This document shows positions 1 through 64,000 of a stretch of DNA of 64,000 bases, in pieces. How positions within the stretch are numbered: position 1 is the stretch's first letter; every line of letters starts with the position of its first letter. A program made the position numbers and the translations under genes. The stretch is from an uncultured Marinobacterium sp. Its GTDB lineage: Bacteria > Pseudomonadota > Gammaproteobacteria > Pseudomonadales > Balneatricaceae. Where the stretch lies: NCBI GenBank assembly GCA_947501565.1, contig CANMWJ010000002.1, positions 348,016 to 412,015 of the forward strand, in the 5' to 3' direction. Under the pieces are notes generated by a model. The model worked only from the letters and a program-made list of their open reading frames with translations. It did no database searches and was not told the origin of the DNA.

Positions 1-320
1 GTGCATGAGCTGATTAACTTCTTTGAGGCTAATCTTGAGCAGGATGATCGCCAGCGTTATCTGGATGCTCTGTAAAAACACCTCAGGCTAATCGTTCTGT
101 TATAAGCGTGGCCTGGAGGGCTCCTAAGCCGGGCCACGCGTCTTTTCTCCGATTCGTTTAGAGACGCTGGAAGATGAATCTTGTCAGGCGCGTGCTGCGC
201 TCTGGTTTAACTTCCTGCCAACCGTCGATGCCCTCCCCTAATCGAATACTACCCTTCGCAACAAAAGCCGAGTAAAGTCCCGTCTTTTAATCCAACCCAT
301 CGAACTTAATTGAAGTGGCC

Positions 321-1163
321 ATGAACTTTGAGATTTTGCAGGAGCGATTCTTTAAGCTGCGCTCCAACCGAGCCTTCGAGCTTTTCGTTGTTGCCGTCAT
401 TATGTTTTCTGCACTGGTGATCGGTGCAAAGACCTATGATATTCCGGACAATGTGCTGATGGTGATCAGCTGGCTGGATGTTGGGATCACCCTCTTCTTT
501 CTGGTCGAGATTACGATCCGCTTTATCGGTGAACCGGATAAGAAGAACTTCTTCAAAAATGCGTGGAATATCTTTGATACGCTGATCGTGGTGGTGAGCC
601 TGATTCCGATTCAGGACAGCGAGATGGCGCTGGTGGGTCGTCTGATCCGTATCTTCCGCGTGTTGCGTATGGTGTCGATCGTTCCAGAGCTTCGCCTGCT
701 GCTAAACTCCCTGCTTAAGGCGCTGCCACAGCTGGGCTACGTGATCCTGCTGATGTTTATCATCTTCTATATCTACGCGGCGGTGGGTGCTTCGTTCTTC
801 GTGAATATCAACCCGACACTCTGGGGTGATATCTCGATTGCTATGTTGACGCTGTTCCGTGTGATGACGTTTGAGGATTGGACAGATGTCATGTACGAAA
901 CCATGGAGGTCTATCCGTTCAGCTGGTTGTTCTATCTGACCTTTATCTTCCTCACCACCTTCGCCTTCCTGAACATGGTGATCGGTATCGTGGTGAACGT
1001 GATGGAGAACGAACACGCGAAAGAAGCAAAGGAACAAGCGATTGCTGAAGGACAGCTGACCATCGAAGATCTTTCTAATCAGATCAATGAGTTAAAAGCG
1101 ATTATTGAAGCGCAGAATAATGCTGCTCAGCCTGCAAGAGAGACCGAAAAAGAGAAGCTCTGA
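321..1163 (+). CDS. Voltage-gated ion channel, NaChBac/NavBac-like single-domain ion transport protein with C-terminal coiled coil
   Basis: Six TM segments. S4 carries an Arg repeat (RLIRIFRVLRMV). Pore helix/filter is LTLFRVMTFEDWTDVMY. Track start 315 is GTG; an in-frame ATG at 321 gives MNFEIL. Confidence 0.75.
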   Translation: MNFEILQERFFKLRSNRAFELFVVAVIMFSALVIGAKTYDIPDNVLMVISWLDVGITLFFLVEITIRFIGEPDKKNFFKNAWNIFDTLIVVVSLIPIQDSEMALVGRLIRIFRVLRMVSIVPELRLLLNSLLKALPQLGYVILLMFIIFYIYAAVGASFFVNINPTLWGDISIAMLTLFRVMTFEDWTDVMYETMEVYPFSWLFYLTFIFLTTFAFLNMVIGIVVNVMENEHAKEAKEQAIAEGQLTIEDLSNQINELKAIIEAQNNAAQPARETEKEKL

Positions 1164-1190
1164 CGGGCCCACCAGCGCTTCTGAAACCCA

Positions 1191-1235
1191 CAAAAAAGCC
1201 GTTCAGCATCTCATGCTGAACGGCTTTTTTATTTC
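1191..1235. terminator. Bidirectional intrinsic terminator between the channel gene and aer
   Basis: Perfect 13-bp stem AGCCGTTCAGCAT/ATGCTGAACGGCT with an A-run upstream and TTTTTTATTT downstream. Confidence 0.6.
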
Positions 1236-1242
1236 CTTTCGG

Positions 1243-2802
1243 TTACTTCTCAAACGCTTTTGTCATGGATTCGAGCGAGTTGATCAGCGCGTTCAGCTCT
1301 CTGCTTGCCTGTGACGTCTGGTCAGAGGCCTTGCGGTTCTCTCCACTTAGATCACGGATAGTCCCGACGCTTGATTGAATGTCAGACACCACAGCAGTCT
1401 GTTCCTCAGACGCGGATGCAATTTGCGCACAGCGGTCGGCTACCTCCGTCATCATATTTTGAATGTTGACGAATGCAGTGTCGGTTTGGTCCGTGGCTTC
1501 CAGAACCCGGGTGGTTTCGGACTTGCTCTGCTGCATGATCTCGACGGTGCGATGCACGGCACTCTGCACTTCTTCAATGACGCGTTTGATCTCCTGCGTC
1601 GAGTTCTGGGTGCGTACCGCTAGGGTACGTACCTCGTCGGAAACCACTGCAAAACCGCGCCCATGCTCCCCTGCCCGTGCAGCTTCAATGGCCGCATTCA
1701 ACGCCAGCAGGTTGGTCTGATCAGCGATGTCATTGATCACGGCGAGCACGTTGCCGATATCATCGGCCTTGCTCTGCAACTCCATCGTTGTGCTTGAGGC
1801 ATGCTCAACGTGTTGAGCAAGGGTTTGGGTTTTCGCAGCAACGGCCGATAGCGCTTCCCGCCCTTCCGACGTGATCTGGCAGGCGCTGCCACTCACCTCC
1901 GATGTCTGGTTGGTATTGGTGGCGATCTCCTGGGACGCGAGCGCCAGCTGGGAGATAGCCGCCGCTACCTGATCGGTTTCAGCATCCTGACGACTGATAC
2001 CGTCATCCGTCCGCTGAATCGAGGTATTGGTCATGCCAACGGCGTGTTTGATGGTGTCGTTGATGTCAGCGAGTCGTCCCAACACCGTACGGTTGCGCGC
2101 GTCCTGCATCGCCAGGGCAAGCTGCACGTCGCCCAGTTCATCGTTTGAATCACAGTACACCAGCTTGATCAGGGCGTTGGAGGAGACGTTAAGCGCGTTC
2201 CCCTGCAGCACATTCAGCTGACGCAGGCGCCACGCCCAGGCTCCTGAAACCGCGACACCGGTCAGCGCGGTTATAACTGCACTCGCAACCGGGCCAGTAA
2301 TCATCGTACTTGCGGCTACGCCCGCGGTGACTATACCCAGTGACGCTAATATCGCGGTGAAGTTAATCGAACGTGACTTTAAAAGCCGGTTCAGTTTGCC
2401 GCTACGGATAGCGCTATAGATCGCTTCCGCTTTCTGTTTCTGAGCGGAAGACGGGCGCACACGTACCGATTGATAACCGATCTTCTCACCGTGTTCATAG
2501 AGCGGGGTTACGTAGGCATCCACCCAATAGTGATCGCCGTTTTTACAGCGGTTCTTTACGATGCCACGCCATGCCTGATCGTTATTTATGGATTCCCATA
2601 GGTTTGCGAACGCCTCTTTCGGCATATCTGCATGGCGTACGATGTTGTGGGGACGAGATTGCAATTCTTCGAGGCTAAAACCTGAAACACGACAAAAGGC
2701 ATCGTTCGCGTAGAGAATCTGTCCTTTCAAGTCGGTAGTAGAGATCAGCTGAATGTTGTCTGGAACCTCGACTTCTCTGTCGGTTGAAGACTGAACTTTC
2801 AT
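1243..2802 (-). CDS. aer: Aerotaxis receptor Aer: N-terminal PAS(FAD), membrane hairpin, HAMP and methyl-accepting signalling domain
   Basis: N-terminus [51 protein letters not shown]...KNGDHYWV is collinear with E. coli Aer. The MA domain follows. ATG start with GAAGGAG SD. Confidence 0.8.
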
Positions 2803-3180
2803 GATGACTCCTTCATCAGTGCAGCCTGTCTTTGAGGCGGCATCATAATTATTTGAGCATAGAACTTAGAGGAATATAGCTCAGTTTTTGAATATCTGAT
2901 ATTCAACTCAAGTGTGGAGCTGCCGATATATAAACGCAGTGTAACTTTGAAATTTTTCCCAGCATACGTGTATTTTAAATACCAAATACGTATCGTGTAC
3001 TGCGAATTTGTGCGCCTTATTAGTAGATCCTGGCTCAGACAAACCTAAGATTTCGTCATGAGGTTATGCCTAAATGATCATTCATCAACTGGTGTACATC
3101 CTTTCATGTTCGCTCTATCCTTCTGTATATAAAGCGTTTTCCTTAATAAACGCCTACTACCGGACGCAGAGAGTTTTAGC

Positions 3181-4077
3181 GTGGATGCCCAAACGACAGA
3201 TGTAGATCGGATTCTCGCACAGGCGGGGAAGATGCCCTTCCTGCAGGGCACTATGTTCCGCTTCAGCCAGATGGATCCGCTGGCCGATAACTTCAGTCAG
3301 GAGATGCTGCGGCTTTGCAAAGCGGACCCTATGCTGGCGCTCTTTCTGTTGCGTCTGGCCAACAGTGGTCGCGGAGCCAAGAATCAACCTGTCACCACCA
3401 TCAACGACGCATTGCGTAAAGTGCGCCCTCAGCGCCTTTTCCATCTGATCGATAGTGCTTCCGTTACTCGAATCTTTAGCCCCTCCAAGCCTGAGTACAA
3501 AGGCCTGTGGCAACACTCTATTGAAACAGCGGTATTTGCCGAGTTCAGTGCACGTAAAATCGAAGGTTTTAGCGTGCCCCCTGCCCTTGCGTACAACGCC
3601 GGGTTTATACACGATATCGGCCGCTTTCTGTTCCTGGAGCATACGCCTCAAACGCTGGATGACACCGAAAAGGTGGGCTGGACAACGCCGATGGAGCTAC
3701 CCGACCTTGAAAGGATGCTTTTAGGGCTCGATCATGCCGAGCTTGGATACCGAGCAGCGGAAAAATGGGGCTTGCCGAACATCCTGCAAAGAATGTTACG
3801 TCACCATCATCACTACGGGCTTTGGTTGGATAGTAACTTCCCTAAGCTCCTGCGTGAGTTGGTGGTGATCGTGCAGTTTGCAGATTTCGTCAGTGTTCTG
3901 GTTGAGAAAGATCCCGATTGGGTAGACTGGAAACCGGCTGCGCTGCGGGAGGCGATCCAGCACCGCTGTGTACACCCAAGTTGGGAGGACGTTCACCTGC
4001 CTGTTGCGGAGATGGCAGACAAGCTGCCTGCTCTGAACCGCGTATGTCAGGAGCGCCTTGCGCTTATCGGCCTGTAA
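3181..4077 (+). CDS. HDOD-domain signal transduction protein
   Basis: Histidine/aspartate-rich HD-related output domain motifs (HDIGRFLF, LDHAELGY). The 3181 start is GTG; an alternative ATG (MPFLQG) at 3232 is possible. Confidence 0.6.
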   Translation: MDAQTTDVDRILAQAGKMPFLQGTMFRFSQMDPLADNFSQEMLRLCKADPMLALFLLRLANSGRGAKNQPVTTINDALRKVRPQRLFHLIDSASVTRIFSPSKPEYKGLWQHSIETAVFAEFSARKIEGFSVPPALAYNAGFIHDIGRFLFLEHTPQTLDDTEKVGWTTPMELPDLERMLLGLDHAELGYRAAEKWGLPNILQRMLRHHHHYGLWLDSNFPKLLRELVVIVQFADFVSVLVEKDPDWVDWKPAALREAIQHRCVHPSWEDVHLPVAEMADKLPALNRVCQERLALIGL

Positions 4078-4231
4078 GGGCCGCTATCCCTTTTCCGCAC
4101 CATTCCAGCAGCGCTTCACTGGCTTGAGTAATATGTTGGTTTCCCGACTGATTTAAGAGTAGGATTTCCTTACCACAGCTGTTACGCGCTACATGAAATT
4201 ATAGATTTAAGACTAAGGAAGGAACTAAATC

Positions 4232-5458
4232 ATGAACGTTGGCGTCTTTTCCCCGGCATCACCGGATCTCAGGGTAAAAAGGAGATTCGTTTTCGCCATG
4301 TTAGCCTGCTCGTTTGGCGCAGGGAGCTCCTGCCTGAATGCCGCAGAGATTACCGAAAACCTGGTCGTGCATGGTTTTCTAAGCCAGGCCTACATCGATA
4401 CCTCCAACAATAACTTTTTTGGACGTTCCGACGGCGGTTCGTTTGATTTCCGGGAGTTAGGGATCAACGGATACTGGCAGGCTCACGAAAATCTGAACCT
4501 TGCGGCTCAGGTGATCTCCCGAAACGCAGGTCGCGAGAGCGACTCCGATCCACGTTTTGACTATGCGTTGGCCGATCTTCATTTCTACTCTGATACCGGT
4601 AATCGCAGCGGTATTCGTGTCGGCCGTATCAAAGTGCCTCTCGGGCTATTGAATCAGACCCGCGATGCGCCCTCCGCCCGTCCGGGTATATTTGTGCCAG
4701 CCAGTGTGTATTTCGATCAGTTCCGGAATGCGCTGGTATCGACAGACGGCTACACGCTGTATACGACGCTTAGCCAATCCTGGGGTGACCTGAGCCTCGA
4801 GCTCTATCAAGGCACAAGCGATCCCGGTGACCGCGAGATGGAGTACTTCGTTTTTAAACAAGACGCGCCTGGACGCTTTGATGACGCCTCCATGCAGGGT
4901 CTACAGCTTAGATATGACGCTCTGGGCAGCGGCATTCGGCTGGCACTGAGCTACAGCCGCCCTAGTCTCGATTATCAACCTGCGGCAGTGGGAGACCCTC
5001 TGCACGGCGGTGATGTGATCTCAGACATGCTGCTCTACTCAGCGCAATACAATGGCGAGAAGATCAGTTTAACGGCAGAGTTTCTGCTGATGATCAATAA
5101 CGTGAAGAACTTCGGACCGCTGTATAACGATTTCAGAGCTAAAGGCGAAAGCTACTATGTGCAGGCCGATTACCGTTACCGGCCCGATCTGACGTTTTCA
5201 GTACGTTACGGCGAACAGATCGTCAATGATAAGGATCGCGACGGAGACAAGAGCATCACCTTTAATCCCGATCATGTGGGATTCGCTCATACGGTGATGC
5301 TGGGTGTACGTTGGGATTTTGCTCCCGACTGGATTCTGCGTGGTGAGTTTCACCACACTAACGGCACCGCCTGGTTATCCGGTAGCGACAATCCAAACCT
5401 GCTATCGAACTCGCGTCGGTGGGATACGTTGGCGGTGCAGCTGGTGTATAGCTTCTGA
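4232..5458 (+). CDS. Hypothetical outer-membrane beta-barrel protein
   Basis: GGAAGGAA SD and an N-terminal signal-like region. The sequence alternates amphipathic beta-strands and ends in C-terminal ...LVYSF, a terminal aromatic. Confidence 0.5.
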   Translation: MNVGVFSPASPDLRVKRRFVFAMLACSFGAGSSCLNAAEITENLVVHGFLSQAYIDTSNNNFFGRSDGGSFDFRELGINGYWQAHENLNLAAQVISRNAGRESDSDPRFDYALADLHFYSDTGNRSGIRVGRIKVPLGLLNQTRDAPSARPGIFVPASVYFDQFRNALVSTDGYTLYTTLSQSWGDLSLELYQGTSDPGDREMEYFVFKQDAPGRFDDASMQGLQLRYDALGSGIRLALSYSRPSLDYQPAAVGDPLHGGDVISDMLLYSAQYNGEKISLTAEFLLMINNVKNFGPLYNDFRAKGESYYVQADYRYRPDLTFSVRYGEQIVNDKDRDGDKSITFNPDHVGFAHTVMLGVRWDFAPDWILRGEFHHTNGTAWLSGSDNPNLLSNSRRWDTLAVQLVYSF

Positions 5459-5520
5459 GGGTGGTGAAAAACCTCTGCCCTCAGAAACTAGGCAATACCT
5501 AAGCCTGGAAAAGAACCGCT

Positions 5521-6183
5521 CTAAAGCGGCAGGCTGAAGAGGTAACTGGTCCACCCTGCTGCCAGCAGAACAACCAAAAGGAACGGCACAACACGCACGC
5601 TATCACGGCTGACAGCGTTGCCTTTGTCCGGTTTATTACCGTGTAGCATTGCAGGGATCAGCGGATCGCGGTAACGAACTTTATGAAAGATAATTGCCAA
5701 CACGTGCAAACCCACCATGATCTGCAGAATCAGCTGGACGGTTTCGTGTATCTCTCCACCCAACTCAGCCGTCTCATCGCTTACCATCGAATAGAAAGGC
5801 CCATCCCATAGAATGTCATCGGTGGTAACCAGGCCGCTTAACACCTGCAGGGCCAGTAATACGATCAGCGCGATGACCATCATGCCGCCTGCCGGATTGT
5901 GTCCATAGTGGTGCTCAGCATTGCCACGTAGCATACGCCCCGTGTAACCCAGCGTGTGAATCGGATCGCGCACAAAGGAGCTGAATCGGGCATATGAGGT
6001 GCCGGCGATACCCCAGAATAATCGGAAGACCAGTAACCCGGAAAGCATATAACCCGCATAAAAATGCCATTCGATCAGGTTGCCACCGAGATCCCCGCTC
6101 ACGATCAGAAAGATAAAGAGCGCAACCAGTGTCCAATGAAAGATTCGGGTGGGTAGATCCCAGACTTTAACCATCGTCGCCAT
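5521..6183 (-). CDS. Cytochrome b561 family protein (CybB-like dihaem membrane cytochrome)
   Basis: Four TM helices with conserved His pairs (IFHWTLVALF...HFYAGY...HVLAIIFH). Sits downstream of cytochrome c'. Confidence 0.7.
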   Translation of the reverse strand: MATMVKVWDLPTRIFHWTLVALFIFLIVSGDLGGNLIEWHFYAGYMLSGLLVFRLFWGIAGTSYARFSSFVRDPIHTLGYTGRMLRGNAEHHYGHNPAGGMMVIALIVLLALQVLSGLVTTDDILWDGPFYSMVSDETAELGGEIHETVQLILQIMVGLHVLAIIFHKVRYRDPLIPAMLHGNKPDKGNAVSRDSVRVVPFLLVVLLAAGWTSYLFSLPL

Positions 6184-6216
6184 ACGGGTTCCTGTACTGA
6201 ATTAGATGCTATTTAC

Positions 6217-6247
6217 AAAAAAGGTCCCAACGCGAGGCGTTGAGACC
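6217..6247 (-). terminator. Hairpin plus U-run between cytochrome c' and cytochrome b561 genes (attenuator or partial terminator)
   Basis: GGTCCCAACGC/GCGTTGAGACC stem followed by TTTTTT on the minus strand. Confidence 0.4.
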
Positions 6248-6276
6248 ATTTTAAGAGCTAAGTATAACCAGTTGAA

Positions 6277-6747
6277 TTACTTGGCTTTATACTCTTTGTG
6301 GCAGCCTTTGCAAGACTTGCCAACCGGGCCGATGTTTTGGCGCAGGCTATCCAGGCCCTGACCTGCAGTTGAAGCCAGCTTCTCAGAAGCAGATGCCCAT
6401 GCTTTGTGCTTGTCCTGTACATCTGGGAAGTTGCTCCAGATGCCTGGTTTAGCTTTGGTTACGTCAGCCAGCGCATCTACGCCGTTGTCGGAACCTTTTG
6501 GCCACATCGCACCATTGTCCATGGTTGCTGCTTTCAGGATGTTTTTCGCAGAAGCTTCTGCCAGCTCAGCGTTGTACTCACGCTTGCCTTTTGCCATTGC
6601 GCCCAGAATACCCATGTTGAATTTTACAACCTGAAAGTGAGCCTGACGGGCTTCGATCTCGGTTTCAAATGGGGTTTCAGCCATTGCAGGTGCTGCAACG
6701 GTGGCCAGAACGGTTGAGCAAACCACAGCTTTCAAAACGCCCTTCAT
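6277..6747 (-). CDS. Cytochrome c' (class II cytochrome c, CycP-like)
   Basis: Signal peptide, four-helix-bundle length (156 aa) and a C-terminal CKGCH haem-binding motif 8 residues from the end. Confidence 0.75.
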   Translation of the reverse strand: MKGVLKAVVCSTVLATVAAPAMAETPFETEIEARQAHFQVVKFNMGILGAMAKGKREYNAELAEASAKNILKAATMDNGAMWPKGSDNGVDALADVTKAKPGIWSNFPDVQDKHKAWASASEKLASTAGQGLDSLRQNIGPVGKSCKGCHKEYKAK

Positions 6748-6993
6748 TGTATACGACTCCGGTAATAGTTTTGTGATTACGGCGGCAATAATAGCACCGA
6801 CATTATATTCAATGAATCTAATTTAGTGCTTTTATAACGTAAAGTTGTGTAAAAGATGTGGCAGACATTGAGCGGCTCTAGGAAATCCGTTTTCCTCAGT
6901 TGCTGCTGACGGCGAAGAAGAGTGACATAGGGGAGCTGTCAGGCCGTGGTAGGCAGTCTACCCGGCCTGATAAAGAATGGAGATGGATGTTCG

Positions 6994-7404
6994 TTAACTG
7001 GCTTTTGCGGGTACGTCGAAGTCGTAAATAACCTGCAGGATATCCGGGCAACTGAGTATTCCAACCAGCTTGCCATTCTCGACGATTGGCATCGGTCGCC
7101 AGTTATTACGGGTCATCGTATCGGCAACATCAACGATATCATCACCAGGCGCAGCCGTATGGACTTCAGTCTGCATGTAGTCACTCACTGTGCCACCGAC
7201 CTGCTTATAGTAACTACCCTGCAGGATGCGGCTCAGGCAATCCCATTCGCTCAGTAACCCGACGATTTTGCCCTGTGAATCAACCACCGGAGCACCTGAT
7301 ATGCGTCTTTCCAGCATAACCTCTATCGCTTTGAACAGCTCGGTGTCCGGGTGAAAGGTAACAAGGTTGGTCACCATATAGTCACGAACTTTTACAGATC
7401 TCAT
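6994..7404 (-). CDS. CBS-domain pair protein
   Basis: Tandem CBS motifs. Track start 7413 is GTG; the ATG at 7404 has a GAGGTGA SD. Confidence 0.7.
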   Translation of the reverse strand: MRSVKVRDYMVTNLVTFHPDTELFKAIEVMLERRISGAPVVDSQGKIVGLLSEWDCLSRILQGSYYKQVGGTVSDYMQTEVHTAAPGDDIVDVADTMTRNNWRPMPIVENGKLVGILSCPDILQVIYDFDVPAKAS

Positions 7405-7636
7405 CTCAATCACCTCAGTTCATGGTTCCCTTTTAGCGTAGCCTTTACACGCGGATTCAGCCCCTTAACAGGGGCGCCAAAACGCCGTGAGCGGCGCTTT
7501 GTAACTGAAATAAATGCAGCTAAAAGACGAAATACATGAATAATCCGCAACGCTTTTTAATAAAGAAGTCATAAAAACAGCCGAATGAGCATTCATAAAC
7601 ATATGAAATCCATTCAAGGAACATGGGTTGCGGTTT

Positions 7637-8023
7637 ATGATGACGTTAAAGCAGTTTCAAACGGGAAGTGCTGTTGCGGAGTACCTTCTCGCGCTTGTTC
7701 TGGTGCTGACAACCACCCTTATCGGGTTTGCATTTGTCAGCGACAATGTCACCAAAGAGATCAACTCTCTCACACAGGCCTTTCGGCCCTACCCACCTGA
7801 TGATGAATTGGAGTCAGCCGAAACCATCGTGCTTAACGATGAGTTTTTTTATAAGTACGGCGCTCCTGGAGCCGGCCCGGCAGAGCCGGACAGTTTTATC
7901 CGGTTGAATCCTGACGGCACGATCAGAATCTCCATTTCACCTGGAAACCTGATCCTTGGTGGTGCGATTCTGTTTGGTTTGATGTTATCGCTGCTGATCT
8001 ACCGGTTTGGTGTAAGGCGCTGA
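7637..8023 (+). CDS. Flp/Fap-pilin-like membrane protein with a long C-terminal extension
   Basis: N-terminal QTGSAVAEYLLALVLVL matches the Flp pilin G-x4-EY motif and hydrophobic helix. A second TM lies at the C-terminus. Start chosen at ATG 7637; the track TTG is at 7628. Confidence 0.45.
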   Translation: MMTLKQFQTGSAVAEYLLALVLVLTTTLIGFAFVSDNVTKEINSLTQAFRPYPPDDELESAETIVLNDEFFYKYGAPGAGPAEPDSFIRLNPDGTIRISISPGNLILGGAILFGLMLSLLIYRFGVRR

Positions 8024-8052
8024 TACCGCATCCGATACAGGTGAGCTTGGCG

Positions 8053-9381
8053 TTAGTGGACGCCGAGCTGGTTTAACCAGCGGGTGATCATAGCTTGCTG
8101 CATGGCTTCGAGCGGTAAGACCGCGAGGGTGTCTTCCAGTGACTGCCCTACCTCGCGCTGTTTTACCGCGTTAACCACCGGTGCCAACTCTATACCTGCC
8201 ATATGCCAGATGCCCAGTGGCTGATCGGGCGTGACCACGACCTCCGCTTTCACAATACGGTTGTCTTGTACCACCGGCATCGCACGAACCTCAAATGCGT
8301 CGAAGTTCTCCGTCTGGTGTAAAGGTTGTGCATCGGGCCACTGACAGCGCTGCTGCCAGAACGGTTGCTCTGGCCACTGGGTTTCCATGCCATAGAAATC
8401 CCGCCCAATACGGGCAAAGCGGTAGAACAGCGCGCTGACACGGGCTTGGTGGAACTGCTTCGCCAGCTCCGCATTATCAGGACTGCTCAGTAGTGTATTG
8501 ATAACGGCGGGTGCCTGCAGCGCAGAGGAGAGTGCCTGAAATATGCCGTTGCCTGAGAGCGGATCCACTGCCATCGCCGCATCCCCTACCCTTATCCAGT
8601 TATCACCCACCACCTCTTCGCAGAGAATCGGCGTACTTGTACGGGCATAGAACTCGCCGGTGGGTTGGGCGTTCTGCATAAAGGGTTGTGCCTGAGGCAG
8701 GCGTTTGAGGCGTTCGATACAGAAATCCAGCATCTCAGCTTTAGGCGGGAGATTGGCGCTTGCAACATCGAAGGTCAGCTGCAGATACCGCTTACCGGTA
8801 TCCGTCATCGCCATCCAGGCCCAGCCATCTTCAAAACTGACCGCTGCGGATTGCGGTACGCAAGCCTCTCCCTGCCAGTACTGCAGCAGCGAAACGGTTT
8901 CGGCGCCGCGCACGCGCGGTAGATGGGCCGACGCTGCGGAACGTCCACGCGCTTCAACCAGGAAATCTGCGGTAATCTGTTGAACCTCGGCATCCCCGCG
9001 GGTTTCGGAAACCTGCACAGCGGGGCCGTCGAGTGAAACGGCTTTTATCCGCGCGTCTATCAGCTCAACGCCAGCGTTTTTCAGATCCTGCCAGATACCG
9101 TAATCAAGCGTCTGGCGATCGATCAGCCGTTCGGTATTGGCACTGTTGCTCTGGCCGTTCCAGGTGGCGTTGCGTGCAGACGGTTGCGCCAGATCTTTCA
9201 GTGCTTCAACAAAACCCGCGGCTCGCAGGCCCTCTATAACCCGATCGGATACGCCCTCTACCGCATCAAAGGGGCGTCGCTGTGCGATCACTGTCACCTG
9301 ATAGCCGAGTCGCACCATTCCTAACGCAACAGCGCCACCAGCGGGACCTGCGCCCAGGACAACAATGCGTTTCGTATTCAT
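8053..9381 (-). CDS. qhpG: FAD-dependent monooxygenase QhpG (hydroxylates the gamma-subunit Trp for cysteine tryptophylquinone, CTQ, formation)
   Basis: N-terminal Rossmann fold KRIVVLGAGPAGGAVA. Sits in an operon with qhpF and qhpE in the QHNDH locus. ATG 9381 (MNTKRIVV) has a GGAAGAG SD; the track GTG is at 9405. Confidence 0.7.
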   Translation of the reverse strand: MNTKRIVVLGAGPAGGAVALGMVRLGYQVTVIAQRRPFDAVEGVSDRVIEGLRAAGFVEALKDLAQPSARNATWNGQSNSANTERLIDRQTLDYGIWQDLKNAGVELIDARIKAVSLDGPAVQVSETRGDAEVQQITADFLVEARGRSAASAHLPRVRGAETVSLLQYWQGEACVPQSAAVSFEDGWAWMAMTDTGKRYLQLTFDVASANLPPKAEMLDFCIERLKRLPQAQPFMQNAQPTGEFYARTSTPILCEEVVGDNWIRVGDAAMAVDPLSGNGIFQALSSALQAPAVINTLLSSPDNAELAKQFHQARVSALFYRFARIGRDFYGMETQWPEQPFWQQRCQWPDAQPLHQTENFDAFEVRAMPVVQDNRIVKAEVVVTPDQPLGIWHMAGIELAPVVNAVKQREVGQSLEDTLAVLPLEAMQQAMITRWLNQLGVH

Positions 9382-9398
9382 CACCACTCTTCCTGCTG

Positions 9399-10112
9399 TC
9401 ACCACTCTTCCTCTTCTGGCCGATAGACACCGGTACGCTGTTCTGCGCCGAAATAACTGGCGTTGGATTTAAGATGTTTGCCCAGTGCAGCGCGTGACGC
9501 TTCAGGCTGAGCAATCAGGAACTGCGCAATATGTCCGCAGATATAGGCTGTGCCGATACTGGCACCCGAGATCTCCCCGTCCAGACAGCGCACATGGGCA
9601 CCAAAGTCAGCGTATTGAGTGCCCAGCAACGACCACTCCTCTGGCGCACAACGTGCATCACCGGTCGTTCGCAGTACGCCGGGATAATGAGAGGGATACA
9701 CGGGGTCGCCTTTGGCTGGCGATGAGGCGCAAAGCAAAACGCCTTTTGCGACTGCTCGCTCAACGGCGTCGCGCAAAACATCGCGGTCAGTACGCAGGCC
9801 AAGGCTGAGGTTGATCACCTGCACGTCCTGCTCGACCAGCCAGTCGATCGCAGAGGCCACCTGTGCGGGCGTAGTGGTAAAGCGTTCGGAAAACACCTGT
9901 GCCATGTAGATCTGGGCCTTAGGCGCTAACCGATGGATCACGTCGACGATCTTGCTGCCATGGCCCAGAGTGTCGAGACTGGCGTCATCCATCCATAGGG
10001 CGTCGTCCTTCAGTACAAAGGCGGCTGAGTCAGTTACAAAGGATGCGTTATAGTCGCGGTAGCCGCTATCGACGATACCTACTTTAACAACCGCATTGCC
10101 CAGGTCAGTCAT
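9399..10112 (-). CDS. qhpE: Subtilisin-like S8 serine peptidase QhpE (gamma-subunit leader peptidase)
   Basis: VGIVDSG (Asp), HGS (His) and a Ser-containing block near the C-terminus. Short (237 aa), as expected for QhpE. Overlaps the qhpF stop by 8 nt. Confidence 0.65.
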   Translation of the reverse strand: MTDLGNAVVKVGIVDSGYRDYNASFVTDSAAFVLKDDALWMDDASLDTLGHGSKIVDVIHRLAPKAQIYMAQVFSERFTTTPAQVASAIDWLVEQDVQVINLSLGLRTDRDVLRDAVERAVAKGVLLCASSPAKGDPVYPSHYPGVLRTTGDARCAPEEWSLLGTQYADFGAHVRCLDGEISGASIGTAYICGHIAQFLIAQPEASRAALGKHLKSNASYFGAEQRTGVYRPEEEEW

Positions 10113-11835
10113 CGATCTGTACCTTTGCTGTCTGCTGAACTAGCTTGCCCTGGTCCAGTTGCAGATAGAGATCCGCTTGCGCCAGCGTTGAAGTGCGGTG
10201 GCTGATCAGAATGCGGGTACGGTCACAGAACAGCCCATCTACCGCATCGATTATCTCGCGTTCTGTCGCTTCGTCTACGGCCGACGTGGCCTCATCCATC
10301 ACCAGTACGCTAGGTTGTTGCAAAAGCGCACGTGCGATGGCGATACGCTGTTTCTGTCCGCCGGAAAGTTGCTGGCCGCGCTCACCCAACGGGGTATCTA
10401 AACCCTGCGGCAGGGATTCAATCAGTTCGCCTAAGCGGGCCTGAATCGCGGCACCCAGTACCTGCTCGTCGGTGGCGTCTGGCGCTGCATAACGGATGTT
10501 TTCGGCGACACTGCCCCGGAACAGCACGATCTCCTGGCTGACAACTGCGATACGACGGCGTAGATCCGCCAACGAGCAGTCACGCAGATTAACGCCATCC
10601 AGTTGGATTGTGCCCTGCTGCGGATCGTAGTGGCGCTGCAATAGGTCGATCAGGGTGGACTTGCCGGTACCCGATGGCCCCTGCAGTGCTACCTTGCTGC
10701 CTGCTGCGATCGTCGCGGAGGCATCCTCCAGCACGACTGCGCCTTTAGGACCGTAACGGAAGCTGATGTTATCAAGTTCGATTGTGCCGCCCTGCTCCGG
10801 CAATGCCTTGTGCTGGGTGGTTGTCTGAACGGCAACCTCTACATCACGCAACTCCATTACACGGCCCAAACTCACGGTCATACGCTGGATCGCTACGTAA
10901 AGGCCCAGCAGACTCTGCACCGGTCCGACCGCCATACCCAGATAAGTGGAGAACGCAATCAGCGCGCCAAGCTGCCACTGGCCCTCGATCACCCAGTAGC
11001 CGCCGATCAGAAACGCGCTGGCACGGGAGAGTGAGGTGAATGTGCTGGGTACTGCCTGTGTGAAGAATTCGGTGACCTGCAGTTTGAGCAGGTCACTGAG
11101 GTAGTGTTCGTTGAGCCCTTTCAGTCGATCGGACTCTTTTTTCTCCTGCCCTACCGACTGGATAAATTTCATCGCGGGCAGTGTTTCCACCAGAAAGGAT
11201 GAAAGGTCCGCCGAACGTTCGCGTAGTTTACGGGTGCGCACCTCCACCTTACGGCGCATCCAGCGCAGCCACAGTACCTCCAGCGGGATCAGCAGCGCCA
11301 CGATCAGCGACAGCTGCCAGGAGAGCGCCACCATCAACACGATCGCGCCGACAAGTCCGATAATGCTGGAAACGGCGGAGAACAGGGAGTCCACGGCAAA
11401 ACGCTGGATCTGCGCCACGTCACCATCCAGGCGGGAGAGGATGTCACCGATACGGCGTTGGGCAAAAAACGTTGGCGCCAGCTTCTGCAGATGACCGTAC
11501 ACATCGTCGCGCAGGCTGAACAGGATACGTGCCGACAGTTGCGTATGCAGATAGCGGTTAATACCGGACAATGCAGTACCGAAGATACCGACGCCGATCA
11601 TCGCCAGCGCAACCTGAACAAGCGTGCCATAGTCCTTGGCGATCAGACCGTCGTCGATCAGCATCTTGGTCAGCCAGGGCTGCATCAGCACCAGCATTGA
11701 GGCCAGCAGCGACAACCCCAGCACGCGCAGAATCGCGATCCGTTGCGGTTTTACAAACCCGAACAGCCAGTGCAGTGCGCGCTCAAGGGTTTGAGGGTCG
11801 GTGGTTTCAACGGCGCGGGCGAGCCATCTGATCAT
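10105..11835 (-). CDS. qhpF: ABC exporter (fused permease + ATPase) QhpF
   Basis: Six-TM ABC exporter fold, Walker A GPSGTGKST, signature LSGGQKQR and Walker B VLVMDEATSAVD. Confidence 0.8.
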   Translation of the reverse strand: MIRWLARAVETTDPQTLERALHWLFGFVKPQRIAILRVLGLSLLASMLVLMQPWLTKMLIDDGLIAKDYGTLVQVALAMIGVGIFGTALSGINRYLHTQLSARILFSLRDDVYGHLQKLAPTFFAQRRIGDILSRLDGDVAQIQRFAVDSLFSAVSSIIGLVGAIVLMVALSWQLSLIVALLIPLEVLWLRWMRRKVEVRTRKLRERSADLSSFLVETLPAMKFIQSVGQEKKESDRLKGLNEHYLSDLLKLQVTEFFTQAVPSTFTSLSRASAFLIGGYWVIEGQWQLGALIAFSTYLGMAVGPVQSLLGLYVAIQRMTVSLGRVMELRDVEVAVQTTTQHKALPEQGGTIELDNISFRYGPKGAVVLEDASATIAAGSKVALQGPSGTGKSTLIDLLQRHYDPQQGTIQLDGVNLRDCSLADLRRRIAVVSQEIVLFRGSVAENIRYAAPDATDEQVLGAAIQARLGELIESLPQGLDTPLGERGQQLSGGQKQRIAIARALLQQPSVLVMDEATSAVDEATEREIIDAVDGLFCDRTRILISHRTSTLAQADLYLQLDQGKLVQQTAKVQIDD

Positions 11836-11880
11836 AGGACTGGGGTACTCGGTGGAAAGCTAAAACACATATGAATCCAC

Positions 11881-11943
11881 TGTAACCGGATGTAACAGTG
11901 GGCATTCGATCACTTTGTATGAAGATGTAACAGGTTGTAACGG
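11881..11943. promoter_or_regulatory. Array of TGTAAC / GATGTAAC direct repeats upstream of the qhpFEG operon
   Basis: TGTAACC-GGATGTAACAG ... GATGTAACAG GTTGTAACGG, with 10-bp phasing. Confidence 0.4.
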
Positions 11944-11960
11944 AGCCGGTAGCAGGAAGT

Positions 11961-13886
11961 TTAGCCTTCCTGCTCCAGTTCCTGCAGTCGGCGATACAGC
12001 GTTGCACGGCTGATACCCAGTGCTTTAGCTGTGGCGCTGATATTGCCGTTATGCTCATCCAGCGCCTTGCGGATCGTCTGTTGTTCGCTCTGCTTTAGAA
12101 TACCGCCGCTACCCTGTCCCTCCGCTTCATGGTTCAGCTGGTCAAGGAAATCGTCGGTGAGGTGATCTTCGGTGATCAGCAGTTCATCCTCGTCAAGGAA
12201 CGCCAATGCCGCTTTGAGTATGGTCTCCATCTGGCGGATGTTGCCTGGCCAGCTGTAGTCAGACAAACTGGTTAACAATCCAGATTCGATCTCGACCGGT
12301 TTGCTGATCCCGCAACGTTGCTGAACCGCGCCAAGTAATTTGGCCAGAAACTCCGGCAGATCTGCCCGCTCACGCAGCGCTGGCAGTTTTACGCCCACAC
12401 CGTTCAAGCGATAGAACAGATCTTCACGGAAATCGCCCTCGGCCACCAGGGCGCGCATATCGCGGTGGGTGGCGCAGATCAGGCGGATATCCAGAGAAAC
12501 CTCTTCGCCACCGCCGAGCGGAGCAACGCGGCGTTCCTGCAATACGCGCAGCAAGCGTGCCTGCAGCGCCAGTGGCATATCGCCGATCTCATCAAGGAAT
12601 AGCGTACCGCCGTCAGCCTGCTGGAAACGGCCCACCATGCCGCCACGGCGGGAGCCGGTGAAGGCACCTTCGCGGTAACCAAAGAGTTCGGATTCGATCA
12701 GGCCTTCCGGAATTGCGGCGCAGTTAACAGCGATAAAAGGTTTGTTGGCACGAGGTCCCGCGTCGTGCAGCGCACGGGCAACCACCTCTTTACCGGTACC
12801 GGTTTCACCGTTAAGCAGTACCGGCAGGTCGTGCGCCATCCCTTTCAGAGCCATCTTCAGGCTGCGGCTTAGGCGTGGATTATTGCCTGCCACCTCGGCG
12901 AGTCCCGGACGTTTCTCTTCACCGCTGCGCTTGATGCGTTGCTCAGCGGTAAACGGCAGACTGATACGTGGTTTAGGCAGCTGAATCAGGCGGCAGTAAA
13001 GCGCGCCGTTACGGGTTTGCAGGGTATGGGGTTTGCCCTGCATCAGATGGTTGATCAACTGGGATGCGCTGATACCCAGCACCTCCTCCAGAGGCCGCTG
13101 CTTGAGAGCACCCTCCTGTACGTTCAGCAACTGGTGCGCTTGTTGGTTTGCGCCCAGCAGGTCGCCATCGGGATCAACGGCCAGTAGCCCCTGCCAGACA
13201 GAATCCAGGTATTGCTGGCGGCTATGGATAGCGATCACCGCGTTTTCATTAAAACTGGCGGAGAAAAGACGGTTCTCGATGGAACGCGCCGCCATCTGCA
13301 CCACTTCCAGTGGCTGTTGCACGCGACCGCGCAGATGGGTCATATCCAGCACACCCAGGGTGTTGCCGCTAGGGTCAAAGATCGGTGAAGAGGTACAGCT
13401 GAACTGATTCAGGCGATCCAGAAAATGCTCGTGGCCTTCGATCTTAACCGGACAAGCGTCAACCAGTGCAGTGCCCAAGGCGTTGGTGCCGCGGCTTACT
13501 TCGCTCCAGCAGACGCCGGGATTGAGGGCGTAACGTGCGGCTTTGTCCAGCGCATTGCTGTTGCCTTTTACGGCCAGAATACGGGCGTCACAATCGGCAA
13601 GCATCACCAACGCACGATCAGCGGCGTACTGACGGGTCAGCATCTCCACTTCGGGCGCAGCGCAATCCAGCAGAAGCTTGTTCTGCTCGCGCAGATCCTG
13701 CACGTCAGCGCGACTCAGTTGTTCGACGTCAACGCTGTTCTGGGTATCCAGGCCCGCATCTAAACTGCGCAGCCAGGACGCTTCGATCGGTTCGCGCAGC
13801 TGCCCACCGGGAATATCTCGCTGCAGAATCAGTTGCCGTGTTACGTCGGTACGCAACAGGTTATGGGGTTCGGTATTGATCGCCAT
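11961..13886 (-). CDS. Sigma-54-dependent transcriptional activator with N-terminal GAF sensor (AcoR-type)
   Basis: AAA+ sigma-54 interaction motifs GETGTGKE and GAFTGS, plus a C-terminal HTH (ISATAKALGISRATLYRRL). ATG 13886 has an AAGGTGGAG SD; the track GTG is at 13898. Confidence 0.8.
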   Translation of the reverse strand: MAINTEPHNLLRTDVTRQLILQRDIPGGQLREPIEASWLRSLDAGLDTQNSVDVEQLSRADVQDLREQNKLLLDCAAPEVEMLTRQYAADRALVMLADCDARILAVKGNSNALDKAARYALNPGVCWSEVSRGTNALGTALVDACPVKIEGHEHFLDRLNQFSCTSSPIFDPSGNTLGVLDMTHLRGRVQQPLEVVQMAARSIENRLFSASFNENAVIAIHSRQQYLDSVWQGLLAVDPDGDLLGANQQAHQLLNVQEGALKQRPLEEVLGISASQLINHLMQGKPHTLQTRNGALYCRLIQLPKPRISLPFTAEQRIKRSGEEKRPGLAEVAGNNPRLSRSLKMALKGMAHDLPVLLNGETGTGKEVVARALHDAGPRANKPFIAVNCAAIPEGLIESELFGYREGAFTGSRRGGMVGRFQQADGGTLFLDEIGDMPLALQARLLRVLQERRVAPLGGGEEVSLDIRLICATHRDMRALVAEGDFREDLFYRLNGVGVKLPALRERADLPEFLAKLLGAVQQRCGISKPVEIESGLLTSLSDYSWPGNIRQMETILKAALAFLDEDELLITEDHLTDDFLDQLNHEAEGQGSGGILKQSEQQTIRKALDEHNGNISATAKALGISRATLYRRLQELEQEG

Positions 13887-14127
13887 CGCCCACTCCACCT
13901 TATTGTTATTGTCTGGATTTGGGGTTGATCGGATTGGTAAAACACAGCGGTGTTACCAAACATGGATTCAAAAATACTAGCAGATTACGTTTCTGGATTC
14001 TCCTACCTGACAATCGCCGTATCCTCGATACGCGAAACGCATAAGGGTGGGCGGTGTAGCTAACGCAACCAGCCAACTACGCCGCCCTGCCGTCCCTGGC
14101 AATGGGGTAGAACGTTAAACGCGCTTC

Positions 14128-15456
14128 TTAGTAGAAGTACATCAGCACTGCCTGCAGGTACAGGTTGTCGTTGCTGTTGCCCTGAGCCGCGATGTTCGCG
14201 GTGCCTTTTGGCTCGTACAGACCGATCATCGGGCTGAATACCCAGTTGTCGTTAATAGACCACAGAGCGTACAGATCGATCTCGGTTGCGGCGTTATCCG
14301 CGGCGTTGTCTGTCTTATCGAAATCCCAGTACTGCAGGCCTACGGTCAGATCCTCACGTGGTGTCAGGGTCAGTTCCAGTCGATCAACCTCGTTACCGCT
14401 GTTGAACGGGCCGCCGTAGTTCGCTGCAACCTCACCCTGGAACCAGGTACCGAAACCGCGGGTGAAACCGAAGAACAGCGGATCGAAGGTTTCATCTTTG
14501 CTGGTGGCAGTGTTATCGCCGGAGAACTCCGCGTGGCGGTAGTTCAGGTTTGGTGTCCATGGCAGATCGGCAAAGGTCCAGCCGCCCTCCACGTACCAGG
14601 CGTCAGCGTCCTTCTCGGTCTGATCACCGCCGGTTTCTGACACGTATTCAAACGACAGGAACAGGTTGTCGACGCCCATGCTACCCTGCCCGCGCAGGCT
14701 GACTACATCCATACCGTCGCGGTTATCGAACAGTGCCAGGCCGGCGCCTACGTCCACGTCGGTGGCTTTCATGTAGGTCAGGCCCAGCGTGCCCATCGCA
14801 TCGTCGACGTACTCCAGATTCAGACCGGTCAGTTCGGTGTTCTGCTGGTACTGGTTGTCAGACTTCAGCCAGAACAGGTCGCCCCGGATCGGGCCTTCAG
14901 GATCAACTTTCAGAATTGCGGTGTTGTCGAAGCTCTTGCGGCCCGCCAGATAGTAGGCACCGCCACGGTCCAGACTGCCATTGGAGACAGAATCAAAACC
15001 TTTACCCGGGCTGATCGCATCACCGGCGATCAGAAAACCGTCGCCCAGGGTAAATATCTGTCGACCCACAGAAAGATCAACGAGGTTGTTGGAGGACTGC
15101 CAGCCAACGTAGGCGTTTTCCAGATGGATTTCGTCTTCGTCACCGGTGGTCAAACCCAGGCCGTCACCGTCGCTGCGGGTACCCAGCGCGATGACGCCGA
15201 TACCGCCATAAAGAGTGTTGCCGTTCTCCAACAGGCTGGAGCCGACGAGGTCACCTTTGATGTACGCTTCCTGCCAGGATTTTTCGCCCGGTGTGCCAGT
15301 GTAGTTCTCATCCAGCGACATTGCTGCGGCCATCGCTTCAACGTTAAATGAGATGGTTTTGCCGTTCTCTTCTGAGATGACAGCTGCCAGCAGGTTGGGT
15401 GCAAAGCATGCTGATAAAGCCATAGCAGTCAATGAGTTACGCATTGTTTTTATCAT
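14128..15456 (-). CDS. Outer-membrane beta-barrel porin-like protein (paralog of 55194..56489)
   Basis: Signal peptide MIKTMRNSLTAMALSA..., C-terminal ...LMYFY. Shares blocks (NAWYVEGGWTFAD..W.P..NYR) with the second copy. Start set at ATG 15456 with a GGAG SD. Confidence 0.65.
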   Translation of the reverse strand: MIKTMRNSLTAMALSACFAPNLLAAVISEENGKTISFNVEAMAAAMSLDENYTGTPGEKSWQEAYIKGDLVGSSLLENGNTLYGGIGVIALGTRSDGDGLGLTTGDEDEIHLENAYVGWQSSNNLVDLSVGRQIFTLGDGFLIAGDAISPGKGFDSVSNGSLDRGGAYYLAGRKSFDNTAILKVDPEGPIRGDLFWLKSDNQYQQNTELTGLNLEYVDDAMGTLGLTYMKATDVDVGAGLALFDNRDGMDVVSLRGQGSMGVDNLFLSFEYVSETGGDQTEKDADAWYVEGGWTFADLPWTPNLNYRHAEFSGDNTATSKDETFDPLFFGFTRGFGTWFQGEVAANYGGPFNSGNEVDRLELTLTPREDLTVGLQYWDFDKTDNAADNAATEIDLYALWSINDNWVFSPMIGLYEPKGTANIAAQGNSNDNLYLQAVLMYFY

Positions 15457-15517
15457 TGTTTCTCTCCGTAAACGAAACACTTTCTTATTGTTGTTTTGCT
15501 TTCTCCGGGCAAAAAAA

Positions 15518-15546
15518 CGGCCCGGGGAGGAACCCTCCCCGTATGG
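15518..15546 (-). terminator. Possible partial terminator downstream of qhpB
   Basis: Minus-strand hairpin CGGGGAGG-GTTC-CTCCCCG followed after 4-5 nt by TTTTTTT. Confidence 0.35.
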
Positions 15547-15646
15547 GCCAAGGCTTGGGATTGCTAATTGCTACCCGGAGGAGTGATCGCGGCCGAGGGG
15601 AAATACACAGCCGCGTTCGCCGTGGTGGGTCAAAGACCCGTTACGG

Positions 15647-16804
15647 TTAACGAATAAAGACCTGGGATGTAGAGATCGCCATATCGCCACCCGGCAGCTT
15701 GATGTTGCCCAGTTTCTCCATGGAGTCAGCGTCGTAGATCGCCACGTCGTCGTAGGTACCGCCCAGATACACTTTGCTACCGTCGTGGTTCATGGCGATG
15801 CAGTAGTAGGAGTGATCCAGCTCGGCGGCTTTGATCAGCTTCTGCTGTTTCACGTCGTACTTCGCCAGACGGTTCAGCACGCCGAACACCAGGTTCGGGT
15901 CTTTTGGCGACTTCATACCGGTGAAGTAGATCTCGGTGATCGGGCCGAAGTCGGTGGTTTCGGTTTCACCGGTCTCCAGATCCACGTTCAGGTAGCCGTA
16001 GATCCAGTCGGCAGTGGCCAGATCCTGCTTCTCATCCTGAAAACGCGCGGTGGTGTAAAGGATGGTGAAGTCCTTGCTCGGGGTCTGGATTGGCCAGGCG
16101 TTCAGTACGTCCGGCTGCACGTACAGCGGGCGCTCCCAGTTGCGGCTAGGCAGGTGTACGTCGTATTTACCGGTTTTCACATCCATCTTGTAGATGTCGG
16201 CTCCAGCCATATACAGGCCGCCGTCTTTACCGGTTGCCATTACGGTTACCTGACGCGGTGCCGGGAAGGTACGGACCGGCTTTGCACCTTTGCCGTCTGC
16301 GGTGTTGTAGACCGCCAGATAGGTGTCCTGCACACGGTAATGGTCACGGTTCAGCTTGGTTGGGTTGTGCATCACGTACAGCTCTTTGCCGTCCGGACTC
16401 AGCGCCATGGAGAACAGCGATTTGGTGCGGACGCTGTTCTGTCGGTCTGAGAAGGTGGTGTGGAAACTGATACTGCAATCGTCCACGTTGATGCCGTACA
16501 CGTCCTCGTAGTGGTTGGTCAGCATGTAGACAGTCTTTTTGTCCGGTGCGACCTGCAGTACACCCGGGCCGTACGCGCCCGGTACCTTACAGGTTTTCAG
16601 GAGACTGTCGGTCTGCAGATCCAGAACATGGATCTGGTTCGGGTAGTTGGCAACCACCATGTACTCCTGCCCCGCTTTCAGCGCGGGGCCTACTTTCTCA
16701 GGAGCATCAGCGTAGGTAACACCGCTGGTCAGTGTAGCTCCAAGAATACCTGCACCGGCCATCAGGCTACGCAGGGTTTTGCGCATCTTGTTTTTGTTAT
16801 TCAT
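15647..16804 (-). CDS. qhpB: Quinohemoprotein amine dehydrogenase beta subunit (beta-propeller)
   Basis: 385 aa with a signal peptide. ~45% identical to the second copy at 37183..38343. Lies immediately downstream of qhpC. Confidence 0.8.
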   Translation of the reverse strand: MNNKNKMRKTLRSLMAGAGILGATLTSGVTYADAPEKVGPALKAGQEYMVVANYPNQIHVLDLQTDSLLKTCKVPGAYGPGVLQVAPDKKTVYMLTNHYEDVYGINVDDCSISFHTTFSDRQNSVRTKSLFSMALSPDGKELYVMHNPTKLNRDHYRVQDTYLAVYNTADGKGAKPVRTFPAPRQVTVMATGKDGGLYMAGADIYKMDVKTGKYDVHLPSRNWERPLYVQPDVLNAWPIQTPSKDFTILYTTARFQDEKQDLATADWIYGYLNVDLETGETETTDFGPITEIYFTGMKSPKDPNLVFGVLNRLAKYDVKQQKLIKAAELDHSYYCIAMNHDGSKVYLGGTYDDVAIYDADSMEKLGNIKLPGGDMAISTSQVFIR

Positions 16805-16822
16805 CGCTTTGTCCTGTGCTGG

Positions 16823-17149
16823 TTACTTCTTATCGGATGGGAACACGGTGCCCAGATTGCGCCAGCTCTCGCCGGAATCCAGTGCGTTTTCGTTCCAGTT
16901 GGTGTGCGTGTTCATCATGTCCGGCACCTGCGCAGGCCACCAACATGGATCGGCACAGCCATACAGGTCGGATTCCATCGGCTGACACAGGGAGGTTACG
17001 GAACCAAACGCATCGATCTCCCAGCCCGGGTCGGTGGTGGCGGCACAACCGGCCAGTGACTGCATCGCAACCACCTCTTCCACCTGATCTTCAGCAACCG
17101 CTTTGTCCAGCAGCTGCGCTTTGTTGTTTATCGCTTTCAGATGTTTCAT
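16823..17149 (-). CDS. qhpC: Quinohemoprotein amine dehydrogenase gamma subunit precursor (CTQ-bearing, thioether cross-linked)
   Basis: 28-aa leader [10 protein letters not shown]...EEVVAM followed by a core with Cys7, Glu16, Cys27, Asp33, Cys37, Cys41, Trp43 and Asp49, all at the spacings described for the Paracoccus gamma subunit. GGAGG SD. The track ORF extends further 5' to 17224. Confidence 0.85.
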
Positions 17150-17150
17150 A

Positions 17151-18644
17151 TCAGTTTGCCCTCCGAGGCAAAATGTATTGATCGATGAAGCCCGGGTTCT
17201 CGGCCATGATGCGTGCGTACACATCGATGCCGAAATCCACCCAATCCCTCATCAGATCGCAATAGTGGTAGGTAGGACGGGTCGCATCACCGTAACGGGC
17301 GTGGCTCTCGTGGTAACAGCCGCCGGAGCAGAGGTTACGAATACGGCAGGAGGCGCAACCGGTGTTGCTGCGGTCGAGCCGTTGCGAGAGGAAATCGCCC
17401 AGTTGGGCGTGGTCCACGCCGTTCTGAATGTCACCAAAGGTGTTCAGATCGGAGCCGGTGAAACGATGACAGAGGTTGAGATCGCCCTTGTGATCCACCG
17501 CCAGCATCTTCAGGCCTGCGCCACAGGGCAGCGCTTTCTTATGGCCTTCGTGCAGGTCGGTGATCAGCTGGTGCAGGTTGGAGAAACCGATGTTGCGGTT
17601 CTCCAGCGCGGCAGCGAGATACTGCTCACCCAGCGCCTTCATGTTGTCGAACACCTGCTTGAGCTCATCGTCGGTCAGATTGAAGTAGGAGACGTCACCG
17701 GATGTCACCGGTGCAAAACCCACCTCTGCAAAGCCCAGTTCGTTGAACAGGTGGTCCCAGATACCTACCACGTCGGTGGTGCCTTTGGTCAGGGTGACGC
17801 GGGCACCGATCGGACGGCGACGGTAACCGGCCAGCAGCATCTTCGCTTTCTGGCTCACCACGTCGTATGTGCCCTGCCCGCCCACGGTGATTCGGTTCTT
17901 ATCGTGTACCGCTTTGGGGCCATCCATACTCACGGAGAGACCGAAGTTGTGTTCCGACAGCCAGGCAACGATTTCCTCGTTGAGCAGCGTGGCGTTGGTG
18001 GTCATGGTGAACTCCACCCGCTTACCGCGTGCCGGAATCTCCCGTTCGCACCATGCCACCACCGATTTGATCAGTGGCAGATTGCTCAGAGGCTCACCAC
18101 CAAAGAAGACGATGTTGTACAGGTCCTCGTCCGGAGACTCGGCCAGCATCATCTCGATCGATTGGATCGCTGTCTCGAAGGTCATCTTCTTGCCCGCAGA
18201 GGGCTTGTCCAGATCTTCCTTGTAGCAGTAGGTGCAGCTCAGGTTACAACCGGTATTCACGTTCAGCACGATGGTGTTGAGCGGGAACTGATCCACCGAT
18301 TTAGCCGCGATCTCCTCGGTCAGCGGCGAGCCGTCGCTCACCACCTCCAGTGCCATCAGTTCGCGCAGGGTGTCCGCGATCTGTTGGGCTGTGAAGCTAT
18401 CGTTCAGGTGGCGGATCAGATCCGGGCTGGTCCACTTCTCAGTGCTGTTCACGTCGCCGCGCAGGGTATCGATCACCCCGGCGGTGACACCGTCCAGCTC
18501 AAACAGAGAGCTGGTTGGGATATGGAACAGCAAGCGGCGTTCGCTCACCTGCACCAGGTGCAGGTTATGCTCGACCAGATTCAGCACGGAGCTGTTGTCT
18601 AAAGACAGCCCTGAGCCGCTGTTAAGGTGTAGTTGGGCGCTCAT
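17151..18644 (-). CDS. qhpD: Radical SAM/SPASM maturase QhpD (forms gamma-subunit thioether bonds)
   Basis: CNLSCTYC radical-SAM cluster motif and a C-terminal SPASM Cys cluster (CGAG...[14 protein letters not shown]). GAGGAGG SD. Confidence 0.85.
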
Positions 18645-18697
18645 GGCAACCTCCTCGTCATACCTCGGTTAAACGTTGTCAGGTGCAATCGCTACGC

Positions 18698-20299
18698 TTA
18701 TGGCAGCGGCGCATCGTTCCAACGTTGAACCGTAACGATCAGTTGGCCATCGCCCTGCAGGGTCTGGTCACCATCCTTAACAGACGCCACCACTTTCAGG
18801 TTACCGGCGTTGTTGGTGGACATGCGGCGTTCCGGGTTAGGCCCGGCATTGCCCGGCGTAAACACACCACTGGTAGCATCCATACGACCGGCAAAGTACA
18901 CGTCGTTGTCCGCTCTCGCCGCTTCGTCGAACGGCTCCACATGCCAGCTGGCAGGCAGGTAGCCGATACGGATGTCGTCCTCAGTACCTGGCTTACCGTC
19001 AGCACCCGCGCCCCAGGCTTCCGCTTCGAAACGGGCCTGTACTTTCGGTGTGCTACCGCCGTTACCGCCCACTCGGGCGATGGTGAACGCCGGTTGTACT
19101 TTGATGGAATCAACCTTGTTGTAGACGGCGAACTGGCCACCGTTGACGCCACCCACAGTGACGGAGTTGGCTGAGGTGGTGGCGTTCGCGTCGGCTTTCG
19201 CCAGTACGGTGACGCTGTTGTAGGTGCGTTTCAGTACTTTCTCCACGCTCACGCCGTTACCCAGGGAGACGCGCCCTTTCAGGCCTGTGCCCACGATGGT
19301 GACTTCGGTGGATTCACCCGCTTTCAGGTTTTGCGGATAAACAGCGACGATCTGGTGGTTGCCGGTGGTCGCTTTCGCCGCACTGAACTCCATACCGCGC
19401 TCATCGTGTGCCGCTTCAAATACACGGCCACTCAGGTTCATGCCGTCTTTGCTCGCTGCCAGCACCTGACGGGTAATCACACCGCCCAGGTCTATCTCAG
19501 CGCGCCATTCGAAACCGGTATAGACGATCGCTGTGCCGCTGCCTTTGAGCGGTGTGCCATCGGCCCAGGTGCCTTCCATGCTTACGCTGTAGCGGTCCCC
19601 CGCTTGCTGAGTAATCGTCATCAGGCCACTGCCGTCACCACGGCCCGGCTGATGCACGGCGAAGCTCCACTGACCGACAAAGTCGGGTTTAGCGGCGGAC
19701 TGCCACTGATCCCAGCTGTTGCTGTCCATCGGGAACATCTTGCTGAGTTTAGGCACCATCTCGTTCAACGCGATCGGGAACCAGTCGCGGTCACGCGCCA
19801 GCGCCTGATATTCGGTGGATGGCCACTGACCCAGATGGAAGTGCACCAGATGCTCCCACTCAGCTGCCGGACGGCGCTGCAGCCCGACGCGGGCACCAGA
19901 GTGGCAACGGGCGCACATCTCTTCAAACTGGCTGTCTTCGAAGGATTCCATGGTGTCGAGGCGACGTTCCATGGCGTAGCGGTAGGTGGAAGTTTCTTCC
20001 GGGGCGAGGCCCTGACGATCTGCCAGGTACTTCACCACGGTGGCACGATCGTCATCGCTGATCTGCAGACCGTGCATCATCTGCATACGGCCGATGGTCA
20101 TCAGCCAGCCTTCCGGCGTTTTGCGCTGGTGGCTGATACGGCTCCATTGGGGAGCAGCCTGATTCTCTTCAGTGTGACAGGCGAGGCATTTGCCCTGCAC
20201 GATCTTAACCGCGTCTTCCTGCGCGTAGCTCGGTAGCACGGTGGTCGTCAGAGCGGCGGTAATCGCCAGCGCCAACGGGCTTTTTATTATTGTGTTCAA
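18698..20299 (-). CDS. qhpA: Quinohemoprotein amine dehydrogenase alpha subunit (dihaem cytochrome c + beta-sandwich domains)
   Basis: Two CxxCH motifs (CLACH, CARCH) plus a signal peptide. TTG start at 20299 is preceded by a perfect AAGGAGG SD. Confidence 0.85.
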   Translation of the reverse strand: MNTIIKSPLALAITAALTTTVLPSYAQEDAVKIVQGKCLACHTEENQAAPQWSRISHQRKTPEGWLMTIGRMQMMHGLQISDDDRATVVKYLADRQGLAPEETSTYRYAMERRLDTMESFEDSQFEEMCARCHSGARVGLQRRPAAEWEHLVHFHLGQWPSTEYQALARDRDWFPIALNEMVPKLSKMFPMDSNSWDQWQSAAKPDFVGQWSFAVHQPGRGDGSGLMTITQQAGDRYSVSMEGTWADGTPLKGSGTAIVYTGFEWRAEIDLGGVITRQVLAASKDGMNLSGRVFEAAHDERGMEFSAAKATTGNHQIVAVYPQNLKAGESTEVTIVGTGLKGRVSLGNGVSVEKVLKRTYNSVTVLAKADANATTSANSVTVGGVNGGQFAVYNKVDSIKVQPAFTIARVGGNGGSTPKVQARFEAEAWGAGADGKPGTEDDIRIGYLPASWHVEPFDEAARADNDVYFAGRMDATSGVFTPGNAGPNPERRMSTNNAGNLKVVASVKDGDQTLQGDGQLIVTVQRWNDAPLP

Positions 20300-20369
20300 G
20301 GTCAGACCTCCTTTTGTTTTTGTTGTCCGGCGTTTGGATGTCCGGTGTATCTAACCTGCCCTTACACGT

Positions 20370-20386
20370 AGCGAAGCCCGTGCCAA
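20370..20386 (-). promoter_or_regulatory. Putative sigma-54 promoter for qhpADCB (cluster 1)
   Basis: Minus-strand TGGCACGGGCTTCGCT has GG-N10-GC spacing. The -12 element is TCGC rather than TTGC. Lies 70-85 nt upstream of the qhpA start. Confidence 0.35.
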
Positions 20387-20514
20387 AAAAAGAAATCTCT
20401 TTATTTACAATTGGTTACCTAAAAAATGTAGGGTTTCGGGTTATCCCGTATCGCGGTGCACACTGTTGCAGAACAAGACAACCTGTCCAAAGTTGAGACA
20501 CAGCGAGATGAGAT

Positions 20515-20591
20515 GTTGGGCATCGCGTTGCGGTGGCCAACCTACAGCGATGCGACCTATGTAGGTTGGCCATTTGGAACAAATGCCCAAC
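20515..20591. repeat. Inverted pair of REP elements (GTTGGGCATCGC...CCAACCTAC family)
   Basis: Palindromic ~31-nt units in head-to-head arrangement. Confidence 0.7.
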
Positions 20592-20714
20592 ACCCAACCT
20601 GACTCGATTTTTTACAGCCTGTCTCAGAATGTGACACACCATCAAAAACAGCATAAAAACCACTTACAAATAAAAATCCATAAAATTCAATTGGTTATGT
20701 GTATCTCGCTGTGT

Positions 20715-20730
20715 TGGCACAGCCCTTGCG
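20715..20730 (+). promoter_or_regulatory. Sigma-54 (RpoN) promoter of the aldehyde dehydrogenase gene
   Basis: TGGCAC-AGCCC-TTGCG is a consensus -24/-12 element. Located 45 nt upstream of ATG 20775. Confidence 0.6.
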
Positions 20731-20774
20731 CTACCCCGGTGACATTGCCAAAACAAAAACAAGAAGGTTTATCA

Positions 20775-22271
20775 ATGAGTTACACCGACACAGCGATGGC
20801 AGCGACCACTGCCTTTATCAATCAGGAACATAAGCTGTTAATTGGCGCAGAACGCTCACTGGCGGCTTCAGGTCGTACGATTAATGTTTACAATCCGGCC
20901 ACTGGAAAGGCGATCACCCAGGTCCCAGCAGGCGACAAAACAGAAATTGACCAGGCGGTTGCTGCTGCCCGACAGGCCTTTGATGACTCCGACTGGTCCC
21001 GCATGAAACCGGGCGACCGTGAGCGTCTGTTGTGGCGTCTGGCGGATCTGATCGAAGAGAATGCGGAACTGCTGGCGGAGATCGAATCGATCGACAACGG
21101 CAAAAGTAAAGCGATCGCACAGGCGGTAGATATCCGCCTCGCCACCGACTTCCTGCGTTATATGGCGGGCTGGGCGACCAAGATCGAAGGTCAGACCGTG
21201 AATCCAAGCCTGCCGTTTATGCCGGGCGCGGAAACCTTCGCCTACACCACCCGTGAAGCGGTAGGTGTCGTAGGCGCTATCGTGGCGTGGAACTTCCCGC
21301 TGCTGCTGGCCTGCTGGAAACTGGGCCCTGCCCTGGCAACCGGCTGTACAGTGGTACTGAAACCAGCCGAAGAAACCCCACTCACCGCCCTGAAACTGGG
21401 TGAATTGGTGCTGGAAGCGGGTTACCCGGCCGGTGTGGTGAACGTTGTTACCGGTGAAGGTCACGAAGCCGGTGCTGCCCTCTCCTCTCACCCGGATGTC
21501 GATAAGCTTACCTTCACCGGCTCCACCGAAGTGGGCAAGCTGATCGGTAAAGCGGCGATGGATTCCATGACCCGCGTGACCCTGGAGCTGGGCGGTAAGT
21601 CACCGACAATCGTAATGCCGGATGCGGACCTGACTGTCGCGGCACAAGGCGCGGCGAACGCCATCTTCTTCAACCACGGCCAGGTGTGCTGCGCCGGTTC
21701 CCGCCTGTACGTGCATAAGAAACACTTCGACCGCGTGGTGGCCGATGTCAGCGATATCGCCGCGAATCTGCCGATGGGACACGGCCTGGATATGAACGCC
21801 CAGATGGGACCGCTGGTCTCTGCTCGTCAGCAGGAGCGCGTGCAGGGTTATATCGATCAGGGTATCGCAGCAGGCGCTACCGCGACTGTAGGTGGATCGG
21901 CCTATAACGGCGAAGGTTACTACGTGAAACCAACGGTTCTGGTGGATGTGGATCAGCAGTCTGCTGTGACTCGTGAGGAGATCTTTGGCCCGGTTCTGGT
22001 GGCGATGCCGTTTGACGATATGGATGAAGCGATCCGTATCGCCAACGACAGTCAGTACGGTCTGGGTGCCAGCATCTGGTCCAACAACCTGTCGGAAGTG
22101 CACCGCATGATCCCGCGTATCAAGTCCGGCTCAGTTTGGGTGAACTGCCACACCGCGCTTGATCCGTCCCTACCGTTCGGTGGCTTTAAGCAGTCCGGTC
22201 TCGGTCGCGAGATGGGGCGTGAAGTGCTGGAGCACTACACCGAGGTGAAGTCTGTGGTGATTAATCTCTGA
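20775..22271 (+). CDS. NAD(P)-dependent aldehyde dehydrogenase
   Basis: ALDH catalytic Cys (QVCCAGS), Glu (ELGGKSP) and GxGxxG-like NAD motifs. Start reset to ATG 20775 with an AAGAAGG SD; the track ORF begins at 20574. Confidence 0.8.
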   Translation: MSYTDTAMAATTAFINQEHKLLIGAERSLAASGRTINVYNPATGKAITQVPAGDKTEIDQAVAAARQAFDDSDWSRMKPGDRERLLWRLADLIEENAELLAEIESIDNGKSKAIAQAVDIRLATDFLRYMAGWATKIEGQTVNPSLPFMPGAETFAYTTREAVGVVGAIVAWNFPLLLACWKLGPALATGCTVVLKPAEETPLTALKLGELVLEAGYPAGVVNVVTGEGHEAGAALSSHPDVDKLTFTGSTEVGKLIGKAAMDSMTRVTLELGGKSPTIVMPDADLTVAAQGAANAIFFNHGQVCCAGSRLYVHKKHFDRVVADVSDIAANLPMGHGLDMNAQMGPLVSARQQERVQGYIDQGIAAGATATVGGSAYNGEGYYVKPTVLVDVDQQSAVTREEIFGPVLVAMPFDDMDEAIRIANDSQYGLGASIWSNNLSEVHRMIPRIKSGSVWVNCHTALDPSLPFGGFKQSGLGREMGREVLEHYTEVKSVVINL

Positions 22272-22279
22272 TTTGTACT

Positions 22280-22309
22280 GCTGGCGGTGTAAGTTGTTGC
22301 ACCGCCAGC
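22280..22309. terminator. Convergent-gene hairpin between the ALDH and ECF sigma genes
   Basis: Perfect 10-bp stem GCTGGCGGTG/CACCGCCAGC. No strong U-run. Confidence 0.35.
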
Positions 22310-22322
22310 GCTGTGAGCAAGA

Positions 22323-22877
22323 TTAGCAACGCCTGCACCCAACGGCTTTTGGGTTGTAATCCATCACATTTCCTTTCCCGTCCACCTCCAGATGGCAACA
22401 ATCCTCGAATAGATCGCGCAGCTGTACCCTGCCCCGCTGCACGCGGGATTTCAGCGCGGAATAGCTGATGCCCAACTCTTCGGCATAGCTTTTTTGAGCG
22501 CGACCTTCGATATCGATTGCACGCAGAAGTTGTGCTGTTTCCGGCGGTAGCGCATCGATGAACGGAAGGATGCAGCCGCTAAGTGAGGCCTGCACCCTTT
22601 CAGGTTCAGATTCAAGGTTCCCGTACCACAGGTCATCCGCTTCTACCGGGGGCTGGCGACCACGCTTGCGGTAGAAATCGATGACCGTATTGTTTGCGAG
22701 TCGCATCAGCCAGGGTTTAAGTTTGTCGCGCGTCTGCAAGGTGCCGATCTGCTGATGGGTTTTCAACAGGATCTCCTGAAGCAGATCATCGGCGTCTGCC
22801 GGATTCGCTATTTTAGCGTGTAGCAGTGCTTTCAGGTTATCTCCGTAGGCCTGCCAGACCTGTTCAATATTCGTCAT
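22323..22877 (-). CDS. ECF-type RNA polymerase sigma factor with C-terminal Cys-rich extension
   Basis: Sigma-70 regions 2 and 4 (DLLQEILLKTHQ..., YAEELGISYSALKSRVQRGR). A CCHLEVDG...CRRC tail follows. Confidence 0.7.
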   Translation of the reverse strand: MTNIEQVWQAYGDNLKALLHAKIANPADADDLLQEILLKTHQQIGTLQTRDKLKPWLMRLANNTVIDFYRKRGRQPPVEADDLWYGNLESEPERVQASLSGCILPFIDALPPETAQLLRAIDIEGRAQKSYAEELGISYSALKSRVQRGRVQLRDLFEDCCHLEVDGKGNVMDYNPKAVGCRRC

Positions 22878-22933
22878 ATTTTTATTGAGTTTGTGACGCT
22901 GCGCCCTTTAAGAACGCAGCCAGGGTTCAGATC

Positions 22934-23635
22934 TTAACAGCAGTTCCCGGTGCTGCAGGCATCGTCTACGCTGCTGGTACACACATCGCCGCGATGCCCC
23001 AGATAGGTTTCATCCGACAGATAAAAATCGGTAAACGCTTGCTCAAAGTCTGCGGAGACCGATTGTTCAGCCAGCCCAGACGCCAGCAATGTACCCTGCC
23101 ATGTTTTCAGCTTAGGGTATGCCGCCAGGAAATCGTAACAGGTGTGTTTCTCGATCAAAGCAGCGCGGTGCAGCAGTGGCAACCAGGCCATATCAACCAT
23201 TCCCGGCCTTTGGCTCTGGAAATACGGTGTGTCAGTCAGCACATTCTCAATGGCGGCAAAAGCTTTTTCCAGTTTTACGCTACGTTCATTCAGTAACGCT
23301 TCGGTAGGACTGCGCTGGGCACTGCACTGGGTTAGATAGTTCTTAGCGGCCAGGTAGCTCCAGGCACGGTGTTGCGCGCGCCGCTCGGCACTTAGATCCG
23401 GTTGCAGTGGTCCGTACGCCTCTTCGATGTATTCGGAGATGGCATCTGACTCGAACAGTACGGTGCCGTTATCCGTGATCAGCAGCGGCACCTGTCCATG
23501 CGGAGAGATCTCCAGAAACCATTGGGGTTTGTCACGCAGGCTGATGTATTCGACCTCGTAGGGAAGGTCCTTCGCCTCCAGCAGCGCAGTGACACGTTGA
23601 ACAAAGGGGCAGATGGTAAAACTAACAACTTTCAT
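22934..23635 (-). CDS. Glutathione S-transferase family protein
   Basis: N-terminal thioredoxin-like GST fold: SFTICPFVQRV...VPLLI...ESDAISEYI. Confidence 0.7.
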   Translation of the reverse strand: MKVVSFTICPFVQRVTALLEAKDLPYEVEYISLRDKPQWFLEISPHGQVPLLITDNGTVLFESDAISEYIEEAYGPLQPDLSAERRAQHRAWSYLAAKNYLTQCSAQRSPTEALLNERSVKLEKAFAAIENVLTDTPYFQSQRPGMVDMAWLPLLHRAALIEKHTCYDFLAAYPKLKTWQGTLLASGLAEQSVSADFEQAFTDFYLSDETYLGHRGDVCTSSVDDACSTGNCC

Positions 23636-23729
23636 GTGGTGTCTTTCCTCAGGTTTTTAAGGTTCCTAGACAAAAGACGTCAGTGGTCGGGAAAAGACGC
23701 AAAAAACTGCGCGGTTCATTAAAAACTTT

Positions 23730-23799
23730 GTTGGGCATCGCTGCGCGATGGCCAACCTACGGAGCGCGTAGGTTGGCGACGAGCGAAGCGACTCCCAAC
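23730..23799. repeat. REP inverted pair (one unit of each REP family)
   Basis: GTTGGGCATCGCTGCGCGATGGCCAACCTAC + GTAGGTTGGCGACGAGCGAAGCGACTCCCAAC. Confidence 0.7.
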
Positions 23800-24069
23800 A
23801 TTTCGATGTAAATAGCAGCCCCGCAATAAGCAGCGCGCTGTAGACCTACTAAATACGCCTCCTTACAAACTTTGCAATTCTTCTGTCTCACGCCTACAAT
23901 GCCCGCCGTTTTCACTCATCTAATCTGTAAAGGAGGTTCATCATGCGACAGCACGTATCCCTTTGCAGGTCCGCTCAGGTTTAACGCTTTAGCTTCACCT
24001 TTTAGTTTTAGCCGTTAACTAACCTGACTTTGTTGGCCTGCCAATCCGCTTTTTTGTTTTTACTGAACA

Positions 24070-25230
24070 TTGGAATTGGTTATGGGCACTACACCTCAAA
24101 CTATTTCTGCATCTGTGTGCGTGATCGCCAACGACGACACATGGATCGAATCCAGCGCGGTACAGCAGCTGGAAAAAACGTCCCAACTCAAGGGCATCAC
24201 CCATGCCGCCGGCATGCCAGATCTGCATCCGGGACGCGGTTATCCGATCGGCGCGGTCTTTCTCTCTGAGGGTTATGTCTACCCTGCCCTGGTCGGTAAC
24301 GATATCGGCTGTGGTATGTCGCTGTGGCAGACTGACTTGAAAAGCCGCAAGGTCCATCTCGACAAGCTGGAGAAACGCCTGATGGGCTTAGACGATCTGC
24401 TGGACGAGAGTTGGGCCGAGCTGATCGAACGTGAACAGCAGGCGCGCGATATTAATTCGACCGCCTTTGATCGTTCACTGGGCACCATCGGTGGTGGCAA
24501 TCATTTTGCCGAGCTGCAGCAACTTGACGAGATCTACGATGCTGACGCCGTGACAGCAGCAGGCCTGATAAAAGATAAGCTGGTGCTGCTGGTACACAGC
24601 GGTTCACGTGGCTTGGGTGAACGCATCCTGCGTTCTCATGTCGACCGGTTTTCCCATGCGGGTTTACCGACCGATACCGAAGCATTTGATCAGTATCTGG
24701 ATCGTCACAATCAGGCGTTACGCTTTGCTGAGTTGAACCGCGCGTTGATCGCCCGGCGTATGCTGGAAGCGCTTAAAGCAGATGGCAGCATGCTGCTGGA
24801 TATCAACCATAACCTGGTCGAGCAGATCGATCAGGCAGACTGCAGTGGCTGGATTCACCGCAAAGGCGCGACACCAGCCGACCGTGGTCTGGTGATGATC
24901 CCTGGCTCACGTGGCGATTACAGCTATCTGGTGCGCCCGAAACCCAGCGCAAGCAGTCTCTACTCGCTTGCTCACGGCGCAGGACGTAAATGGCAACGGA
25001 CTGAATGCAAAGGCCGTCTCGATAAGCGCTACCGCGTGAAGGATCTCGAACGCACCCGTTTCGGCAGCCGGGTAATCTGCAAAGATAAAGCGCTGATCTA
25101 CGAAGAGGCACCGGATGCGTACAAACATATCGACTCGGTTATTGCTGCGATGCTGGACGCCGATCTGATCGAGCCGGTCGCACGCTTTAAACCGGTACTC
25201 ACCTACAAAACTCAGGGAGGATGTTGCTGA
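24070..25230 (+). CDS. RtcB-family RNA ligase, release-factor-H-coupled type (RtcB2)
   Basis: RtcB motifs (MPDLHPGRGYPIGAV, NDIGCGM, HSGSRGLG, HGAGR). Immediately upstream of prfH. Start is TTG 24070 or ATG 24082. Confidence 0.75.
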   Translation: MELVMGTTPQTISASVCVIANDDTWIESSAVQQLEKTSQLKGITHAAGMPDLHPGRGYPIGAVFLSEGYVYPALVGNDIGCGMSLWQTDLKSRKVHLDKLEKRLMGLDDLLDESWAELIEREQQARDINSTAFDRSLGTIGGGNHFAELQQLDEIYDADAVTAAGLIKDKLVLLVHSGSRGLGERILRSHVDRFSHAGLPTDTEAFDQYLDRHNQALRFAELNRALIARRMLEALKADGSMLLDINHNLVEQIDQADCSGWIHRKGATPADRGLVMIPGSRGDYSYLVRPKPSASSLYSLAHGAGRKWQRTECKGRLDKRYRVKDLERTRFGSRVICKDKALIYEEAPDAYKHIDSVIAAMLDADLIEPVARFKPVLTYKTQGGCC

Positions 25231-25844
25231 TGCTTATTCAGATCACCGCCGCGCAAGGTCCGGATGAGTGCGCCCGGGCGGTTTACCTCGCGCTGCAGGC
25301 GTTTTGTGACGAAGCACAACGTGCTGGCCTCTCCATCTCCCTGCTTGAGCAGGAGGCCGGCGCTAAGTCAGGAACCTATCAGTCGGTATTAGTGGCGCTT
25401 GAAGGCGATGGTGCCGAGAGCTTCATTACCGACTGGCATGGCAGCATCCAGTGGACCTGCCCCAGCCCCTACCGTCCACGTCATAAACGCAAAAACTGGT
25501 TTATCGGCTTTAATCGGTTTGAGCGCCCCTCGATCGAATCTGATATGCAGATCCGTTACGAAAGCTGCCGGGCATCCGGCCCCGGTGGGCAACACGTCAA
25601 CAAAACCGATTCGGCGATCCGGGCGACGCATATAGCGTCTGGATTATCGGTTAAGGTGCAGTCCGAGCGTAGCCAGCACGCCAATAAACGGCTGGCGCAA
25701 CAGCTTATTGCGCTTAAATTGCAGCAGGCTGCGGAACAAAGCCAGGCTGACGCACGTACCCGACAGCGGGATCAACACCTCCAGCTGGAGCGCGGTAATC
25801 CGGTCCGGGTTTACAAAGGAGAAACCTTTGTACGCGTCAGGTAG
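25230..25844 (+). CDS. prfH: Peptide chain release factor H (PrfH)
   Basis: GGQ motif (GPGGQHVNKTDSAIR). N-terminus MLIQITAAQGP resembles E. coli PrfH. GGAGG SD; the start overlaps the rtcB2 stop. Confidence 0.75.
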   Translation: MLIQITAAQGPDECARAVYLALQAFCDEAQRAGLSISLLEQEAGAKSGTYQSVLVALEGDGAESFITDWHGSIQWTCPSPYRPRHKRKNWFIGFNRFERPSIESDMQIRYESCRASGPGGQHVNKTDSAIRATHIASGLSVKVQSERSQHANKRLAQQLIALKLQQAAEQSQADARTRQRDQHLQLERGNPVRVYKGETFVRVR

Positions 25845-25997
25845 CTGGCAACTGCGTAAACGGTGGGCGGTCTCAGGCCGTCTCGCCGACTTTGTCCTCC
25901 ATCCACCGCACAGCCCTATAAAACTTTCAGCTAAATCCGTCGTTCCGCCGTTACAGAGCAAAAACAACTAAGCTGCTTTGTAAGACAGGAGAGAAAG

Positions 25998-27455
25998 ATG
26001 AAGCGTCGTACTCTGGTTAGCGGACTACTCTCTGCGCCCCTGTGGGCGCAGATACCTTTGGCATCTGCCCGCTCGCAACAAGCGCAGCTGGTCGATATGT
26101 TGGTCAACACGCCACGTGACAAACTTCAGCCCTGGGTGGTTGAGCAGATCCGCAGCGGTCGCCTGCGCAAACCGGAATTGATCAAAGCGCTGCTCAGCGC
26201 CGGTGTTAGCCATATCGAACCACGCCCCGTGGGGTTTAAATACCATGCGGTGTTGATGGTCGATGCAGCGCGACGTTTATCACTGCAAGCTGAAGGGGTC
26301 GCCAACTGGATACCGATCCTCTGGAATGTAGACTACTTCAAGCACAGTCAGGCACGCAGTCTACGCAGTTCGGGCTGGCATCTGGGAAACGCAGCGGCGG
26401 AACTGCCCTCTCTTAACAACGCCCCCAATGTTTTTAATCAGGGAATGCAGGCTAAAACCTGGTTACAGGCTGATCGCGCAATAACCCGAATGGCCCGCTC
26501 AGGTAGCATGAGCGCCGCCTTCGAGCTGATGCTGGAATGGGCGATACGTGATTTTCACTCGATTGGTCACAAAGCGATCCTGCTGAGCGGCGTGTGGCGC
26601 TGCCTGGAGTACAGCGGCTGGCGAGAGAGTGAAACCATCCTGCGCGGCGTGACATATGCCCTGCTTGCCGACGGTAATGTGTCTGCGGATCGCAATCAGG
26701 GTTGGTGGGAGCAGGACTATCCGCTCAATCTACCGTTAAGCGAACAGATTCCTGCTACCGCCTTCAGGCACGAGTATTCTGAGAAAAATACGCTGAGTTT
26801 GTTGAAGAGTTTGCGTAGCGATAATGCACGAACCAGCAGCGAACACGCGGCAGGACTGCTAAAAAGTGGCATGCCTGTTCAGGCTCTTTGGGATGCCGTT
26901 TTCCTGGCTGCCGCAGATACGGTGATGAACCGCCCTACCATACCGAGCCTGCACGCAGTGACGGTAAGCCACGCTCTGCACAGCTTATGGCAACGTACAG
27001 CAAACCCAACCATGCGCCGAGTAATTCCCCTTCAGGCGGTCAGCTACGTGGTACAGATGAAACAACAGCGATTCGGTGGTGGCTGGAACGGCCTGGATAT
27101 CCTCAATCTCAGAGCGGAGTCGCAAGCAGCTGCGTCCCTGACCGATCAATTTGAAGATCTGGGTGAGAATATCGGTACATCTCCCGAGGATGCACGACTC
27201 CTGCTGCAACGTTACCCGATCAGCGACGAATGGTGGCGTCTGAAACAGCAACTCAATCACTGGTTACTCTACAAATCTAATCAGGCTCACGACTTCAAAT
27301 TCGGTGCCGCGGTGCTGGAATCGGTGGAGTGGATCTCACCTCAATGGCGCACGCCCTACCTCGCTGCCTGCTCACGTTTATTGAAAGGCAGCAATATGCC
27401 CGATAGCGTTGAGGCCCAGAATATTGAGCTTTGGCTGGGTGATGCATTCAGTTAG
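25998..27455 (+). CDS. Hypothetical exported protein (possible Tat signal KRRTLVSGLL)
   Basis: ATG with AGGAGAGAAAG SD, signal peptide ending ASA. No recognisable domain. Confidence 0.45.
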   Translation: MKRRTLVSGLLSAPLWAQIPLASARSQQAQLVDMLVNTPRDKLQPWVVEQIRSGRLRKPELIKALLSAGVSHIEPRPVGFKYHAVLMVDAARRLSLQAEGVANWIPILWNVDYFKHSQARSLRSSGWHLGNAAAELPSLNNAPNVFNQGMQAKTWLQADRAITRMARSGSMSAAFELMLEWAIRDFHSIGHKAILLSGVWRCLEYSGWRESETILRGVTYALLADGNVSADRNQGWWEQDYPLNLPLSEQIPATAFRHEYSEKNTLSLLKSLRSDNARTSSEHAAGLLKSGMPVQALWDAVFLAAADTVMNRPTIPSLHAVTVSHALHSLWQRTANPTMRRVIPLQAVSYVVQMKQQRFGGGWNGLDILNLRAESQAAASLTDQFEDLGENIGTSPEDARLLLQRYPISDEWWRLKQQLNHWLLYKSNQAHDFKFGAAVLESVEWISPQWRTPYLAACSRLLKGSNMPDSVEAQNIELWLGDAFS

Positions 27456-27512
27456 AGTATCGCGGTAACCTATTGATAATATTAAACAATACAGGATTAC
27501 ACAGGTCAGGTA

Positions 27513-28037
27513 ATGAAAATAAGGCAATCAACCGATACGGATACGGCAGCGATCCACGATTTGCATCTCAACGCGTTTGGTGAGGAGGAAGCTGCAGTGG
27601 TTGCACAACTCGCCGTGGACCTGATGCAGGATAAGACGGCGCAACCGGCTTTGTCATTGGTGGCTGTTGATCAGGATGAGATTGTCGGCCATATCCTCTT
27701 TACCACGGTGACCGTAAGCGGATCATCGATCGAAAACGCCTATATCCTCTGCCCGCTCGCCGTAGCGAGCAAGCTGCAACGGAGTGGCGTAGGAACCGCC
27801 TTGATTCAGGAGGGGCTCGATATTTTGAAAGGACGTGAAGCTAGCTTTGTAATGGTGCTGGGTGATCCCAACTACTATTCGCGGGCCGGATTCAACGCAG
27901 ATCACAAGATCAGCCCACCCTATGAGATCGCTTATCCCGAAGCCTGGCTGGCTCAGGAGCTGAAAGACGGCGCATTGAACGGCCTGAAAGGTACGATCCA
28001 ATGTGCCGATGCACTGCACTCACCGGCACTTTGGTAA
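27513..28037 (+). CDS. GNAT family N-acetyltransferase
   Basis: Acetyl-CoA binding motif (QRSGVGTALI) and typical 174-aa length. Confidence 0.65.
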   Translation: MKIRQSTDTDTAAIHDLHLNAFGEEEAAVVAQLAVDLMQDKTAQPALSLVAVDQDEIVGHILFTTVTVSGSSIENAYILCPLAVASKLQRSGVGTALIQEGLDILKGREASFVMVLGDPNYYSRAGFNADHKISPPYEIAYPEAWLAQELKDGALNGLKGTIQCADALHSPALW

Positions 28038-28144
28038 ACCGTATGCAGCGATATCGATGAGCAGTACGGCGCCTTAAAGCATGTCTGCTTTGCCAAACTG
28101 CTCATTGCTGAAAGCGTTTAAGGGGTTAAAAGGTGTTAGAGGGT

Positions 28145-28939
28145 TTAACGACCGCTATACACCGGATCGCGTTTCTCCAGAAAGGCGTTCACCCCTTCTA
28201 CACAATCTTCCGAGTTCTGAATCAACGCAAACTGATCCATATCCGCATGGGCGCTGGTTCCGTTCAGTGCGTTAGCATGGGCGTTGATCGCCGATTTACA
28301 CATATGCACGCTGTTAGGCGGTAGCTCTGCGGTACGTCTGGCGAGTTTCATCGCCTCTTCTACCGCTGTGCCTTTTGCTACCAAGTAATCGGCAATGCCC
28401 CAGGATTCAGCGGTATTAGCAGATAGCTGCTCCGCCAACACAACGATCCGCTTCGCTCGCGAAGGCCCAACCAGGTTAGTGATACGCGGAATCGAACCCC
28501 AGCTCATATTAAAGCCGCGCTCCACCTCCGGCACATAGATATGGGTATCTTCGGCGATAACACGCAGGTCACAAGACACAGCCAATGCAGCTCCGCCACC
28601 GGCACACCAACCTTCTACGGCAACAATGGTCAGCGGTTCCAACTGCTCCCATGCGTTACACATCTTCGGACCAATCTTCAGTGCGCGTCGACGTTCAGAG
28701 AGATTACCGGTGGCGCTTTGCAGTACCTCCTCGTCTTTCAGGTCCATACCGAGACAGAAGTTATCTGCACGCCCGGTCAGTACGATGGCGCTGAGCGTGG
28801 GATCATCCGCCAACTCCTCAGCCACCGCAGTCAGTTCACGCATCAGCGCAAATGAGAGCGTATTAGCGCTGTTCTGACGGTCAAAACGTACCACAGCGAT
28901 ACGATCCTGTTTCTCTAAGGTTACCTGGCTATATCCCAT
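28145..28939 (-). CDS. Enoyl-CoA hydratase/isomerase (crotonase) family protein
   Basis: Crotonase fold motifs (CAGGGAALAVSCDLRV, NMSWG). ATG 28939 has a GAGGA SD; the track TTG is at 28975. Confidence 0.7.
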   Translation of the reverse strand: MGYSQVTLEKQDRIAVVRFDRQNSANTLSFALMRELTAVAEELADDPTLSAIVLTGRADNFCLGMDLKDEEVLQSATGNLSERRRALKIGPKMCNAWEQLEPLTIVAVEGWCAGGGAALAVSCDLRVIAEDTHIYVPEVERGFNMSWGSIPRITNLVGPSRAKRIVVLAEQLSANTAESWGIADYLVAKGTAVEEAMKLARRTAELPPNSVHMCKSAINAHANALNGTSAHADMDQFALIQNSEDCVEGVNAFLEKRDPVYSGR

Positions 28940-29050
28940 CAGCCATATCCTCTGTCGCGAAAAGTGATCTGACAATTTAGTTGATGTTTCATTGAATCGC
29001 TACAGAGAAAGAGCATGCTTGGGGTTAAACATGCAGTTGTGATTCTAGTC

Positions 29051-29131
29051 GTTGGGAGTCGCTTCGCTCGTCACCAACCTACACGATGATTGGGTTTCGT
29101 AGGTTGGCGACGAGCGTTAGCGACTCCCAAC
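29051..29131. repeat. REP inverted pair (GTTGGGAGTCGCTTCGCTCGTC.CCAACCTAC family)
   Basis: Two units in head-to-head orientation, 16-nt spacer. Confidence 0.7.
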
Positions 29132-29161
29132 ATCAACAAGTAAGCTTGTGGTACTCGAACG

Positions 29162-30172
29162 TCACACCCAAACCCTATATACCTTCTCACCAACCCTTTC
29201 ACAGCAGATCGCCACGCCGGTGATCTGCTCAATCACCGCACGATTGGTTTCAAAATGTTGTGTCGGGGTTGTGGTTGTAAACTCCCCCTTCCCTGCCAGC
29301 AGCAACGGAATCAGTAGTTGATCCGCCAGATGTTCTTCGACCTGCGCGCCGAAGTTCAGAAAACGCTTCACGCAACCGACAGAACGTCGGGCGACCTTTT
29401 CCGCTGACAAACCGACCTTTCCTGTGGTTTCAAATACGCTTTTGTGGCTACCGTGGGGGATAAGCAACATAAAGGCATTTCCCGGCCCCGGTGTGCGCAC
29501 CATACGGACCTCTGCAAGTGCATCGTTCCAGCCAGTTCTGATTCTAGCTTCCGCCACTTCCCGCTCTGCGATGGAGCGATCCAGCCTGCTGACCAGTGCC
29601 TGCATATGACCGATGTCCGATGCTGGCTTGTTAACCGATAGCGGGTGTAAGGCTGCGGGCTGAATTTCCAGATGCCAGCAACCGCCACCCGCGGGATAGA
29701 ATCCCAAGCGTTCGGTTTCGAGTTTGTACTCAAGCCCAAACGCTGCCAGCAGCGGCAGAAAGGAGCTCTGAAGAAAGGTCAGTGAAGGCGACATCCCGTT
29801 ATGGGTGCCGCCTTCGAATGTAACCCGTGAAGGGGCCTGCGCACCCATCAGCAGTGGCAGCACGGTCTGGCAGACTAGCGTAGTGCTGCCCGCGCTGCCG
29901 ATGGCGAAGTGATAGTCCCCTGCCTGAATCGGACCGGGGTTGAACCGCAGTCGCAGGGAACCCAGCTCAAGCCCGTCCATTTGTGCGTTGGTAATCTGCT
30001 GTACCGCACGCGCAGCAGTCAGGTGCTGGCGCAACAGGCCTGGTTTGGGACGCCCGGCACGGATATTAATGATTTCTATATCGATGCCGTAGAGCGCCGC
30101 CAGCGTGAGCGAGGTGCGCAGCACCTGACCGCCGCCCTCGCCCTGCGCACCGTCGATGGTCAGAAACTCCAT
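29162..30172 (-). CDS. rtcA: RNA 3'-terminal phosphate cyclase RtcA
   Basis: MEFLTIDGAQGEGGGQVLRTSLTLAAL matches the RtcA N-terminus. AGGAAAGGAA SD. The track ORF is extended 13 codons further 5' to 30211. Confidence 0.85.
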   Translation of the reverse strand: MEFLTIDGAQGEGGGQVLRTSLTLAALYGIDIEIINIRAGRPKPGLLRQHLTAARAVQQITNAQMDGLELGSLRLRFNPGPIQAGDYHFAIGSAGSTTLVCQTVLPLLMGAQAPSRVTFEGGTHNGMSPSLTFLQSSFLPLLAAFGLEYKLETERLGFYPAGGGCWHLEIQPAALHPLSVNKPASDIGHMQALVSRLDRSIAEREVAEARIRTGWNDALAEVRMVRTPGPGNAFMLLIPHGSHKSVFETTGKVGLSAEKVARRSVGCVKRFLNFGAQVEEHLADQLLIPLLLAGKGEFTTTTPTQHFETNRAVIEQITGVAICCERVGEKVYRVWV

Positions 30173-30197
30173 AACTATTCCTTTCCTGTTCCGATCC

Positions 30198-31436
30198 CTA
30201 ACCTTTAACACAGACGATCTGCTTCAGCGTCTGTACCACTTCAACCAGGTCGCTCTGCGCGGCCATCACCTTATCGATATCCTTGTAGGCGTGCGGGATC
30301 TCGTCGATCACGCTTTCATCCTTACGGCACTCCACACCATCGGTGGCGGCGATCTGGTCGTCGATGCTGAACACCTTTTTCGCTTTGGTGCGGGACATCA
30401 CACGGCCTGCGCCGTGGCTGCAGCTGTTGAAACTCTCAGGATTACCTAACCCACGCACGATAAAGGAGCGCTCGCCCATACTGCCCGGAATGATTCCCAG
30501 CTCACCCTTCTCGGCTCGCACTGCGCCTTTACGGGTGACGTAGCAGTCCTTACCGTAGTGGTGCTCGCGCGAGATGTAGTTATGGTGGCAGTTCACCGCC
30601 ATCTGTGCGGCATCAAACGGGATACCCAACTCTTTACGTAGCGCTGCGATGGCGTTATGCATCATGATCTCGCGGTTTTTACGCGCGTAATCCTGCGCCC
30701 ACTCGACCGCTTCCACGTAATCGTCGAAGTACTTGGAGCCTTCTTTCAGGTACGCCAGATCCCTGTCCGGCAGCTGGACCTGATGGCGCTCCATCTCTTT
30801 CTTCGCCAGCTCGATAAAGTAAGTACCGATACGGTTACCGACACCACGGCTACCGGAGTGCAGCATGATCCAGACCGCATCGTGCTCATCCAGACAGAGT
30901 TCCAGAAAGTGGTTCCCGGTACCCATAGTGCCCAGATGCACCACATTGTTGGTCTGTCGGATCGCCGGATGTTTCTCGCAGATACGCTCGAAGCGTGCCT
31001 GCAGGCTCAGCCACTCCTGCGCCACCAGTTCGGGGATATCCTGCCACGCACCCTTATCGCGTTTATTGCCGCGACCGCTGGTACGGCCATGCGGGACGGC
31101 GCGCTCAAAGGCAGCGCGGATACCTGCCAGATTATCGGGTAGCTGATCGGCACGCAGACTGGTTTTGGTGGCGACCATACCGCACCCGATATCGACACCC
31201 ACAGCGGCGGGGATCACGGCCCCCACCGACGGGATCACGCTGCCGATGGTGGCGCCTTTACCCAGATGCACGTCGGGCATCACGGCGATATGACGGTGCA
31301 CCAGATCCAGTTGTGCGATGTTCTCCAGCTGCTGCTGGGCGTCGGGTTCAAAGGGCACGTCGTTGACCCAGGCTTTGATCGGCACACGTCCTTTCTCGCT
31401 GATCAGCGTATAGTTGCTTGTTCTGTGCTTACCCAT
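30198..31436 (-). CDS. rtcB: RNA-splicing ligase RtcB
   Basis: 412 aa with motifs HIAVMPDVHLGKGATIGSVIP, VGVDIGCGM and HSGSRGVGN. AAGGAAAG SD. Confidence 0.85.
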   Translation of the reverse strand: MGKHRTSNYTLISEKGRVPIKAWVNDVPFEPDAQQQLENIAQLDLVHRHIAVMPDVHLGKGATIGSVIPSVGAVIPAAVGVDIGCGMVATKTSLRADQLPDNLAGIRAAFERAVPHGRTSGRGNKRDKGAWQDIPELVAQEWLSLQARFERICEKHPAIRQTNNVVHLGTMGTGNHFLELCLDEHDAVWIMLHSGSRGVGNRIGTYFIELAKKEMERHQVQLPDRDLAYLKEGSKYFDDYVEAVEWAQDYARKNREIMMHNAIAALRKELGIPFDAAQMAVNCHHNYISREHHYGKDCYVTRKGAVRAEKGELGIIPGSMGERSFIVRGLGNPESFNSCSHGAGRVMSRTKAKKVFSIDDQIAATDGVECRKDESVIDEIPHAYKDIDKVMAAQSDLVEVVQTLKQIVCVKG

Positions 31437-31472
31437 GGTTCACTTTCCTTACATTCTTTAGGTCACGGTGGA

Positions 31473-32528
31473 TCAGGTGATTTTGACCACACCGTTCATC
31501 AGGCCCTCAAGACCGCCGTATACCGTCAGGCTATCGATCTTCTCGGCCATCTTCTCCAGCGCTTCCAGCTCTTTCAGCCGCATCAGCGTTGGGTTGTTTT
31601 CCATCACCTTGGCAGTGTTGTGCAGACTACGCGTCGCGGCGGTCTCTTCACGCCGCTTGATCACGTTGGCCTCAGCCGCTTTCTGCGCCTCTACCACCTG
31701 ATTGAGGATCGCTTTCATCTCGCCCGGCAGGATGATGTCTTTCACACCCACGCTGAGCAGATTCACGCCGACCGCACTTAGGGTGTTTTGTACCAGTTCG
31801 TGCACGGTCTCATTGATATAGAGTTTATCCAGCAGCAGGTCGTCCAATGTTTTGGTGCCGACCGCTTCACGTAACGCCAGCTGCAGGGTTTTATAGACAA
31901 ACTCCTCCACCCGATCGACCTGCCGTGCTGCCAGTTCCGGATCTTCGATACGGATCGCTGCGCTGAGGTTCAGGCGCAAGCTGACCCGGTCTTTGCTCAG
32001 GATCTCCTGGCCGCTGATCTCCAGCTGCTGCTGCCGGGTATCGAAACTCTTAAGTTCGACGTTGTGCGCGAACTGCCAGTAACCGTGCAGGCCCGCCTCC
32101 AGCTTACAGTGATAGACACCGTCCACGTAGAGCAAGCCTACGTGATCCTTGGCCACGTTAAACTCTGCGACCGGTTTGATCGCCACGGTACGTTCGCTAC
32201 GGATCAGGCGTGCCGCATGGTTGGCACCCGCACGCTGCAACTGAATTAGCAGCGCCGTATCCAGCGCCAATGAATCGTTCAGATCAACGATCTCCAGAGT
32301 GCATTTGGCCGCCTCTTTCCACAGCATCAGGGTTTCACCCGGCGCAACGACACCGCGTAACCGGCCGTTCTCGTAGAGCAAACCTGCCTGCGTCTGGGTC
32401 AGGTGCCAGTGTTGCAGATGGTCTGCCAGCAGCGGATAGCTGTGATACAAACGCTCGGCATTTTTCGGCGCAAAGAACAGCTCATCGATATCAAAGTCAG
32501 TAGGTCCAACCGGCCCGGCATACGCCAT
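31473..32528 (-). CDS. SPFH/band-7 (stomatin-prohibitin-like) domain protein, first gene of the rtcBA operon
   Basis: SPFH core (FDTRQQQLEISGQEILSKDRVSL...VKDIILPGEMKAIL...EAQKAAEANV) and a coiled-coil C-terminus. No SD precedes ATG 32528. Confidence 0.65.
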   Translation of the reverse strand: MAYAGPVGPTDFDIDELFFAPKNAERLYHSYPLLADHLQHWHLTQTQAGLLYENGRLRGVVAPGETLMLWKEAAKCTLEIVDLNDSLALDTALLIQLQRAGANHAARLIRSERTVAIKPVAEFNVAKDHVGLLYVDGVYHCKLEAGLHGYWQFAHNVELKSFDTRQQQLEISGQEILSKDRVSLRLNLSAAIRIEDPELAARQVDRVEEFVYKTLQLALREAVGTKTLDDLLLDKLYINETVHELVQNTLSAVGVNLLSVGVKDIILPGEMKAILNQVVEAQKAAEANVIKRREETAATRSLHNTAKVMENNPTLMRLKELEALEKMAEKIDSLTVYGGLEGLMNGVVKIT

Positions 32529-32817
32529 AGGTGATGGATACCCGGTGTTAATACCTGTACCAGTTTCTGGTCGCGGAACATCAGCACGCGCTGGTTCTCG
32601 GCAACTTTTATACGTTTTCTGATCATCGTTTTACATCCTTATAGGGTGTTGGTAAGGGTCGTAAACTTGGGTGCATCCTCTCCCCGTACATAGCGGGAGA
32701 CGGCATCAGCTACGGCCAGTGCCTGCGGAGCGGTTGTCTGCATCCTGCTGCAACCTTTCGTTCGGCGTGGCAGTGAGCCGCCAGCGGTCTGGACGGCTTA
32801 CCAACCTGTTGTTTTTC

Positions 32818-32889
32818 AGTTTCAAGATGGGATTTGAACCCATAACAAACGAATTAAGATTCGTCGCTCTCCCGTTGAGCTACTTGAGC
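32818..32889 (-). ncRNA. tRNA-like element A in the rtc operon leader (possible YrlA-type Y-RNA module or tRNA pseudogene)
   Basis: Canonical U8-A9, D-arm GCTC-AACGGGA-GAGC and T-arm ATGGG-TTCAAAT-CCCAT. Anticodon loop is only 6 nt and the acceptor stem has 2 terminal mismatches with no CCA. Confidence 0.4.
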
Positions 32890-32905
32890 CAGTTAACCTG
32901 GCGGG

Positions 32906-32975
32906 TGCTTGAGGTGGGATTTGAACCCACGTCCGACGGGTTTCCCCGCCTGCTCTACCCCTGAGCTACAGAAGC
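32906..32975 (-). ncRNA. tRNA-like element B in the rtc operon leader
   Basis: D-arm GCTC-AGGGGTA-GAGC and T-arm GTGGG-TTCAAAT-CCCAC. 6-nt anticodon loop (GGAAAC), imperfect acceptor stem. Confidence 0.4.
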
Positions 32976-33100
32976 GATACCTTGGTTAAAGGTAACGGCT
33001 GCCTTGATGGCAGATGTGTTTGGTATACGCAGTCGCATCGCTTAGCGCATCGGCGTGTCTCAGAAACACAACCTTCAAAACACGTAATAGGTATTACAAG

Positions 33101-33116
33101 GCGTGTGCCAACTTGA
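33101..33116 (-). promoter_or_regulatory. Candidate sigma-54 promoter for the tRNA-like/SPFH/rtcBA transcript
   Basis: Minus-strand TGGCAC-ACGCC-TTGT has a perfect -24 element and correct spacing. The -12 element is GT instead of GC. Confidence 0.3.
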
Positions 33117-33260
33117 GTGGTGCCTAATGAAATTCACATAACATATTGATATTCATGAAATAAATCTGTCCCATTTTGCCATGCTGATGTTTAAGGTTTG
33201 AAACCGCACGTTTAAGCGAATATCTTTCCAGATAGATTTATATCGGTATGGATACGCTTT

Positions 33261-34859
33261 ATGAAAAAGACAGTCGCAGTCAGCCTTATCGGAACCCAGC
33301 TGGATTTCGCGGGAAAACGGGGAGATCGCTGGGCGAAGTGGCGCCCCAATGTCAGCCTCTGTAGCCAGGATGATCTGGTGATCGATGAGCTGCACCTGCT
33401 GCACGACAACCACCGCGAGCGACTGGCCCATCAAGTGATGGGCGATATCAACGCGGTATCGCCGGAAACTCAGGTTGAGCTGCACGCCAATAACTTTGTT
33501 GATCCCTGGGACTTCGAGGAAGTGTATTCCAAACTCTTTGACTGGTGCCAGGCACAGGATTTTGACCCGGACCAGAACGACTATCTGTTCCATATCACCA
33601 CAGGCACCCACGTCGCCCAGATCTGCATCTACCTGCTGACGGAGAGTCGTCACTTTCCCGGTCGTCTGATCCAGACCTCCCCGGATAAACACACGGAGAA
33701 ACATGTCGGGCGCGCACAGATCATCGATCTGGACCTCTCGCGCTACGATCAGCTGGCAACCCGTTTCGACAGGGAGCACCAGCTGGGTAGCGCTTTCCTG
33801 AAAGGCGGTATCGAAACCCGCAACAGCCAGTTCAACGCAATGATCGCCCAGATCGAAAAGGTGGCGATCCGCTCTCGCGAACCGATCCTGCTAACCGGCC
33901 CTACCGGGGCGGGTAAATCTCAGTTGGCAACACGCATCTTCCAGCTGAAAAAGCAGCGCGCGATGATCAGCGGCGATCTGGTGCCGGTAAACTGCGCCAC
34001 CCTCAAAGGTGAAAACGCCATGGCGGCCCTCTTCGGTCACACCAAAGGCGCTTTTACCGGGGCGCTGCAGGCACGCGACGGTTTCCTGAAGTCCGCTCAT
34101 CAGGGTGTGCTGTTTCTGGATGAAATTGGCGAATTGGGAGTTGAGGAGCAAGCGATGCTGTTGCACGCGCTGGAGAACAAAAGTTTCTACCCGGTGGGCA
34201 GCGATAAGGCGGTATCCAGCGATTTTCAGCTGATCGCCGGTACCAACCGCGATCTGAAGCAGGAGGTGCTGGAAGGACGTTTCCGACAGGATCTGCTCTC
34301 ACGTGTCAATCTCTGGAGTTATGAGCTGCCGGGCCTCAAAGACCGCCGAGAGGATATCGCGCCCAATATCAACTACGAGCTGATCGAATACGCCAAGCGT
34401 GAAGGCACCCACGCGGAATTCAACAAGGAAGCACGGGAGCACTTCCTGCGTTTTGCACAATCCGACAACGCGCTCTGGCAAGGTAACTTCCGCGACCTCA
34501 ACGCCGCGATCACCCGCATGTCGACGCTAGCGGATTCGTCACGCATTACGGTCGAGGATGTGGAAGCAGAGATCGAACGACTGACTAACTCATGGCAGAT
34601 CGACACCCAGCAGCACAGCGTTGAGGACTGCATCGTGCGCTACCTCTCTCCTGCAGAGATAAGCCAGCTCGACCGTTTCGATCGCAGCCAGCTCAACTAC
34701 GTGTTGGGTGTGTGCGAATCCCACAACTCGCTGGCCGCCGCCGGTCGTGAACTGTTCCAGGCCTCCAGACTGGAGAAGAAACAGACCAACGACTCCACCC
34801 GCTTACAGAAGTATCTGGCGAAGTTTGGTATTTCCAGCACTCAAATTGAAAGAAGATAA
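33261..34859 (+). CDS. rtcR: Sigma-54-dependent regulator RtcR (CARF-like N-domain + AAA+ + HTH)
   Basis: 532 aa. N-terminus MKKTVAVSLIGTQLDF is typical of RtcR. Contains GPTGAGKS and GAFTGA. Divergent from rtcBA. Confidence 0.85.
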   Translation: MKKTVAVSLIGTQLDFAGKRGDRWAKWRPNVSLCSQDDLVIDELHLLHDNHRERLAHQVMGDINAVSPETQVELHANNFVDPWDFEEVYSKLFDWCQAQDFDPDQNDYLFHITTGTHVAQICIYLLTESRHFPGRLIQTSPDKHTEKHVGRAQIIDLDLSRYDQLATRFDREHQLGSAFLKGGIETRNSQFNAMIAQIEKVAIRSREPILLTGPTGAGKSQLATRIFQLKKQRAMISGDLVPVNCATLKGENAMAALFGHTKGAFTGALQARDGFLKSAHQGVLFLDEIGELGVEEQAMLLHALENKSFYPVGSDKAVSSDFQLIAGTNRDLKQEVLEGRFRQDLLSRVNLWSYELPGLKDRREDIAPNINYELIEYAKREGTHAEFNKEAREHFLRFAQSDNALWQGNFRDLNAAITRMSTLADSSRITVEDVEAEIERLTNSWQIDTQQHSVEDCIVRYLSPAEISQLDRFDRSQLNYVLGVCESHNSLAAAGRELFQASRLEKKQTNDSTRLQKYLAKFGISSTQIERR

Positions 34860-35324
34860 CTGTATAAGAAAGGATCAGGATAGATCGATTGACCTCTTTT
34901 CCCCGGTTCAGACGACAAACAAGCGTTCATTCAATAACAATTAGTGCTAAGAACTGTATGTTTTTGGAATAAATTAGGAATTTTTCCTAGATCGCATTTC
35001 GGGATACAGGTGTACACTATTTGCACATTCAATAACCCATGAACCATTGCTCGGGGGGCACGACGATGAAAATGGGAAAATGTTGCGACCACTGCACGCA
35101 TCAGACCAGCCGGTCTGAACCACACGGTTACATGAATATGTTGTGCGAACTGGAGATCGGAACGATCTACCGTTGTGACGTGTGCGGCTCATCCTGGACC
35201 AAAAGTAACCATCGGGGATGGCTGATGTTACGGGAAGGTAGCAGACCGATAAAAACGGCGGCGGGATTCTGAGTTGTACTCCCGCCTACGCGGACCACGC
35301 AGTCTGCATACCCTGATCAACCGA

Positions 35325-36014
35325 TCAGTTACTCCCCTCTTCCAGCTCCTGTTTCAGCACACCAAAATTCTGTGCCAGATCCTGCTTAAGCTTATCCAAC
35401 ATCACCTTCGCATGTTGCACCTGCAGTTGTTCTTTATCGTCAGAGAGCGGCTGGGTGTTGGCGTGGCGTACACCGCTGACCATCACCTCCCCGGTGAGCG
35501 AATCCACCAGCTGGTATTCGAACAGGAAGGTCACATCCTGATCCCGTTTACCCAGTGCCAGTTCTGCGCCGGAGAGCAATAAACGGATCGGGATCACCTC
35601 ATTGATCTTCATCTGCTGCAGCGAAAGCGATACAGAGCTGATCACAGGGCGCAACGTCAGTACTCCAGCACCATTTTCAGACCTGAGCGGCACCTCCGCT
35701 GCATCCACCTGTGCAGCAAGAACTGCGTTGATCTCGTCACGGATCTGCGCCAATACCTCAGCACTGATCTGATCCCCTGCCTCAGGCTGTGGCTTGTAGA
35801 CCACGGGTAACACACGTACCGCGCGGTAGTCCCGCGGATTAAACCCCGGTGCAACCCAGCGCCATGCCTGCGTTTCTGAGGGAAGCTCCACCGCTTCCAG
35901 CTGCGTGTAGTTCTGGATAAAGCCGGACTGGCGCTCTTCCTTTACGCTGGTTCCGGTACAGGCAGTGATGACTGCACAGATAGAGGCGACACACAGAGTA
36001 CGTAGAATAATCAT
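35325..36014 (-). CDS. Lipoprotein of unknown function
   Basis: Lipobox VITAC after the signal peptide. AAGGAATA SD. Confidence 0.55.
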   Translation of the reverse strand: MIILRTLCVASICAVITACTGTSVKEERQSGFIQNYTQLEAVELPSETQAWRWVAPGFNPRDYRAVRVLPVVYKPQPEAGDQISAEVLAQIRDEINAVLAAQVDAAEVPLRSENGAGVLTLRPVISSVSLSLQQMKINEVIPIRLLLSGAELALGKRDQDVTFLFEYQLVDSLTGEVMVSGVRHANTQPLSDDKEQLQVQHAKVMLDKLKQDLAQNFGVLKQELEEGSN

Positions 36015-36192
36015 CGTTTAGTATTCCTTGTCACGAAAAGGGTTTGCTGGATGTGCTTTTGTGTAACACAACAATTACCGCTTACGTCAGCATAGATCAG
36101 TCTTTTCCGCGAGTTACGATAGGGACTGCAGCGATAACATGATAGACTCCGCGCCAGTTAAAATTCTAAACCTAATCAAAGGGACTTTACTC

Positions 36193-36936
36193 ATGAAGAA
36201 GCTCTTTTTCGCTGGAATCACCGGTCTGGCTGTAATGACAGCTCCAATCAGTGCGAATGCCGACTTTGCTGGTGTTTATGTTGGTGGTAGCTACTGGAAT
36301 GTCGATGCAGACGGTTCCATTGCTTCAGCGGACAAGCAGGCTGCAGATTTTGACTTCGACAAAGATGGTCAAAACAGCATTTACGTAACCATCGAGCACC
36401 CTGTGCCGTTTCTGCCTAACCTGAAAATCCGTCAGACTGACCTGGAATCCAACGGTACAGCTAACGTTACCGGCTTCGAGTTTAATAACATCACGTTCAA
36501 CGGCTCTGTTGCGACTCAGGTTGATCTTTCCCACACTGATTTCGTGCTGTACTACGAGCTGCTCGATAACATCGTCAGCGTTGATGTGGGTCTGAACGTT
36601 AAATACTTTGACGGTTCTGCAACCGTTACTTCCAATACAGATACCACTCGCGTAGATCTGAGTGCGCCGATCCCTATGGGTTACATGTCCGTTGAGGGTG
36701 TGTTGCCATTCTCCGGCTTTAGCGCAAAAGCTGAAGCAAACCTGCTCAGCATCGACGACAGCGAACTTAGCGACTACTCCGCAGAGATCCGCTACGAGGT
36801 TATCGACAACCTGGCGATCGATGTTGGTGTAACTGCTGGCTACCGTCGAATGACTATCAAGCTGGATGACATCGACGATATCGATTCCAACCTGACCTTC
36901 TCTGGTCCATACATCGGTGTTGAAGCTCACTTCTAA
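36193..36936 (+). CDS. Small outer-membrane beta-barrel protein
   Basis: Signal peptide MKKLFFAGITGLAVMTAPISANA, alternating beta-strands, C-terminal ...GVEAHF. Confidence 0.6.
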   Translation: MKKLFFAGITGLAVMTAPISANADFAGVYVGGSYWNVDADGSIASADKQAADFDFDKDGQNSIYVTIEHPVPFLPNLKIRQTDLESNGTANVTGFEFNNITFNGSVATQVDLSHTDFVLYYELLDNIVSVDVGLNVKYFDGSATVTSNTDTTRVDLSAPIPMGYMSVEGVLPFSGFSAKAEANLLSIDDSELSDYSAEIRYEVIDNLAIDVGVTAGYRRMTIKLDDIDDIDSNLTFSGPYIGVEAHF

Positions 36937-36973
36937 GCCCCTTTCCCGGCATAGAGTTGATCGATAAAAGAAA

Positions 36974-36996
36974 GGCTACCTCAGGGTAGCCTTTTT
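36974..36996 (+). terminator. Intrinsic terminator after the OMP gene
   Basis: GGCTACCCT-CA-GGGTAGCC followed by TTTTT. Confidence 0.65.
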
Positions 36997-37024
36997 AGTT
37001 TGTAGGTTTTTTAATCAGGCCAAT

Positions 37025-37096
37025 GTTGGGAGTCGCTCCGCTCGTCGCCAACCTACGGGGATCGTGTAGGTTGGACATCGCGCAGCGATGCCCAAC
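37025..37096. repeat. REP inverted pair (one unit of each family)
   Basis: GTTGGGAGTCGCTCCGCTCGTCGCCAACCTAC ... GTAGGTTGGACATCGCGCAGCGATGCCCAAC. Confidence 0.7.
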
Positions 37097-37122
37097 AATC
37101 CAACTACCCTTCCCTGACCCAT

Positions 37123-37152
37123 AAAAAAAGGCCACCCGAGGGTGGCCTTAAA
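37123..37152 (-). terminator. Intrinsic terminator downstream of qhpB (cluster 2)
   Basis: Minus-strand GGCCACCC-TC-GGGTGGCC followed by TTTTTTT. Confidence 0.7.
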
Positions 37153-37182
37153 ATGGTCGACAGAGTACGACCCCGCTTCAGA

Positions 37183-38343
37183 TCATTTCAGGCGTGCAAG
37201 ACGCAGATCGGAGGTGGACATATCACCGGTCAGCTGGATGCTGCCGATCTTCTCCAGCGTCGCTGCATCGTGTACAGAGATATCACTGGATGTACCACCG
37301 ATGTAGATGGTCTTGCCGTCACCGGTCATGTTGATGTTGTAGTAGGTGTGGTCCATCGCCTGCACACCCATGGTCTCACCGGTTTTCAGGTTGTGCTTGG
37401 AGAGCTGGTTAAATGAACCGTACAGCACATCTTTATCGTTCGGGTCGGTTACCCAGTTAAAGACGATAAACTCAAACGGTACGGTTTCGAAGCTCTCCAC
37501 CTTGCCGGTTTCGGTATCGATACGAACGTGGCCCCAGAGGAAGTCAGCCTGAGATTCGTCGCCCGGCGCACCGTTCCAGCGAATGGTGAAGTACGGCATG
37601 ATGAACTCGCCCACGTGCTCACCCATGGTATGCATCGCAAACGCATCAGGTGGAACCCACTTGTCCGGTGCACGATCCCAGTTCTGCAGCGCTTTGATCA
37701 TTCGCATCTCACCGGTTTTTGGATTGATCGCTTTCAGATCGCCGCCGCCCAGAATCACTTCACCGTTCTGCATGGAACCGATCTTGGTGATTCGACGGTC
37801 AACCGGGAAGCTACGTACCGGCTTGGCGTTCAGGCCGTCATCGGTGTTGAACACCGCCAGACGTGGCGCCATAGTTTCGAAACGGTCGGACAGCTTACGT
37901 ACCGGGTTCTGTACGGTGTACAGCTCTTTACCGTCAGCGCTGACCGCCATGGAGATAAAGCTCTTCACGGTTACGTTGTCGTAGGACTGCTTGGCGGAGA
38001 ACTTGATCTCACAGTTGGTGATATCGAAGCCGTATACGTCTTCCCACTTGTTGGTCATCACGTATGCGATGCGACCGTCCGGAGACATTGCGATACCGCC
38101 GTTGCCGAAGATACCCGGTACGTCACAGGTACGTACCAGCTGGTTGGTTTCGGTATCAACGATGTGCAGCTGGTTCGGACGGGTTACGGTCAGGATGTAC
38201 TCGTGACCACCCGCCTTCATGCCATTGATGGTGTCCGGCGTCTGGGCAACTTCGGTATTTACGGTGCTACAGCCCGCGAGCAACGCGGAAGCACCGATCG
38301 CGCCGGCCAATGCCGCACGCTTGAACATATTCGTCAGTTTCAT
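37183..38343 (-). CDS. qhpB: Quinohemoprotein amine dehydrogenase beta subunit, paralog 2 (possible lipoprotein)
   Basis: Collinear with 15647..16804. N-terminus ...ASALLAGCSTV contains a lipobox-like L-A-G-C. GGAGG SD. Confidence 0.8.
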   Translation of the reverse strand: MKLTNMFKRAALAGAIGASALLAGCSTVNTEVAQTPDTINGMKAGGHEYILTVTRPNQLHIVDTETNQLVRTCDVPGIFGNGGIAMSPDGRIAYVMTNKWEDVYGFDITNCEIKFSAKQSYDNVTVKSFISMAVSADGKELYTVQNPVRKLSDRFETMAPRLAVFNTDDGLNAKPVRSFPVDRRITKIGSMQNGEVILGGGDLKAINPKTGEMRMIKALQNWDRAPDKWVPPDAFAMHTMGEHVGEFIMPYFTIRWNGAPGDESQADFLWGHVRIDTETGKVESFETVPFEFIVFNWVTDPNDKDVLYGSFNQLSKHNLKTGETMGVQAMDHTYYNINMTGDGKTIYIGGTSSDISVHDAATLEKIGSIQLTGDMSTSDLRLARLK

Positions 38344-38358
38344 CGGATTAAGCCTCCA

Positions 38359-38679
38359 TCACTCTTCCGGGAAGACGCTGTCGATCTTGCGCCAGTCTTC
38401 GTTGGCCTTAGCCACATCTTGTGACCAGTTCGGGTGACTGCTCATGGTGTCTGGCACCTGAGCGGGCCACCAACAAGCGTCGGCGCAACCGTAAAGGTCG
38501 GATTCCATCGGCTGGCAGAGAGAGCCCAGGCCACCGAACGGGTCTACTTCCCAGCCCGGATCGTTTACGGAGGTACAGCCCACGATGGACTGCATCGCTA
38601 CAACCTCTTCCACCTCGTTCTGGGAGGTCGCCTGGTCGAGCATTTTGGCTTTTTTATTGAACGACTTAAGGTGTTTCAT
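38359..38679 (-). CDS. qhpC: QHNDH gamma subunit precursor, paralog 2
   Basis: Leader [10 protein letters not shown]...EEVVAM, then QSIVGC...E...LCQPMESD...[14 protein letters not shown] with Cys/Glu/Asp/Trp spacing identical to copy 1. AAGGAG SD. Confidence 0.85.
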
Positions 38680-40117
38680 TTAAGAACTCCTTCTAGGAGA
38701 TACGTAAGCATCGAAGAACGCCGGGTTCTCGAGCATGATCCGCGAGTACGCCTCTACGCCGAAGTCCACCCAGTCTCTGAGCAGATCGCAGTAGTGGTAC
38801 GAAGGTCTCGCGGCATCGCCGTACTTCGCATAACTTTCGTGGTAACAACCACCAGAACAGATGTTGCGGATGCGGCAGGTTTCGCAGCCCGTGTTGCTGC
38901 GATCAAGACGCTGTTCGACAAACTCGCCGAGACTGGTCTTGTCGATCCCCTGGTCGACATCACCAAAGGTAGGCAGGTCCGATCCGGTGAAGCGGTGGCA
39001 AAGGTTGATACCGCCTTTGGTATCCACCGCCAGCAGGCCGACACCGGCACCACAAGGCAGCTGTTTCTTGTTGCCTTCGTGCAGGTCGGTCATCAGCTGG
39101 TGCATGTTGCCGTAACCAAAGTTACGGTTGTCCAGCGCCGCTTCGAGGTACTTTTTACCAAGGCGTTTCATGCCTGCGAACACCTCTATCATCTCCTCGG
39201 ACGTGAGGTTGAAGGAAGTGATGTCGCCGGAGGTCACGGGGCCAAAGCCCACCTCGGCAAAACCCAGACCGCTTAGGTGCTCAAAGATCGCTTCCACGTC
39301 GGTGATGCCGCGTGTCAGTGTCACACGACAACCCACTGGGCGCGCCGTATAGCGCGACAGCAGCATGTCGACCTTCTGTTTCACCACATCGTAGGTTCCC
39401 TGACCGCCCACGGTAATCCGGTTTTTATCGTGCATCGCCTTGGGGCCATCCATGGAGATGGTCAGGCCGAAGCGATGTTCGTTAAACCAGTCCACCAACT
39501 CTTCATTAAGCATGGTGGCGTTGGTGGTCATGGTGAAGCTGACCTCTGATTCCAGCGCGGCAAAACGCTCTTCACAATAGGCCACCACTTTGCGGATCAG
39601 CGGCATATTGGTCAGCGGTTCACCGCCAAAGAAAACCACGTTGTACTGACGCTGGTCGGGGGACTCCTCAAGCAGCATCTCGATCGACTTCACCGCCGTT
39701 TCGTAGGACATCTTGTTGCCCGCCGACGGTGTAGTCAGGTCCTCTTTGTAGCAGTAGGTGCAACTGAGGTTGCAGCCGGTATTGGTGTTGAGCACGATCG
39801 TCGTCAGCGGAAAGTTTTTCACTTTCTGCGGTTCGTGATTGATCTGCACTGCACCACCGTCGGAAACGATACGCAGAGACTTCAGCTCCTCAATCGTATC
39901 CATCACGTCTTCCGGCTGATAACGGCCATCGAAACGCTCACGAACCATCTGCGCAGTCACCCTTTCCTGCTCTGCAAACAGATCGATCAGATCACGGCTC
40001 AGACCGTCCAGCTCAAACAGACTGCTGGTCGGCACGTGGAACATCATCTTGCGCGTGTCCACATCCACCAGATGCATGTTTGGCTTCACCAGGGATAAAG
40101 AACCCATATCTACCTCA
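38680..40117 (-). CDS. qhpD: Radical SAM/SPASM maturase QhpD, paralog 2
   Basis: CNLSCTYC and a SPASM C-terminus. ATG 40117 (MGSLSLVKPNMHLV) has an AAGGGTGAGG SD; the track GTG is at 40140. Confidence 0.8.
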
Positions 40118-40169
40118 CCCTTATTGTTATTTCGCGTCACGCGAATCTGTCTGGAGGTTTATCCGCCGA

Positions 40170-41771
40170 TTACTCGATAATCGGTGTAACAAATTTCTGT
40201 ACGGTTACCAGCAGGTGCGCTTCACCCTGAACACTGCTGTCACCGTCCTGTACGGTGCCGACTACGGTCAGGTTGCCCACGTTGTTGGTCGACATCTTAC
40301 GTTCCGGGTTCAGACCCGCATCACCCGGCGTGAAGATACCGTCACGGTCGATGGTGCCTGCGTATTTGATGTCGTTGTCGTGCTTTGCAATCTCATCAAA
40401 CGGCTTGAGGGACCAGGCCGCTGGCATATACCCCAGACGCAGATCGTCATCAGTACCCGGCTTACCGTCAGCACCGGCGGTGTAACCCACGGCACGATAA
40501 GCAGATTTCTGTTTCGGAATCGGACCACCGGCACCACCGATACGGGCGATGGACTCAGATGGCGTGATCTCGACACGATCCAGTTTGTCGTATACCGCCA
40601 GTGCAGCGTTCGCACTAACGCGCCCCACTTTCACATCCTTAGCGCCAACACGGGCGTTAGAGGACGCTTCAACCAACAGCTGAATGCGGCTGCTGTCGCG
40701 AGACACAACACTGATCAGCTTGAGGCCACTGCCGAGCTTCACGTTACCCTTGAGGTTATTGCCGGATACGGTGATTACCTTGCGCTCACCCTGTTTGATG
40801 TAGGACGGCGTTACAGCAGCGATTGCGTTGCCTTTAACCGCCTTCACGCTGCCACCGATGATCTCGTCATCGCGTTCGAACATACGCCCTTCCAGCGCCA
40901 TGCCATCAGCAGAAGCCGCCAGCACCTGACGCACTTTTACGCCGTCGATGGTCAGGCTTGCACGCCACTCGTAGCCCGCATATACCACCGCTCGGCCTTC
41001 GCCCGTCAGCGGCGTACCGTCTGCGTAAGTACCTTCAACCGCCACAGCATAGTCATCGGCAGATTGTTTGGTTACACGCAGGGTCGCATCGAAGTTGCCT
41101 TTACCTGGCAGATAGCCGGTCATTGCCCAGCTGCCGTCCAGATCTTTCTTGGCGGCGCTCTTCCAGCTGTTCCAGGCATCGCTGTTGAATGGGTAGTCTT
41201 TCGCCAGCTTCGGCGCAACGTTAGTCAGTGCGATATCAAACCATGCGCGGTCACGGGCACCGGCGTGCAGTTCAGCCGTTGGGATCTGACCCATGTGGAA
41301 GTGAACCAGGTGTTTCCACTCGTCTTCGGTACGGCGCTGCAACGCGATACGGGCACCGGAGTGACAACGTACGCAGGTCTCCTGCAGCAACTGATCGAAT
41401 GACTCCACCACGTTTGGTTTTTTCTCCAGCAGATAACGCAGACCATCGGTTTCGGACGGTGCCAAACCTTGCGTATCGGACAGATATTTAACCAGCGTGC
41501 GTTTCTCGTCCGGTGAGATCACCAGGCCGCGCTGCTGTTGCATGCGGCTGATCGTCATCATCCAGCCTTCTGGGGTTTTGCGCTGCTCACTGATGCGCGA
41601 AAACGGCGTCGCCGATTCACCGGTCTCCGTATGACACGCCAAACAGCGATCGCGAATGATGCGTTCCGCATCCGCATCCGCAGCCTGAGCAGGTGCTGCC
41701 GCCAAACCCATCAGGGCCAGTGCACCGGTTCCCAGAAGTGCGCGCGTTGTCTTGTTATTATTCAAGGCCAT
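40170..41771 (-). CDS. qhpA: QHNDH alpha subunit (dihaem), paralog 2
   Basis: CLACH and CVRCH motifs. Signal peptide MALNNNKTTRALLGTGALALMGLAAAPAQA. AAGGAG SD. Confidence 0.85.
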   Translation of the reverse strand: MALNNNKTTRALLGTGALALMGLAAAPAQAADADAERIIRDRCLACHTETGESATPFSRISEQRKTPEGWMMTISRMQQQRGLVISPDEKRTLVKYLSDTQGLAPSETDGLRYLLEKKPNVVESFDQLLQETCVRCHSGARIALQRRTEDEWKHLVHFHMGQIPTAELHAGARDRAWFDIALTNVAPKLAKDYPFNSDAWNSWKSAAKKDLDGSWAMTGYLPGKGNFDATLRVTKQSADDYAVAVEGTYADGTPLTGEGRAVVYAGYEWRASLTIDGVKVRQVLAASADGMALEGRMFERDDEIIGGSVKAVKGNAIAAVTPSYIKQGERKVITVSGNNLKGNVKLGSGLKLISVVSRDSSRIQLLVEASSNARVGAKDVKVGRVSANAALAVYDKLDRVEITPSESIARIGGAGGPIPKQKSAYRAVGYTAGADGKPGTDDDLRLGYMPAAWSLKPFDEIAKHDNDIKYAGTIDRDGIFTPGDAGLNPERKMSTNNVGNLTVVGTVQDGDSSVQGEAHLLVTVQKFVTPIIE

Positions 41772-41960
41772 CACTCCTTAAGTTTTATTTTTCTGACGAC
41801 TTGTCTCTTCAGACTTCTGCAGGTCTGGTCGATCAAAAACCGTCGATCCGCATCCCTGTAATCCGGTATCAACCCGTCCAGCCGGGCCCGATACATTCAT
41901 AAGGGTGCGTTATCTAAGTTACGCGGGTGGTGTAAATAAAATGCCGCGCTTTTGTTAGAA

Positions 41961-41990
41961 GATGTAGGTAGATGTATCGAGATGTATCGA
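41961..41990. promoter_or_regulatory. Three tandem 10-bp direct repeats GATGTAGGTA GATGTATCGA GATGTATCGA in the qhpA2 / response-regulator divergent intergenic region
   Basis: Exact 10-bp phasing, as used by OmpR/TorR-family winged-helix regulators. Similar arrays occur at 11881..11943 and 56626..56665. Confidence 0.45.
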
Positions 41991-42139
41991 GCGATCAAAT
42001 TTGTAAAATAACCCTTTGTTTTGTTTGATAATCCCGGTGTCTGAGAGTAAATATAAAGGGGTTCAGAAGGCATCTTAGAGTGATTTTCAGAGATGCGCCT
42101 CCGAATTAGTAACATTTATTCAACAACGGATCGGTCACT

Positions 42140-42871
42140 ATGGCTTCAGACACTTCAGCCCCAGCACACATTCTGATTGTGGAAGATGATTTCGCCTCGC
42201 GCTCGCTTTTGGTGAGTTACTTCGAGAAAGAGGGCTATAGAATTACCGAGACGGAACAAGCCGACGACCTGGTAATTCTGGTGGAAGAGCAGAAAGTCGA
42301 CCTGGTCCTGCTGGATATCAATCTACCGGGAAAGGATGGGCTCACCCTCACCCGGGAACTGCGTGCTACCTCCCGCGTAGGTATCATTCTGGTCACCAGT
42401 AAAGGTGATGAGATCGACCGTATCGTTGGCCTTGAGCTGGGCGCCGACGATTACGTGACCAAACCGTTCAATCCGCGTGAACTGCTGGTGCGTGCTAAGA
42501 ATCTGCTCTGGCGCGTGCGCAGTCAGGATAAAGATCCTCGCGAAAACGCCCGTCAGATCGCAATCTGGAACTTCGAGGGCTGGTCTTTGGATGGCAGCAA
42601 ACGACTGCTCACCTCTCCCGATCAGACTAGCGAACGTCTGCCCGAGGGGGAGTTCAAGCTGCTACACGCGTTGATCAGCCACCCCGGACAGGTGCTCTCC
42701 CGCGACCAGCTGATGGACGCAATCCATGACCGTGAATGGACCCCCAACGACCGTTCGGTGGATGTACTCGTCGGTCGCCTGCGCCGCAAACTACGCGACA
42801 ACCCGGCCGATCCCCATTTTATTCTCACCGCCCACGGTGCAGGCTACATGTTTGCCGGCGAGCTGGAGTAA
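42140..42871 (+). CDS. OmpR/PhoB-family response regulator (TorR/ArcA-like)
   Basis: REC domain (ILIVEDD...DLVLLDINLPGKDG) plus a winged-helix Trans_reg_C domain (LRRKLRDNPADPHFILTAHGAGYMF). Confidence 0.85.
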   Translation: MASDTSAPAHILIVEDDFASRSLLVSYFEKEGYRITETEQADDLVILVEEQKVDLVLLDINLPGKDGLTLTRELRATSRVGIILVTSKGDEIDRIVGLELGADDYVTKPFNPRELLVRAKNLLWRVRSQDKDPRENARQIAIWNFEGWSLDGSKRLLTSPDQTSERLPEGEFKLLHALISHPGQVLSRDQLMDAIHDREWTPNDRSVDVLVGRLRRKLRDNPADPHFILTAHGAGYMFAGELE

Positions 42872-42877
42872 CACCTG

Positions 42878-45800
42878 ATGATCAATCTGCCCGGCTACCG
42901 GATCCTTAAAAATATCTACCGTGGCCGACGCAGCAGCATCAGCCGTGCCGTGCGTTTGCGCGACAACCTGCCCGTCATCATCAAAACACTGACCACCAAC
43001 CAGCCGAATGCCGATGAGGTCGGCCAGCTTCACCACGAATTTGAGCTGTTAAGCACCCTTGATATTGAGGGTGTTATCAAACCGGTTGCGCAGGAGAAAA
43101 CTGAACCCCAGGTTGCCACCATTTTTCACGACCACGACGGCGTATCGCTGCGTGATCTGATCGAACTGAAGCAGTTCTGCTGGCACGAATGGCTACCCAC
43201 TGCCGTGAGATTGGCGGAGCTGATCGGGCGTGTGCATGACGCCCAGATCATCCATAAGCAGGTGACACCGGATAACATTCTCGTTAACCCGCACACCGGC
43301 GAGTTGCAGATGATCGACTTCACCCAGGCGACCCATCTGCAGAGGGAACAGGCAAGCTGGCACTACAGCCAGATCGACAGCGAAACACTGCCCTATATCG
43401 CGCCGGAGCAGACGGGACGTATCAACCGCGCAATCGACTACCGCACCGATTTCTATGGCCTGGGTGCCACCCTCTATGAGTTGATGACCGGCCGCCCCCC
43501 CTTTCAGGAGGAGGACCGTCTGGCGCTGGTACACAGCCATATCGCCAAACAACCGGTACCGCCCCATGAGATCAACAGCGCGCTGCCGCCGGTAGTTTCC
43601 CAGATCATCATTAAATTGCTGGCAAAGGATGCGTCGGAGCGTTACCAGTCGATCTTTGGGCTGACGCAGGACCTGCGCACCTGTCAGGAGGAGTGGCAAC
43701 GTAACCAGCGCATTGCCAGTTTCAGCATCGCCTCCGATGACCGCTCCGAACGGTTTGTAATCCCTCAGCGTTTGTATGGCCGTGCAACCCTGATAAAACG
43801 GCTGCTAAGCAGCTATGACCGCACCGCGCTGGGTCAGAAAGAGATCATCCTAATCTCCGGCTATGCCGGGATAGGCAAATCCAGCCTGGTGCACGAGATC
43901 CGCCAGTACATCAATGCCCGCGGCGGCAGCTTTATCAGCGGTAAATTTGACCAGTTCCGTCGCAACCGTCCCTACGCTGCAATCCTGTTTGCGTTACAGG
44001 GCCAGATTCGTCAGCTGCTTACCGAATCGGAATCCAGCATTCATACCTGGCGAATACGCCTGCTTGAAGCGCTGGGTGATAACGCGCAGGTATTTATCCG
44101 CCTGATCCCGGAATTGGAACTGATCATCGGTAAACAACCCGATGCGCCCAAGCTATCGCTGGCCGAGGAGCAGAACCGTTTCTCGCACCTCTTTATTCGC
44201 TTGTTGCGAACCCTGGCCACAGAAGAACGCCCGCTGGTGTTGTTCCTTGATGATCTTCACTGGGCCGATCTGGCGTCGATCAGCCTGATCAACACGTTGG
44301 CACGCAACGATCAGCTGGGCCACCTGATGCTGGTTGGCAGTTACCGTGATCAGGAGGTCAGCGCTACTCACCCTCTGAGTACCACCTTTGCCAAGTTACG
44401 TGATGGCAGGGTTAACCTGCGCGAACACCGGCTTGAGCCCCTTACCCTATCGCAGGTAAATCAGCTGATCGCCGATACCCTGCATGTAACGCCGGATCGC
44501 TGCGCCTCACTGGCGCATATCAGCATGGAGAAAACCCAGGGTAACCCGTTTTTCCTCAACCAGTTTCTGGCGGCACTCTACGAGGATGGGCTGATCTACT
44601 TCGCACAGGGTCACTGGTGCTGGGATGAGGACCGGATTCGCGATCAGGAGATGACCGATAACGTGGTCGACCTGATGGTGGGCAAGATCCAGAAGTTATC
44701 GCCAAACACCCAGAAAATCTTGCAGATGGCCGCCTGTATCGGTAGCCCTTTTACGCTGCGTATTCTATCGATCGTGCATGAACGCACACCTCAGGATACT
44801 GCCGCAGACCTCTGGCAAGCGATGGCGGAGCGACTGATACTCCCGCTGGACAACAGTTATCGCCTGCACCCGCAGGGAGATGCGGCGGCGTCACGCTACC
44901 GCTTTGTACATGACCGTGTGCAGCAGGCTGCTTATAGCCTGATCAGTGACGATGAGCGTTTGCCACTGCACCTGAAGATCGGTCGACTGGCGCTGGATCA
45001 GTTTGCCCCTGAGGAGTTTGAGAACCGTATTTTCGAGGTTACCAACCACCTCAATATCGCCGCAGATCTGATTACCGAACCCGATCATCGGCTGCAGCTT
45101 GCAGAGTTAAACCTCAAAGCAGGCGTGGTTGCACGGGATGCCGCTGCATTTGAAGCAGCTTACGAGTACTTCAATACCGGGCTGGAGATGTTGCCCGCCG
45201 ACTGTTGGCAAACGCACTACGAACTCAGCCTGGCGCTTCACACCAATGCGACGGAAACAGCGTATATTCGCTCCGACTTCAGTCAGCTGGAGACACTGGT
45301 CGGCATCGTACTGGAGCACGCCCAGAGTCTGCTGGAGAAGGTACGGCTGTATGAGATCCTGATCCAGGCACATGTGTCGCGCAATGAGTTCGAAACTGCG
45401 CTGGATACGGCGTTGCAGGTGCTGGATCTGCTCGACATCAAAATCCCGAAACATCCAGGGGCGATATATACCTGGCTGACACAAAGTAAGACTCATCTGC
45501 AGTTGAAACGTCTGCCAGCCAACCGCGTGATGCAGATGCCCGCGATGGATAACCCCAACATACTGGCCGCCCTGCCGATTATGGCAAGTATGTTTGGCGC
45601 CATTAAGTTCTCAAGCTCCGAACTACGTCCGCTGATCATGGCGAAGCAGGTAGACCTGACCCTGCGTTACGGGTTGAGCCCCTCCTCCGCACAGGCGTTT
45701 GCGGGTTACGGTGGTGTCCTCTGCGGCAAGTTTAACGATCTGGATCAGGGCTACGCCCTTGGTCAGGCGGCGCTGGCGATCGATGACCGACTGCCATCGC

Positions 45801-48800
45801 GGCTTACCCACCACAAAACGCTGTCACTCCATAACGCCTATATCCGTCACTGGAAAGAGCCGCTGTCAGCGTGTCTCGATTCCCTGAAAGAGGGGTACCA
45901 CCTGGCGCTGGATTGCGGTGATATCGAATGGGGTACCTACTGCATCGCGGCCTACATCCAGTACCGCTTTACCCTGATGGAGGATCTGGATAAGAGCCAA
46001 TCTGAGCTTGAGCCGTACATGCTCAAAATGCAGGAGAGTGGCCAGAAGCAATCTGAAGAATATTCTCGCTTAGCTCTGCAAGCTATTGATTGTATTCAAG
46101 GTAATAGTGATTCTCCTGTCGAGATGAACGGCCGGTTCTACAATGAGGAATCAGCGCTTGCAGACTATCAGGAGAACAATCACCGTACAGCGGTCTGTGT
46201 CCATCATTTCTACAAGGCATTCCTGCACTACATCATGGGTGAAACCACACAGGCAGCCCAACACGGTCGTATTGCTGAAGAGTATATCTCCTCGATCTAC
46301 GGTACCTACACACAACCGTGGCTACTGTTTGTTTCTGCAATGGCTCACCTTTCAGAGGTGCCAGACGCCAGCATCCTGCATCAACAGACGCTACTGAGCC
46401 ATGCACGCCACATACTCAAGCGAACCCGTTATTGGGCGCGCCACAGTCCCGTCAACCATCATCACCATGCGTGTATGCTGGAGGCTGAGATAGCACGTGT
46501 GACCAAGCGCTATACCAAAGCGATGGACCTTTATGAGATTGCGATCAGCGCCTGTCAAAACAGCGAAAACAACTTTGATGTTGCGATCACCTACGAGCAG
46601 GCCGCAAAGCTGTATCTGGAATGGGACAAGAAACAGATCGCCCGCAACTATCTGAAGGAATCCGTCTCTGTCTATCGCAGGATCGGCGCAACGGCGAAAG
46701 TCGATCAGATGTATCGTGTTTATGCCGATCTGCTGGAGCAAACAGACAGCAGTGCCACGACCACTCAGCCCTACCGTAACGGTGTTAGTAGCCCTAGCAG
46801 TCCGAATAATCAGGAGATCGACATCACATCGGTGATCAAGGCATCCCATGTGATCGCGGATGAGATCGTACTGGACCGCCTGTTGAGTCGGCTGATGAAG
46901 CTGGCGCAGGAGAACGCTGGGGCGCAGCGCTCCATTCTGGCCCTGAAGCGTGACCTGGAACTCTGCATCGAGGCGGAAGCCAGTCTGGATAGCGATACCC
47001 GTTTCTTCGCGGGCACGCCGCTCGATCAGGGTTTCGACATTCTGCCCGTCAATATTGTGCATTACGTCGCACGCACCAAGGAGACGGTGGTGCTGGGGAA
47101 CGCGCTGGAACATGAGATGTTCATGCACGACCGCTACATCCGGGAACATAACCCACGCTCTCTGCTCTGCATGCCGATTCTTTACCACGGTGAACTGACG
47201 GCAGTGCTCTATCTGGAGAACAACGAAAGTTCGGACGTGTTTAACCGGGAGCGTCTGGAAACCCTACAGATTTTGTCGGCACAAGCGGCGATCTCGATTG
47301 AAAACGCCAAGTTATATTCCAGCCTCCAGCAGTCTGAACAGGAGTTTCGATCGCTGTTTGAGAACGCGGTAGAGGGGATCTTCCGCGCAACACCCGATGG
47401 CACCTTTGTGTCTGCCAACCCCGCGCTTGCGCAGATTCTCGGTTACGCCTCGCCGGATAAGTTTCTTAAAGCGATTACCGATATCGCCAGCCAGTGCTTT
47501 GAAGACCCGGCATCCCTTGAGCATTTCATGTCGTTCCTGAATACCGATAACGAAGTGATCAACTTTGAAACCCGGTGGCTGGATGCCAACAAGCAGCCGC
47601 TGGATGTATCGATCTCCGCCCATCGGGTGCTGAACGATCAGGGAACGGTGCTTTACTACGAGGGCTCGTTGACCGATATCAGTGAGCGTAAGAGCCGAGA
47701 GGTTGCCGAGCAGGAACGTCTTGCCGCTATCGTGGCACAGGAGAAAGCTGAAGCAGCAAGTGATGCTAAGTCGCAGTTCCTGGCTACCATGAGCCACGAG
47801 ATCCGGACGCCGATGAACGGCATTCTCGGTATGGCGCAGCTGCTGGAGCGGGGTCACCTTTCGGAAGAACAGCGCAATCAGGTACGGGCGATCTACCGCT
47901 CGGGGCAGTCGTTGCTGTCGATTCTCAACGATGTATTGGATTTCACCAAAGTAGAGGCCGGCCAGGTAACCCTGGAAGCCCACCCATTTACGCTGAAAGC
48001 ACTGGTCGATGAGAACGAAGCGATATTAAAGCCTCTGGCAGAAGATAAGGGGCTGGACCTGATCGTACGCTACGATACGGCGTTGCCGGATATGATCGTT
48101 GGTGACCGTCGCCTGCTTAACCAGATTCTGATGAACCTGTGTGGCAACGCCCTGAAGTTTACTGATCAGGGTTTTGTCGCTCTGCGCGCACGTCTGGTCA
48201 GCCGAAGCAGCGATTCAGCTCTGATTCGCTTTGAGGTCGAGGACAGCGGTATCGGGATTGCGACCGACGCTCAGGAGCGCATCTTTGAACACTTCAGTCA
48301 GGCCGACAGCTCTATCACCCGCCGTTTCGGCGGAACCGGGCTGGGGTTATCGATCTGTAAACGACTGGTCGAGCAGCAGCAGGGCCAGATCGGTTGTGAC
48401 AGCACCGCAGACAAAGGCAGCTTGTTCTGGTTTGAGATCCCCTTCCCGGTTGCCAGTGATACCGTTGCATATTCTTCCCAGACGGCAGATGCCGCACCTA
48501 TGACGCCAAAGCAGATCCTGCTGGTCGAGGATACGGAGATTAACCAGCAAGTGACCGCCGGGTTGCTGGAAGCGGACGGCCATCAGGTAACCATAGCCGA
48601 CGACGGTTATACCGCCCTCTCCCTGCACAGCGATAACCACTATGACCTGATTTTGATGGATATCCATCTACCGGATATGGACGGTATGGAAACCACCCGC
48701 CGTATGCGCAGCCATCCCAATGCTGACAAAGCGGCAGCGAAGATCGTCGCGTTTACCGCGTCAATCACTGAGGAGGAGATCCATAACTATTTTGAAGCGG

Positions 48801-49300
48801 GTGTCGACGATGTGCTGGCGAAACCTTTGCAATATGAAGAGTTGCGTCGAATGCTGAAAGAAGATGACCACTACGAGTCTCTGCCTCAGCAGACGGTGTC
48901 GCCCGTCGATTGCGCTATCACGCAAAGTGAAAAATATTCATCCCCTTCAGATAACGATCTTCTCAATCTCAATTTGCTTAATCAACATCAAACGATGCTA
49001 GGTCAGGAACGCTTTAACACGCTTATCGACCAGTACAAAACACAGGCAAACGACCTCTTCAGTCAGCTGGAGGACGCCGGACGGCGAGGCGACCGCGGAA
49101 AGGTGCGCCAGGTTGCGCATAAACTTGCCGGCGCCAGTTCTAATTTTGGTTTGGAAAAGCTCAGCGCGATCAGCAAGTTAATAGAAGATGGGTGCGAGTT
49201 CCCCGGCGATCACGATTTTATTTCACAGATAGAGAGCGCCCACGAAACCTATAATGAGAGCATTACTGAGCTGACATGCTTCGTAAATGACGCAACGTGA
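42878..49300 (+). CDS. 2140-aa multidomain sensor: Ser/Thr protein kinase - AAA/STAND ATPase - TPR-like region - GAF - PAS - HisKA/HATPase - REC - HPt (hybrid histidine kinase)
   Basis: Kinase subdomains ([26 protein letters not shown]). P-loop [14 protein letters not shown]-box [10 protein letters not shown], with N (NLCGNALKF) and G boxes ([15 protein letters not shown]). REC domain ([10 protein letters not shown]...[14 protein letters not shown]). C-terminal HPt ([11 protein letters not shown]). Confidence 0.85.
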
Positions 49301-49432
49301 ATAACCTTACAGTTTGTAACGTTTAGGAACATTGATCGCTTTCTTTATGACACTTTTGAATAAGATTTATACAGCTGTGGTGGTATAGTGTTAAACGCAG
49401 GTATCAAACACCTGTTTAGGATATGAAACAGC

Positions 49433-49540
49433 CAGATCCTCTCTCGACAAGGCAAACCCCGAGCGATCGGGGGACGCAAAGTCACGGGTCCCTAGGGAAT
49501 TAAGCAGTAAGGGATAGCCGGACCACCGAAGGAGAGCCTC
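49433..49540 (+). promoter_or_regulatory. c-di-GMP-I (GEMM) riboswitch candidate
   Basis: CCTCTCTCGACAA-GGCAAACC-CCGA(GCGA)TCGGG-GGACGCAAAG-TCACGGGTCCC...GCCGGACCACCGA-AGGAGAG. Conserved GGCAAACC, GNRA-capped P1b, ACGCAAAG junction and ACGGGYCC, with P1 closure by CTCTC/GAGAG. Lies 55 nt upstream of ORF 49596. Confidence 0.65.
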
Positions 49541-49595
49541 TTTTACGGACAATTCATTTACGAGGATCTGTAACTCATGCATTGCAGAGGTCGTC

Positions 49596-49901
49596 ATGAA
49601 ATGTTCGTCACTGTTTGCAGGCTGCGCCTTAGTGTTGCTGGCGCTTGTTGCAAACGATTCTTCAGCCGAAGCGCAACAATCATCCCTTAACGCGCTGGGA
49701 GCCAGTGCCTCTCTCCCCGTGAGCAGCTCTCCACTAGCTCAGCAGTACGCAGCCGTCTCTATCATCCAGGCGACTTCCGCCGTAGCCAGCTCAGAACTTC
49801 GTCCTAGCGAAGAGCAACGCGAAAAAGAGGAGCGCCAGCGTAGACGGCAGGAGATTCGTAAACTGTACCTCAAGCTCTTTATGGTCATGGGCGCGCAATA
49901 A
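49596..49901 (+). CDS. Small secreted/low-complexity protein downstream of the riboswitch
   Basis: Signal peptide MKCSSLFAGCALVLLALVANDSSA, an Ala/Ser-rich region and a basic C-terminus. AGAGG SD. Confidence 0.4.
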   Translation: MKCSSLFAGCALVLLALVANDSSAEAQQSSLNALGASASLPVSSSPLAQQYAAVSIIQATSAVASSELRPSEEQREKEERQRRRQEIRKLYLKLFMVMGAQ

Positions 49902-50065
49902 TCGTTTTCCGGGGCGCTTATCGGTTGTGATTCAGGTGCAGCGTATTTTGCGTGAATTCTTATCAAGCGCAGGCGTTCGCTATGGATACAGGTGTTAACT
50001 ACAATTAACAACAGTGTCTATATATTGCTCAACCGTTGATACGCACCAAACAAAGGCGCTCCCCT

Positions 50066-51076
50066 ATGAACACTCCTCACAGATTACAAAAGGGGCTGAC
50101 AACTGTTGAATATGCTGTAGTCGTAGCGGTACTCATCACAGGTATTATCAGTAGCTTCAACAATCTCGGTTCCGCCGTGGGAAACAGCATCGGCGATCTC
50201 GCTGGCATAATGGACTACGGCGATACGTCGGGTTCATCCTCCTCCTGGTATGGCGGCTCCAGCTCCGGCAGTGGCTCGGGTTCCTCCTCATCTACAAACT
50301 CCAATGACAGTTCATCTGGTGGTTACGGCGGTTCGGGTTCCTCTATAACGTCCGGTGGGGGTAGCAGTGCATCCAATCCGGATACAAGTGGCAATGGAGC
50401 CGGTGGCGTTACAGGCGGAGGGACAGATAGTGGTATCGCCGGCGGTGGCGGCACAGCAGACAGCGGTTCAGGTGTCGGTGGTGGAGGTACTTCAGGATCT
50501 GGTGGATCTGGTGGAACCTCAGGTGGCGGCGGCGCAGGTGGGAATAGCATCGCTGGCGGTGGCGGTGGATCAGGAGGCTCAGGTTCCGGAGGAAGCGCTA
50601 CGTCAGGAGGAGGTTCCGGTGGTGGTAGTTCAGTTGGTGGCGGCGGTATCGTTGCATCAACCGGGACTGGCGGTGGTTCGGGTAACGGACCAGGCAGCGA
50701 AGAATCGGCCGGCGGTGGCAGTGGCGGAAGCGGTTCTGGTAGCGGTTCTGGTACTGGCGGCACAATCACACTCACCGTTGAGGAGATCGAATATAACGGC
50801 TATGCCGCTGCAGACACCGCATCTGGTAGCACTGAAACAGGCATAGGTGGCTCCTCAGAGGAGATCGGCGGTTACGGCACCACAATGACGGCTGGTAACC
50901 ATCAGAGCAAACAGCAGATGCAGGAAGTGGCCTCGCCAAACGCAGCGCTGGGTACAACCTTCTGGTTGCTACTTCTTCTTATCTTCCCGCTTATCTGGTA
51001 CCTGTTGTCACGTATTATAAAAGATTCCGATAACACCACACCAAAACGTAAGCGCACCTCGATGCGCTCGGTGTAA
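50066..51076 (+). CDS. Flp-pilin-like N-terminus fused to a ~230-aa Gly/Ser-rich low-complexity region and a C-terminal TM anchor
   Basis: KGLTTVEYAVVVAVLITGII matches the Flp G-x4-EY motif plus helix. Long (GGS/GSG)n tracts. C-terminal FWLLLLLIFPLIWYLL. Start at ATG 50066; the track TTG is at 50036. Confidence 0.5.
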   Translation: MNTPHRLQKGLTTVEYAVVVAVLITGIISSFNNLGSAVGNSIGDLAGIMDYGDTSGSSSSWYGGSSSGSGSGSSSSTNSNDSSSGGYGGSGSSITSGGGSSASNPDTSGNGAGGVTGGGTDSGIAGGGGTADSGSGVGGGGTSGSGGSGGTSGGGGAGGNSIAGGGGGSGGSGSGGSATSGGGSGGGSSVGGGGIVASTGTGGGSGNGPGSEESAGGGSGGSGSGSGSGTGGTITLTVEEIEYNGYAAADTASGSTETGIGGSSEEIGGYGTTMTAGNHQSKQQMQEVASPNAALGTTFWLLLLLIFPLIWYLLSRIIKDSDNTTPKRKRTSMRSV

Positions 51077-51226
51077 CACCATCTCACCCAGGACACAGCG
51101 GCACCTTCTTACGCTTAACCATCTTACGCTGTGTCCTGATCGTTTGATCCATTCTCCCGTTTCAACGTACATTTAAACAAGATATATCTACCCTCCTCTT
51201 CGAATGGAATGTTAAGAAGGATCGCT

Positions 51227-52156
51227 ATGAATCGTTTTATCGCATTAATCACTTGCCTACTGGTTAGCACCAGCGTTTATGCAAACGAATGGCGGTCCAC
51301 ACTTAACCGTGACCATCCTCTGGCGGGTAGCATCTACAATCTCTCCTCACTGGAGCCGGTAACCGAAGATGTTCTTCTTCAGAGTCTTAATCGCGCCCCG
51401 GTGGTGCTGATTGGAGAAAAGCACGATAACGCCGATCACCACGTCATCGAGGAGCGGATACTCAATACCCTGCTCTCAGGCGCCGGTAACGCCTCAGTGA
51501 TCTACGAGATGCTAACGGTTGCGCGACAACCGGATATGGCAGTTCTTTCGCCACAGGACGATTCAGAGAGTCTGAAGAGTAAGTTGAACTGGAACGACAG
51601 AAGTTGGCCCTGGAAGCATTACGGGCCGGTGGTGGAAACAACGGTAAAGAACAACGCCACGCTGTTGGCAGGCAATATAACTAAAGAGCAGATACGTACG
51701 ATCTATCGTCAAGGGCGTGACGCTATACAGGCAGACGAGAAACTTCACACGGCCTTGAATATTGAGGGCGGTGTGCGCGATCAGCTGCTTGACACGGTTT
51801 ACACCGAACACTGCATGATGATGCCTAAATCGAAGCTGGCCCCTATGGTGGACATTCAACTCGCGCGGGACGCTTATATGGCGTCGGTAATTGCTACGTC
51901 GGCAGAGACTGGAAAAACGGTATTGATCGCGGGTGGTTACCACGTGAGAAAAGACAGTGCCGTTCCCCTGCATTTAAAGAAGCTGAAGCCAGAGCTTAAA
52001 CCACTGGTCGTTATGTTGGCTGAGGTTAATCCTGAAATATCTGATATCCCCGCCTATATGCTCTCTCTGCGCGAGATTGCAGATTATGTATGGTTTACAC
52101 CACGCTCAACTGATCGGGACTACTGCGAAGACCTGAAACCCGCACATAAAAAGTAA
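51227..52156 (+). CDS. ChaN-family (DUF399, haem/iron-associated) periplasmic lipoprotein-like protein
   Basis: Signal peptide MNRFIALITCLLVSTSVYA. Conserved VVLIGEKHDNADHH and GGYHV blocks. AAGAAGGA SD. Confidence 0.55.
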   Translation: MNRFIALITCLLVSTSVYANEWRSTLNRDHPLAGSIYNLSSLEPVTEDVLLQSLNRAPVVLIGEKHDNADHHVIEERILNTLLSGAGNASVIYEMLTVARQPDMAVLSPQDDSESLKSKLNWNDRSWPWKHYGPVVETTVKNNATLLAGNITKEQIRTIYRQGRDAIQADEKLHTALNIEGGVRDQLLDTVYTEHCMMMPKSKLAPMVDIQLARDAYMASVIATSAETGKTVLIAGGYHVRKDSAVPLHLKKLKPELKPLVVMLAEVNPEISDIPAYMLSLREIADYVWFTPRSTDRDYCEDLKPAHKK

Positions 52157-52167
52157 TCTGCGGATAT

Positions 52168-52551
52168 TTACCAGCGCACGACTGAGCCGTTGTCGTACAC
52201 CATGTCAGACTGGGTAAGCTGACAGTTAATAGACACCTGGTTTACCGATACCTGCATGCCTTCAGCGATCAGGTCTGCCAGTACGGCTAGCATCAGTTCT
52301 ATTGTTGTCTGCTCATTACAGTCGGGCAGCAACAGGTCAACCAATATGGGCGGCTCTCCCTGCTCGGCGTTAGAGCATGCTCTGCCATTTACCACCATCT
52401 GCGTCGGCTGCAGCGGATTCCAGACAAGTGTCAGTTGCTTGGGATTCAGCCTGAAGCGATCACAAAATCCCCCTGCAATCTCTTCCAGGCACGCCGCCGT
52501 CACTTCTGATTCAGGCTCTACTCCGCACATGCGAATTATGGGCATTGGCAC
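52168..52551 (-). CDS. Hypothetical small protein (possible tautomerase-superfamily member, N-terminal Pro after Met)
   Basis: 127-aa ORF starting MPMPIIRM. No clear motif. Confidence 0.35.
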   Translation of the reverse strand: MPMPIIRMCGVEPESEVTAACLEEIAGGFCDRFRLNPKQLTLVWNPLQPTQMVVNGRACSNAEQGEPPILVDLLLPDCNEQTTIELMLAVLADLIAEGMQVSVNQVSINCQLTQSDMVYDNGSVVRW

Positions 52552-52639
52552 ACTCCGTTTAGCGATTGATCATTAGTAAAGCACAATTTCAGGAGATCAA
52601 CGCCGGGATACCCACTATTACGTCGCAGTAATAAAGCTA

Positions 52640-52933
52640 AGCCGTAAATTACGAAATACTTCGTATTGCTGTAGTACCGGTTTAAGTCCTAAATTACTTG
52701 TAACTGCTTCGGTATCTCCAGCGAATTTACCAGCAGTCAAAGCCGAATGGGGACTTCCACTTTCAAAGCCGAAGATAAGCGGAAGTTCCAGAGAGCAAGG
52801 ATGCTCTTAGAACTACCGTAAGGAAACACGTAGTAAAGATTTCCAGCAGTGAAGAGTTTGTTCAAAGCCGAGAATTAACTTTGCACTGTACCTCTCCTAA
52901 GGGCACGCTGTGAGTGCCCTTTTCTATTTCTCC
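52640..52933 (+). ncRNA. Candidate small RNA ending in an intrinsic terminator
   Basis: ~300-nt ORF-free stretch ending in GGGCAC-GCTGTGA-GTGCCC + TTTTCTATTTCTC at 52901..52933. Contains repeated CAAAGCCGA motifs and GGA-in-loop hairpins (AGCA-AGGA-TGCT, CGT-AAGGAAAC-ACG). Confidence 0.3.
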
Positions 52934-52956
52934 CATACCAAAAGCCCAAATACATT

Positions 52957-53536
52957 GTAGGTTTGCGACGAGCGAAGCGACTCCCAACGAAACCACGCCC
53001 GTGCTTTGAGTATGAATCATAAATACCATGAGAATTGTCAGGCATCGCTGCGCTACGATGATTGGCGTATGTTTCAGATTAACTCCCCATACGCGCTGTT
53101 ATACCTGTAGGTTGGCCATCGCGCAGCGATGCCCAACAGAACCACTCCGTTTGATGTCCTGCCACAAAACCTTAGGACACGGTATTTATGAGATGTGGCG
53201 TTAGCCTATGAGTTTCAATTAAGTCGCTGCGTTGGGAGTCGCTTCGCTCGTCCCAACCTACCGGCAGATTTAAGCTTTAGTAACGATATTCGTTAGGTAT
53301 CGCTGCGCGATGACTAACCTACGATGATCGGCGGATGTGTAGCGTTCAGATTAACTCCCCTCACGCTCCGTTGTGCCGGTAGGTTGGCCATCGCGCAGCG
53401 ATGCCCAACAGATCTACTCCGCTTTAATGTTCTGCCTAAAAGCCTTAGGACACGGTATTGGTGAGGTTTGGCGTTAACCTATAAGTTTCGATTAAGTTGC
53501 TAGTGTTGGGAGTCGCTTCGCTCGTCACCAACCTAC
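52957..53536. repeat. Cluster of at least 6 REP units (both families) embedded in a ~255-bp tandem duplication
   Basis: Units at 52957-88, 53107-37, 53231-62, 53292-322 (degenerate), 53378-409 and 53505-36. The inter-REP spacers 53041-53290 and 53292-53545 are ~85% identical. Confidence 0.7.
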
Positions 53537-53543
53537 GGGAAAA

Positions 53544-53578
53544 GATAAAAAAGCGGGAATCCGTTTCCAGATTCCCGC
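53544..53578 (-). terminator. Intrinsic terminator downstream of ALDH (53698..55110)
   Basis: Minus-strand GCGGGAATC-TGGAAACG-GATTCCCGC followed by TTTTTTAT. Confidence 0.65.
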
Positions 53579-53697
53579 AAACTCCAGCATGAGAAAAGAA
53601 ATATGCCAGCACAGGGATGAAACATTGAAGGCTGTGGGACGGAAACCCGCCCCACCAATGTTGAAGAAATGACGTTGCTCAGAATTGAGCGGAGGTA

Positions 53698-55110
53698 TTA
53701 CTTGTTGATGTTCAGAGTCTGAGGCACGGTGTATTCCAGCAGGCCTTCCTGACCGAATTCGACACCGAAACCAGACATCTTGCAGCCACCGAATGGCGCG
53801 TGTGGCAGTACTTCAGCGTGACCGTTAACCCACGCAGTACCACATTCCAGACGCAGAGCCACTTTCTGTGCTTCAGCGGTGTCAGCGGACCATACAGAGC
53901 CACCCAGGCCAACTTCGCAAGCGTTTGCACGTGCGACCGCTTCATCGACATCGCTGTAACGGATTACCGGCAGTGCAGGACCAAACTGCTCTTCAGCAAC
54001 GATTCGCATCTCGTCGGTTACGTTCGCTACGATGGTTGGTGGGTAGAAGTAACCCTTGCCTTCCAGCGGCTCGCCGCCACAGAGTACGTCTGCACCCTGT
54101 TCACGCGCATCGTCAACCAGTGCTTTCACAAGTTCAAACTGATCTTTGTTCTGGATCGGACCAAAGGTCACGCCCTCTTCCAGGCCATTGCCAACATTCT
54201 GGGCATTAGCAATCGCCACCAGTTTTTCACACAGCGCGTCGTACTGGCTGTCGTGTACGTACAGACGTTTCAGTGCTGCACAGGTCTGGCCCATGTTCAG
54301 GAATGCGGTCTGGAAGATGCCTTCTGCGATCGCGTCCAGATCAGAATCTGGCAGGATGATACCGGCGTCGTTACCGCCCAGCTCCAGCGTCAGACGTTTC
54401 AGGTTGCTTGCAGCGCTGCGCATGATGGTTTGACCGGTCGGTGTGGAACCGGTGAAGACGATCTTGCGGATCTTGTCGTGGCTGGTCATGCCGCTACCGA
54501 TGCCGCTCTCACCGGTTACGATGTTCATTACACCCGCTGGCACCTCTTCGTTGATGATCTCAGCTAGCAACAGGGTGTTAAACGGCGTCATACCGGATGG
54601 TTTGGATACCACGGTGTTGCCAGTACGCAGGGCTGGCATGATGTGCCATACCGCAATCATCAGGGGCCAGTTCCACGGTGTGATGGAACCTACCACGCCC
54701 AATGGCTTGCGGTGTAGCTCAATACGTTTGTTTTCGCTGTCTTCCAGTACTTCAACCGGAATTTCCAGGTCCGCTGTGTAGCGGGTCCAGGCAACGGCAC
54801 CGCCTACTTCCGCCTGTGCCAGGAACATCGGTTTACCCTGCTCCTGAACGATTACAGACGCCAGTTCTTCAGCGTTAGCTTCGATGCGATCAGCAATACG
54901 GTGCAGTGTTGCTTTCAGTTCGTCATCGCTGGTGTGCTGCCAGGATTTAAATGCTTCCTCTGCGGCGTCAATGGCGCTGTTCAGCTGATCTACAGACGCG
55001 TACGGACACGCCGCAACAACCTCTTCGGTTGCCGGGTTGATCACGTCAAACGTGCCTCGGCCGCCTGCAACTTTCTCACCGTTGATAATCAGATTGTATT
55101 CTCTTTGCAT
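53698..55110 (-). CDS. NAD-dependent aldehyde dehydrogenase (aminobutyraldehyde/betaine-aldehyde DH-like)
   Basis: ALDH Glu (ELGGND) and Cys (GQTCAALKR) motifs. ATG start. Confidence 0.8.
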   Translation of the reverse strand: MQREYNLIINGEKVAGGRGTFDVINPATEEVVAACPYASVDQLNSAIDAAEEAFKSWQHTSDDELKATLHRIADRIEANAEELASVIVQEQGKPMFLAQAEVGGAVAWTRYTADLEIPVEVLEDSENKRIELHRKPLGVVGSITPWNWPLMIAVWHIMPALRTGNTVVSKPSGMTPFNTLLLAEIINEEVPAGVMNIVTGESGIGSGMTSHDKIRKIVFTGSTPTGQTIMRSAASNLKRLTLELGGNDAGIILPDSDLDAIAEGIFQTAFLNMGQTCAALKRLYVHDSQYDALCEKLVAIANAQNVGNGLEEGVTFGPIQNKDQFELVKALVDDAREQGADVLCGGEPLEGKGYFYPPTIVANVTDEMRIVAEEQFGPALPVIRYSDVDEAVARANACEVGLGGSVWSADTAEAQKVALRLECGTAWVNGHAEVLPHAPFGGCKMSGFGVEFGQEGLLEYTVPQTLNINK

Positions 55111-55193
55111 GGAGGTTGGTCCTTATCGATTGTTATAGCTATTAAAGCCGGGCCTCCTGCAAGACCCGGCTGGATTCGTGACCGTTACTTAAC

Positions 55194-56489
55194 TTAGAAC
55201 GGCACGATCGCCAGTACCTGGAAGTAGGTATTGGTGTCGTCATTACCCTGAGAGCTGGCCGCAGAATCAGGTGTAAAGAAACCCAGCAGAGGGCTGATGA
55301 TCAGGTTGTCGTTTACAACCCACTCTGCGTACAGGTTCAGCTCCTGCGCATCAGAACGGCCTGCAGCACCGCTGGTGTCTTCGAAATCGAAGAACAGCGC
55401 GCCGACAGTCAACAGTTCAGATGGGTTGGCTTTCACGCCGATGTGATGAACGTCCACGCCGGTGTTACCCGGACCTGCAGCTGCGTAGTTCGCCCATACC
55501 TCACCCTGGAACCAGGTGCCGTAGCCACGGTTAAAGCCGGTAAACAGCTGGTCGTAACCTTTATCGAAGCTGCTGTAGCGGTAGTTAACGCTTGGAGACC
55601 AGGCTACGTCTGCGAACGTCCAGCCACCTTCCACGTACCATGCATTGGCATCAGCAGAGTTGTTGCCCTGAGTCTGGTCTACGTATTCAGCAGACAGGAA
55701 CAGGTTTTCAACACCGGCATTACCCTGGTAACGCAGGCTGATGTTTTTCTGGCCGTCACGCTGTGGGTTATCGAATGCGCCACCGGCGATGCCTGTTGGC
55801 GTAGTGTCCAGACCTTTCAGGTACATCAGACCGAAGGTACCGATGTCGCTGTTATGCTCGACGTTAATACCTGCCATTTCAACCTGGCCCTGAGCCTTGT
55901 TGTCAGACTCGAACCAGAAAACGTCAGAGCGCAGACCGGTTTCACCGCCCACTTTCAACCATGCGGTTTTGTCGAACGCTTTACGCGCAGCCAGCCAGTA
56001 AGCACCACCACGGCTCAGTTCGGAATCAATCGCATCACCGAAGTTCAGGGAGTCACCGTTCATCAGGAAACCGTCACCGAGGGTGATGTTCTGACGACCG
56101 ATAGACAGATCAAACATATCGTTACGGAAACCCGCGTACAGATCTTCAACCTCTGTATCACGCTCATTACCGCTGGTTACACCAGACGCTTCACCGTCTC
56201 CCCATGCGCCTGCAGACAGCAGGCTTGCCGCACCGTATACAGCACCGCCAGCCATCTCCTGGCTACCGGACAAACCGTACTTGGCGTAGGCTTCGGTCCA
56301 GCTTGGTTTGCTTTCTGCGTTGCCGTAGGTCTCCTGAGAGCTGAAGTAACCTACGATCACTTCCAGATCAAAGTTCAGCTCGGTACCGTTCTCATCGATC
56401 AGGTTGTAAGCCGATGCAGTACCTGAAGCAGCAGCGATGGCCGCCCCCAGCAGGCAAGCAGATGCGCGGCGCATCATCTTGGATTTCAT
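55194..56489 (-). CDS. Outer-membrane beta-barrel porin-like protein, paralog of 14128..15456
   Basis: Signal peptide MKSKMMRRASACLLGAAIAAASGTASA. Conserved blocks NAWYVEGGWTFADV, YGTWFQGEV. C-terminal ...AIVPF. ATG 56489 has a GGAGG SD; the track TTG is at 56507. Confidence 0.65.
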   Translation of the reverse strand: MKSKMMRRASACLLGAAIAAASGTASAYNLIDENGTELNFDLEVIVGYFSSQETYGNAESKPSWTEAYAKYGLSGSQEMAGGAVYGAASLLSAGAWGDGEASGVTSGNERDTEVEDLYAGFRNDMFDLSIGRQNITLGDGFLMNGDSLNFGDAIDSELSRGGAYWLAARKAFDKTAWLKVGGETGLRSDVFWFESDNKAQGQVEMAGINVEHNSDIGTFGLMYLKGLDTTPTGIAGGAFDNPQRDGQKNISLRYQGNAGVENLFLSAEYVDQTQGNNSADANAWYVEGGWTFADVAWSPSVNYRYSSFDKGYDQLFTGFNRGYGTWFQGEVWANYAAAGPGNTGVDVHHIGVKANPSELLTVGALFFDFEDTSGAAGRSDAQELNLYAEWVVNDNLIISPLLGFFTPDSAASSQGNDDTNTYFQVLAIVPF

Positions 56490-56625
56490 CGTGTTCGTCC
56501 TCCGCAATAGCGTATTTTTATTTGTTGTTATGCTGAATCGGTGCGCTATACAGGAAGGGGAGCTGCTAACCGCATCAATTCATGACGTAAAGGTTACGTG
56601 GTGGCTGTAAACAGGATTTGCGGGC

Positions 56626-56665
56626 GATGTAGAGAGTTGTGCGTAGATGTAACGAGATGTAGCAC
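56626..56665. promoter_or_regulatory. 10-bp phased GATGTA direct repeats upstream of the porin-ALDH operon
   Basis: GATGTAGAGA GTTGTGCGTA GATGTAACGA GATGTAGCAC. Confidence 0.4.
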
Positions 56666-56740
56666 CCGTATCACACAAGCGAATTAAGAGCCTGTATTAA
56701 CCGGGTTGAAGGGGCAGATTTGTGGCCCGCCCGAAAACGG

Positions 56741-57640
56741 CTATCGGGCGGTACGCCAGAAACGACGGTTGTTGATGCTCAGGATCACACCGTCTTTGGT
56801 AATCTCCTGCAACACCAGGCCGCGTTCGATGGTATCCCCCTCCCCTAAACGCTTACCGTTGATCTTAACCATGCGCGACCTTGGCGTTTTGGAGAAGATA
56901 TGAACGGTAAAATTTAGCTCAGGGATCGTGCGCTGCACGTTGACCGGGAGCTGCTTCTGATGAGGAATGCCGTTGTACGGGTCAGGTTGTGCGGGTGCTG
57001 GAGCCGGTACCGGCTTGGCAGGTGATGCGTCGGCCAGCGCACCCACTGATGCCGCCAGCTTTTTAACCACTTCGGGTTTACTGGCTGATGCAGGCGTAGC
57101 TTTCGCGACCGTAGGTCTGGGTGGGGGTGGGGCTGTCTGAGTTGGCCTGGTGCTACGGGGAGGCGCAGAACTGCTGGTAAGCTGGTCCCGAATGGCGTTC
57201 TCAGCATAACGGGTGGGAGCGACCGACATATCGTTAGCACGCGCGCTGGCCGTACGGATCTTAACGTTCTCAACCTCCGCCAGTGCTTCTGCTGACAACA
57301 ACCAGTCATCATTGCGCAATGGGGGTTCTACCGCGGTAATGGGCAATGGAACGCTCATGCTCGAATTGGCCTGGGGTGCTACTGGGATTGGTTGCACCTC
57401 CGTCCTCACTGGTGCCGCCTGTGTCGGCGTTTCTGATGACTCAGTTAACGTCGCATAGATTCCCGCACTGCTTACCGCCAGGATAGTCACAGCCAACGCC
57501 ACGACCCCCGCCCACATATAGGGGATTGGCCTGCCATCCCGGGTCTCTACCAGCTGTAATGGTTGCGTACGGAGATCGGGAATTTCACCTCTATGGCGGT
57601 CACGATCCGAGTGTTTCAGTGCATCGAGAATATATGACAT
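56741..57640 (-). CDS. gspB: GspB/ExeB-like type II secretion assembly protein
   Basis: N-terminus MSYILDALKHSDRDRHRG matches the GspB family. TM segment then a Pro/Ala-rich periplasmic region. Directly follows gspA. Confidence 0.65.
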   Translation of the reverse strand: MSYILDALKHSDRDRHRGEIPDLRTQPLQLVETRDGRPIPYMWAGVVALAVTILAVSSAGIYATLTESSETPTQAAPVRTEVQPIPVAPQANSSMSVPLPITAVEPPLRNDDWLLSAEALAEVENVKIRTASARANDMSVAPTRYAENAIRDQLTSSSAPPRSTRPTQTAPPPPRPTVAKATPASASKPEVVKKLAASVGALADASPAKPVPAPAPAQPDPYNGIPHQKQLPVNVQRTIPELNFTVHIFSKTPRSRMVKINGKRLGEGDTIERGLVLQEITKDGVILSINNRRFWRTAR

Positions 57641-57642
57641 GG

Positions 57643-59316
57643 TTAGGCGCCTCCCTGCTTATCTTGCAGTTGAGGCACATCACTCGATGAAACCGAGTTC
57701 AGCAGAATCGCCGTATGTGGTCCAACCACCCCATCGGGCACCAGTCCATGGCTGGTCTGGAAACGTTTCACCTGCCTGACAAGGCCACTGTCGTAGGTCT
57801 GCAAGCGGAAATAACGTGGCGCCCGGCTCTGGGCCAGCGCCAACTGACGATCCAGCCAGATCACTTCAGGGCCTGTCGTACCGGGATGAATAGGCGCCTT
57901 GTAGTGCTCGGGTACCCGCCACACCACCGTATATTTGCCGACTACCCAGAGCTTCAGGTCTTCAACCTTAACACGGCGTATTTCGCCAGCGATGGAGACA
58001 CGAGCGATACCCTCTTCAACACCAATCAACGTGGCAAAAAAGTTTTGCCCTTTGGCGTTAAACAGATTAATCACTGCCGGACGGTTCAGGTTGATCAGCT
58101 CTTCCAGGCTGCCGATATTAAAGAGGCATCGTAGACCATTTGTCTGGGCAAAGCGGCACACCGCCGGTTGTTTGCGCGGCTCATACGTAAGGTTCCATTC
58201 CGCCATGAGGGTCTTGTACGCCTGTACTTCGGTTCGGGCGGTATCGGTTCCGGTAGGCCACTGCCAGTTGGCTGGATTAGACAGTTCCTGCCCCCGCGTT
58301 ACTGTAGGCTGGGATGCTTGAAGTGACTCAGCCTTGCTGATGCCGGTGTTTATCAGCTCACTGGTTACGTTTTGCGCGGACTGAATCAGCTGATTTTCAG
58401 GCAACGCGCTATACACCGTCGCACCCAACCCTACTGCCAGCAGTAAAGAAGCCGCTAAAGCCACAGGTCGGGTGATTCGGCGCTTGCCACTGGCGAGACC
58501 ATGCGACGCGCCTTCACCAAATACTTCGTTGGCGGCTTTGCCCAGCGTATTCTCTTCGACACGGTTCTCCCTTTGAACATAAGCACCGAGCAACGCCCGG
58601 TCACAGATTATGTTTACTAAGCGCGGAATCCCCTGAGTGAGCTTATACAGACGCTTAATCGATGAGGGCGGAAATAGCTGACCATCCACGCCGGCGACAG
58701 ATAAGCGATGTGCGATATAGGCCGGCAACTCCTCCTGGGAGAGCGCGTGGAGATGGTAGCGTGCGGTAATCCGCTGGTTGACCTGACGAAGCTCCGGTTT
58801 CGAGAGCTTTTCAAGCAGTTCCGGCTGACCGATCAATATGATCTGCAGCAGCTTCTGCGTGTTGGTTTCCAGATTCGTCAGCAAACGTATGGTTTCTAAT
58901 ACCTCAACTGACAGGTTCTGGGCTTCATCGATAATCAGTACCGTATGCCTGCCTGCCCGATGATTGGCGAGAAGGTGCTCGTTGATCGCATCAACATACT
59001 CCTTTAACTCACCATCTTTCGGGCAATTTATCAGCAGATCGTCGCAAATCGCATCCAAAAGCTCTGTGGCGCTGAACTGCGGATTAAGAACGAATGCGAC
59101 CTCGGTGTTTTCCGGTAACTGTTCCAGTAAGCAACGTGACACCGTGGTTTTACCGGTACCCACTTCGCCAGTGAGCAGGACAAAGCCACCGTTACTGTTT
59201 ATGCCATAGAGAAGATGAGCAAGAGCCTCGCGGTGTTGCTCACTCATATAAAGGAAGCGCGGATCGGGCGCGATCGCGAAAGGCGGTTCTGATAATCCAA
59301 AGTAGTTGCTGTACAT
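57643..59316 (-). CDS. gspA: GspA/ExeA-like AAA ATPase with C-terminal peptidoglycan-binding domain
   Basis: MYSNYFGLSEPPF...LLTGEVGTGKTT has an ExeA N-terminus and Walker A. TM segment. C-terminal PG-binding motif FQTSHGLVPDGVVGPHT. AAGGGG SD at ATG 59316; the track ORF begins at 59358. Confidence 0.75.
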   Translation of the reverse strand: MYSNYFGLSEPPFAIAPDPRFLYMSEQHREALAHLLYGINSNGGFVLLTGEVGTGKTTVSRCLLEQLPENTEVAFVLNPQFSATELLDAICDDLLINCPKDGELKEYVDAINEHLLANHRAGRHTVLIIDEAQNLSVEVLETIRLLTNLETNTQKLLQIILIGQPELLEKLSKPELRQVNQRITARYHLHALSQEELPAYIAHRLSVAGVDGQLFPPSSIKRLYKLTQGIPRLVNIICDRALLGAYVQRENRVEENTLGKAANEVFGEGASHGLASGKRRITRPVALAASLLLAVGLGATVYSALPENQLIQSAQNVTSELINTGISKAESLQASQPTVTRGQELSNPANWQWPTGTDTARTEVQAYKTLMAEWNLTYEPRKQPAVCRFAQTNGLRCLFNIGSLEELINLNRPAVINLFNAKGQNFFATLIGVEEGIARVSIAGEIRRVKVEDLKLWVVGKYTVVWRVPEHYKAPIHPGTTGPEVIWLDRQLALAQSRAPRYFRLQTYDSGLVRQVKRFQTSHGLVPDGVVGPHTAILLNSVSSSDVPQLQDKQGGA

Positions 59317-59573
59317 GGCAAATACCCCTTGGTTACAGATACAAATATAGAACCGCACCAGAAGAAATGCTCAGTATTTGTACAGCAGTAATTACACATA
59401 CCAGGGAAATATATTCATGAAACTAACAGATCTAACTGCAATGTAACGCATGTTTAATAGCAGTGTATTGCATCGTTTTCACATCCCGCTTTCTATCTGA
59501 CAACTACAATTAACGTAACCATTAGCTGTGTACTTATTAATCAATCGTCCACCTTTTACAACAGGCGACAGCT

Positions 59574-60965
59574 ATGAACCCCGTCAAACAACTCGCTCAC
59601 AGGGATGATGGAGGCATCCGCAAAGCGCTGTACGTAGACTTAGCGGAATATCACCCGAGCAACATAGATAACTTTCATTTTTCAGACTGGGCGTTGGATC
59701 GCGTGACATCTCCCCCGCGCGCCCACGACCATATTCACAACTATCAATATCTGGTGGGATTGGTTTATCTGAGCCACCTCACGGATAAACAACGGCAACA
59801 GGTAATCGACATTGTCAGTCGGGAGTACAACACCATCTGGATCGCGCTGGTCGAACACAACGACCTTCTTGATGCGAACTTCCAGCGTATGATCTGTTGT
59901 AACTTTTACGACTACTTCACACTACCGCTGGACAACAACCTTAACTATCTAAAGGCGACCTTAGGGCACGCTTACGGTATTGCGATGCTTCGTTCGCTGG
60001 AGGCACAGACCAGCCCCGACATGGACCAGGCGGAGATGGTCGGCGCCAGTGAACCGATGCGGCAGGTATTTAACGAGATCCGTAAGGTCGCGAACGTAGA
60101 TGCCCCCGTTATGATCGGTGGCGATACCGGGACCGGTAAGGAGATGGTCGCACGGGCCATTCATCAGCGCTCCACCCGTAATGAGGGGCCCTTTGTCGCC
60201 GTAAACTGCGGTGCCCTGCCCGATACGCTGATTCACGCGGAACTGTTCGGATACGAAAAAGGTGCGTTTACCGGTGCCTATAAACGTAAGATCGGGCGTA
60301 TCGAATCGGCGCAAAACGGCACCATCTTTCTCGACGAGATCGGCGACCTGCCGCTTGAGCTTCAGGTATATCTGCTGCGCTTCTTAGAACAGAAAACCAT
60401 CGAACGGCTGGGCGGTAACGAAAGTCAGCGTGTGAATGCACGTGTGATCGCAGCCACCCATATCGATCTGGAAAAAGCCGTTGAAGAGGGCCGTTTCCGG
60501 GAAGACCTCTACTACCGGTTAAATGTCCTTAACATCCAGATGCCAACGTTGGCGGAACGTTTTGAAGACATTGAGCTGCTCGCCCGCTATTTCTTCAAAA
60601 AGTTCTCCCATGAGTATGAAACCCATGTTGAAGGCTTCTCGAAACAGGCGATCGACGCGATGAATAAGCACAGCTGGCCGGGCAACATCAGGGAGATGCT
60701 TAACCGCGTAAGACGTGCCTTAGTGATGAGTGAGAACCGCCTGATTACACCGGGGGATCTTGGTCTTGGCCAGGGAGAGGAGCAACTGGAGGTGATGTCA
60801 CTGGATGAAGCGCGTAATCACGCCGAGATGCTGGCCGTAAAAAGCGGACTGCACTTCTCCCACCACAACATCACCCAGACCGCAAAGATTCTGGGTGTGT
60901 CCCGCGTCACCCTTTATCGCCTGATCGAAAAATACGGGCTCAAGAAAAATGTTTCAGCACCTTAA
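59574..60965 (+). CDS. Sigma-54-dependent transcriptional activator with uncharacterised N-terminal sensor domain (no REC)
   Basis: GDTGTGKE, GAFTGA and ESELFGY motifs. C-terminal HTH ITQTAKILGVSRVTLYRLI. Confidence 0.8.
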   Translation: MNPVKQLAHRDDGGIRKALYVDLAEYHPSNIDNFHFSDWALDRVTSPPRAHDHIHNYQYLVGLVYLSHLTDKQRQQVIDIVSREYNTIWIALVEHNDLLDANFQRMICCNFYDYFTLPLDNNLNYLKATLGHAYGIAMLRSLEAQTSPDMDQAEMVGASEPMRQVFNEIRKVANVDAPVMIGGDTGTGKEMVARAIHQRSTRNEGPFVAVNCGALPDTLIHAELFGYEKGAFTGAYKRKIGRIESAQNGTIFLDEIGDLPLELQVYLLRFLEQKTIERLGGNESQRVNARVIAATHIDLEKAVEEGRFREDLYYRLNVLNIQMPTLAERFEDIELLARYFFKKFSHEYETHVEGFSKQAIDAMNKHSWPGNIREMLNRVRRALVMSENRLITPGDLGLGQGEEQLEVMSLDEARNHAEMLAVKSGLHFSHHNITQTAKILGVSRVTLYRLIEKYGLKKNVSAP

Positions 60966-61074
60966 CAAAACTGCGCGGCGCTGACGCCGCGCAAATTCTT
61001 AACTCATTGAATTTCAGTAACTTTCATTAATGGCTTAAAGGTTGCTTAATTACCTGTAGGGGACGGAGGTAATT

Positions 61075-61386
61075 ATGCGACATAGCCCTGACAACAGAAA
61101 ACGTCATCAAGACGACGAGGCCGGATCCGGACAACACGCTGGACGACTGCCGGCCAACCACACCGTTAGGGTTGAGCATAACCTTTCGACCTCATCGCCC
61201 TACCTTGTCCCCTCTTTCCGGAGCCGCTCCCGAAGGCTCCTTCATCAGCGCGTTCACTACAGTTCCGGCCCAATTATCCTTCTGTGGGATGAAATTGATG
61301 AACGCCTGCCCTCAACCGACGAAGGCCAGATCTATGAAAACGGCCTGACCCACTCGGATGAAGACGATACAGATCAAGACATTTAA
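61075..61386 (+). CDS. Hypothetical small acidic/low-complexity protein
   Basis: Strong GGAGG SD 7 nt upstream of the ATG. No similarity recognised. Confidence 0.25.
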   Translation: MRHSPDNRKRHQDDEAGSGQHAGRLPANHTVRVEHNLSTSSPYLVPSFRSRSRRLLHQRVHYSSGPIILLWDEIDERLPSTDEGQIYENGLTHSDEDDTDQDI

Positions 61387-61826
61387 AAGACGCCTAAAAA
61401 GTTCCGCATGAACTGATCATTTTTCATTCAATAAAATTGAATTTATATTCCACAACTGTATAAGACATGATCAGTTGTAAATGATAGGATGCGCACCGTT
61501 TATACAGTTTACAGCGTGTAAAGCAGCCGAGATGGGTGACTACGTTGTGGGGAACAGCTGTTAACCTGAGGTGCCGGACTTGGGTAGGGTAGTCTGGCAA
61601 TCAGCGTTAAAGCACATGTTGTTCGTGCTGATCTGCACCCCACTATGGTCCCGTAGCACTCTCCCCTCGCCGCTTCACCGCCCCGAATGACTTACATTCA
61701 TCCACCTTGGACAAGGAAGGTCAGCGGGCACAGTGATGTTATCTGGATGCAGGGTTCTCACGACGAGATAAGTCCATTCGGTTAAACGCCTGCGGGAAAA
61801 CAGTACCGCAGTGTTACATCGGAAAG

Positions 61827-61925
61827 ATCCTCTCCGGATAAAGGCACAGCCTGTGAAAGCAGGTGTCGCAAAGTTACGGGTCCCATCTTTGTTGTGGGGA
61901 CGGCCGCACTGCCCATGGAGAGCAT
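61827..61925 (+). promoter_or_regulatory. Second c-di-GMP-I (GEMM)-like riboswitch candidate
   Basis: CCTCTCC-GGATAAA-GGCACAGCC-TGT(GAAA)GCAGG-TGTCGCAAAG-TTACGGGTCCC...GGAGAG shares P1, the GNRA hairpin, the CGCAAAG junction and the ACGGGTCCC block with the element at 49433. Lies 65 nt upstream of ATG 61988. Confidence 0.5.
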
Positions 61926-61987
61926 ACCCTCGCTGATCAGTACGTAGTTTGAGGATCTTTCGCAATTTTTTTAATGCGGAGATTCTT

Positions 61988-64000
61988 ATGACGCGTTGCG
62001 CGCCTTCACATCTGCTGGCCACCCTCGGCCTGAGTTCTGCCCTACTGCTTACACCGGGTTTTGCTGTAGCAGCCCAGCACGATAACCACGCTGGACACAA
62101 TCACGCCCATGGCAAAACACCTGATTTCGCACAATCTGCGCTGAACCGTGCTCAGGCAACCGCAGCAACCACAGACCTCATCAACGCCCGTAAAGCCTGG
62201 GCGCAGTCCCGTGGTGCTGCTAACAAAGAAGCAACGCTGGAAAAGCTGATTGCTAAGGCCGAAGCACGCCGTGAGAAACTCGCACAGCTGGTACGTCAAA
62301 ACCCGGCGGCGGCTATTGGCCTCGCACTCAACGAAGATCTACGTAACAGCATGCCCGCCGAAGTACAGGAAAAGCTGGAACAAAAGCTCGACGTACAAGG
62401 CACATTGGAATCTACCTACGAACACTTTGACGATGGCAGCTATCAGCTACGCCAGTTTGTGACCACAGCATCCGGTGAGCGCTTTGAGCTGCATACCGCG
62501 GGCAAACACAAAGAAGTTCTCACCGGACAGCAGGCTCAACTGAACGGTTTGTTGATCGGCGGCGACAGCGAGACCGACGGCCAGATTGCGATCGCGTCCG
62601 CTGACGATATCCTCACCATGGGTGCTACCGGTGGTGACAACGGAGGTACACCAGGGCCTCTGCCCAATGCATTTGGTGAGCGCAAGGTTGCTGTCATCAT
62701 GGTGAACTCCCAGGATGCGACAGACACCCCATGGACCAAAGCCCAGCTGCAGGATATGTTTTTCAATCAGGCCAGCGACTTCTTCCATGAAAACTCCTAT
62801 GGCCAGACCTGGCTGACCGGTGACGTACTTGGCTGGTACACCCTGCCGATCGATACTGCGTCCAGCTGCCCAAGCAACTTCACCGATGTCGCCGATGCCG
62901 AAGTCGCCGCCTCCGGTGTTGATCTTTCAGCATACGGCCACCTTGTCTATATCATCCCAACGACCAGCCGTTGCGCGAGCGACTCCAGTAACGTTGGCGG
63001 TGCACCTTCGCGCACTCGCATCCGTTCTGCGGACAGCATCCGCGTGGTCACCCATGAGTTGGGCCACGCACTGGGCCTTGGGCATGCCAATGCACTCGAT
63101 TGCGAAGGTGACGTGCTTTCTACCAACTGTAAGGACGCGGCCTACGGCGATATCTACGATGTCATGGGCAAAAACTTTGGCCATCTGAACGCGTTCAATA
63201 AACAAAAGCTCGGTTGGCTTGGTTACAACCAGTCACCCCCGGTGACCACAGTAACCACTGATGGTACCTACGAGATCGCACCATTGGAGAGCAACGATGG
63301 TCGCAGCAAAGCGCTTAAAATCTTCAAAGGGGTTGATTCCGCGACCGGCAAGAACAGCTGGTACTACCTGGAATACCGTCAGCCGATCGGCTTCGATGCG
63401 CTGCTGTTTGAACCAGAGCCGTACTACTACCCGGAGCAGCTTGAAAACGGTGTGGTGGTCCATACCGGTGTAGACGGTGCGTACTACAGCTACATGCTCG
63501 ATATGACACCCGACAGCTCACCCATCTCAGTATATGACCTGCAGGACCCTGTACTGGAGATCGGTAACAGCTATACAGACTCAGACGCGGGCGTAACCAT
63601 TACGCCGGTTGCCAGCGATAACAGCGGCATTACCGTGAGCATCAGCTTCACCAATGGCGGTGGTGGCGGTGACACTGGAGGCAGCACCAATACAGCACCA
63701 GTGGCAGCAAACGACACTGCCAGCACTCAGGAAGGTAACGCGGTTACCATCCCAGTGTTGTCTAACGACTACGATGCTGACAGCGACAGCCTGAGTATTA
63801 CCGGTACCAGCGGTGTTAACGGCAGTGCGCAGATCTCCGGCGGTAACATTGTCTTTACACCTAGCTACGGATTCAGCGGTACTGAGACCTTCAGTTACAG
63901 CATTTCCGATGGTAATGGCGGCAGTGACACCGCTACTGTCAGCGTAATCGTTGAAAGTGTTGCAACGAATACCGCACCTGTAGCGGCTAACGACAGTGCC
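61988..64000 (+). CDS. Secreted zinc metalloprotease-like protein (HExxHxxGxxH metzincin motif) with C-terminal cadherin-like/VCBS repeats; 3' end beyond window
   Basis: Open frame from ATG 61988 to the window end, absent from the ORF track because there is no stop. GGAG SD. Signal peptide, His-rich HDNHAGHNHAHG, HELGHALGLGHA, then repeats NTAPVAANDTASTQEGNAVTIPVLSNDYDADSDSL... Confidence 0.7.
   Translation, partial: MTRCAPSHLLATLGLSSALLLTPGFAVAAQHDNHAGHNHAHGKTPDFAQSALNRAQATAATTDLINARKAWAQSRGAANKEATLEKLIAKAEARREKLAQLVRQNPAAAIGLALNEDLRNSMPAEVQEKLEQKLDVQGTLESTYEHFDDGSYQLRQFVTTASGERFELHTAGKHKEVLTGQQAQLNGLLIGGDSETDGQIAIASADDILTMGATGGDNGGTPGPLPNAFGERKVAVIMVNSQDATDTPWTKAQLQDMFFNQASDFFHENSYGQTWLTGDVLGWYTLPIDTASSCPSNFTDVADAEVAASGVDLSAYGHLVYIIPTTSRCASDSSNVGGAPSRTRIRSADSIRVVTHELGHALGLGHANALDCEGDVLSTNCKDAAYGDIYDVMGKNFGHLNAFNKQKLGWLGYNQSPPVTTVTTDGTYEIAPLESNDGRSKALKIFKGVDSATGKNSWYYLEYRQPIGFDALLFEPEPYYYPEQLENGVVVHTGVDGAYYSYMLDMTPDSSPISVYDLQDPVLEIGNSYTDSDAGVTITPVASDNSGITVSISFTNGGGGGDTGGSTNTAPVAANDTASTQEGNAVTIPVLSNDYDADSDSLSITGTSGVNGSAQISGGNIVFTPSYGFSGTETFSYSISDGNGGSDTATVSVIVESVATNTAPVAANDSA

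Follow-up and report, generated by a model that had tools for sequence, protein, structure and literature searches.

A predicted quinohemoprotein amine dehydrogenase locus with divergent sigma-54 promoters and an acidic AlgE-like channel in an uncultured Marinobacterium

The minus strand of positions 8053-20299 in the 64-kb window (the whole stretch of 64,000 nucleotides analyzed) reads as nine intact open reading frames, lying at the coordinates of the original prediction, which had called a nine-gene biogenesis locus for quinohemoprotein amine dehydrogenase (QHNDH). They encode QhpA, QhpD, QhpC, QhpB, an AlgE-like porin, a GAF/sigma-54 activator, an ABC exporter, QhpE, and QhpG, and a tenth gene, for an aldehyde dehydrogenase (ALDH), stands just beyond them and divergent from qhpA:

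8053-9381, minus: qhpG, FAD monooxygenase (NF049967, 548 bits, cut-off 240, model positions 1-423 of 423)
9399-10112, minus: qhpE, subtilisin-like leader peptidase (NF049966, 289 bits, cut-off 165, positions 1-219 of 219)
10105-11835, minus: qhpF, half-size ABC exporter (Pfam ABC_membrane and ABC_tran; synteny)
11961-13886, minus: sigma-54 enhancer-binding activator (GAF with a weak PAS match, AAA+, Fis-type HTH)
14128-15456, minus: outer-membrane channel of the AlgE-like (Alginate_exp) family, very acidic (Pfam PF13372, 50.9 bits, cut-off 25.2)
15647-16804, minus: qhpB, beta-propeller beta subunit with signal peptide (TIGR03907, 487 bits, cut-off 223, positions 1-338 of 338)
16823-17149, minus: qhpC, gamma-subunit precursor, 28-aa leader and 80-aa core (NCBIfam NF037958, 160 bits, cut-off 50)
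17151-18644, minus: qhpD, radical SAM/SPASM thioether-forming maturase (TIGR03906, 739 bits, cut-off 453, positions 1-466 of 467)
18698-20299, minus: qhpA, dihaem alpha subunit with signal peptide (TIGR03908, 696 bits, cut-off 274, positions 3-510 of 510)
20775-22271, plus: NAD(P)-dependent aldehyde dehydrogenase, PeaE/StyD-like (Pfam Aldedh, E = 1e-177)

Six of the nine minus-strand products match NCBIfam equivalog models over their full length and far above the curated cut-offs. QhpA matches four Pfam QHNDH alpha domains, and the predicted haem motifs CLACH and CARCH are found at residues 38 and 129; its gene starts at a TTG with an AAGGAGG ribosome-binding site, the same start being used in Pontibacterium. 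The call of QhpD as a radical SAM/SPASM protein is borne out by the model match together with a CX3CX2C motif (CNLSCTYC at residue 133) and seven C-terminal (SPASM) cysteines. QhpE and QhpG were rightly called an S8 protease and an FAD monooxygenase: the former carries the triad motifs DSG15, HGS51, and GASIG183 (Asp15/His51/Ser185), its gene overlapping the qhpF stop by 8 nt, and the latter has a GAGPAG motif, its most likely start codon being the ATG at 9381 rather than the GTG at 9405. The exporter shows Walker A, LSGG, and Walker B motifs as expected, but its NCBIfam matches are to generic MsbA-like models, below cut-off, and none of the models is QhpF-specific. It is therefore named QhpF from its synteny with qhpE and qhpG, which the exporter gene adjoins in more than 40 loci at 63 to 69% identity. 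The ALDH, whose true start is the ATG at 20775 with a ribosome-binding site upstream, has its best NCBIfam match in the phenylacetaldehyde dehydrogenase StyD (721 bits, under the 850 cut-off). It lies divergent from qhpA in most of 80 related loci (66 to 91% identity) and would oxidize the aldehyde produced by QHNDH.

The decisive check of the original prediction was the alignment of QhpC, a protein of 108 aa whose start codon follows the qhpD stop after one base. From residue 29 it aligns gaplessly to the mature gamma chains 1JMX_G of Pseudomonas putida (75% identity, the closest solved gamma subunit) and 1JJU_C of Paracoccus denitrificans (62%). Every cross-linking Cys, Asp, and Glu and the CTQ Cys and Trp coincide with the solved chains (Cys7, Glu16, Cys27, Asp33, Cys37, Cys41, Trp43, and Asp49), and these eight residues are invariant among 81 QhpC sequences. 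The leader has the 28 residues predicted but ends in EEVVA rather than EEVVAM, Met29 being core residue 1, as the Cys7 numbering of the prediction already implied. This in-register alignment supports a complete structural and biogenesis locus, and on the sequence evidence the region is very probably an intact catabolic locus for a periplasmic QHNDH in an Oceanospirillales bacterium resembling Pontibacterium.

Candidate control elements were found in the intergenic regions of the locus:

11881-11942, minus: cluster of GTTACA-N4-GTTACA repeat matches in the activator-qhpF gap, conserved in Pontibacterium L004
15510-15541, minus: intrinsic-terminator-like hairpin and T-run in the qhpB-porin gap (CGGGGAGG-GTT-CCTCCCCG, then GGCCGTTTTTTT)
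20371-20385, minus: predicted sigma-54 promoter of qhpADCB, TGGCACGGGCTTCGC, one mismatch
20464-20480 and 20484-20500 (20464-20500), no strand assigned: UAS-A2 and UAS-A1, tandem putative activator sites (TGT-N11-ACA) for the qhpA promoter
20620-20636, no strand assigned: UAS-H, TGT-N11-ACA palindrome TGTCTCAGAATGTGACA, putative upstream activator site for the ALDH promoter
20715-20729, plus: predicted sigma-54 (-24/-12) promoter of the ALDH gene, TGGCACAGCCCTTGC, perfect consensus

The ALDH promoter sequence is the sole perfect match to TGGCAC-N5-TTGC in the 64-kb window and ends 45 nt 5' of the ALDH ATG; in Oceanospirillales, Marinobacter, and Pseudomonas loci the promoter is kept 34 to 97 nt 5' of the ALDH start. 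The qhpA promoter ends 71 nt 5' of the TTG start, and an equivalent stands 57 to 95 nt 5' of qhpA in all 14 Oceanospirillales loci scanned and also in Marinobacter L081. TGT-N11-ACA occurs 19 times in the window, with 5 occurrences within two qhp intergenic regions, and at each promoter the sites keep a conserved distance of about 75 to 100 nt. We compared these sites across 13 related loci spanning six other genera. A UAS-H-like site lies 76 to 89 nt from the ALDH -24 element in 11 of them; several Pseudomonas loci carry the related TGTCGCAAATCGCGACA. In this window UAS-A2 and UAS-A1 start 20 nt apart, at distances of 95 to 98 and 75 to 79 nt from the qhpA -24 element, and equivalent sites (67 to 79 and 88 to 98 nt) are present in 12 of the 13 loci, with both sites in 10. 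The activator sites of the qhpA and ALDH promoters are separated by an inserted REP-like palindrome.

The activator matches Pfam Sigma54_activat (E = 5e-66), GAF (E = 2e-11), and HTH_8 (E = 6e-14), with readable GETGTGKE, GAFTGS, and LFLDEIG motifs; no NCBIfam equivalog fits it, the matches spanning the AAA+/HTH part only, below cut-off. It shares with AcoR/MimR-type enhancer-binding proteins the domain order (GAF-type sensor, AAA+, Fis HTH) and palindromic TGT-N11-ACA sites about 100 bp from -24/-12 promoters, although its loop motif is GAFTGS rather than GAFTGA. Orthologs with 49 to 62% identity occur in qhp loci of Oceanospirillales, Marinobacter, and Pseudomonas. Two divergent predicted -24/-12 promoters, for qhpADCB and for the ALDH, are shown here to be paired with a locus-encoded GAF/sigma-54 activator gene, and by this arrangement the ALDH gene belongs to the same predicted regulatory unit. 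No sigma-54 promoter was found upstream of the porin gene, the activator gene, or qhpF, and a GG-N10-GC element is absent from the activator-qhpF gap. That gap holds 3 of the 5 matches to TGTTACA-N4-GTTACA in the window, against 0.9 expected; two of the three also fit TGT-N11-ACA, and the repeats are kept in Pontibacterium L004 though the flanking sequence diverges. The cluster is possibly an operator or promoter for qhpFEG. In the qhpB-porin gap, a GC-rich hairpin with a T-run is present in 8 of 14 related loci, the sequences differing.

The predicted porin does read as an outer-membrane barrel, more exactly one of the Alginate_exp family, with its start at the ATG at 15456. Its sequence has no match in the PDB. 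The AlphaFold model (pLDDT 84.5, about 18 strands) has its best fold match in the Pseudomonas aeruginosa alginate-export barrel AlgE (PDB entries including 3RBH; for 3RBH, E = 4e-15, TM about 0.6), which belongs to the same Pfam family, yet identity is only about 12%. The mature protein has a pI of 4.05, with 64 D/E against 23 K/R; this acidity is weak evidence for cation selectivity, since an acidic overall charge is common among marine outer-membrane proteins. The porin gene adjoins qhpB on its 3' side in Oceanospirillales, Marinobacter, Thauera, Aromatoleum, and Azoarcus, in loci with the sigma-54 activator as well as in loci with an AraC-type regulator. A porin paralog closes a second qhp operon in Neptuniibacter, and another in Halopseudomonas is clustered with a permease, aminotransferases, and an ALDH, QHNDH being absent from that cluster. 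Judged by such neighborhoods, this acidic porin family tracks predicted amine/aldehyde catabolic loci, and the porin is probably the entry route for the amine substrate.

Another possibility is that the porin and activator are dedicated to the aldehyde and not to the amine. QHNDH loci would then have recruited an aldehyde module, with a channel that releases or admits aldehydes or related neutral compounds and an AcoR/EatR/MimR-like aldehyde sensor as activator. Relatives in the AcoR/EatR/MimR group respond to small carbonyl compounds, and the Marinobacter activator ortholog bears the Pfam domain MimR_N; the ALDH promoter is the best-conserved promoter of the locus, and porin paralogs are paired with an ALDH even without visible qhp genes in Sedimenticola. 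However, the Sedimenticola contigs are merely 3 to 4 kb, too short to establish qhp absence, the amino-acid/amine-type permease and class-III aminotransferases of the Halopseudomonas cluster point to the amine as the imported species, and an acidic barrel suits a cationic substrate. We regard the aldehyde reading as possible but rather unlikely, and retain amine entry as the probable role of the channel.

It is improbable that the barrel has no part in amine catabolism, as a mere passenger or as an exporter of polysaccharide, and came to follow qhpB by an accident of lineage. Its family is named for alginate export and its database names are all generic, a terminator-like hairpin separates it from qhpB, and it is missing within 10 kb of most Pseudomonas qhp loci. 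Nevertheless, no alginate or other polysaccharide genes lie near it, the qhpB-porin adjacency recurs across the genera above under two regulator types, and distant paralogs too adjoin qhp, ALDH, or aminotransferase-permease genes. The locus porin is also strongly acidic rather than basic, whereas the pore of AlgE is reportedly electropositive according to the paper describing its structure.

A locus that is present yet silent or nonfunctional in this organism is very unlikely: the REP-like palindrome does lie within the shared control region, but the spacing of promoters and sites is conserved on both sides of it, none of the ten genes is truncated relative to its model, and the catalytic motifs are preserved. 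We give almost no credence to the idea that the cluster makes a RiPP for secretion, as a natural product like a ranthipeptide or sactipeptide, in place of an enzyme subunit: a Cys-rich peptide with a leader, a radical SAM/SPASM maturase, an S8 protease, and an ABC exporter are the standard RiPP toolkit, and models of RiPP maturases, PapB and SCIFF among them, also match QhpD (E = 1e-80 to 1e-60), but those matches are all below their cut-offs, the QHNDH maturase match lies far above its own, QhpC corresponds residue for residue to a crystallized enzyme subunit, and full-length alpha and beta subunit genes flank qhpC in every locus. QHNDH maturation does share with radical SAM/SPASM thioether RiPPs (ranthipeptides, SCIFF) leader-dependent Cys-to-Asp/Glu thioethers made by a SPASM maturase (PMC7876137) and a leader protease and ABC exporter acting afterwards, but its product is a quinone-cofactor enzyme subunit rather than a free peptide.

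The P. denitrificans operon, as attributed to Nakai et al. 2014 in citing papers (PMC7876137 and PMC5023235), has the order qhpADCBEFGR. All seven structural and maturation genes are shared with it, and its QhpC likewise carries a leader of 28 residues, with the three thioether pairs and the CTQ residues at the same positions. The present locus differs in that the ADCB and FEG blocks stand apart with the porin and regulator genes in between, the control region is shared with a divergent ALDH, and a GAF/sigma-54 enhancer-binding regulator takes the place of the AraC-type QhpR; Thauera has an AraC-type gene beside qhpA. The P. putida QHNDH/phenylethylamine (pea) cluster (structures 1JMX and 1JMZ; Arias et al. 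2008, as cited in PMC3644233) has the same ten-gene set minus the porin. In P. putida L070 the orthologous activator is 54% and the divergent ALDH 68% identical, and the sigma-54 promoter 5' of the ALDH is conserved in Pseudomonas. The order there is different, activator-F-E-G, then ALDH, then A-D-C-B, with the activator gene and qhpF nearly contiguous, and most species lack a porin gene within 10 kb; under the criteria used, no qhpA sigma-54 promoter could be made out clearly in Pseudomonas.

The original prediction was thus right that order, regulator, and porin depart from the Paracoccus arrangement, but the novelty it implied was overstated, and on the comparisons made here these departures are not unusual or distinctive. 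The exact order, with the ALDH divergent and qhpA, D, C, B, porin, activator, F, E, and G following, is also found in Pontibacterium (L004 and L005) and Marinobacter alexandrii (L081); the same activator stands beside qhpFEG in Pseudomonas, including P. putida (53 to 62% identity); and the porin after qhpB recurs in several gamma- and betaproteobacterial genera. More than 578 species carry this gene set. According to published work, qhp genes differ in arrangement, order, and strand among more than 1,300 species (PMC7876137).

How the locus would work is suggested by the protein families represented and by published studies of Paracoccus and Pseudomonas, the maturation steps being drawn from PMC7876137. 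QhpC would be synthesized with its 28-residue leader, which QhpD would grip while forming the thioethers Cys7-Glu16, Cys27-Asp33, and Cys41-Asp49; QhpG would dihydroxylate Trp43 on the way to CTQ, QhpE would cut the leader off between Ala28 and Met29, and QhpF would move the knotted peptide to the periplasm. There it would join Sec-exported QhpA and QhpB, the Cys37-Trp43 CTQ would be completed, and the enzyme would convert primary amines to aldehyde and ammonia, the StyD/PeaE-like ALDH carrying the aldehyde on to the acid. The activator would bind the TGT-N11-ACA sites and turn on the qhpADCB and ALDH transcripts in response to the amine or, more likely, its aldehyde product; the hairpin and T-run after qhpB would reduce read-through into the porin gene, and the acidic barrel would most likely admit protonated amines to the periplasm. 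The reported single-turnover behavior of QhpE and QhpG (PMC7876137) counts against this scheme: both would have to be made at a level similar to that of QhpC, yet qhpEG is split from qhpADCB by the terminator-like hairpin and two other genes.

Overall, the locus is a complete and unremarkable example of a familiar bacterial gene cluster for a periplasmic amine-oxidizing enzyme and the machinery that matures it. Neither the predicted sigma-54 regulator nor the outer-membrane channel attached to the cluster is peculiar to this genome; both are found again in other sequenced bacteria. What is new is detail: the predicted divergent sigma-54 promoters, the three putative TGT-N11-ACA activator sites, the hairpin after qhpB, and an acidic porin family that appears to follow amine/aldehyde catabolic loci.

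The nine co-directional open reading frames predicted to form a complete locus for quinohemoprotein amine dehydrogenase (QHNDH) biogenesis on the minus strand at 8053-20299 are all present and translated, with short gaps or overlaps between them, and the original prediction reads the sequence correctly. For six of the nine proteins there is a full-length match to an NCBIfam equivalog model, with a score that exceeds the curated cut-off by a wide margin.

Genes of the locus and the divergent aldehyde dehydrogenase (ALDH) gene, with NCBIfam model, score and cut-off where an equivalog was matched
20775-22271, plus strand, ALDH
18698-20299, minus strand, qhpA (TIGR03908, 696 bits, cut-off 274)
17151-18644, minus strand, qhpD (TIGR03906, 739 bits, cut-off 453)
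16823-17149, minus strand, qhpC (NF037958, 160 bits, cut-off 50)
15647-16804, minus strand, qhpB, beta-propeller subunit (TIGR03907, 487 bits, cut-off 223, full length)
14128-15456, minus strand, porin
11961-13886, minus strand, GAF/sigma-54 activator
10105-11835, minus strand, candidate qhpF, exporter
9399-10112, minus strand, qhpE, subtilisin-like leader peptidase (NF049966, 289 bits, cut-off 165)
8053-9381, minus strand, qhpG, FAD monooxygenase (NF049967, 548 bits, cut-off 240)

The residue motifs agree with these assignments. QhpA matches all four Pfam domains of the QHNDH alpha subunit (PF09098, PF14930, PF09099, and PF09100) and, as a dihaem protein, has two CXXCH motifs (CLACH38 and CARCH129). 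QhpD has the CX3CX2C motif and C-terminal SPASM cysteines of a radical SAM/SPASM protein, and qhpC starts one base past its stop codon. The S8 protease QhpE retains the Asp/His/Ser triad motifs DSG15, HGS51, and GASIG183, and the FAD monooxygenase QhpG contains GAGPAG. The protein at the qhpF position is a half-size ABC exporter (Pfam ABC_membrane and ABC_tran, with Walker A, signature, and Walker B motifs) whose NCBIfam matches are generic and below cut-off; in over 40 loci, a gene whose product is 63 to 69% identical adjoins qhpE and qhpG, and the protein is a candidate QhpF. Long open reading frames antisense to qhpD and qhpA (e.g., 17103-18602, plus strand) were set aside as by-products of GC-rich coding sequence. 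The locus may still be silent in its host, but its sequence bears no sign of decay.

When one genome was scanned for each species, qhpC turned up in at least 578 species, and the operon is described in more than 1,300 species with varying gene arrangement, order, and strand (PMC7876137). The ten window proteins were mapped by tblastn onto the 80 closest loci and further loci reached through the porin. The predicted difference from the Paracoccus gene order is real, but the order is not unusual, being identical in Pontibacterium and Marinobacter. The closest relatives, Pontibacterium loci L004 and L005, share 65 to 94% protein identity with the window and have the order ALDH (divergent), A D C B, porin, activator, F E G, an order also found in Marinobacter alexandrii (52 to 82% identity). 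By this relationship, the window derives from a Pontibacterium-like member of the Oceanospirillales. In Pseudomonas, including the P. putida locus L070, activator F E G come first, followed by divergent ALDH and then A D C B, whereas Thauera has F E G, a reverse-strand AraC-type gene, and then A D C B, porin, and ALDH. The pea cluster that Arias et al. are said to have described in P. putida U reportedly runs peaABCDEFGHR. Two further arrangements were observed. A Motiliproteus sp. MSK22-1 locus (L052) is scrambled, with G A C B, divergent ALDH, and then D F E plus activator, leaving qhpD apart from qhpC. Marinobacterium nitratireducens (L010) carries two tandem qhpADCB sets, one divergent (38 to 62% identity) and one close (56 to 83%), recalling the two QHNDHs reportedly found in Aromatoleum. 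Overall, the window locus is an uncharacterized new member of a well-known system, with a gene order already in public genomes.

A GAF/sigma-54 activator does stand in the place of the AraC-type regulator, as predicted, with Pfam domains GAF, Sigma54_activat (PF00158, E = 5e-66), and HTH_8 (E = 6e-14) and readable motifs GETGTGKE, GAFTGS (a GAFTGA-type loop), and LFLDEIG. The substitution is not peculiar to the window, since proteins 53 to 62% identical are found in Pseudomonas, including P. putida L070. Because the same regulator occurs in the Pontibacterium, M. alexandrii, and Pseudomonas loci, a GAF/sigma-54 activator is the usual regulator of qhp loci in gammaproteobacteria. An orthologue carries a MimR_N domain, and the behavior of AcoR/EatR-type relatives points to an aldehyde-type signal; hence, an aldehyde is at least as likely as an amine to be the signal.

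The divergent ALDH gene lies just beyond the nine-gene block, 476 bp from qhpA, and the two are divergent in most of the 80 related loci. Its mechanical open reading frame begins at 20574, with the Aldedh domain starting at residue 99, and an ATG with a ribosome-binding site is found at 20775. The best family is the phenylacetaldehyde dehydrogenase StyD, at 721 bits, below the cut-off of 850. On the other side, qhpA has a TTG start preceded by the ribosome-binding site AAGGAGG. Elements of a sigma-54-dependent control region are arranged in the gap as follows.

20715-20729, plus strand, the sole perfect TGGCAC-N5-TTGC of the window, ending 45 nt before the ALDH ATG
20620-20636, TGT-N11-ACA palindrome
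20484-20500, TGT-N11-ACA palindrome
20464-20480, TGT-N11-ACA palindrome
20385-20371, minus strand, one-mismatch -24/-12 copy, ending 71 nt before the qhpA TTG start

Both promoters are conserved. In essentially every locus of Oceanospirillales, Marinobacter, and Pseudomonas, the ALDH promoter precedes the gene start by 34 to 97 nt. The qhpA promoter precedes its gene start by 57 to 95 nt in each of the 14 Oceanospirillales loci scanned, and Marinobacter has it too. The three palindromes lie between them, one at a distance of 78 nt to the -24 element of ALDH and two at distances of 98 and 78 nt to that of qhpA. When loci of Pontibacterium, Marinobacter, Neptuniibacter, Amphritea, Marinobacterium, and Neptunomonas were compared, most had sites at 76 to 89 nt on the ALDH side and at 88 to 98 and 67 to 79 nt on the qhpA side; the positions of promoters and sites are thus kept in most compared loci, spanning six other genera. 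By chance, a stretch of 329 nt should hold about 0.08 TGT-N11-ACA sites, and 5 of the 19 in the window fall in two qhp intergenic gaps. In several Pseudomonas loci, TGTCGCAAATCGCGACA occupies the equivalent place before ALDH. The arrangement is the one classically seen for an enhancer-binding protein and its upstream activator sites, with binding predicted from sequence. Two copies of CAATTGGTTA between the activator sites and the promoters are 1 to 2 positions off the IHF consensus, a loose resemblance to IHF sites that is only a suggestion.

A REP-like palindrome of roughly 58 nt sits between the two sets of activator sites at 20534-20572, with a 13-nt perfect stem and a folding z-score of -4.6, and is absent from Pontibacterium. 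It belongs to an inverted-repeat family with arms TGTAGGTTGGCCA (11 arm matches in the window versus 1.4 expected), with further copies at 23749-23779, 29071-29110, 37045-37077, and 52956-53390. An Rfam scan of 7000-23000 at E values up to 0.1 returned nothing, indicating no riboswitch or known small RNA in the intergenic gaps.

Downstream of qhpB, a GC-rich hairpin at 15510-15541 is followed by a T-run, with the porin start about 55 nt further on. Of 14 related loci, 8 have a comparable hairpin with a T-run in this gap, though of different sequence. We read this as a partial terminator or 3'-end stabilizer that would set porin levels below those of the enzyme subunits. A search for -24/-12 elements ahead of qhpF and of the genes for the porin and the activator gave none, either in the window or in related loci, and a sigma-70 scan gave only three weak matches, fewer than in shuffled sequence, one of which, near qhpF, overlaps the start codon. 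The motif TGGAAATGGTCTTGC, recurrent 242 nt before qhpF in Pseudomonas, was rejected, as it lies within the activator coding sequence and probably reflects coding conservation. The activator gene and qhpF are 125 nt apart, and at 11881-11942 this gap contains three GTTACA-N4-GTTACA repeats that overlap or abut, three of the five window matches (0.9 expected); the cluster is kept in Pontibacterium L004 while the neighboring sequence diverges, and the two genes are almost contiguous in Marinobacter and Pseudomonas. Possibly, the repeats serve qhpFEG as an operator or promoter. Both QhpE and QhpG are reported to act for a single turnover (PMC7876137), which makes the layout a small puzzle: the two proteins would have to be supplied in step with QhpC, yet between qhpADCB and their genes stand a terminator-like hairpin and two further genes. 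The porin-activator gap (14040-14127) holds another GC-rich hairpin, GGGCGG.CGTAGTTGGC...GCTAC.CCGCCC, with -34 kcal/mol for the 88-nt stretch, no T-run, and with arms resembling the REP-like family.

The porin matches Pfam PF13372 (Alginate_exp) at 50.9 bits against a cut-off of 25.2 and has a signal peptide, with N terminus MIKTMRNSLTAMALSACFAPNLLA, and a C terminus, ...LMYFY, that ends in an aromatic residue. Its AlphaFold model is confident (pLDDT 84.5, pTM 0.83), has about 18 strands, and is closest to AlgE among solved folds (Foldseek E = 4e-15, TM about 0.6, 12% identity), followed by OccD/OccK channels and chitoporin; a sequence search against the PDB gave no match, leaving the fold search as the sole informative one. 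After signal-peptide removal the protein is very acidic (pI 4.05, 64 D/E versus 23 K/R), and its homologues, at least 867, all bear generic names. Because no alg or polysaccharide genes occur in its window neighborhood and its partners are qhp and ALDH genes, the porin is a member of the AlgE family by fold but not an alginate exporter by function. Its insertion after qhpB, predicted as a departure from the Paracoccus arrangement, is present but recurs in Marinobacter, Thauera, and Azoarcus.

Position of the porin gene in other loci
Oceanospirillales, several loci: after qhpB
Marinobacter L081: after qhpB
Thauera L085: after qhpB
Azoarcus L088: after qhpB
Neptuniibacter L086: closing a second qhp operon, A D C B F E G porin ALDH
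Sedimenticola L083 and L084: beside ALDH
Halopseudomonas L087: with ALDH, an amino-acid/amine-type permease, and two class-III aminotransferases; no QHNDH

The simplest reading, drawn from genomic context and charge, is that the porin would be an outer-membrane entry channel for protonated amines. That it is a passenger gene or a polysaccharide exporter, as the family name might imply, is unlikely given the recurrent synteny. Paralogues were seen in two of these genomes. The Neptuniibacter halophilus locus (AP027292.1, 1-10766) is a second qhp locus of Paracoccus-like order with a porin paralogue (49% identity) and a second ALDH, and the genome also carries a window-type porin (P0019, 69%). 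The cluster in the Halopseudomonas metagenome-assembled genome (1547-13124) has a paralogue of 47% identity together with AA_permease, SDR, and GerE-type regulators and looks like a transaminase-based amine catabolic cluster.

G+C is 56 to 59% in the locus (8001-20000) versus 49 to 53% on the left (1-8000) and 53 to 55% on the right (22001-30000), a modest step that may hint at acquisition as a block; a search of a plasmid collection gave no near match, leaving a plasmid-borne locus without support. Several apparently unrelated genes lie downstream of qhpG (5521-8023). Neither an azurin nor a cytochrome c550-type protein that could accept electrons from QHNDH was seen adjoining the locus. The three genes to the right of ALDH appear to have no link to the qhp unit.

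5521-6183, cytochrome b561
6277-6747, cytochrome c'
6994-7413, CBS-pair protein
7628-8023, plus strand, small open reading frame with a Flp-pilin-like N terminus (QTGSAVAEYLL)
22323-22877, minus strand, SigZ-type ECF sigma factor
22934-23635, minus strand, glutathione S-transferase
24070-25230, plus strand, RtcB RNA ligase

For QhpC (108 aa), the alignment that the original prediction named as able to refute it comes out in its favor: it is gapless against mature gamma chains from residue 29, with the cross-link positions in register (1JMX_G, P. putida crystal structure, E = 1e-41, 75% identity; 1JJU_C, P. denitrificans crystal structure, E = 1e-33, 62% identity). Counting Met29 as residue 1, Cys7, Glu16, Cys27, Asp33, Cys37, Cys41, Trp43, and Asp49 are all present, giving the pairs Cys7/Glu16, Cys27/Asp33, Cys41/Asp49, and Cys37/Trp43, and none of these eight cross-link and CTQ positions varies among the 81 sequences compared (the window and 80 related loci). 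The leader frame MKHLK..N.KA...EEVVA|M is conserved in these sequences as well. The predicted leader length of 28 aa holds, but the leader stops at EEVVA rather than EEVVAM, the Met belonging to the core; a 28-residue leader and a QhpE cleavage site ahead of the mature chain are described for QhpC (PMC7876137). Thioether cross-links, CTQ, and amine dehydrogenase activity are predicted for the mature enzyme. A free RiPP as the cluster product can be excluded for practical purposes, as QhpC matches a crystallized subunit and its gene is always flanked by those for the alpha and beta subunits.

A scheme for the QHNDH pathway can be proposed from published biochemistry (PMC7876137). QhpD would bind the QhpC leader and form the three thioethers, QhpG would dihydroxylate Trp43 inside a QhpC-QhpD-QhpG complex, QhpE would cut off the leader after Ala28, and QhpF would export the product. 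QhpA and QhpB would arrive by the Sec route, and the assembled enzyme would oxidize amines in the periplasm. Cytoplasmic ALDH would then complete conversion to the acid, with the activator and sigma-54 turning on qhpADCB and ALDH from the shared control region.

Apart from its correct annotation, the locus is of little importance. The biochemistry and structure of QHNDH and of its maturation pathway are well characterized, curated models name six of the proteins, and the same order occurs in Pontibacterium and Marinobacter. Two points are modestly new, a divergent sigma-54 architecture that is conserved and a subfamily of AlgE-like porins associated with amine genes; neither was found in the literature searched. 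The open literature gave no link of QHNDH with sigma-54 and no meaningful one with a porin, although Arias et al. (2008), cited in a passage of PMC3644233 for the phenylethylamine (pea) cluster of P. putida U, or Schmitt (2019) may cover them. Tentatively, and with rather more doubt than confidence, we propose that the acidic AlgE-like subfamily is a dedicated primary-amine channel repeatedly recruited to QHNDH operons and transaminase clusters, and that the gammaproteobacterial amine-to-acid pathway is switched by a PeaR-type sigma-54 activator that binds TGT-N11-ACA and senses aldehyde rather than amine. QHNDH regulation has been studied mainly via the AraC-type QhpR of Paracoccus, and a map of the control region, which places three activator sites relative to a divergent pair of sigma-54 promoters, is of modest use and testable. 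How amines gain access to the periplasmic dehydrogenase may be explained by the uncharacterized subfamily of AlgE-like porins whose genes accompany those of amine catabolism.

Follow-up and report, generated by a model that had tools for sequence, protein, structure and literature searches.

In the leader that separates rtcR from an SPFH-rtcB-rtcA operon, a 64 kb stretch of DNA from an uncultured Marinobacterium sp. (this whole stretch is hereafter the window) carries two tandem tRNA-like elements, E1 and E2, which we assign to the band-7-associated tRNA-like RNAs (b7a-tRNAs). We give this assignment, together with the explanation that such RNAs serve as cofactors in a ribonucleoprotein (RNP), a probability of about 0.65. 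As a prediction the class has been on record since 2016, and the arrangement is not new. According to Wang et al. (2018; 10.1101/312249), b7a-tRNA ("band 7-associated tRNA") was predicted by Burroughs and Aravind (NAR, 2016), some bacteria encode RtcB beside a Band-7 protein and a predicted non-coding RNA (ncRNA) resembling tRNA, and b7a-tRNA has been proposed to be redundant with YrlA, as its functional counterpart. As of that account the class was "not validated experimentally" (Wang et al., 2018; 10.1101/312249), and our search of the literature after 2018 found no experimental work on b7a-tRNA. What identifies the class is present here: a cloverleaf ncRNA, an adjoining Band-7/SPFH gene, RtcB in the neighborhood, and homologous elements at orthologous loci. 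Compared through the summary in Wang et al. (2018), b7a-tRNA and E1/E2 differ in nothing essential. Details seen in the present analysis are the tandem occurrence of one to three elements of distinct types, 4-nt overlaps between neighbors, loss of the anticodon arm from some copies, two flanking leader domains, a conserved sigma-54-type promoter element, and an RNA-SPFH pair that occurs without RtcB.

Organization of the Locus and Its Putative Promoter

Open reading frames and Pfam matches confirmed the gene order, in which rtcR is divergent from SPFH-rtcB-rtcA (Table 1). An earlier reading of this DNA, made from the sequence only, had reported that the operon lacks a Ro60 gene and has an SPFH gene in its place. 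Our Pfam analysis of the operon genes agrees, showing SPFH, rtcB and rtcA there and no others.

Table 1. Positions of genes, promoter element and leader features in the window.
Feature	Position	Strand	Basis and remarks
rtcR	33261-34859	+	Sigma-54 activator with RtcR/CARF N-terminal domain; Pfam RtcR 5.4e-80, Sigma54_activat 5.7e-47
Sigma-54-type promoter element, TGGCAC-acgcc-TTGT (TGGCAC-N5-TTGT)	33110-33096	-	Read from sequence; upstream of E1 and E2
Conserved 5' leader domain	33011-33085	-	Alignment of 35 loci
Two hairpins, CUGCC-AUCAA-GGCAG and UACCUU-UAACC-AAGGUA	32976-33013	-	Sequence and full-leader fold; between 5' domain and E1
E1, type A tRNA-like element	32975-32904	-	ARAGORN "tRNA-???", 2-nt anticodon; Rfam tRNA 45.8 bits
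Inter-element hairpin, GCCAG-GUUAA-CUGGC	32888-32902	-	Fold -9.1 kcal/mol, z -2.8
E2, type C-like tRNA-like element	32890-32818	-	ARAGORN "tRNA-???", 4-nt anticodon; Rfam tRNA 45.2 bits
Conserved 3' leader domain	32644-32808	-	Alignment of 35 loci and model R2
SPFH/Band-7 ("slipin") gene, operon gene 1	32626-31473	-	Pfam Band_7 8.9e-30
rtcB, RNA ligase	31436-30198	-	Pfam RtcB 1e-128
rtcA, RNA 3'-phosphate cyclase	30211-29162	-	Pfam RTC 3.1e-73

The promoter element matches the sigma-54 consensus in its -24 sequence, TGGCAC, and in its spacing; its -12 sequence reads TTGT, not TTGC, so that the canonical GC is absent. Of 44 related loci, 43 have a TGGCAC-N5-TTG motif at a distance of about 150 nt from the start of rtcR, and in each the tRNA-like elements lie downstream of it. 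The sigma-54-like element described earlier is present, at a distance from rtcR that relatives share, and only its position needed correction, lying a few bases away from the 33101-33116 first quoted. Since the promoter element is conserved upstream of them, E1 and E2 probably lie inside the RtcR/sigma-54 operon transcript, a placement that the sequence makes well founded.

Structure of E1 and E2

In all 64 kb of the window ARAGORN calls two tRNA-like genes and no more, each of them on the minus strand. These are the two elements of about 70 nt, on the operon strand and with canonical D- and T-arms, that had been described at the outset, and the Rfam tRNA model (RF00005; gathering score 29 bits) detects both as well. 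Common to the two is a D-arm of the form UA-GCUC...GAGC, and their T-arms are nearly the same (GUGGG-UUCAAAU-CCCAC in E1, AUGGG-UUCAAAU-CCCAU in E2). The minimum-free-energy fold of each is the cloverleaf (z about -2.1).

The remaining parts depart from a tRNA in the ways first noted, namely an abnormal anticodon loop, an imperfect acceptor stem and the lack of CCA. The E1 anticodon arm, GGCGG(G)-GAAA-(C)CCGUC, is open to two readings, a loop of 6 nt or a GNRA tetraloop on a stem of 6 bp, and that of E2, ACGAA-UCUUAA-UUCGU, can be drawn with a loop of 4, 6 or 8 nt, never 7; covariance-model alignments place 6-nt loops in both. Five of the seven acceptor pairs form in either element, leaving E2 with an effective acceptor of 5 bp, and the 3' tails are ACCC (E1) and CU (E2), neither of which encodes CCA. 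Because their anticodon loops are not 7 nt long, their acceptors are paired at only 5/7 positions, and CCA is not encoded, E1 and E2 are unable to decode.

Between the elements stands a short hairpin at the site that a third element (type B) occupies in relatives. Its 3' arm shares the first bases of E2, and in the close relative L081 its stem is retained while the loop is altered. From the end of E2 to the SPFH start, on the shared strand, is 191 nt.

Conservation of the Elements Across Related Loci

Related loci were collected by a profile scan with the SPFH family, taking one genome per species, which yielded 80 loci (L001-L080). With ARAGORN and a covariance model, R1, trained on 43 elements taken from other genomes, the window being left out, 76 of them were found to have one to three tRNA-like elements that lie upstream of SPFH and share its strand; the other four have less than 310 nt of upstream DNA, so that all 76 informative loci are positive. 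These 76 belong to the Gammaproteobacteria, Cyanobacteria, Acidobacteria, Myxococcota and others. Within the 64 kb window the only real matches to R1 are E2 (67.5 bits) and E1 (57.1 bits); as genuine tRNAs also reach 40-65 bits with this model, class membership was set by position, not by R1 score. The nearest relatives of E1 are the first-position elements of L003 and L001.

The elements vary most in their anticodon arms. Loops in relatives run from 4 to 9 nt and are variable in sequence, the "anticodon" differs between orthologous positions, and the arm is absent altogether from the 51-nt "mini" elements of three Shewanella and Celerinatantimonas loci (L026, L028 and L029). Many distant elements have a canonical 7-nt loop with a Lys- or Asn-like anticodon and an encoded 3' CCA, and in many relatives neighboring elements overlap by 4 nt. 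Among 51 distinct element sequences the stems are 92% paired, with double changes in 17 of 21 pairs; none of 500 shuffles equaled this covariation, and slid controls gave 37-50%.

As each related locus that is informative has homologous elements in the corresponding place, E1 and E2 are not products of chance. They are cloverleaf RNAs under purifying selection. Set against the close relative L081, E1 is 98.6% and E2 95.9% identical, compared with 82.7% for the untranscribed spacer between rtcR and the promoter and 89-96.5% for the coding sequences.

These data also bear on the proposal that E1 and E2 are ordinary tRNA genes, decayed tRNA pseudogenes or remnants of an integration site, to which we give next to no credence. 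Both elements do exceed the Rfam tRNA threshold, and ARAGORN assigns ordinary anticodons in some relatives. Against this stand the unusual loops, mismatched acceptors and missing CCA of the elements themselves (genuine tRNA genes at the gammaproteobacterial locus L003, unlike E1 and E2, end in CCA), the shifting of the assigned anticodon between orthologous positions, and conservation above that of the coding sequences. Position, strand and stem covariation are kept across four phyla, which bears out the initial view that these are not decayed tRNA genes, and the integration-site remnants that were looked for did not appear, as there is neither an integrase gene nor an att-type repeat nearby.

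Relation to YrlA

The sequence-only reading had likened the pair to bacterial Y RNAs of the YrlA/YrlB type. Stated structurally, the E1 T-arm, the spacer hairpin and the E2 D-arm would together form the permuted tRNA-like domain of an Rsr-less Y RNA. The YrlA model (RF02553) does find a weak match at 32938-32859, running from the E1 T-arm through the spacer to the E2 D-arm, and a 4-bp CGUC/GACG pairing is kept. The match, which covers model positions 23-88 of 114 and has an E-value of 5e-4 in a 241-nt search at permissive thresholds, scores 27.1 bits, far under the gathering score of 69, and YrlA was rejected. Tandem or dimeric tRNAs are a known false positive of this model (Chen et al., 2014), and the same artefact recurs at L006. 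The flanks of the match make up the complete E1 D-arm and E2 T-arm, with no Ro-binding 5'/3' stem around it, the operon contains no rsr gene, and relatives with one element could not adopt the permuted fold. A YrlA-type RNA is consequently highly improbable here. The broader suggestion of an Rsr-less Y-RNA/Rtc arrangement, or else a new RNA, survives in part: the elements occupy the niche of the Salmonella Rsr/Y RNA, but they are not YrlA and their class was predicted in 2016.

The Conserved Unit: RNA and SPFH Protein

Two architectures can be told apart among the related loci. In L001-L044 rtcR is followed by divergent tRNA-like elements, SPFH, rtcB and rtcA, as in the window. Most of L045-L080, including the cyanobacterial and acidobacterial loci, hold the pair of tRNA-like elements and SPFH among unrelated neighbors, with no RtcB within 4 kb; the cyanobacterial elements sit 360-420 nt from the SPFH start. 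The E. coli rtcR-rtcBA locus has no SPFH gene, and its 188-nt intergenic region contains no tRNA-like element. Because the pair persists without RtcB, and the SPFH-less E. coli rtcR-rtcBA has no such element, the conserved unit is RNA plus SPFH: the elements track SPFH, not RtcR or RtcB.

The SPFH gene of the window matches Band 7 (PF01145) at 104.5 bits against a threshold of 23.6, and alignment to the intact gene of L081 shows that the loss of 1 nt near 32495 has shifted its reading frame, which points to decay of the system in this strain or else to an assembly error. Homologues, which form a large "slipin" family, are 384-390 aa long, and the protein has no transmembrane segment. The structure that AlphaFold predicts for a full-length homologue (pLDDT 77) has an SPFH domain, a long helix and, at the N terminus, three beta repeats. 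Foldseek searches with this model retrieve the cage-forming SPFH proteins stomatin, prohibitin and HflK/C at E-values of 1e-10 to 1e-14; they also retrieve the major vault protein (MVP), aligned across the repeats over about 380-460 columns at 12-14% identity. A search of viral contigs brought up no relative of this protein. In the accessible part of a 2026 study, P. aeruginosa deleted for paFlo8, its SPFH gene embedded in rtc, showed no significant phenotype in standard assays; that part notes the embedding and makes no mention of tRNA. Like the frameshift, this result counts against the role in RNA repair that is proposed below.

Two Further Domains in the Leader

The tRNA-like elements lie between two other conserved structured regions. 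The 5' domain is composed of a closing helix (GUGUUUUG/CAAACAC), a hairpin (GUGUUUC-UGA-GACAC) and a GAUGCGCU...GCGUAUACC helix, at which nearly all relatives have GGUGCGCU. In its alignment 85% of cells are paired, against 31-47% in slid controls; its conservation is chiefly at the level of sequence and its covariation is modest. The two hairpins that separate it from E1 are specific to the window and are missing in most relatives.

The 3' domain has a long closing stem (GGUUGGUAAG.../...CUUACCAAC) and a central hairpin whose loop, GCAAGCnGGAyGCUCC, is nearly invariant. Across 35 loci 86.5% of cells are paired, with double changes in 24 of 27 pairs; none of 500 shuffles reached this pairing, and slid controls gave 31-47%. 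The window copy is divergent at its center and contains a 35-nt hairpin insertion found in this genome only. A model of the domain built without the window, R2, finds a single match there, with a score of 34.6 bits (E about 1e-6). R2 matches came from gammaproteobacterial loci and L045, and its scan of the cyanobacterial, acidobacterial and myxobacterial loci found no 3' domain. For both domains it should be noted that RNAalifold yielded no more than the central hairpin in the 3' domain and, in the 5' domain, two short stems; the other helices were proposed from a column-pair scan and hand inspection and then tested. No family in Rfam 15 was matched by either domain, and the two may be new RNA motifs.

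The setting of the elements is what recommends a purely cis-acting leader, in which the cloverleaves would be entry sites for RNase P or RNase E and, acting with the flanking domains, would govern how stable the SPFH-rtcBA mRNA is or how it is translated, without any function as free RNAs. They are always in the 5' leader, between the two structured domains, and adjacent elements overlap. The 3' domain, moreover, ends 20-45 nt before the Shine-Dalgarno sequence, and its 3' strand, CCCUUAC, is complementary to the Shine-Dalgarno region, UAAGG, with which it may pair. An acceptor-T minihelix would be enough for processing, yet D-arms and full cloverleaves are kept across phyla; the 3' CCA encoded by many distant copies is a feature of mature free RNAs; and the distance from the cyanobacterial elements to the SPFH start also speaks against a cis-acting role. 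We regard this explanation as quite unlikely.

A bolder proposal takes the whole leader of about 470 nt as one composite, multi-domain ncRNA; together with a soluble SPFH cage resembling the vault it would make up an RNP working with RtcB. Such an RNA would begin with a junction domain at its 5' side, continue with the tRNA-like modules, one to three in number, and end in the 3' domain, whose closure by a long stem would recall Y RNAs. We put this forward tentatively, as an unlikely possibility.

A Proposed Role in RNA Repair

The elements most likely have no part in decoding and act as RNA partners of an SPFH protein, soluble and vault-like, that works with RtcB and RtcA. On activation of RtcR, the leader would be transcribed together with SPFH-rtcB-rtcA. 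Enzymes of tRNA processing might then free the tRNA-like modules, with RNase P generating the 5' ends, followed by 3' trimming and perhaps CCA addition; the tRNA-like YrlA can be cleaved by RNase P and can receive CCA (Chen et al., 2014). Clean excision of separate molecules is not assured, because in many relatives elements overlap by 4 nt and, in the window, the first bases of E2 also belong to the spacer hairpin. The freed RNAs would bind a soluble, vault-like SPFH oligomer through acceptor, T-arm and elbow rather than through the anticodon, and the resulting RNP could be a scaffold or cofactor for RNA repair by RtcB and RtcA, a functional counterpart of Salmonella Rsr-YrlA.

The dispensability of the anticodon arm suggests recognition through acceptor, T-arm and elbow, and for that reason favors a cofactor or scaffold RNP over a decoy. 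The decoy explanation deserves attention nonetheless, as a minority possibility that we consider unlikely. It holds that the elements mimic substrates, as decoys or sensors for nucleases that target tRNA, such as anticodon nucleases and colicin-type toxins; the nuclease would be soaked up, or the cut fragments, ending in 2',3'-cyclic phosphate, would be resealed by RtcB or feed back on the CARF domain of RtcR. The literature provides that tRNA fragments with such ends activate RtcR and that YrlA has been proposed as a competitive nuclease inhibitor, and by established enzymology these RNA ends are substrates of RtcB and RtcA. The 7-nt Lys- and Asn-like loops retained in many distant elements would also fit a bait for anticodon nucleases. 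On the other side, the anticodon loop is the least conserved part of the elements, being 4-9 nt in length, GAAA in E1, and lost with its arm in L026, L028 and L029, and the link with SPFH persists where no RNA ligase is nearby. The elements would be made only after RtcR is activated, and so would not be the primary sensor. For Salmonella, the literature records that an SOS-induced nuclease did not cleave YrlA.

Comparison With Known Ribonucleoproteins

Among the systems to which the cofactor RNP may be compared is YrlA/Rsr of Salmonella (rsr-yrlBA-rtcBA), where a tRNA-mimicking ncRNA is likewise found in an RtcR-controlled rtcBA operon beside a putative scaffold protein. The RNAs themselves differ, YrlA being circularly permuted (T-arm, closed acceptor, D-arm) and joined to a Ro-binding stem, whereas E1 and E2 are unpermuted, complete cloverleaves without that stem. 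The protein partner also differs, being a TROVE-domain protein for YrlA and an SPFH protein here.

The vault particle offers a second likeness, in that here as there a soluble protein of SPFH fold has a genetic or physical link to a small ncRNA; the SPFH protein model, with its beta repeats at the N terminus, its SPFH "shoulder" and its long helix, aligns with MVP. There are three repeats here and more in MVP, which has nine, and a cage is for the present protein only putative. Vault RNA is not tRNA-like and is bound via TEP1. A third precedent concerns the arrangement of the transcript: in the E. coli thrU-tyrU-glyT-thrT-tufB operon, tRNA units share one transcript with the coding sequence downstream of them, from which RNase P and 3' processing set them free. 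Those tRNAs decode, with fixed anticodons and encoded CCA, in contrast to the non-decoding E1 and E2.

Implications

RNA repair by RtcB and RtcA is widespread, and two unrelated scaffolds, Ro60 and SPFH, are each paired with a tRNA-shaped RNA beside RtcB. This recurrence suggests that a tRNA mimic is generally required, whether for repairing RNA or in conflicts that involve tRNA damage. The present locus is a clean, RtcR-controlled example of the RNA-SPFH pair, and to the predicted class the comparative data add a core of RNA and SPFH that occurs with or without RtcB, an anticodon arm that is dispensable, and two further conserved RNA domains in the leader. If the proposal of a composite leader RNP is true, that particle would be what the vault and Ro RNPs correspond to in bacteria, with another protein as its scaffold, and the flanking domains would be undescribed motifs.

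Conserved RNA Domains of the Operon Leader

The tRNA-like elements of the leader are flanked by two further conserved domains (see table), neither of which matches any Rfam family. The 3' domain is a structured RNA with strong covariation; it is closed by a long stem and contains a central hairpin, the loop of which is nearly invariant. It was found in all examined rtcR-linked gammaproteobacterial loci and was not detected at the cyanobacterial, acidobacterial or myxobacterial loci. The closing stem has CCCUUAC as its 3' strand, a sequence complementary to UAAGG in the downstream Shine-Dalgarno region, and this complementarity could represent an alternative-pairing switch. The 5' domain reads GUCUGAUUAAU...GUGAUUC-loop-GUCAC...GGUGCGCU...GCGUAUnCC...UAAUCA in relatives, and covariation is seen in its closing helix. 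Elsewhere, the window carries two c-di-GMP-I class riboswitch aptamers (Rfam scores of 61.2 bits for c-di-GMP-I-GGC and 53.6 bits for c-di-GMP-I).

Positions of features in the window and in related loci
Feature	Locus	Position	Strand	Remark
5' leader domain	Window	33011-33085	-	Conserved, ~75 nt; directly 3' of sigma-54-type promoter
Hairpin, 15 nt	Window	32902-32888		In place of middle element
3' leader domain	Window	32644-32808	-	Conserved structured RNA, ~130 nt; between last tRNA-like element and SPFH start codon
CCCUUAC/UAAGG complementarity	Window	32636-32656	-
Shine-Dalgarno region	Window	32640-32636	-	AAGGA
SPFH gene	Window	32626-31473	-	1-nt deletion at ~32495
c-di-GMP-I class aptamer	Window	49442-49531	+
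c-di-GMP-I class aptamer	Window	61833-61916	+
Reduced tRNA-like element	L026	3580-3630
Reduced tRNA-like element	L028 and L029	3574-3624
tRNA gene array	L050	247-2437
tRNA gene array	L060	1-1534
tRNA-like element	L062	3152-3226

Variation Among the tRNA-Like Elements

Where three elements are arrayed (L001, L002, L006, L007, L015 and others, at ~3547-3690), the second and third share a 4-nt overlap (AUAC), and therefore both cannot be excised intact. The hairpin that replaces the middle element in the window likewise overlaps the 5' end of E2, the second of the window's two elements. Reduced elements occur at some loci (L026, L028 and L029, and upstream of the main element in L031-L043), one form being a 51-nt unit that keeps the acceptor, D- and T-arms and is devoid of the anticodon arm, and another a bare T-arm/acceptor minihelix.

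At the cyanobacterial loci (L061-L080) the elements mostly occur as pairs, and many possess an encoded 3' CCA and a 7-nt anticodon loop of Lys- or Asn-like type. In L062, the body of one element looks much like tRNA-Lys(UUU). The SPFH protein of these loci is longer (~513-527 aa), starting 360-420 nt downstream of the elements. At two other loci, from a gammaproteobacterial MAG (L050) and a myxobacterial MAG (L060), arrays of some 14-15 canonical-looking tRNA genes are found immediately upstream of the tRNA-like and SPFH module.

The SPFH Gene and Its Product

Compared with the close relative L081, the SPFH gene of the window is broken by its 1-nt deletion into two ORFs of 75 and 351 aa, where homologues measure 384-390 aa; either the gene is truly a pseudogene or the assembly is at fault here. 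The rtc-linked SPFH protein is without a transmembrane segment. In the predicted structure of a full-length homologue (P0013), three N-terminal beta repeats are followed by the SPFH domain and a long helix, and the model resembles both the major vault protein and the cages formed by stomatin, prohibitin and HflK/C.

Follow-up and report, generated by a model that had tools for sequence, protein, structure and literature searches.

In this study, a 64-kb stretch of DNA (hereafter the window) from a Pontibacterium species was found to carry two qhpA-D-C-B gene sets of quinohemoprotein amine dehydrogenase but a single qhpF-E-G maturation set, and the second of these gene sets (cluster 2) is judged to encode a functional second isoenzyme whose maturation most likely takes place in trans, through the F-E-G genes shared with cluster 1. 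The fuller reading, in which cluster 2 is a functional type-2 isoenzyme, is trans-matured by the shared F-E-G set and has regulator arrays at three transcription units, is one that we consider fairly probable from sequence comparison. Such a two-cluster layout with shared F-E-G genes is a variant of the already known quinohemoprotein amine dehydrogenase system.

Table 1. Features of the window that bear on the two amine dehydrogenase clusters.
Feature	Position	Strand	Description
qhpG	8053-9405	-	Flavin-dependent tryptophan dihydroxylase, shared; NF049967 548 bits (cut-off 240); probable start ATG at 9381
qhpE	9399-10112	-	Subtilisin-like leader peptidase, shared; NF049966 289 bits (cut-off 165)
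qhpF	10105-11835	-	Predicted ABC exporter of processed gamma subunit, shared; matches ABC exporter families
Two decamer arrays	11878-11940	-	125-nt gap between sigma-54 activator gene and qhpF
Sigma-54 activator gene	11961-13898	-	Co-oriented with qhpFEG and upstream of it, as is P1
Porin P1 of cluster 1	14128-15480	-	Matches Pfam Alginate_exp
Cluster 1, qhpA1-D1-C1-B1	15647-20299	-	Pseudomonas putida type; terminator 15523-15541
Sigma-54-like site	20371-20385		Upstream of qhpA1
Sigma-54-like site	20715-20729		Upstream of aldehyde dehydrogenase gene
Intrinsic terminator	37128-37149	-	End of qhpA2D2C2B2 operon; 9-bp stem, 6 G-C pairs, then TTTTTAT
qhpB2	37183-38343	-	Beta-propeller subunit; predicted lipoprotein, lipobox LAGC, Cys25; TIGR03907 311 bits (cut-off 223)
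qhpC2	38359-38679	-	Gamma precursor, leader of 28 and mature part of 78 residues; NF037958 166 bits (cut-off 50)
qhpD2	38680-40140	-	Radical-SAM/SPASM enzyme for thioether cross-links of gamma; TIGR03906 743 bits (cut-off 453)
qhpA2	40170-41774	-	Dihaem alpha subunit of second quinohemoprotein amine dehydrogenase; ATG start 41771; TIGR03908 650 bits (cut-off 274)
Type-2 promoter block	41918-41986	-	cGATACATCT, cGATACATCT, acCTACATCT, tcTAACAAAA, then TTTACAC-N7-GTAACTTAG
Response regulator, OmpR family, TorR-like	42140-42871	+	Divergent from qhpA2; NF008034 (TorR) 274.6 bits (cut-off 275)
Cytoplasmic hybrid kinase	42878-49300	+	2140 residues; Pfam Ser/Thr-kinase-like, AAA_16, TPR, GAF, PAS, HisKA, HATPase, REC, Hpt
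Aldehyde dehydrogenase 2	53698-55110	-	83 nt downstream of P2; Pfam Aldedh 512 bits
Porin-like outer-membrane protein P2	55194-56489	-	Paralog of P1, 43% identical
Second type-2 promoter block	56595-56661	-	Upstream of porin-aldehyde dehydrogenase operon

Cluster 2 consists of four full-length open reading frames on the minus strand, each above its curated family cut-off, in agreement with the preliminary description of a second gene set, whose end at 41771 corresponds to the ATG of qhpA2. The translation of qhpA2 contains the two CXXCH motifs CLACH and CVRCH, that of qhpD2 displays the CX3CX2C motif CNLSCTYC, and in QhpC2 the residues Cys7, Glu16, Cys27, Asp33, Cys37, Cys41, Trp43 and Asp49 are spaced as in the characterised enzymes (PMC7876137). 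The lipobox-like motif noticed earlier in beta-2 is a canonical lipobox, MKLTNMFKRAALAGAIGASALLAGC|S, read straight from the sequence, and QhpB2 is probably lipid-anchored; lipoboxes were observed in 35 of 82 type-2 betas against none of 13 type-1 betas. As had been reported, cluster 2 is collinear with cluster 1 and holds the same A-D-C-B gene set, with identities of 49% (alpha), 62% (QhpD), 60% (gamma) and 34% (beta), while beta-1 reaches 481 bits to 1JMX_B. The divergence claimed for beta is borne out by this low identity, but the gamma leader, with 17 of 28 residues identical, is not strongly diverged as had been supposed. The gamma core, ending in (A/P)CWWPAQVPD and earlier called identical, is so save for one A/P position, and the predicted cleavage stretch VEEVVA|MQS is the same in both paralogs.

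Phylogenies of alpha, as well as of beta and QhpD, split by cluster type with 98-100% bootstrap and placed the two paralogs in separate types, cluster 2 belonging to a distinct "type-2" clade that spans about ten genera and itself has 99-100% bootstrap support. The usual type-2 layout, found in most of 80 loci, is kinase-regulator followed divergently by A-D-C-B-(porin)-F-E-G, and in most genera F-E-G lies directly downstream in the same operon, indicating that the type-2 enzyme needs F-E-G. These three genes are absent from all four sampled Pontibacterium type-2 loci (L006-L009) as well as from cluster 2 of the window, where, as first described, none adjoins the cluster, a strong terminator follows qhpB2, and tblastn detected one copy each of qhpE, qhpF and qhpG in the 64 kb. 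The absence of F-E-G where most relatives carry them would fit a type-2 locus, once complete, that is now silent or decaying and non-functional after the loss of its maturation genes. We hold this to be very improbable, since the four reading frames are full length and above their family cut-offs, all catalytic and cross-link residues are present, and the dN/dS of cluster 2 genes is 0.02-0.22 against two other Pontibacterium species, at synonymous divergence near saturation. By these ratios cluster 2 is judged to be under purifying selection. At least four Pontibacterium lineages have stayed without F-E-G at this locus while retaining the regulator and kinase genes and an intact promoter block. 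The silent state offered as an option in the preliminary description is therefore disfavoured.

The QhpF and QhpG trees of 34 sampled loci track taxonomy, whichever cluster type adjoins, and qhpF adjoins qhpE and qhpG in all loci surveyed. Type-1-linked F and G copies were never monophyletic (0/200 bootstrap), the F and G of the window group as sisters with the type-2-linked copies of Oceanospirillum (133/200 and 155/200), and the type-1-linked F-E-G of Neptunomonas qingdaonensis nests within Neptunomonas type-2-linked copies (199-200/200), with identities of 85, 77 and 75% to those of N. concharum. Since these trees follow taxonomy and not cluster type, a single F-E-G lineage, common to both enzymes, is recognized in all lineages sampled; the earlier assignment of F-E-G to cluster 1 thus holds for their location behind that cluster, but not evolutionarily, as the one lineage is attached to either type. 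With 10 kb inspected on each side of the cluster, two A-D-C-B sets and one F-E-G set were also found in Marinobacterium stanieri (L086 versus L046), Neptuniibacter (L087 versus the congeneric type-2 loci L026 and L028), Oceanospirillum beijerinckii (L088 versus L014), Amphritea, and M. nitratireducens (L074). It could be argued that cluster 2 is served by its own qhpE/F/G elsewhere in the chromosome, making sharing needless, as the window covers 64 kb of a contig that measures 418 kb or more and the regulon is clearly scattered by rearrangement, its porin-aldehyde dehydrogenase operon being found beyond the kinase gene, at a distance of 12 kb. We nevertheless find this improbable: the 34 sampled loci yielded no second deep clade of F or G, at least four other lineages carry F-E-G beside only one of their two A-D-C-B sets within the 10-kb flanks, a single Pontibacterium-named QhpG occurs among the 120 best database matches (most of these entries carrying no name), and the known qhpF has type-2 boxes upstream.

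In the characterised system, the 28-residue gamma leader is cleaved by QhpE and the Asp39-Met51 loop is docked by QhpG (PMC7876137). We observed that the leader N-terminus, the E.VVA|M site, all cross-link residues and the Asp39-Met51 loop are conserved in both gamma types, features that are tied to QhpE and QhpG either from that work or by our own inference. The unusually divergent and putatively lipidated beta-2 suggests a different assembly site, which would fit a gamma-2 that does without QhpE, F and G and is matured, for example, by another peptidase and exporter, or has no CTQ at all. Such a route is given very little credence here, since conservation among type-2 gammas extends to Cys37 and Trp43, the leader of 28 residues with its cleavage-site residues, and the loop docked by QhpG, F-E-G lies within the type-2 operon in most genera, and inspection of the gamma-2 sequence revealed no Sec or Tat signal; the conserved leader, cleavage site and loop likewise make the "matured differently" option raised at the outset unlikely. 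Trans-processing by the sole QhpE/F/G set of the window, as first proposed, is the best-supported reading, in view of F-E-G in most type-2 operons, the selection kept on cluster 2, the conserved cleavage site and loop, and the type-2 boxes before qhpF. By this trans-processing, the QhpC2 leader would be bound by QhpD2, which would install three thioether bridges, Trp43 would then be hydroxylated by the single QhpG, the leader would be removed at VVA|MQS by the single QhpE, and the product would be exported by the single QhpF, the three genes lying 25 kb from cluster 2, behind cluster 1, as one lineage serving both enzyme types.

The divergent OmpR-type regulator and giant kinase noted earlier beside cluster 2 recur in about 70 of 80 type-2 loci as the same response regulator and a 2100-residue kinase, and the C-terminal 520 residues of the window's kinase match TorS best (472.7 bits, under the 676.5 cut-off). 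The GATGTA array first seen between them is real, with three decamers repeating at perfect period (41960-41986, qhpA2 strand; TACATCT-N3-TACATCT), and forms a conserved block of four direct tor-box-like decamers with the cross-genus consensus TGTTACATCT. The block upstream of qhpA2 was recovered at E 1e-8 with a profile from 72 other type-2 loci and at E 2e-11 in a window-only search whose profile included the window; 72 of 73 type-2 promoters outside the window match the profile, and within it matches occur only upstream of qhpA2, P2 and qhpF. TorR binds four direct decamers (PMC9239176). No sigma-54 promoter was found near cluster 2, as had been stated, the good matches in the window sitting before qhpA1 and an aldehyde dehydrogenase gene; similar sites precede 15 of 23 type-1 qhpA genes, against genuine ones before none of 82 type-2 qhpA genes. 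These counts, along with the recurrent regulator-kinase pair, uphold the proposed difference in regulation: cluster 1 would be sigma-54 dependent, and cluster 2 would be switched on by the TorR-like regulator, fed by the giant cytoplasmic TorS-like hybrid kinase.

A partner of cluster 2 missed in the preliminary description is the porin-aldehyde dehydrogenase operon (53698-56489), which has the same promoter type (nhmmer E 3e-8 window-only; 1e-6 with a profile built without the window). Fifteen further loci have porin genes behind this promoter type, and the best NCBIfam match of aldehyde dehydrogenase 2 is the aminobutyraldehyde dehydrogenase subfamily, below cut-off.

Upstream of qhpF, a pattern search revealed the arrays GTTACAACCT GTTACATCTT CATACAAAGT and, after 14 nt, TGTTACATCC GGTTACAGTG, with nhmmer E of 0.004 and 0.5 in window-only searches and 0.12 in a 1.9-Mb search. 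The gene order ADCB-P-S54R-FEG is also found in Marinobacter (L090) and Neptunomonas (L092). That sharing is real and these decamers non-functional, so that qhpFEG would be transcribed solely together with the sigma-54 activator gene or by way of it, is doubtful but deserves serious weight: the match covers the decamer part of the profile only and, at 12.8 bits, is weak on its own, inspection disclosed no recognisable Shine-Dalgarno or -10 element after the boxes, and in Marinobacter and Pseudomonas a gap of 10-60 nt separates the activator gene from qhpF, which is probably transcribed together with it. Against this, the boxes are kept in four diverged sequences, including the Pontibacterium-group loci L093, L094 and L095, while the flanking bases have changed, a 125-nt stretch expected to hold about 0.005 paired matches contains two arrays, and their orientation agrees with that of the qhpA2 and P2 sites. 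Moreover, among 77 loci, paired TTACA-type boxes before qhpF (background 0.01 per 260 nt) are confined to this group, in which F-E-G was lost from the type-2 cluster. In genera with F-E-G inside the type-2 operon, a reciprocal sigma-54 promoter before qhpF was found in 0 of 77 loci, so dual-input control is no general rule.

The amine substrate of the cluster 2 enzyme probably differs from that of cluster 1. QhpE and QhpG are single-turnover enzymes, a property that their authors connect with their being expressed together with QhpC from a single operon (PMC7876137), and sharing them between two operons makes matching amounts harder. The regulator is proposed to bind the direct-decamer arrays before qhpA2D2C2B2, P2-aldehyde dehydrogenase 2 and qhpFEG, and extra qhpFEG transcription may come from the upstream sigma-54 activator gene. 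With arrays before both qhpA2D2C2B2 and qhpFEG, more of these single-turnover maturation enzymes would become available whenever cluster 2 is induced.

Cluster 2 consists of four contiguous open reading frames on the minus strand, and all of them score well above the NCBIfam equivalog cut-offs: qhpA2 for the alpha subunit (TIGR03908, 650 bits vs cut-off 274), qhpD2 for the maturase (TIGR03906, 743 vs 453), qhpC2 for gamma (NF037958, 166 vs 50) and qhpB2 for beta (TIGR03907, 311 vs 223). The family assignment was unambiguous for every protein, and the set is collinear with cluster 1, so that the second qhpA-D-C-B set named in the preliminary description is confirmed. In translation, QhpA2 carries two c-type haem motifs, CLACH and CVRCH, and QhpD2, whose gene lies between qhpA2 and qhpC2, is a radical-SAM/SPASM protein with the CX3CX2C motif. 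QhpC2 has a 28-residue leader followed by Cys7, Glu16, Cys27, Asp33, Cys37, Cys41, Trp43 and Asp49 at the exact spacing, which comprise the residues for three cross-link pairs, each linking Cys with Asp or Glu, together with Cys37 and Trp43 for the quinone cofactor CTQ (PMC7876137). Downstream of cluster 1, on the same strand, follow a porin-like gene, a sigma-54 activator gene and the genes for the ABC exporter QhpF, the leader peptidase QhpE (NF049966, 289 bits) and the flavin-dependent Trp dihydroxylase QhpG (NF049967, 548 bits). Each of E, F and G was found only once in the window and none of them beside cluster 2, whose lack of these genes had been claimed. Cluster 2 is closed directly after qhpB2 by a terminator with a 9-bp stem, and tblastn revealed no F-E-G remnants anywhere in the window, the stretch after qhpB2 included. 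Because no E, F or G gene adjoins it and the only window copies stand beside cluster 1, cluster 2 is an incomplete qhp locus and would have to rely on genes at another site.

Positions of the features discussed, with expectation values of the promoter-block matches from a search of the window only
Feature	Position	Strand	Remark
qhpF-E-G	8053-11835	minus	single copies
qhpE and qhpG region	8053-10112	minus	fast-evolving genes
Region before qhpF start	11836-11877		no recognisable Shine-Dalgarno
Promoter-block match	11881-11897	minus	125-nt gap between activator gene and qhpF; E 0.5
Promoter-block match	11914-11940	minus	125-nt gap between activator gene and qhpF; E 0.004
Terminator after qhpB1	15523-15541		strong
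Cluster 1 (qhpA1-D1-C1-B1)	15647-20299	minus	Pseudomonas putida-type clade
RNA-repair module	24070-25844		between the qhp clusters
RNA-repair module	29162-34859		between the qhp clusters
Sigma-54-like site TGGCACACGCCTTGT	33096-33110		RNA-repair region
Cluster 2 (qhpA2-D2-C2-B2)	37183-41774	minus	type-2 clade
Inverted decamer-core copy CGATACAT	41889-41896		beyond the direct array towards qhpA2, at about 65 nt
Promoter-block match	41918-41986	minus	before qhpA2; E 2e-11
TorR-like response regulator	42140-42871	plus	OmpR family
Hybrid kinase	42878-49300	plus	2140 residues
Porin paralog P2	55194-56489	minus	paralog of cluster-1 porin
Promoter-block match	56595-56661	minus	before P2; E 3e-8
T2SS-B-domain, ExeA-like and VpsR-domain genes	56741-60965		upstream of P2 promoter

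The proteins of clusters 1 and 2 share 49 % (alpha), 62 % (QhpD), 60 % (gamma) and 34 % (beta) identity, and the paralogs are, judging from these sequences, old. The gamma core is the same in both apart from one Ala/Pro position, in agreement with the earlier claim of an identical core. The divergence described for beta also stood, though that of the gamma leader had been overstated, since 17 of its 28 residues are identical and VEEVVA/MQS at the predicted QhpE site is unchanged. According to work on the Paracoccus system, QhpD binding requires the 28-residue leader, QhpG, as part of a QhpC-D-G complex, docks the Asp39-Met51 loop of cross-linked QhpC and hydroxylates Trp43, QhpE cleaves the leader and QhpF exports the product (PMC7876137). 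When 13 type-1 and 74 type-2 unique gamma sequences were compared, where type-1 is the P. putida-type clade of cluster 1 and type-2 the clade holding cluster 2, both types were seen to keep the leader N-terminus, the E.VVA/M site and every cross-link and CTQ residue, and the docking loop was also kept except at positions 40 and 50. Few fixed differences separate the types (leader position 9; mature positions 5, 19, 23, 24, 40 and 50; the C-terminal tail), and they fall mostly outside the cleavage site and the docking loop, so that the comparison points to the conserved cleavage site and Asp39-Met51 loop as residues that each maturation enzyme may read. Loss of QhpD was observed in no locus; it is always duplicated together with A, C and B, which may simply reflect the A-D-C-B gene order, and both copies are nonetheless under constraint. 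E, F and G can probably serve gamma paralogs that are just 60 % identical, while QhpD stays paired with its own gamma.

With regard to distribution, beta-2 is 89-91 % identical to the betas of Pontibacterium granulatum and a Pontibacterium metagenome-assembled genome, and its relatives form a distinct clade spread over Pontibacterium, Oceanospirillum, Neptunomonas, Amphritea, Neptuniibacter, Marinobacterium, Nitrincola, Motiliproteus and Sedimenticola, as well as several Rhodocyclaceae, including Thauera. Beta-1 is of the classical Pseudomonas type (58-64 % identical to Pseudomonas proteins), and against the P. putida structure 1JMX_B it scores 481 bits vs 242 for beta-2. The split between the two types received 98-100 % bootstrap support in the alpha, beta and QhpD neighbour-joining trees. 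In 80 loci from species-representative genomes, whose genes were mapped by tblastn, the dominant type-2 layout comprised a giant kinase and a response regulator (this pair being present in about 70 of the 80), divergent from qhpA-D-C-B, sometimes a porin gene, and then qhpF-E-G. The type-2 enzyme thus normally travels with F-E-G, and Pontibacterium is among the exceptions: the type-2 cluster had no F-E-G within 10 kb in any of the four Pontibacterium loci (L006-L009), nor did it in Thauera (L081-L085) or in two genomes of Rhodocyclales. In comparisons with P. granulatum and P. sinense, with synonymous sites near saturation, dN/dS was 0.07-0.09 for A2, 0.04-0.05 for D2, 0.02-0.22 for C2 and 0.05-0.07 for B2. 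These low values, which are on par with those of cluster 1, indicate that the F-E-G-less state is maintained under selection.

The converse arrangement, a type-1 cluster without F-E-G within 10 kb in company with a type-2 locus that has it, was noticed in several genomes: Marinobacterium stanieri (type-1 L086 vs type-2 L046), Oceanospirillum beijerinckii (L088 vs L014) and Neptuniibacter, with N. halophilus L087 set against L026 and L028 of congeneric strains. In Amphritea and Marinobacterium nitratireducens, a single F-E-G set stands beside both A-D-C-B sets in one super-locus. The gene order and strands of the window equal those of the M. nitratireducens super-locus, except that an insert of about 15 kb, which contains RNA-repair genes and an ECF sigma factor among others, separates qhpB2 from the cluster-1 aldehyde dehydrogenase gene. 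Two RNA-repair modules lie between the qhp clusters, one consisting of RtcB with an RF-1-domain (PrfH-like) protein and the other of an SPFH-RtcB-RtcA operon divergent from the sigma-54 activator RtcR; a sigma-54-like site occurs in this region. A type-1 qhpADCB without F-E-G inside 10 kb is also seen in the Pseudomonas chromosome CP138377 (L091, 6571-11134), where a cytochrome c assembly (Cytochrom_C_asm) gene lies directly upstream, and such clusters are therefore not confined to Oceanospirillales.

Two other histories of the F-E-G set were weighed. The porin and F-E-G of the window could be relocated genes that once belonged to cluster 2, as pairwise identities of 57-72 % to Oceanospirillum type-2-linked copies vs 36-40 % to a Halomonas-group locus had suggested. 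This idea was dropped because type-1 loci share the order A-D-C-B, porin, sigma-54 activator, F-E-G, and because the F and G trees follow taxonomy and not linkage. Marinobacter (L090) and Neptunomonas qingdaonensis (L092) match the cluster-1 order exactly, including the divergent aldehyde dehydrogenase gene, and in a P. aeruginosa-type locus activator-F-E-G adjoins A-D-C-B. A separate ancestral F-E-G for each cluster type would predict two deep clades, which neither tree contains, and is not supported: in neighbour-joining with 200 bootstrap replicates (computed in numpy), neither QhpF nor QhpG split by adjoining cluster type, and monophyly of the type-1-linked copies was recovered in 0/200. 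The window F and G have Oceanospirillum type-2-linked copies as their sister group (133/200 and 155/200), and the type-1-linked F-E-G of N. qingdaonensis is nested within Neptunomonas type-2-linked copies (199-200/200), with 85, 77 and 75 % identity of its F, E and G to those of N. concharum. On these trees and gene orders, there is one F-E-G lineage per sampled lineage, which would serve both enzyme types and is variable in position. A maturation of cluster 2 in trans by the QhpE/F/G on the cluster-1 side, as had been proposed, is supported by this phylogeny, by synteny and by gamma conservation, which extend the proposal beyond the window.

As a separate observation, the structural genes evolve far more slowly than QhpG and QhpE do: in comparison with L093 and L095, dN is 0.27 for G and E vs 0.03-0.13 for A, D, C and B, and between Pontibacterium species QhpG is 66-69 % identical vs 86-91 % for beta-1 and beta-2. 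Among the best 120 matches of a QhpG database search, one was named Pontibacterium and most entries were nameless.

The repeat array noted near cluster 2 proved to be part of a conserved block of four direct decamers, which was found in 72/73 type-2 promoters and has the consensus TTACATTCTG TTACATCTGA GTACAACTTA GCACAAAtg, followed by TTCATTTACAC, a seven-base stretch and GTAAnTTAG. With the window left out of its construction, a profile matched in 72/73 type-2 loci, and over all fetched loci the matches lay upstream of type-2 qhpA (78), of porin genes (15) and of qhpF (1, in the window only). The window-only search, for which the profile of 73 training sequences had the window's own qhpA2 promoter among them, returned matches before qhpA2, before P2, which is 43 % identical to the cluster-1 porin and is followed on the same strand by an aldehyde dehydrogenase gene, and twice before qhpF. 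The candidate site upstream of qhpF is a weak match taken alone. Its boxes are kept in three further Pontibacterium-group sequences with diverging flanks, and among 77 qhpF loci paired TTACA-type boxes precede qhpF in the Pontibacterium group only, against a background of 0.01 per 260 nt. No clear core promoter or ribosome-binding site was found after the qhpF boxes, and a sigma-70 consensus scan gave nothing usable, its sole match overlapping the start codon. The lack of a recognisable Shine-Dalgarno before the qhpF start is likewise seen in L093-L095 (...gagtaccccagtcctATG); qhpA2 has AAGGA. Strong terminators follow qhpB1 and qhpB2, and the gap that separates the activator gene from qhpF has no predicted one. 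In the proposed model, the regulator would drive three units, namely qhpA2D2C2B2, P2 with the second aldehyde dehydrogenase gene, and qhpFEG, which upstream transcription may also reach.

Sigma-54 matches were detected upstream of qhpA1 and the neighbouring aldehyde dehydrogenase gene; near cluster 2 there were none, as the preliminary description had stated. Across the loci, sigma-54-like sites precede 15 of 23 type-1 qhpA genes, and for the aldehyde dehydrogenase genes next to them the figure is 19 of 20; a genuine site was found before none of 82 type-2 qhpA genes and none of 77 qhpF genes. A reciprocal wiring, with a sigma-54 promoter before qhpF where F-E-G sits in a type-2 operon, was thus seen in none of the 77 loci. 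The promoter block of its own, together with the missing sigma-54 site, supports the claimed separate regulation of cluster 2 and carries it further.

Several additional observations concern the box and its surroundings. In the window, one inverted copy of the decamer core stands apart from the direct array. Upstream of the P2 promoter lie genes for a T2SS-B-domain protein and an AAA_22/peptidoglycan-binding (ExeA-like) protein, then a divergent VpsR-domain sigma-54 activator. In Thauera (L083, 15962-16020; also L081 and L085), the type-2 block also precedes a DUF1329/DUF1302 outer-membrane pair and not an Alginate_exp-like porin; it seems that some outer-membrane uptake component, though of differing kinds, is always part of the type-2 regulon. 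In M. stanieri (L086, 13887-13955), the block precedes the porin-aldehyde dehydrogenase pair that adjoins the F-E-G-less type-1 cluster, so that the two systems are cross-wired there too. In five Amphritea super-loci (L018, L019, L029, L030 and L032), type-1 qhpA has, about 200 nt upstream, a paired box (TTACATTTTTGAACAG) besides a sigma-54-like site, and the type-1 cluster may be under dual control there.

The regulator-kinase pair resembles TorS/TorR of E. coli and Salmonella in several respects. The regulator is TorR-like, with 274.6 bits just short of the cut-off of 275 for NF008034 (TorR) and 253.7 against 334 for the ArcA model, and the HisKA-HATPase-REC-Hpt module of the kinase is closest to TorS, its best match (TIGR02956, 472.7 bits vs cut-off 676.5), over the transmitter half only. 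TorR binds four direct decamers with the tor box CTGTTCATAT (PMC9239176), and the candidate target promoters here also have four direct decamers with 10-bp spacing and CTGTT in common with the tor box, though the type-2 box consensus TGTTACATCT equals the tor box at just 5/10 positions in register. Unlike TorS/TorR, the pair in the window lacks both the periplasmic TorS sensor domain, the detector, and TorT, and the regulon appears to be one of amine oxidation instead of TMAO respiration. The N-terminal 1600 residues of the kinase form a cytoplasmic assembly of Ser/Thr-kinase-like (Pkinase), AAA_16, TPR, GAF and PAS domains, so that strictly speaking the pair does not qualify as a TorS/TorR system.

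The lipobox reported on beta-2 is canonical (LLAGC/S) and fits the pattern [LVI][ASTVI][GAS]C: the signal peptide has a basic n-region and a hydrophobic h-region, then L-A-G-C25 with Ser at +2. A lipobox was recognized in 35 of 82 type-2 betas, including all those from Pontibacterium, Oceanospirillum, Amphritea, Sedimenticola and Thauera, and in none of the 13 type-1 betas, which suggests that the type-2 enzyme is membrane-anchored in the lipobox-bearing lineages.

Both the enzyme family and the route of its biogenesis have been characterised well (PMC7876137). Comparatively, both enzymes share with that of P. putida (1JMX, 1JMZ) the same three subunits, QhpD and the gamma cross-link and CTQ residues. 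The known Pseudomonas-type locus holds a sigma-54 activator, qhpFEG, an aldehyde dehydrogenase gene and qhpADCB, and cluster 1 conforms to it in its sigma-54 promoters, its activator type and its phenylacetaldehyde-dehydrogenase-like neighbour. Cluster 2, in contrast, belongs to the sister clade and has no sigma-54 promoter, another regulator, a beta lipobox and no adjacent E/F/G. The cluster-1 aldehyde dehydrogenase resembles phenylacetaldehyde dehydrogenase and the one associated with cluster 2 resembles aminobutyraldehyde dehydrogenases, both with scores below the equivalog cut-offs. For two isoenzymes in one bacterium, Aromatoleum aromaticum EbN1 offers a precedent: Schmitt et al. in 2019 reportedly described two differently induced quinohemoprotein amine dehydrogenases there, for phenylethylamine and benzylamine, and the related Thauera has type-2 loci lacking F-E-G. 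The biogenesis logic would be that of Paracoccus denitrificans qhpABCDEFGR, as modelled by Nakai, Oozeki, Okajima and colleagues; gamma-2 holds all the sequence elements needed, and the window betas are distant from the Paracoccus beta (143-170 bits to 1JJU_B). In Paracoccus, all eight genes form one amine-induced qhp gene set, and QhpD, E and G are single-turnover enzymes that act once per molecule, which has been rationalised by one operon encoding them together with QhpC, their substrate (PMC7876137). Here, unlike in Paracoccus, QhpD is duplicated with each QhpC, and there is a single copy each of E, F and G, at a distance of 25 kb from cluster 2. In the titles and abstracts of available papers naming QHNDH or the full enzyme name, nothing pointed to F-E-G sharing, to the type-2 clade or to the promoter element and the regulator-kinase pair of that clade.

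Our joint reading, computational throughout, is a tentative one, to which we give slightly less than even weight. A marine Oceanospirillales group and some Rhodocyclales would run two anciently diverged amine dehydrogenases on one single-use maturation set, in which QhpD has co-diverged with each gamma/alpha-beta set and QhpE/F/G are generalists. In cases such as Pontibacterium, where rearrangement left the type-2 enzyme apart from F-E-G, sites for the type-2 regulator would lie at the F-E-G operon, so that the supply of suicide enzymes could track demand from either dehydrogenase; the type-2 enzyme would be a lipid-anchored variant under a previously undescribed cytoplasmic Ser/Thr-kinase-like/AAA/GAF sensor fused to a TorS-type phosphorelay.

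The recurrent layout of two A-D-C-B sets with one F-E-G set bears on the same-operon rationale for single-turnover enzymes, and it illustrates one way in which a cell might adjust its stoichiometric maturation factors to the demand of two enzymes that are induced independently. The study also defines a large type-2 clade, in many members of which beta is a probable lipoprotein, along with its conserved promoter element and an unusual sensor kinase that is a candidate regulator of a marine amine catabolic pathway.

Follow-up and report, generated by a model that had tools for sequence, protein, structure and literature searches.

Phased TACATC boxes mark a candidate amine-catabolism regulon for a TorR-like response regulator and its giant hybrid kinase

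Response regulators of the OmpR/PhoB family bind DNA as winged-helix monomers, arranged head-to-tail on tandem half-sites of 10–11 bp that are filled hierarchically; at the promoters served by OmpR (ompF/ompC) and PhoB (pho boxes), the proximal site either replaces or abuts the -35 element. Winged-helix regulators of this kind typically recognise 10-bp direct repeats in tandem; the sites of sigma-54 activators are usually inverted repeats. TorR of E. coli also autoregulates torR, acting through boxes 1 and 2. The tor boxes themselves (CTGTTCATAT) are quoted in PMC9239176 and, in the E. coli torR–torC region that we read directly (locus L214), start at positions 5974, 5984, 6005 and 6027; the hexamers of the first three precede that of box 4 by 53, 43 and 22 bp, and the TTCATA of box 4 ends 9 nt before TAAGAT.

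For the amine dehydrogenase QHNDH, the literature describes an amine-inducible qhp regulator (PMC7876137, PMC5023235), qhpR being termed an ‘n-butylamine inducible transcriptional regulator’ (PMC7876137). Our search of the literature found no report that ties QHNDH to phased boxes or to two-component control of the TorR type, and nothing usable on the pea regulator of P. putida.

The stretch of DNA analysed here, 64 kb in length and referred to throughout as the window, carries three arrays of phased repeats that an earlier note proposed to mark the regulon of an adjacent response regulator and giant kinase, taking in QHNDH cluster 2, the maturation genes qhpFEG and a porin–aldehyde dehydrogenase (ALDH) operon. 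The comparative evidence agrees with that core claim and, judging from sequence comparison, we think it probable that the adjacent TorR-like regulator binds to, and activates through, the boxes at qhpA2D2C2B2, porin–ALDH and qhpFEG.

The regulator–kinase pair and its candidate target genes

The genes concerned are as follows, with assignments from Pfam (and NCBIfam for the porin–ALDH operon):

8053–11835, minus strand: target operon 3, qhpF + qhpE + qhpG
15647–20299: QHNDH cluster 1, qhpA1D1C1B1
37183–41774, minus strand: target operon 1, qhpA2-qhpD2-qhpC2-qhpB2 (QHNDH cluster 2)
40170–41774, minus strand: qhpA2
42140–42871, plus strand: response regulator, OmpR/PhoB family, TorR/ArcA clade, REC + Trans_reg_C
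42878–49300, plus strand: hybrid sensor kinase, 2140 aa
53698–56507, minus strand: target operon 2, beta-barrel porin-like gene + ALDH

The gene context described in the earlier note agrees with Pfam throughout, and the regulator is, as that note had it, the only gene in the window for an OmpR-type winged-helix DNA-binding protein. The window holds two QHNDH clusters and a single set of qhpFEG maturation genes, cluster 2 having no qhpFEG of its own. By Pfam, qhpF encodes an ABC exporter, which we also take to be its role. A subtilisin-like protease and a flavoprotein monooxygenase are encoded by qhpE and qhpG respectively (Pfam; roles in PMC7876137). The porin-like ORF is 437 aa as listed, its true start likely being Met7, near 56489; it is 60% identical to a porin of Motiliproteus that itself has boxes upstream, and the porin orthologues match the Alginate_exp family weakly.

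Both domains of the regulator are recognised with confidence (Response_reg, E = 1.2e-29; Trans_reg_C, E = 2.9e-24). Against the NCBIfam model for TorR it scores 274.6 bits, 0.4 below the cut-off of 275 and hence a borderline case falling just short, and it is 46% identical to E. coli TorR. Its recognition helix, PNDRSVDV[LM][IV]GRLR[RK]KL, hardly varies among the 120 best orthologues and is unlike that of TorR (SVDVLVGRLRRKL here versus TVDVLIRRLRHKL in E. coli), which fits the use of a different box.

The kinase combines Pkinase(-like), AAA_16 STAND ATPase, TPR, GAF, PAS, HisKA, HATPase_c, REC and Hpt domains. Its C-terminal transmitter (residues 1611–2131) resembles the HisKA–HATPase–REC–Hpt transmitter of E. 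coli TorS, scoring 472.7 bits against the TorS model TIGR02956, below the cut-off of 676.5. The first 1600 residues, by contrast, are unrelated to TorS: where TorS has a periplasmic, TorT-dependent sensor domain, the protein here has a cytoplasmic Pkinase-like/STAND/TPR/GAF/PAS module. The idea that this is a multi-input protein (STK, STAND ATPase, GAF, PAS) stands as to its 2140-aa length and its domains, with a reservation over the STK domain (residues 1–307; window 42878–43800), in which the VIIK lysine and the APE motif are retained, HKQ replaces HRD and DFT replaces DFG. Because the HRD catalytic Asp is missing, this domain may not be an active Ser/Thr-kinase input; from its sequence, it is probably a pseudokinase or scaffold.

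Architecture of the box promoters

The arrays, and the elements that we assign alongside them, are as follows (distances in the direction of the target gene):

11881–11943, minus strand: site 3 array, non-canonical layout, upstream of qhpF
41951–41990, minus strand: site 1 distal array, four boxes in exact 10-bp phase
41931–41936, minus strand: site 1 proximal box, TTTACA (TGTAAA on the plus strand)
41916–41921, minus strand: candidate -10 of the qhpA2 promoter, TAACTT, 9 nt after TTTACA
56626–56665, minus strand: site 2 distal array, TACATC / TACATC / CACAAC / TACATC in 10-bp phase
56606–56611, minus strand: site 2 proximal box, TTTACA (TGTAAA on the plus strand), 22 bp beyond box 4
56591–56596, minus strand: site 2 candidate -10, TAACCT, N9 after TTTACA

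All three arrays are found exactly where the earlier note placed them and, as it stated, are direct rather than inverted repeats in exact 10-bp phase, with at least two consecutive copies at every site. Location and phase therefore stand; strand and orientation, the number of boxes and the layout of site 3 need to be redrawn, and a proximal box was missed. As drawn in the GATGTA sense, all three arrays lie on the strand opposite to their target genes, upstream of minus-strand genes, so that the functional reading is the reverse complement, TACATC; read toward those genes (minus strand), the consensus box is kTTACATCTg, with a 10-bp period.

At site 1, the plus strand carries GATGTA at 41961, 41971 and 41981, and then a degenerate fourth box in phase with these, previously overlooked: TTTGTT at 41951–41956, or AACAAA on the minus strand. 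Read towards qhpA2, the boxes are gaTACATCtc / gaTACATCta / ccTACATCtt / ctAACAAAag, followed by the likewise overlooked proximal box, its TACA core 22 bp downstream of box 4. Site 2 repeats the arrangement, with GATGTA/GTTGTG/GATGTA/GATGTA at 56626–56661 of the plus strand and a proximal TTTACA that had also escaped notice. The canonical promoter consists of four phased boxes, a 22-bp step, the proximal TTTACA, N9 and TAnnnT, the last of these likely a -10 element; its invariant spacing is the basis on which we infer that assignment. Taken as a -10, it would place transcription starts near 41909 for qhpA2 and near 56584 for porin–ALDH. An alternative reading of TTTACA as a -35 element with a 17-bp spacer was rejected: 17 bp on, no -10-like sequence is conserved, in contrast to the invariant TAnnnT at N9.

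This geometry is very close to that of torR–torC. In both systems decameric direct repeats are read toward the target, with the regulator gene divergent from the target operon, and a well-conserved adjacent distal pair precedes one or more weaker boxes in the middle and, last, a proximal one. Measured to the latter, the hexamers stand at 53/43/22 bp in E. coli and at 52/42/32/22 bp here, where there is one box more. In both, 9 nt separate the end of the proximal hexamer from the likely -10 (TAAGAT in E. coli, TAnnnT here), and under the TTTACA-N9-TAnnnT reading this hexamer would occupy about -27 to -22, the torC equivalent being derived from sequence rather than from a mapped start. The boxes themselves differ (CTGTTCATAT versus kTTACATCTg), although two registers each give a partial match (TTCATA against TTTACA, or against TACATC), as do the targets: amine dehydrogenase, porin and ALDH genes here, the torCAD TMAO reductase operon in E. 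coli. The half-sites of OmpR (GTTACA / AACATC-like) appear to resemble our box in the same orientation; the regulator clade, signals and regulons of the OmpR/PhoB systems differ from those described here.

Could the regulator instead act mainly as a repressor, or use site 1 to autoregulate the regulator–kinase operon, rather than activate qhpA2? The distance from box 1 to the regulator start codon is fairly constant across loci (110–162 bp; about 150 bp here, versus 18 bp in E. coli), that from box 1 to qhpA varying between 78 and 432 bp, and because the former is nearly constant site 1 could also, or instead, act on the regulator–kinase operon. A box at -27 to -22 could, moreover, block RNA polymerase, and TorR provides a precedent at torR. 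We nevertheless consider this reading unlikely, as an identical layout, its TTTACA-N9-TAnnnT pointing at the gene, occurs at porin promoters and at the qhpA promoter of Motiliproteus with no regulator gene opposite, and the geometry matches that of torC, a promoter that TorR activates. A scan for sigma-70 consensus -35/-10 pairs across 41775–42139 found none, as would be expected of an activator-dependent promoter. We infer activation over repression at these promoters.

Several features of the region around site 1 deserve separate mention. The 5′ leader predicted for qhpA is long and highly variable, from ~60 nt to >400 nt (430 nt in Marinobacterium arenosum, locus L083 9382–9810; 41775–41909 in the window). 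Rfam returned nothing for 41600–42200, so that neither the leader nor the intergenic region shows any known RNA element by this search, and a blastn search of plasmids with the intergenic region gave no match. The single terminator-like hairpin (41927–41947) overlaps the proximal box of site 1 and is probably incidental. On the other side, some 60–80 bp upstream of the regulator start, a TTGCTAGACT-like element is conserved in several genera (L083, L084 and L085), with cTTAGAGT at about 42075–42083 as its counterpart in the window; this element, separate from the box array, may be the -10 of the regulator–kinase promoter.

Conservation and specificity of the boxes

Orthologous loci were chosen via the regulator protein alone (exact-protein look-ups), with no reference to DNA. 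Orthologues at least 75% identical occur in many Oceanospirillaceae and some Rhodocyclaceae, several of them named TorR by NCBI; those in the loci taken are 75–88% identical and come from ten genera: Pontibacterium, Marinobacterium, Amphritea, Neptunomonas, Nitrincola, Oceanospirillum, Motiliproteus, Vreelandella, Halopseudomonas and a Rhodocyclaceae genome. In every one of these loci the regulator gene is followed by a kinase of the same architecture, mostly a single ORF of 2115–2226 aa, split between two or three neighbouring ORF calls in two cases (L081 and L208). No tor genes were found in the orthologous loci examined. The qhpA(DCB, FEG) genes are divergent to the regulator gene in 8/10 genera. 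Eight of the ten also have a porin gene in the locus, which forms a pair with an ALDH gene in Amphritea, Neptunomonas, Nitrincola and the Rhodocyclaceae genome.

Canonical boxes precede qhpA in Pontibacterium, Marinobacterium, Amphritea, Neptunomonas, Nitrincola, Motiliproteus, Oceanospirillum and the Rhodocyclaceae genome, and precede the porin gene in the four with a porin–ALDH pair; the promoters of Vreelandella and Halopseudomonas are degenerate, with 2–3 recognisable boxes. In Motiliproteus, where qhpA lies 8 kb from the regulator gene, the canonical site sits at qhpA, and a nine-box array is found upstream of the porin gene. The Halopseudomonas MAG (L208) has an integrase island in place of the qhp operon, directly upstream of the regulator gene (300–9324: phage-type integrase, Phage_GPA replication protein, AAA_21), with a tRNA-like sequence in the intergenic region.

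The consensus of the 11 promoters from outside the window reads tTTACAtct.gTTACAtcTgc..ACAAcTt.gcACAt...gC...aActT.aTTTACAcCcc.g...TA.ctT. In an alignment of 20 promoters the invariant columns are TACA (box 2), ACA (box 3), ACA (box 4), TTTACA and TA...T, the spacers being variable; the TA...T columns as well as T34 and A52 lie outside every search pattern used.

The boxes also stand out within the window. GATGTAN4GATGTA, with up to one mismatch, is matched four times against 0.2 expected, a count reached in 0/100 shuffles, and the composite TACA-N6-TACA-N7-ACA-N7-ACA-N16-TTTACA has two matches (sites 1 and 2) against 0 expected, with 2 mismatches allowed. When a 10-bp box PWM, trained on promoters of the other genera only, is scored as three phased boxes, the three sites are the top three arrays in the window (site 2, 29.2 bits; site 1, 28.5; site 3, 25.8), the next-best reaching 9.9 bits. 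The null maximum over 200 Markov randomisations has a mean of 13.4 and a highest value of 20.3 bits, and the maximum in 1.36 Mb of unrelated control loci—those around paralogous OmpR-type regulators from a scan of a genome collection with our regulator, to which they are at most 51% identical among the matches listed—is 23.8 bits. Neither the composite nor a relaxed version with three of the four boxes has any match in these 1.36 Mb.

Scanning metagenomes with the composite (20 bases) gave 8 informative loci of 80 among the matches listed, which serve as examples of gene context rather than as a measure of enrichment. Most of the listed matches are AT-rich microsatellites or unrelated tandem repeats, so that the composite alone is unspecific in low-GC DNA. 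In the eight informative contigs the composite lies upstream of qhpA or of porin(–ALDH), with TTTACA-N9-TAnnnT retained in all eight; the qhpA cases are divergent from a regulator 77–78% identical to ours and its kinase, and in the porin cases an ALDH gene follows wherever the contig is long enough. Separately, one metagenome contig (L139; ERZ1643251 NODE-1476) carries at ~2790–2950 a long run of ~10-bp GTTACA / TTTACA repeats at 54% GC, with no qhp or regulator homologue nearby; this could be an iteron-like or regulator-binding array.

The unspecific metagenome matches are what might be said for regarding the repeats as chance, as low-complexity sequence or as a cause of DNA bending, with no specific regulatory role. 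We regard this explanation as very improbable and effectively refuted by the conservation of box cores across genera while spacers diverge; the window, randomisation and control-locus statistics and the confinement of the arrays to three functionally linked gene sets also speak against it. The boxes are significant, conserved in sequence, and exclusively associated with the regulator–kinase pair and its target genes. As they are conserved in many marine bacteria, always near the regulator and giant kinase, they are very probably binding sites for the regulator.

Site 3, sigma-54 and the probable wiring of the two QHNDH clusters

Site 3 departs from the canonical layout. On the minus strand its TACA cores lie at 11939, 11929 and 11919, in phase, then after a 25-bp step at 11894 and 11884, again in phase (on the plus strand, GATGTA/GTTGTA at 11924–11939, TGTAAC at 11881 and GATGTAAC at 11889); it has neither the canonical spacing nor the conserved TAnnnT. 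In two relatives with 81% identity in qhpF (L213 and L212), none of the five box cores has shifted and the spacers have diverged; the layout in L213 is that of the window. In L212, qhpFEG lie in another genomic context, with no sigma-54 activator gene, and the boxes are retained; because the cores persist despite that other context, they belong to the qhpF promoter. Boxes are present at stand-alone qhpFEG (window, L212 and L213), and none are found before qhpF in genera where qhpFEG directly follow qhpB. Together with the position of the Motiliproteus site, at qhpA, this indicates that the sites track the target genes rather than the regulator gene. The regulon logic of the earlier note, in which the maturation genes would be co-induced with QHNDH cluster 2, is supported by these sequence comparisons.

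The site 3 array begins 18 bp past the stop codon of a sigma-54 activator gene, and at so short a distance read-through from that gene into qhpFEG is possible. It also bears on a further explanation, namely that the boxes are real and are bound by another protein, either a different OmpR-family regulator or this sigma-54 activator. OmpR-type regulators are certainly numerous (4066 homologues at E<=1e-40) and the window covers 64 kb of the genome; a porin gene in Neptunomonas, like site 3, adjoins such an activator. Yet the regulator–kinase pair is found in every sufficiently long box-carrying locus examined (Oceanospirillaceae and the Rhodocyclaceae genome), the sigma-54 activator is absent from most box loci, with L212 retaining site 3 boxes where no activator gene is present, and tandem 10-bp direct repeats suit winged-helix response regulators. 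We therefore think it improbable that another protein is the principal binder, and retain the adjacent TorR-like regulator as the preferred one.

Cluster 1 is organised differently. Two divergent sigma-54 promoters (TGGCAC-N5-TTCGC) lie between qhpA1 and a StyD-like ALDH gene, ALDH1: TGGCACGGGCTTCGC at 20371–20385 (minus strand) and TGGCACAGCCCTTGC at 20715–20729 (plus strand), the sequence of the qhpA1-side promoter being conserved in L213. No boxes were found at cluster 1 or its L213 orthologue. A search for sigma-54 promoters at the three box sites found none, good matches occurring only at cluster 1. From this arrangement, cluster 1 is probably driven by the GAF-PAS sigma-54 activator encoded at 11961–13898, and the two QHNDH paralogues would on that basis use different regulators. 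This activator and qhpR resemble the TorR-like regulator in being encoded beside the operon and in their known or presumed control of amine-induced qhp expression, and differ from it in regulator class. The qhpFEG genes have two-component boxes and no sigma-54 promoter, though cluster 1, with its sigma-54 promoters, has no second maturation set in the window. As to ALDH1 itself, the start listed for its ORF (20574) precedes the gene's promoter and has probably been placed too early, the Aldedh domain beginning at residue 99; immediately downstream of ALDH1 lies a gene for an ECF-type sigma factor (Sigma70_r2 + r4_2; 22323–22877, minus strand).

For the box promoters we propose the following sequence of events. 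The soluble 2140-aa hybrid kinase would sense an amine-related cue through its STAND/TPR/GAF/PAS region and pass phosphate from His to Asp to His (Hpt) and on to the regulator. Once phosphorylated, the regulator would bind head-to-tail at the well-conserved distal pair of boxes (kTTACATCTg), occupancy then spreading to the weaker boxes 3–4 (CACAAC-type) and finally to the proximal TTTACA, which ends 9 nt upstream of the putative -10, in the position otherwise held by a -35 element. RNA polymerase would be recruited there much as by TorR at torC and PhoB at pho promoters.

Taken at this level, the system represents a new operator and regulon, both well supported, for a regulator of known type, and its mechanism is conventional for OmpR/TorR-type proteins rather than new. 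It supplies a testable operator—a consensus, a five-position architecture, predicted start sites and a three-operon regulon—for a conserved, unstudied pair of response regulator and mega-kinase. For QHNDH biogenesis and amine catabolism, it offers a likely inducible promoter and a co-regulated porin–ALDH pair. Two paralogous QHNDH clusters in one genome are probably wired differently, one to a sigma-54 activator and the other to a TorR-like two-component system, and it is the latter whose boxes are carried by the sole qhpFEG maturation set in the window. For signalling, the promoters provide a reporter for an uncharacterised Pkinase–STAND–GAF–PAS hybrid kinase.

On a wider view, we lean slightly towards seeing here a widespread branch of the TorS/TorR phosphorelay, ranging over Oceanospirillaceae, some Rhodocyclaceae, Halomonadaceae and Halopseudomonas, in which a giant cytoplasmic sensor module would have replaced the periplasmic TMAO sensor and the tor-type geometry would have been retargeted, through the new box kTTACATCTg, to a compact regulon for amine catabolism that comprises QHNDH and its maturation genes together with an aldehyde dehydrogenase and a dedicated channel in the outer membrane. 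If true, such mega-kinases would here have their first defined output regulon, and with it a tractable system for finding out what they sense.
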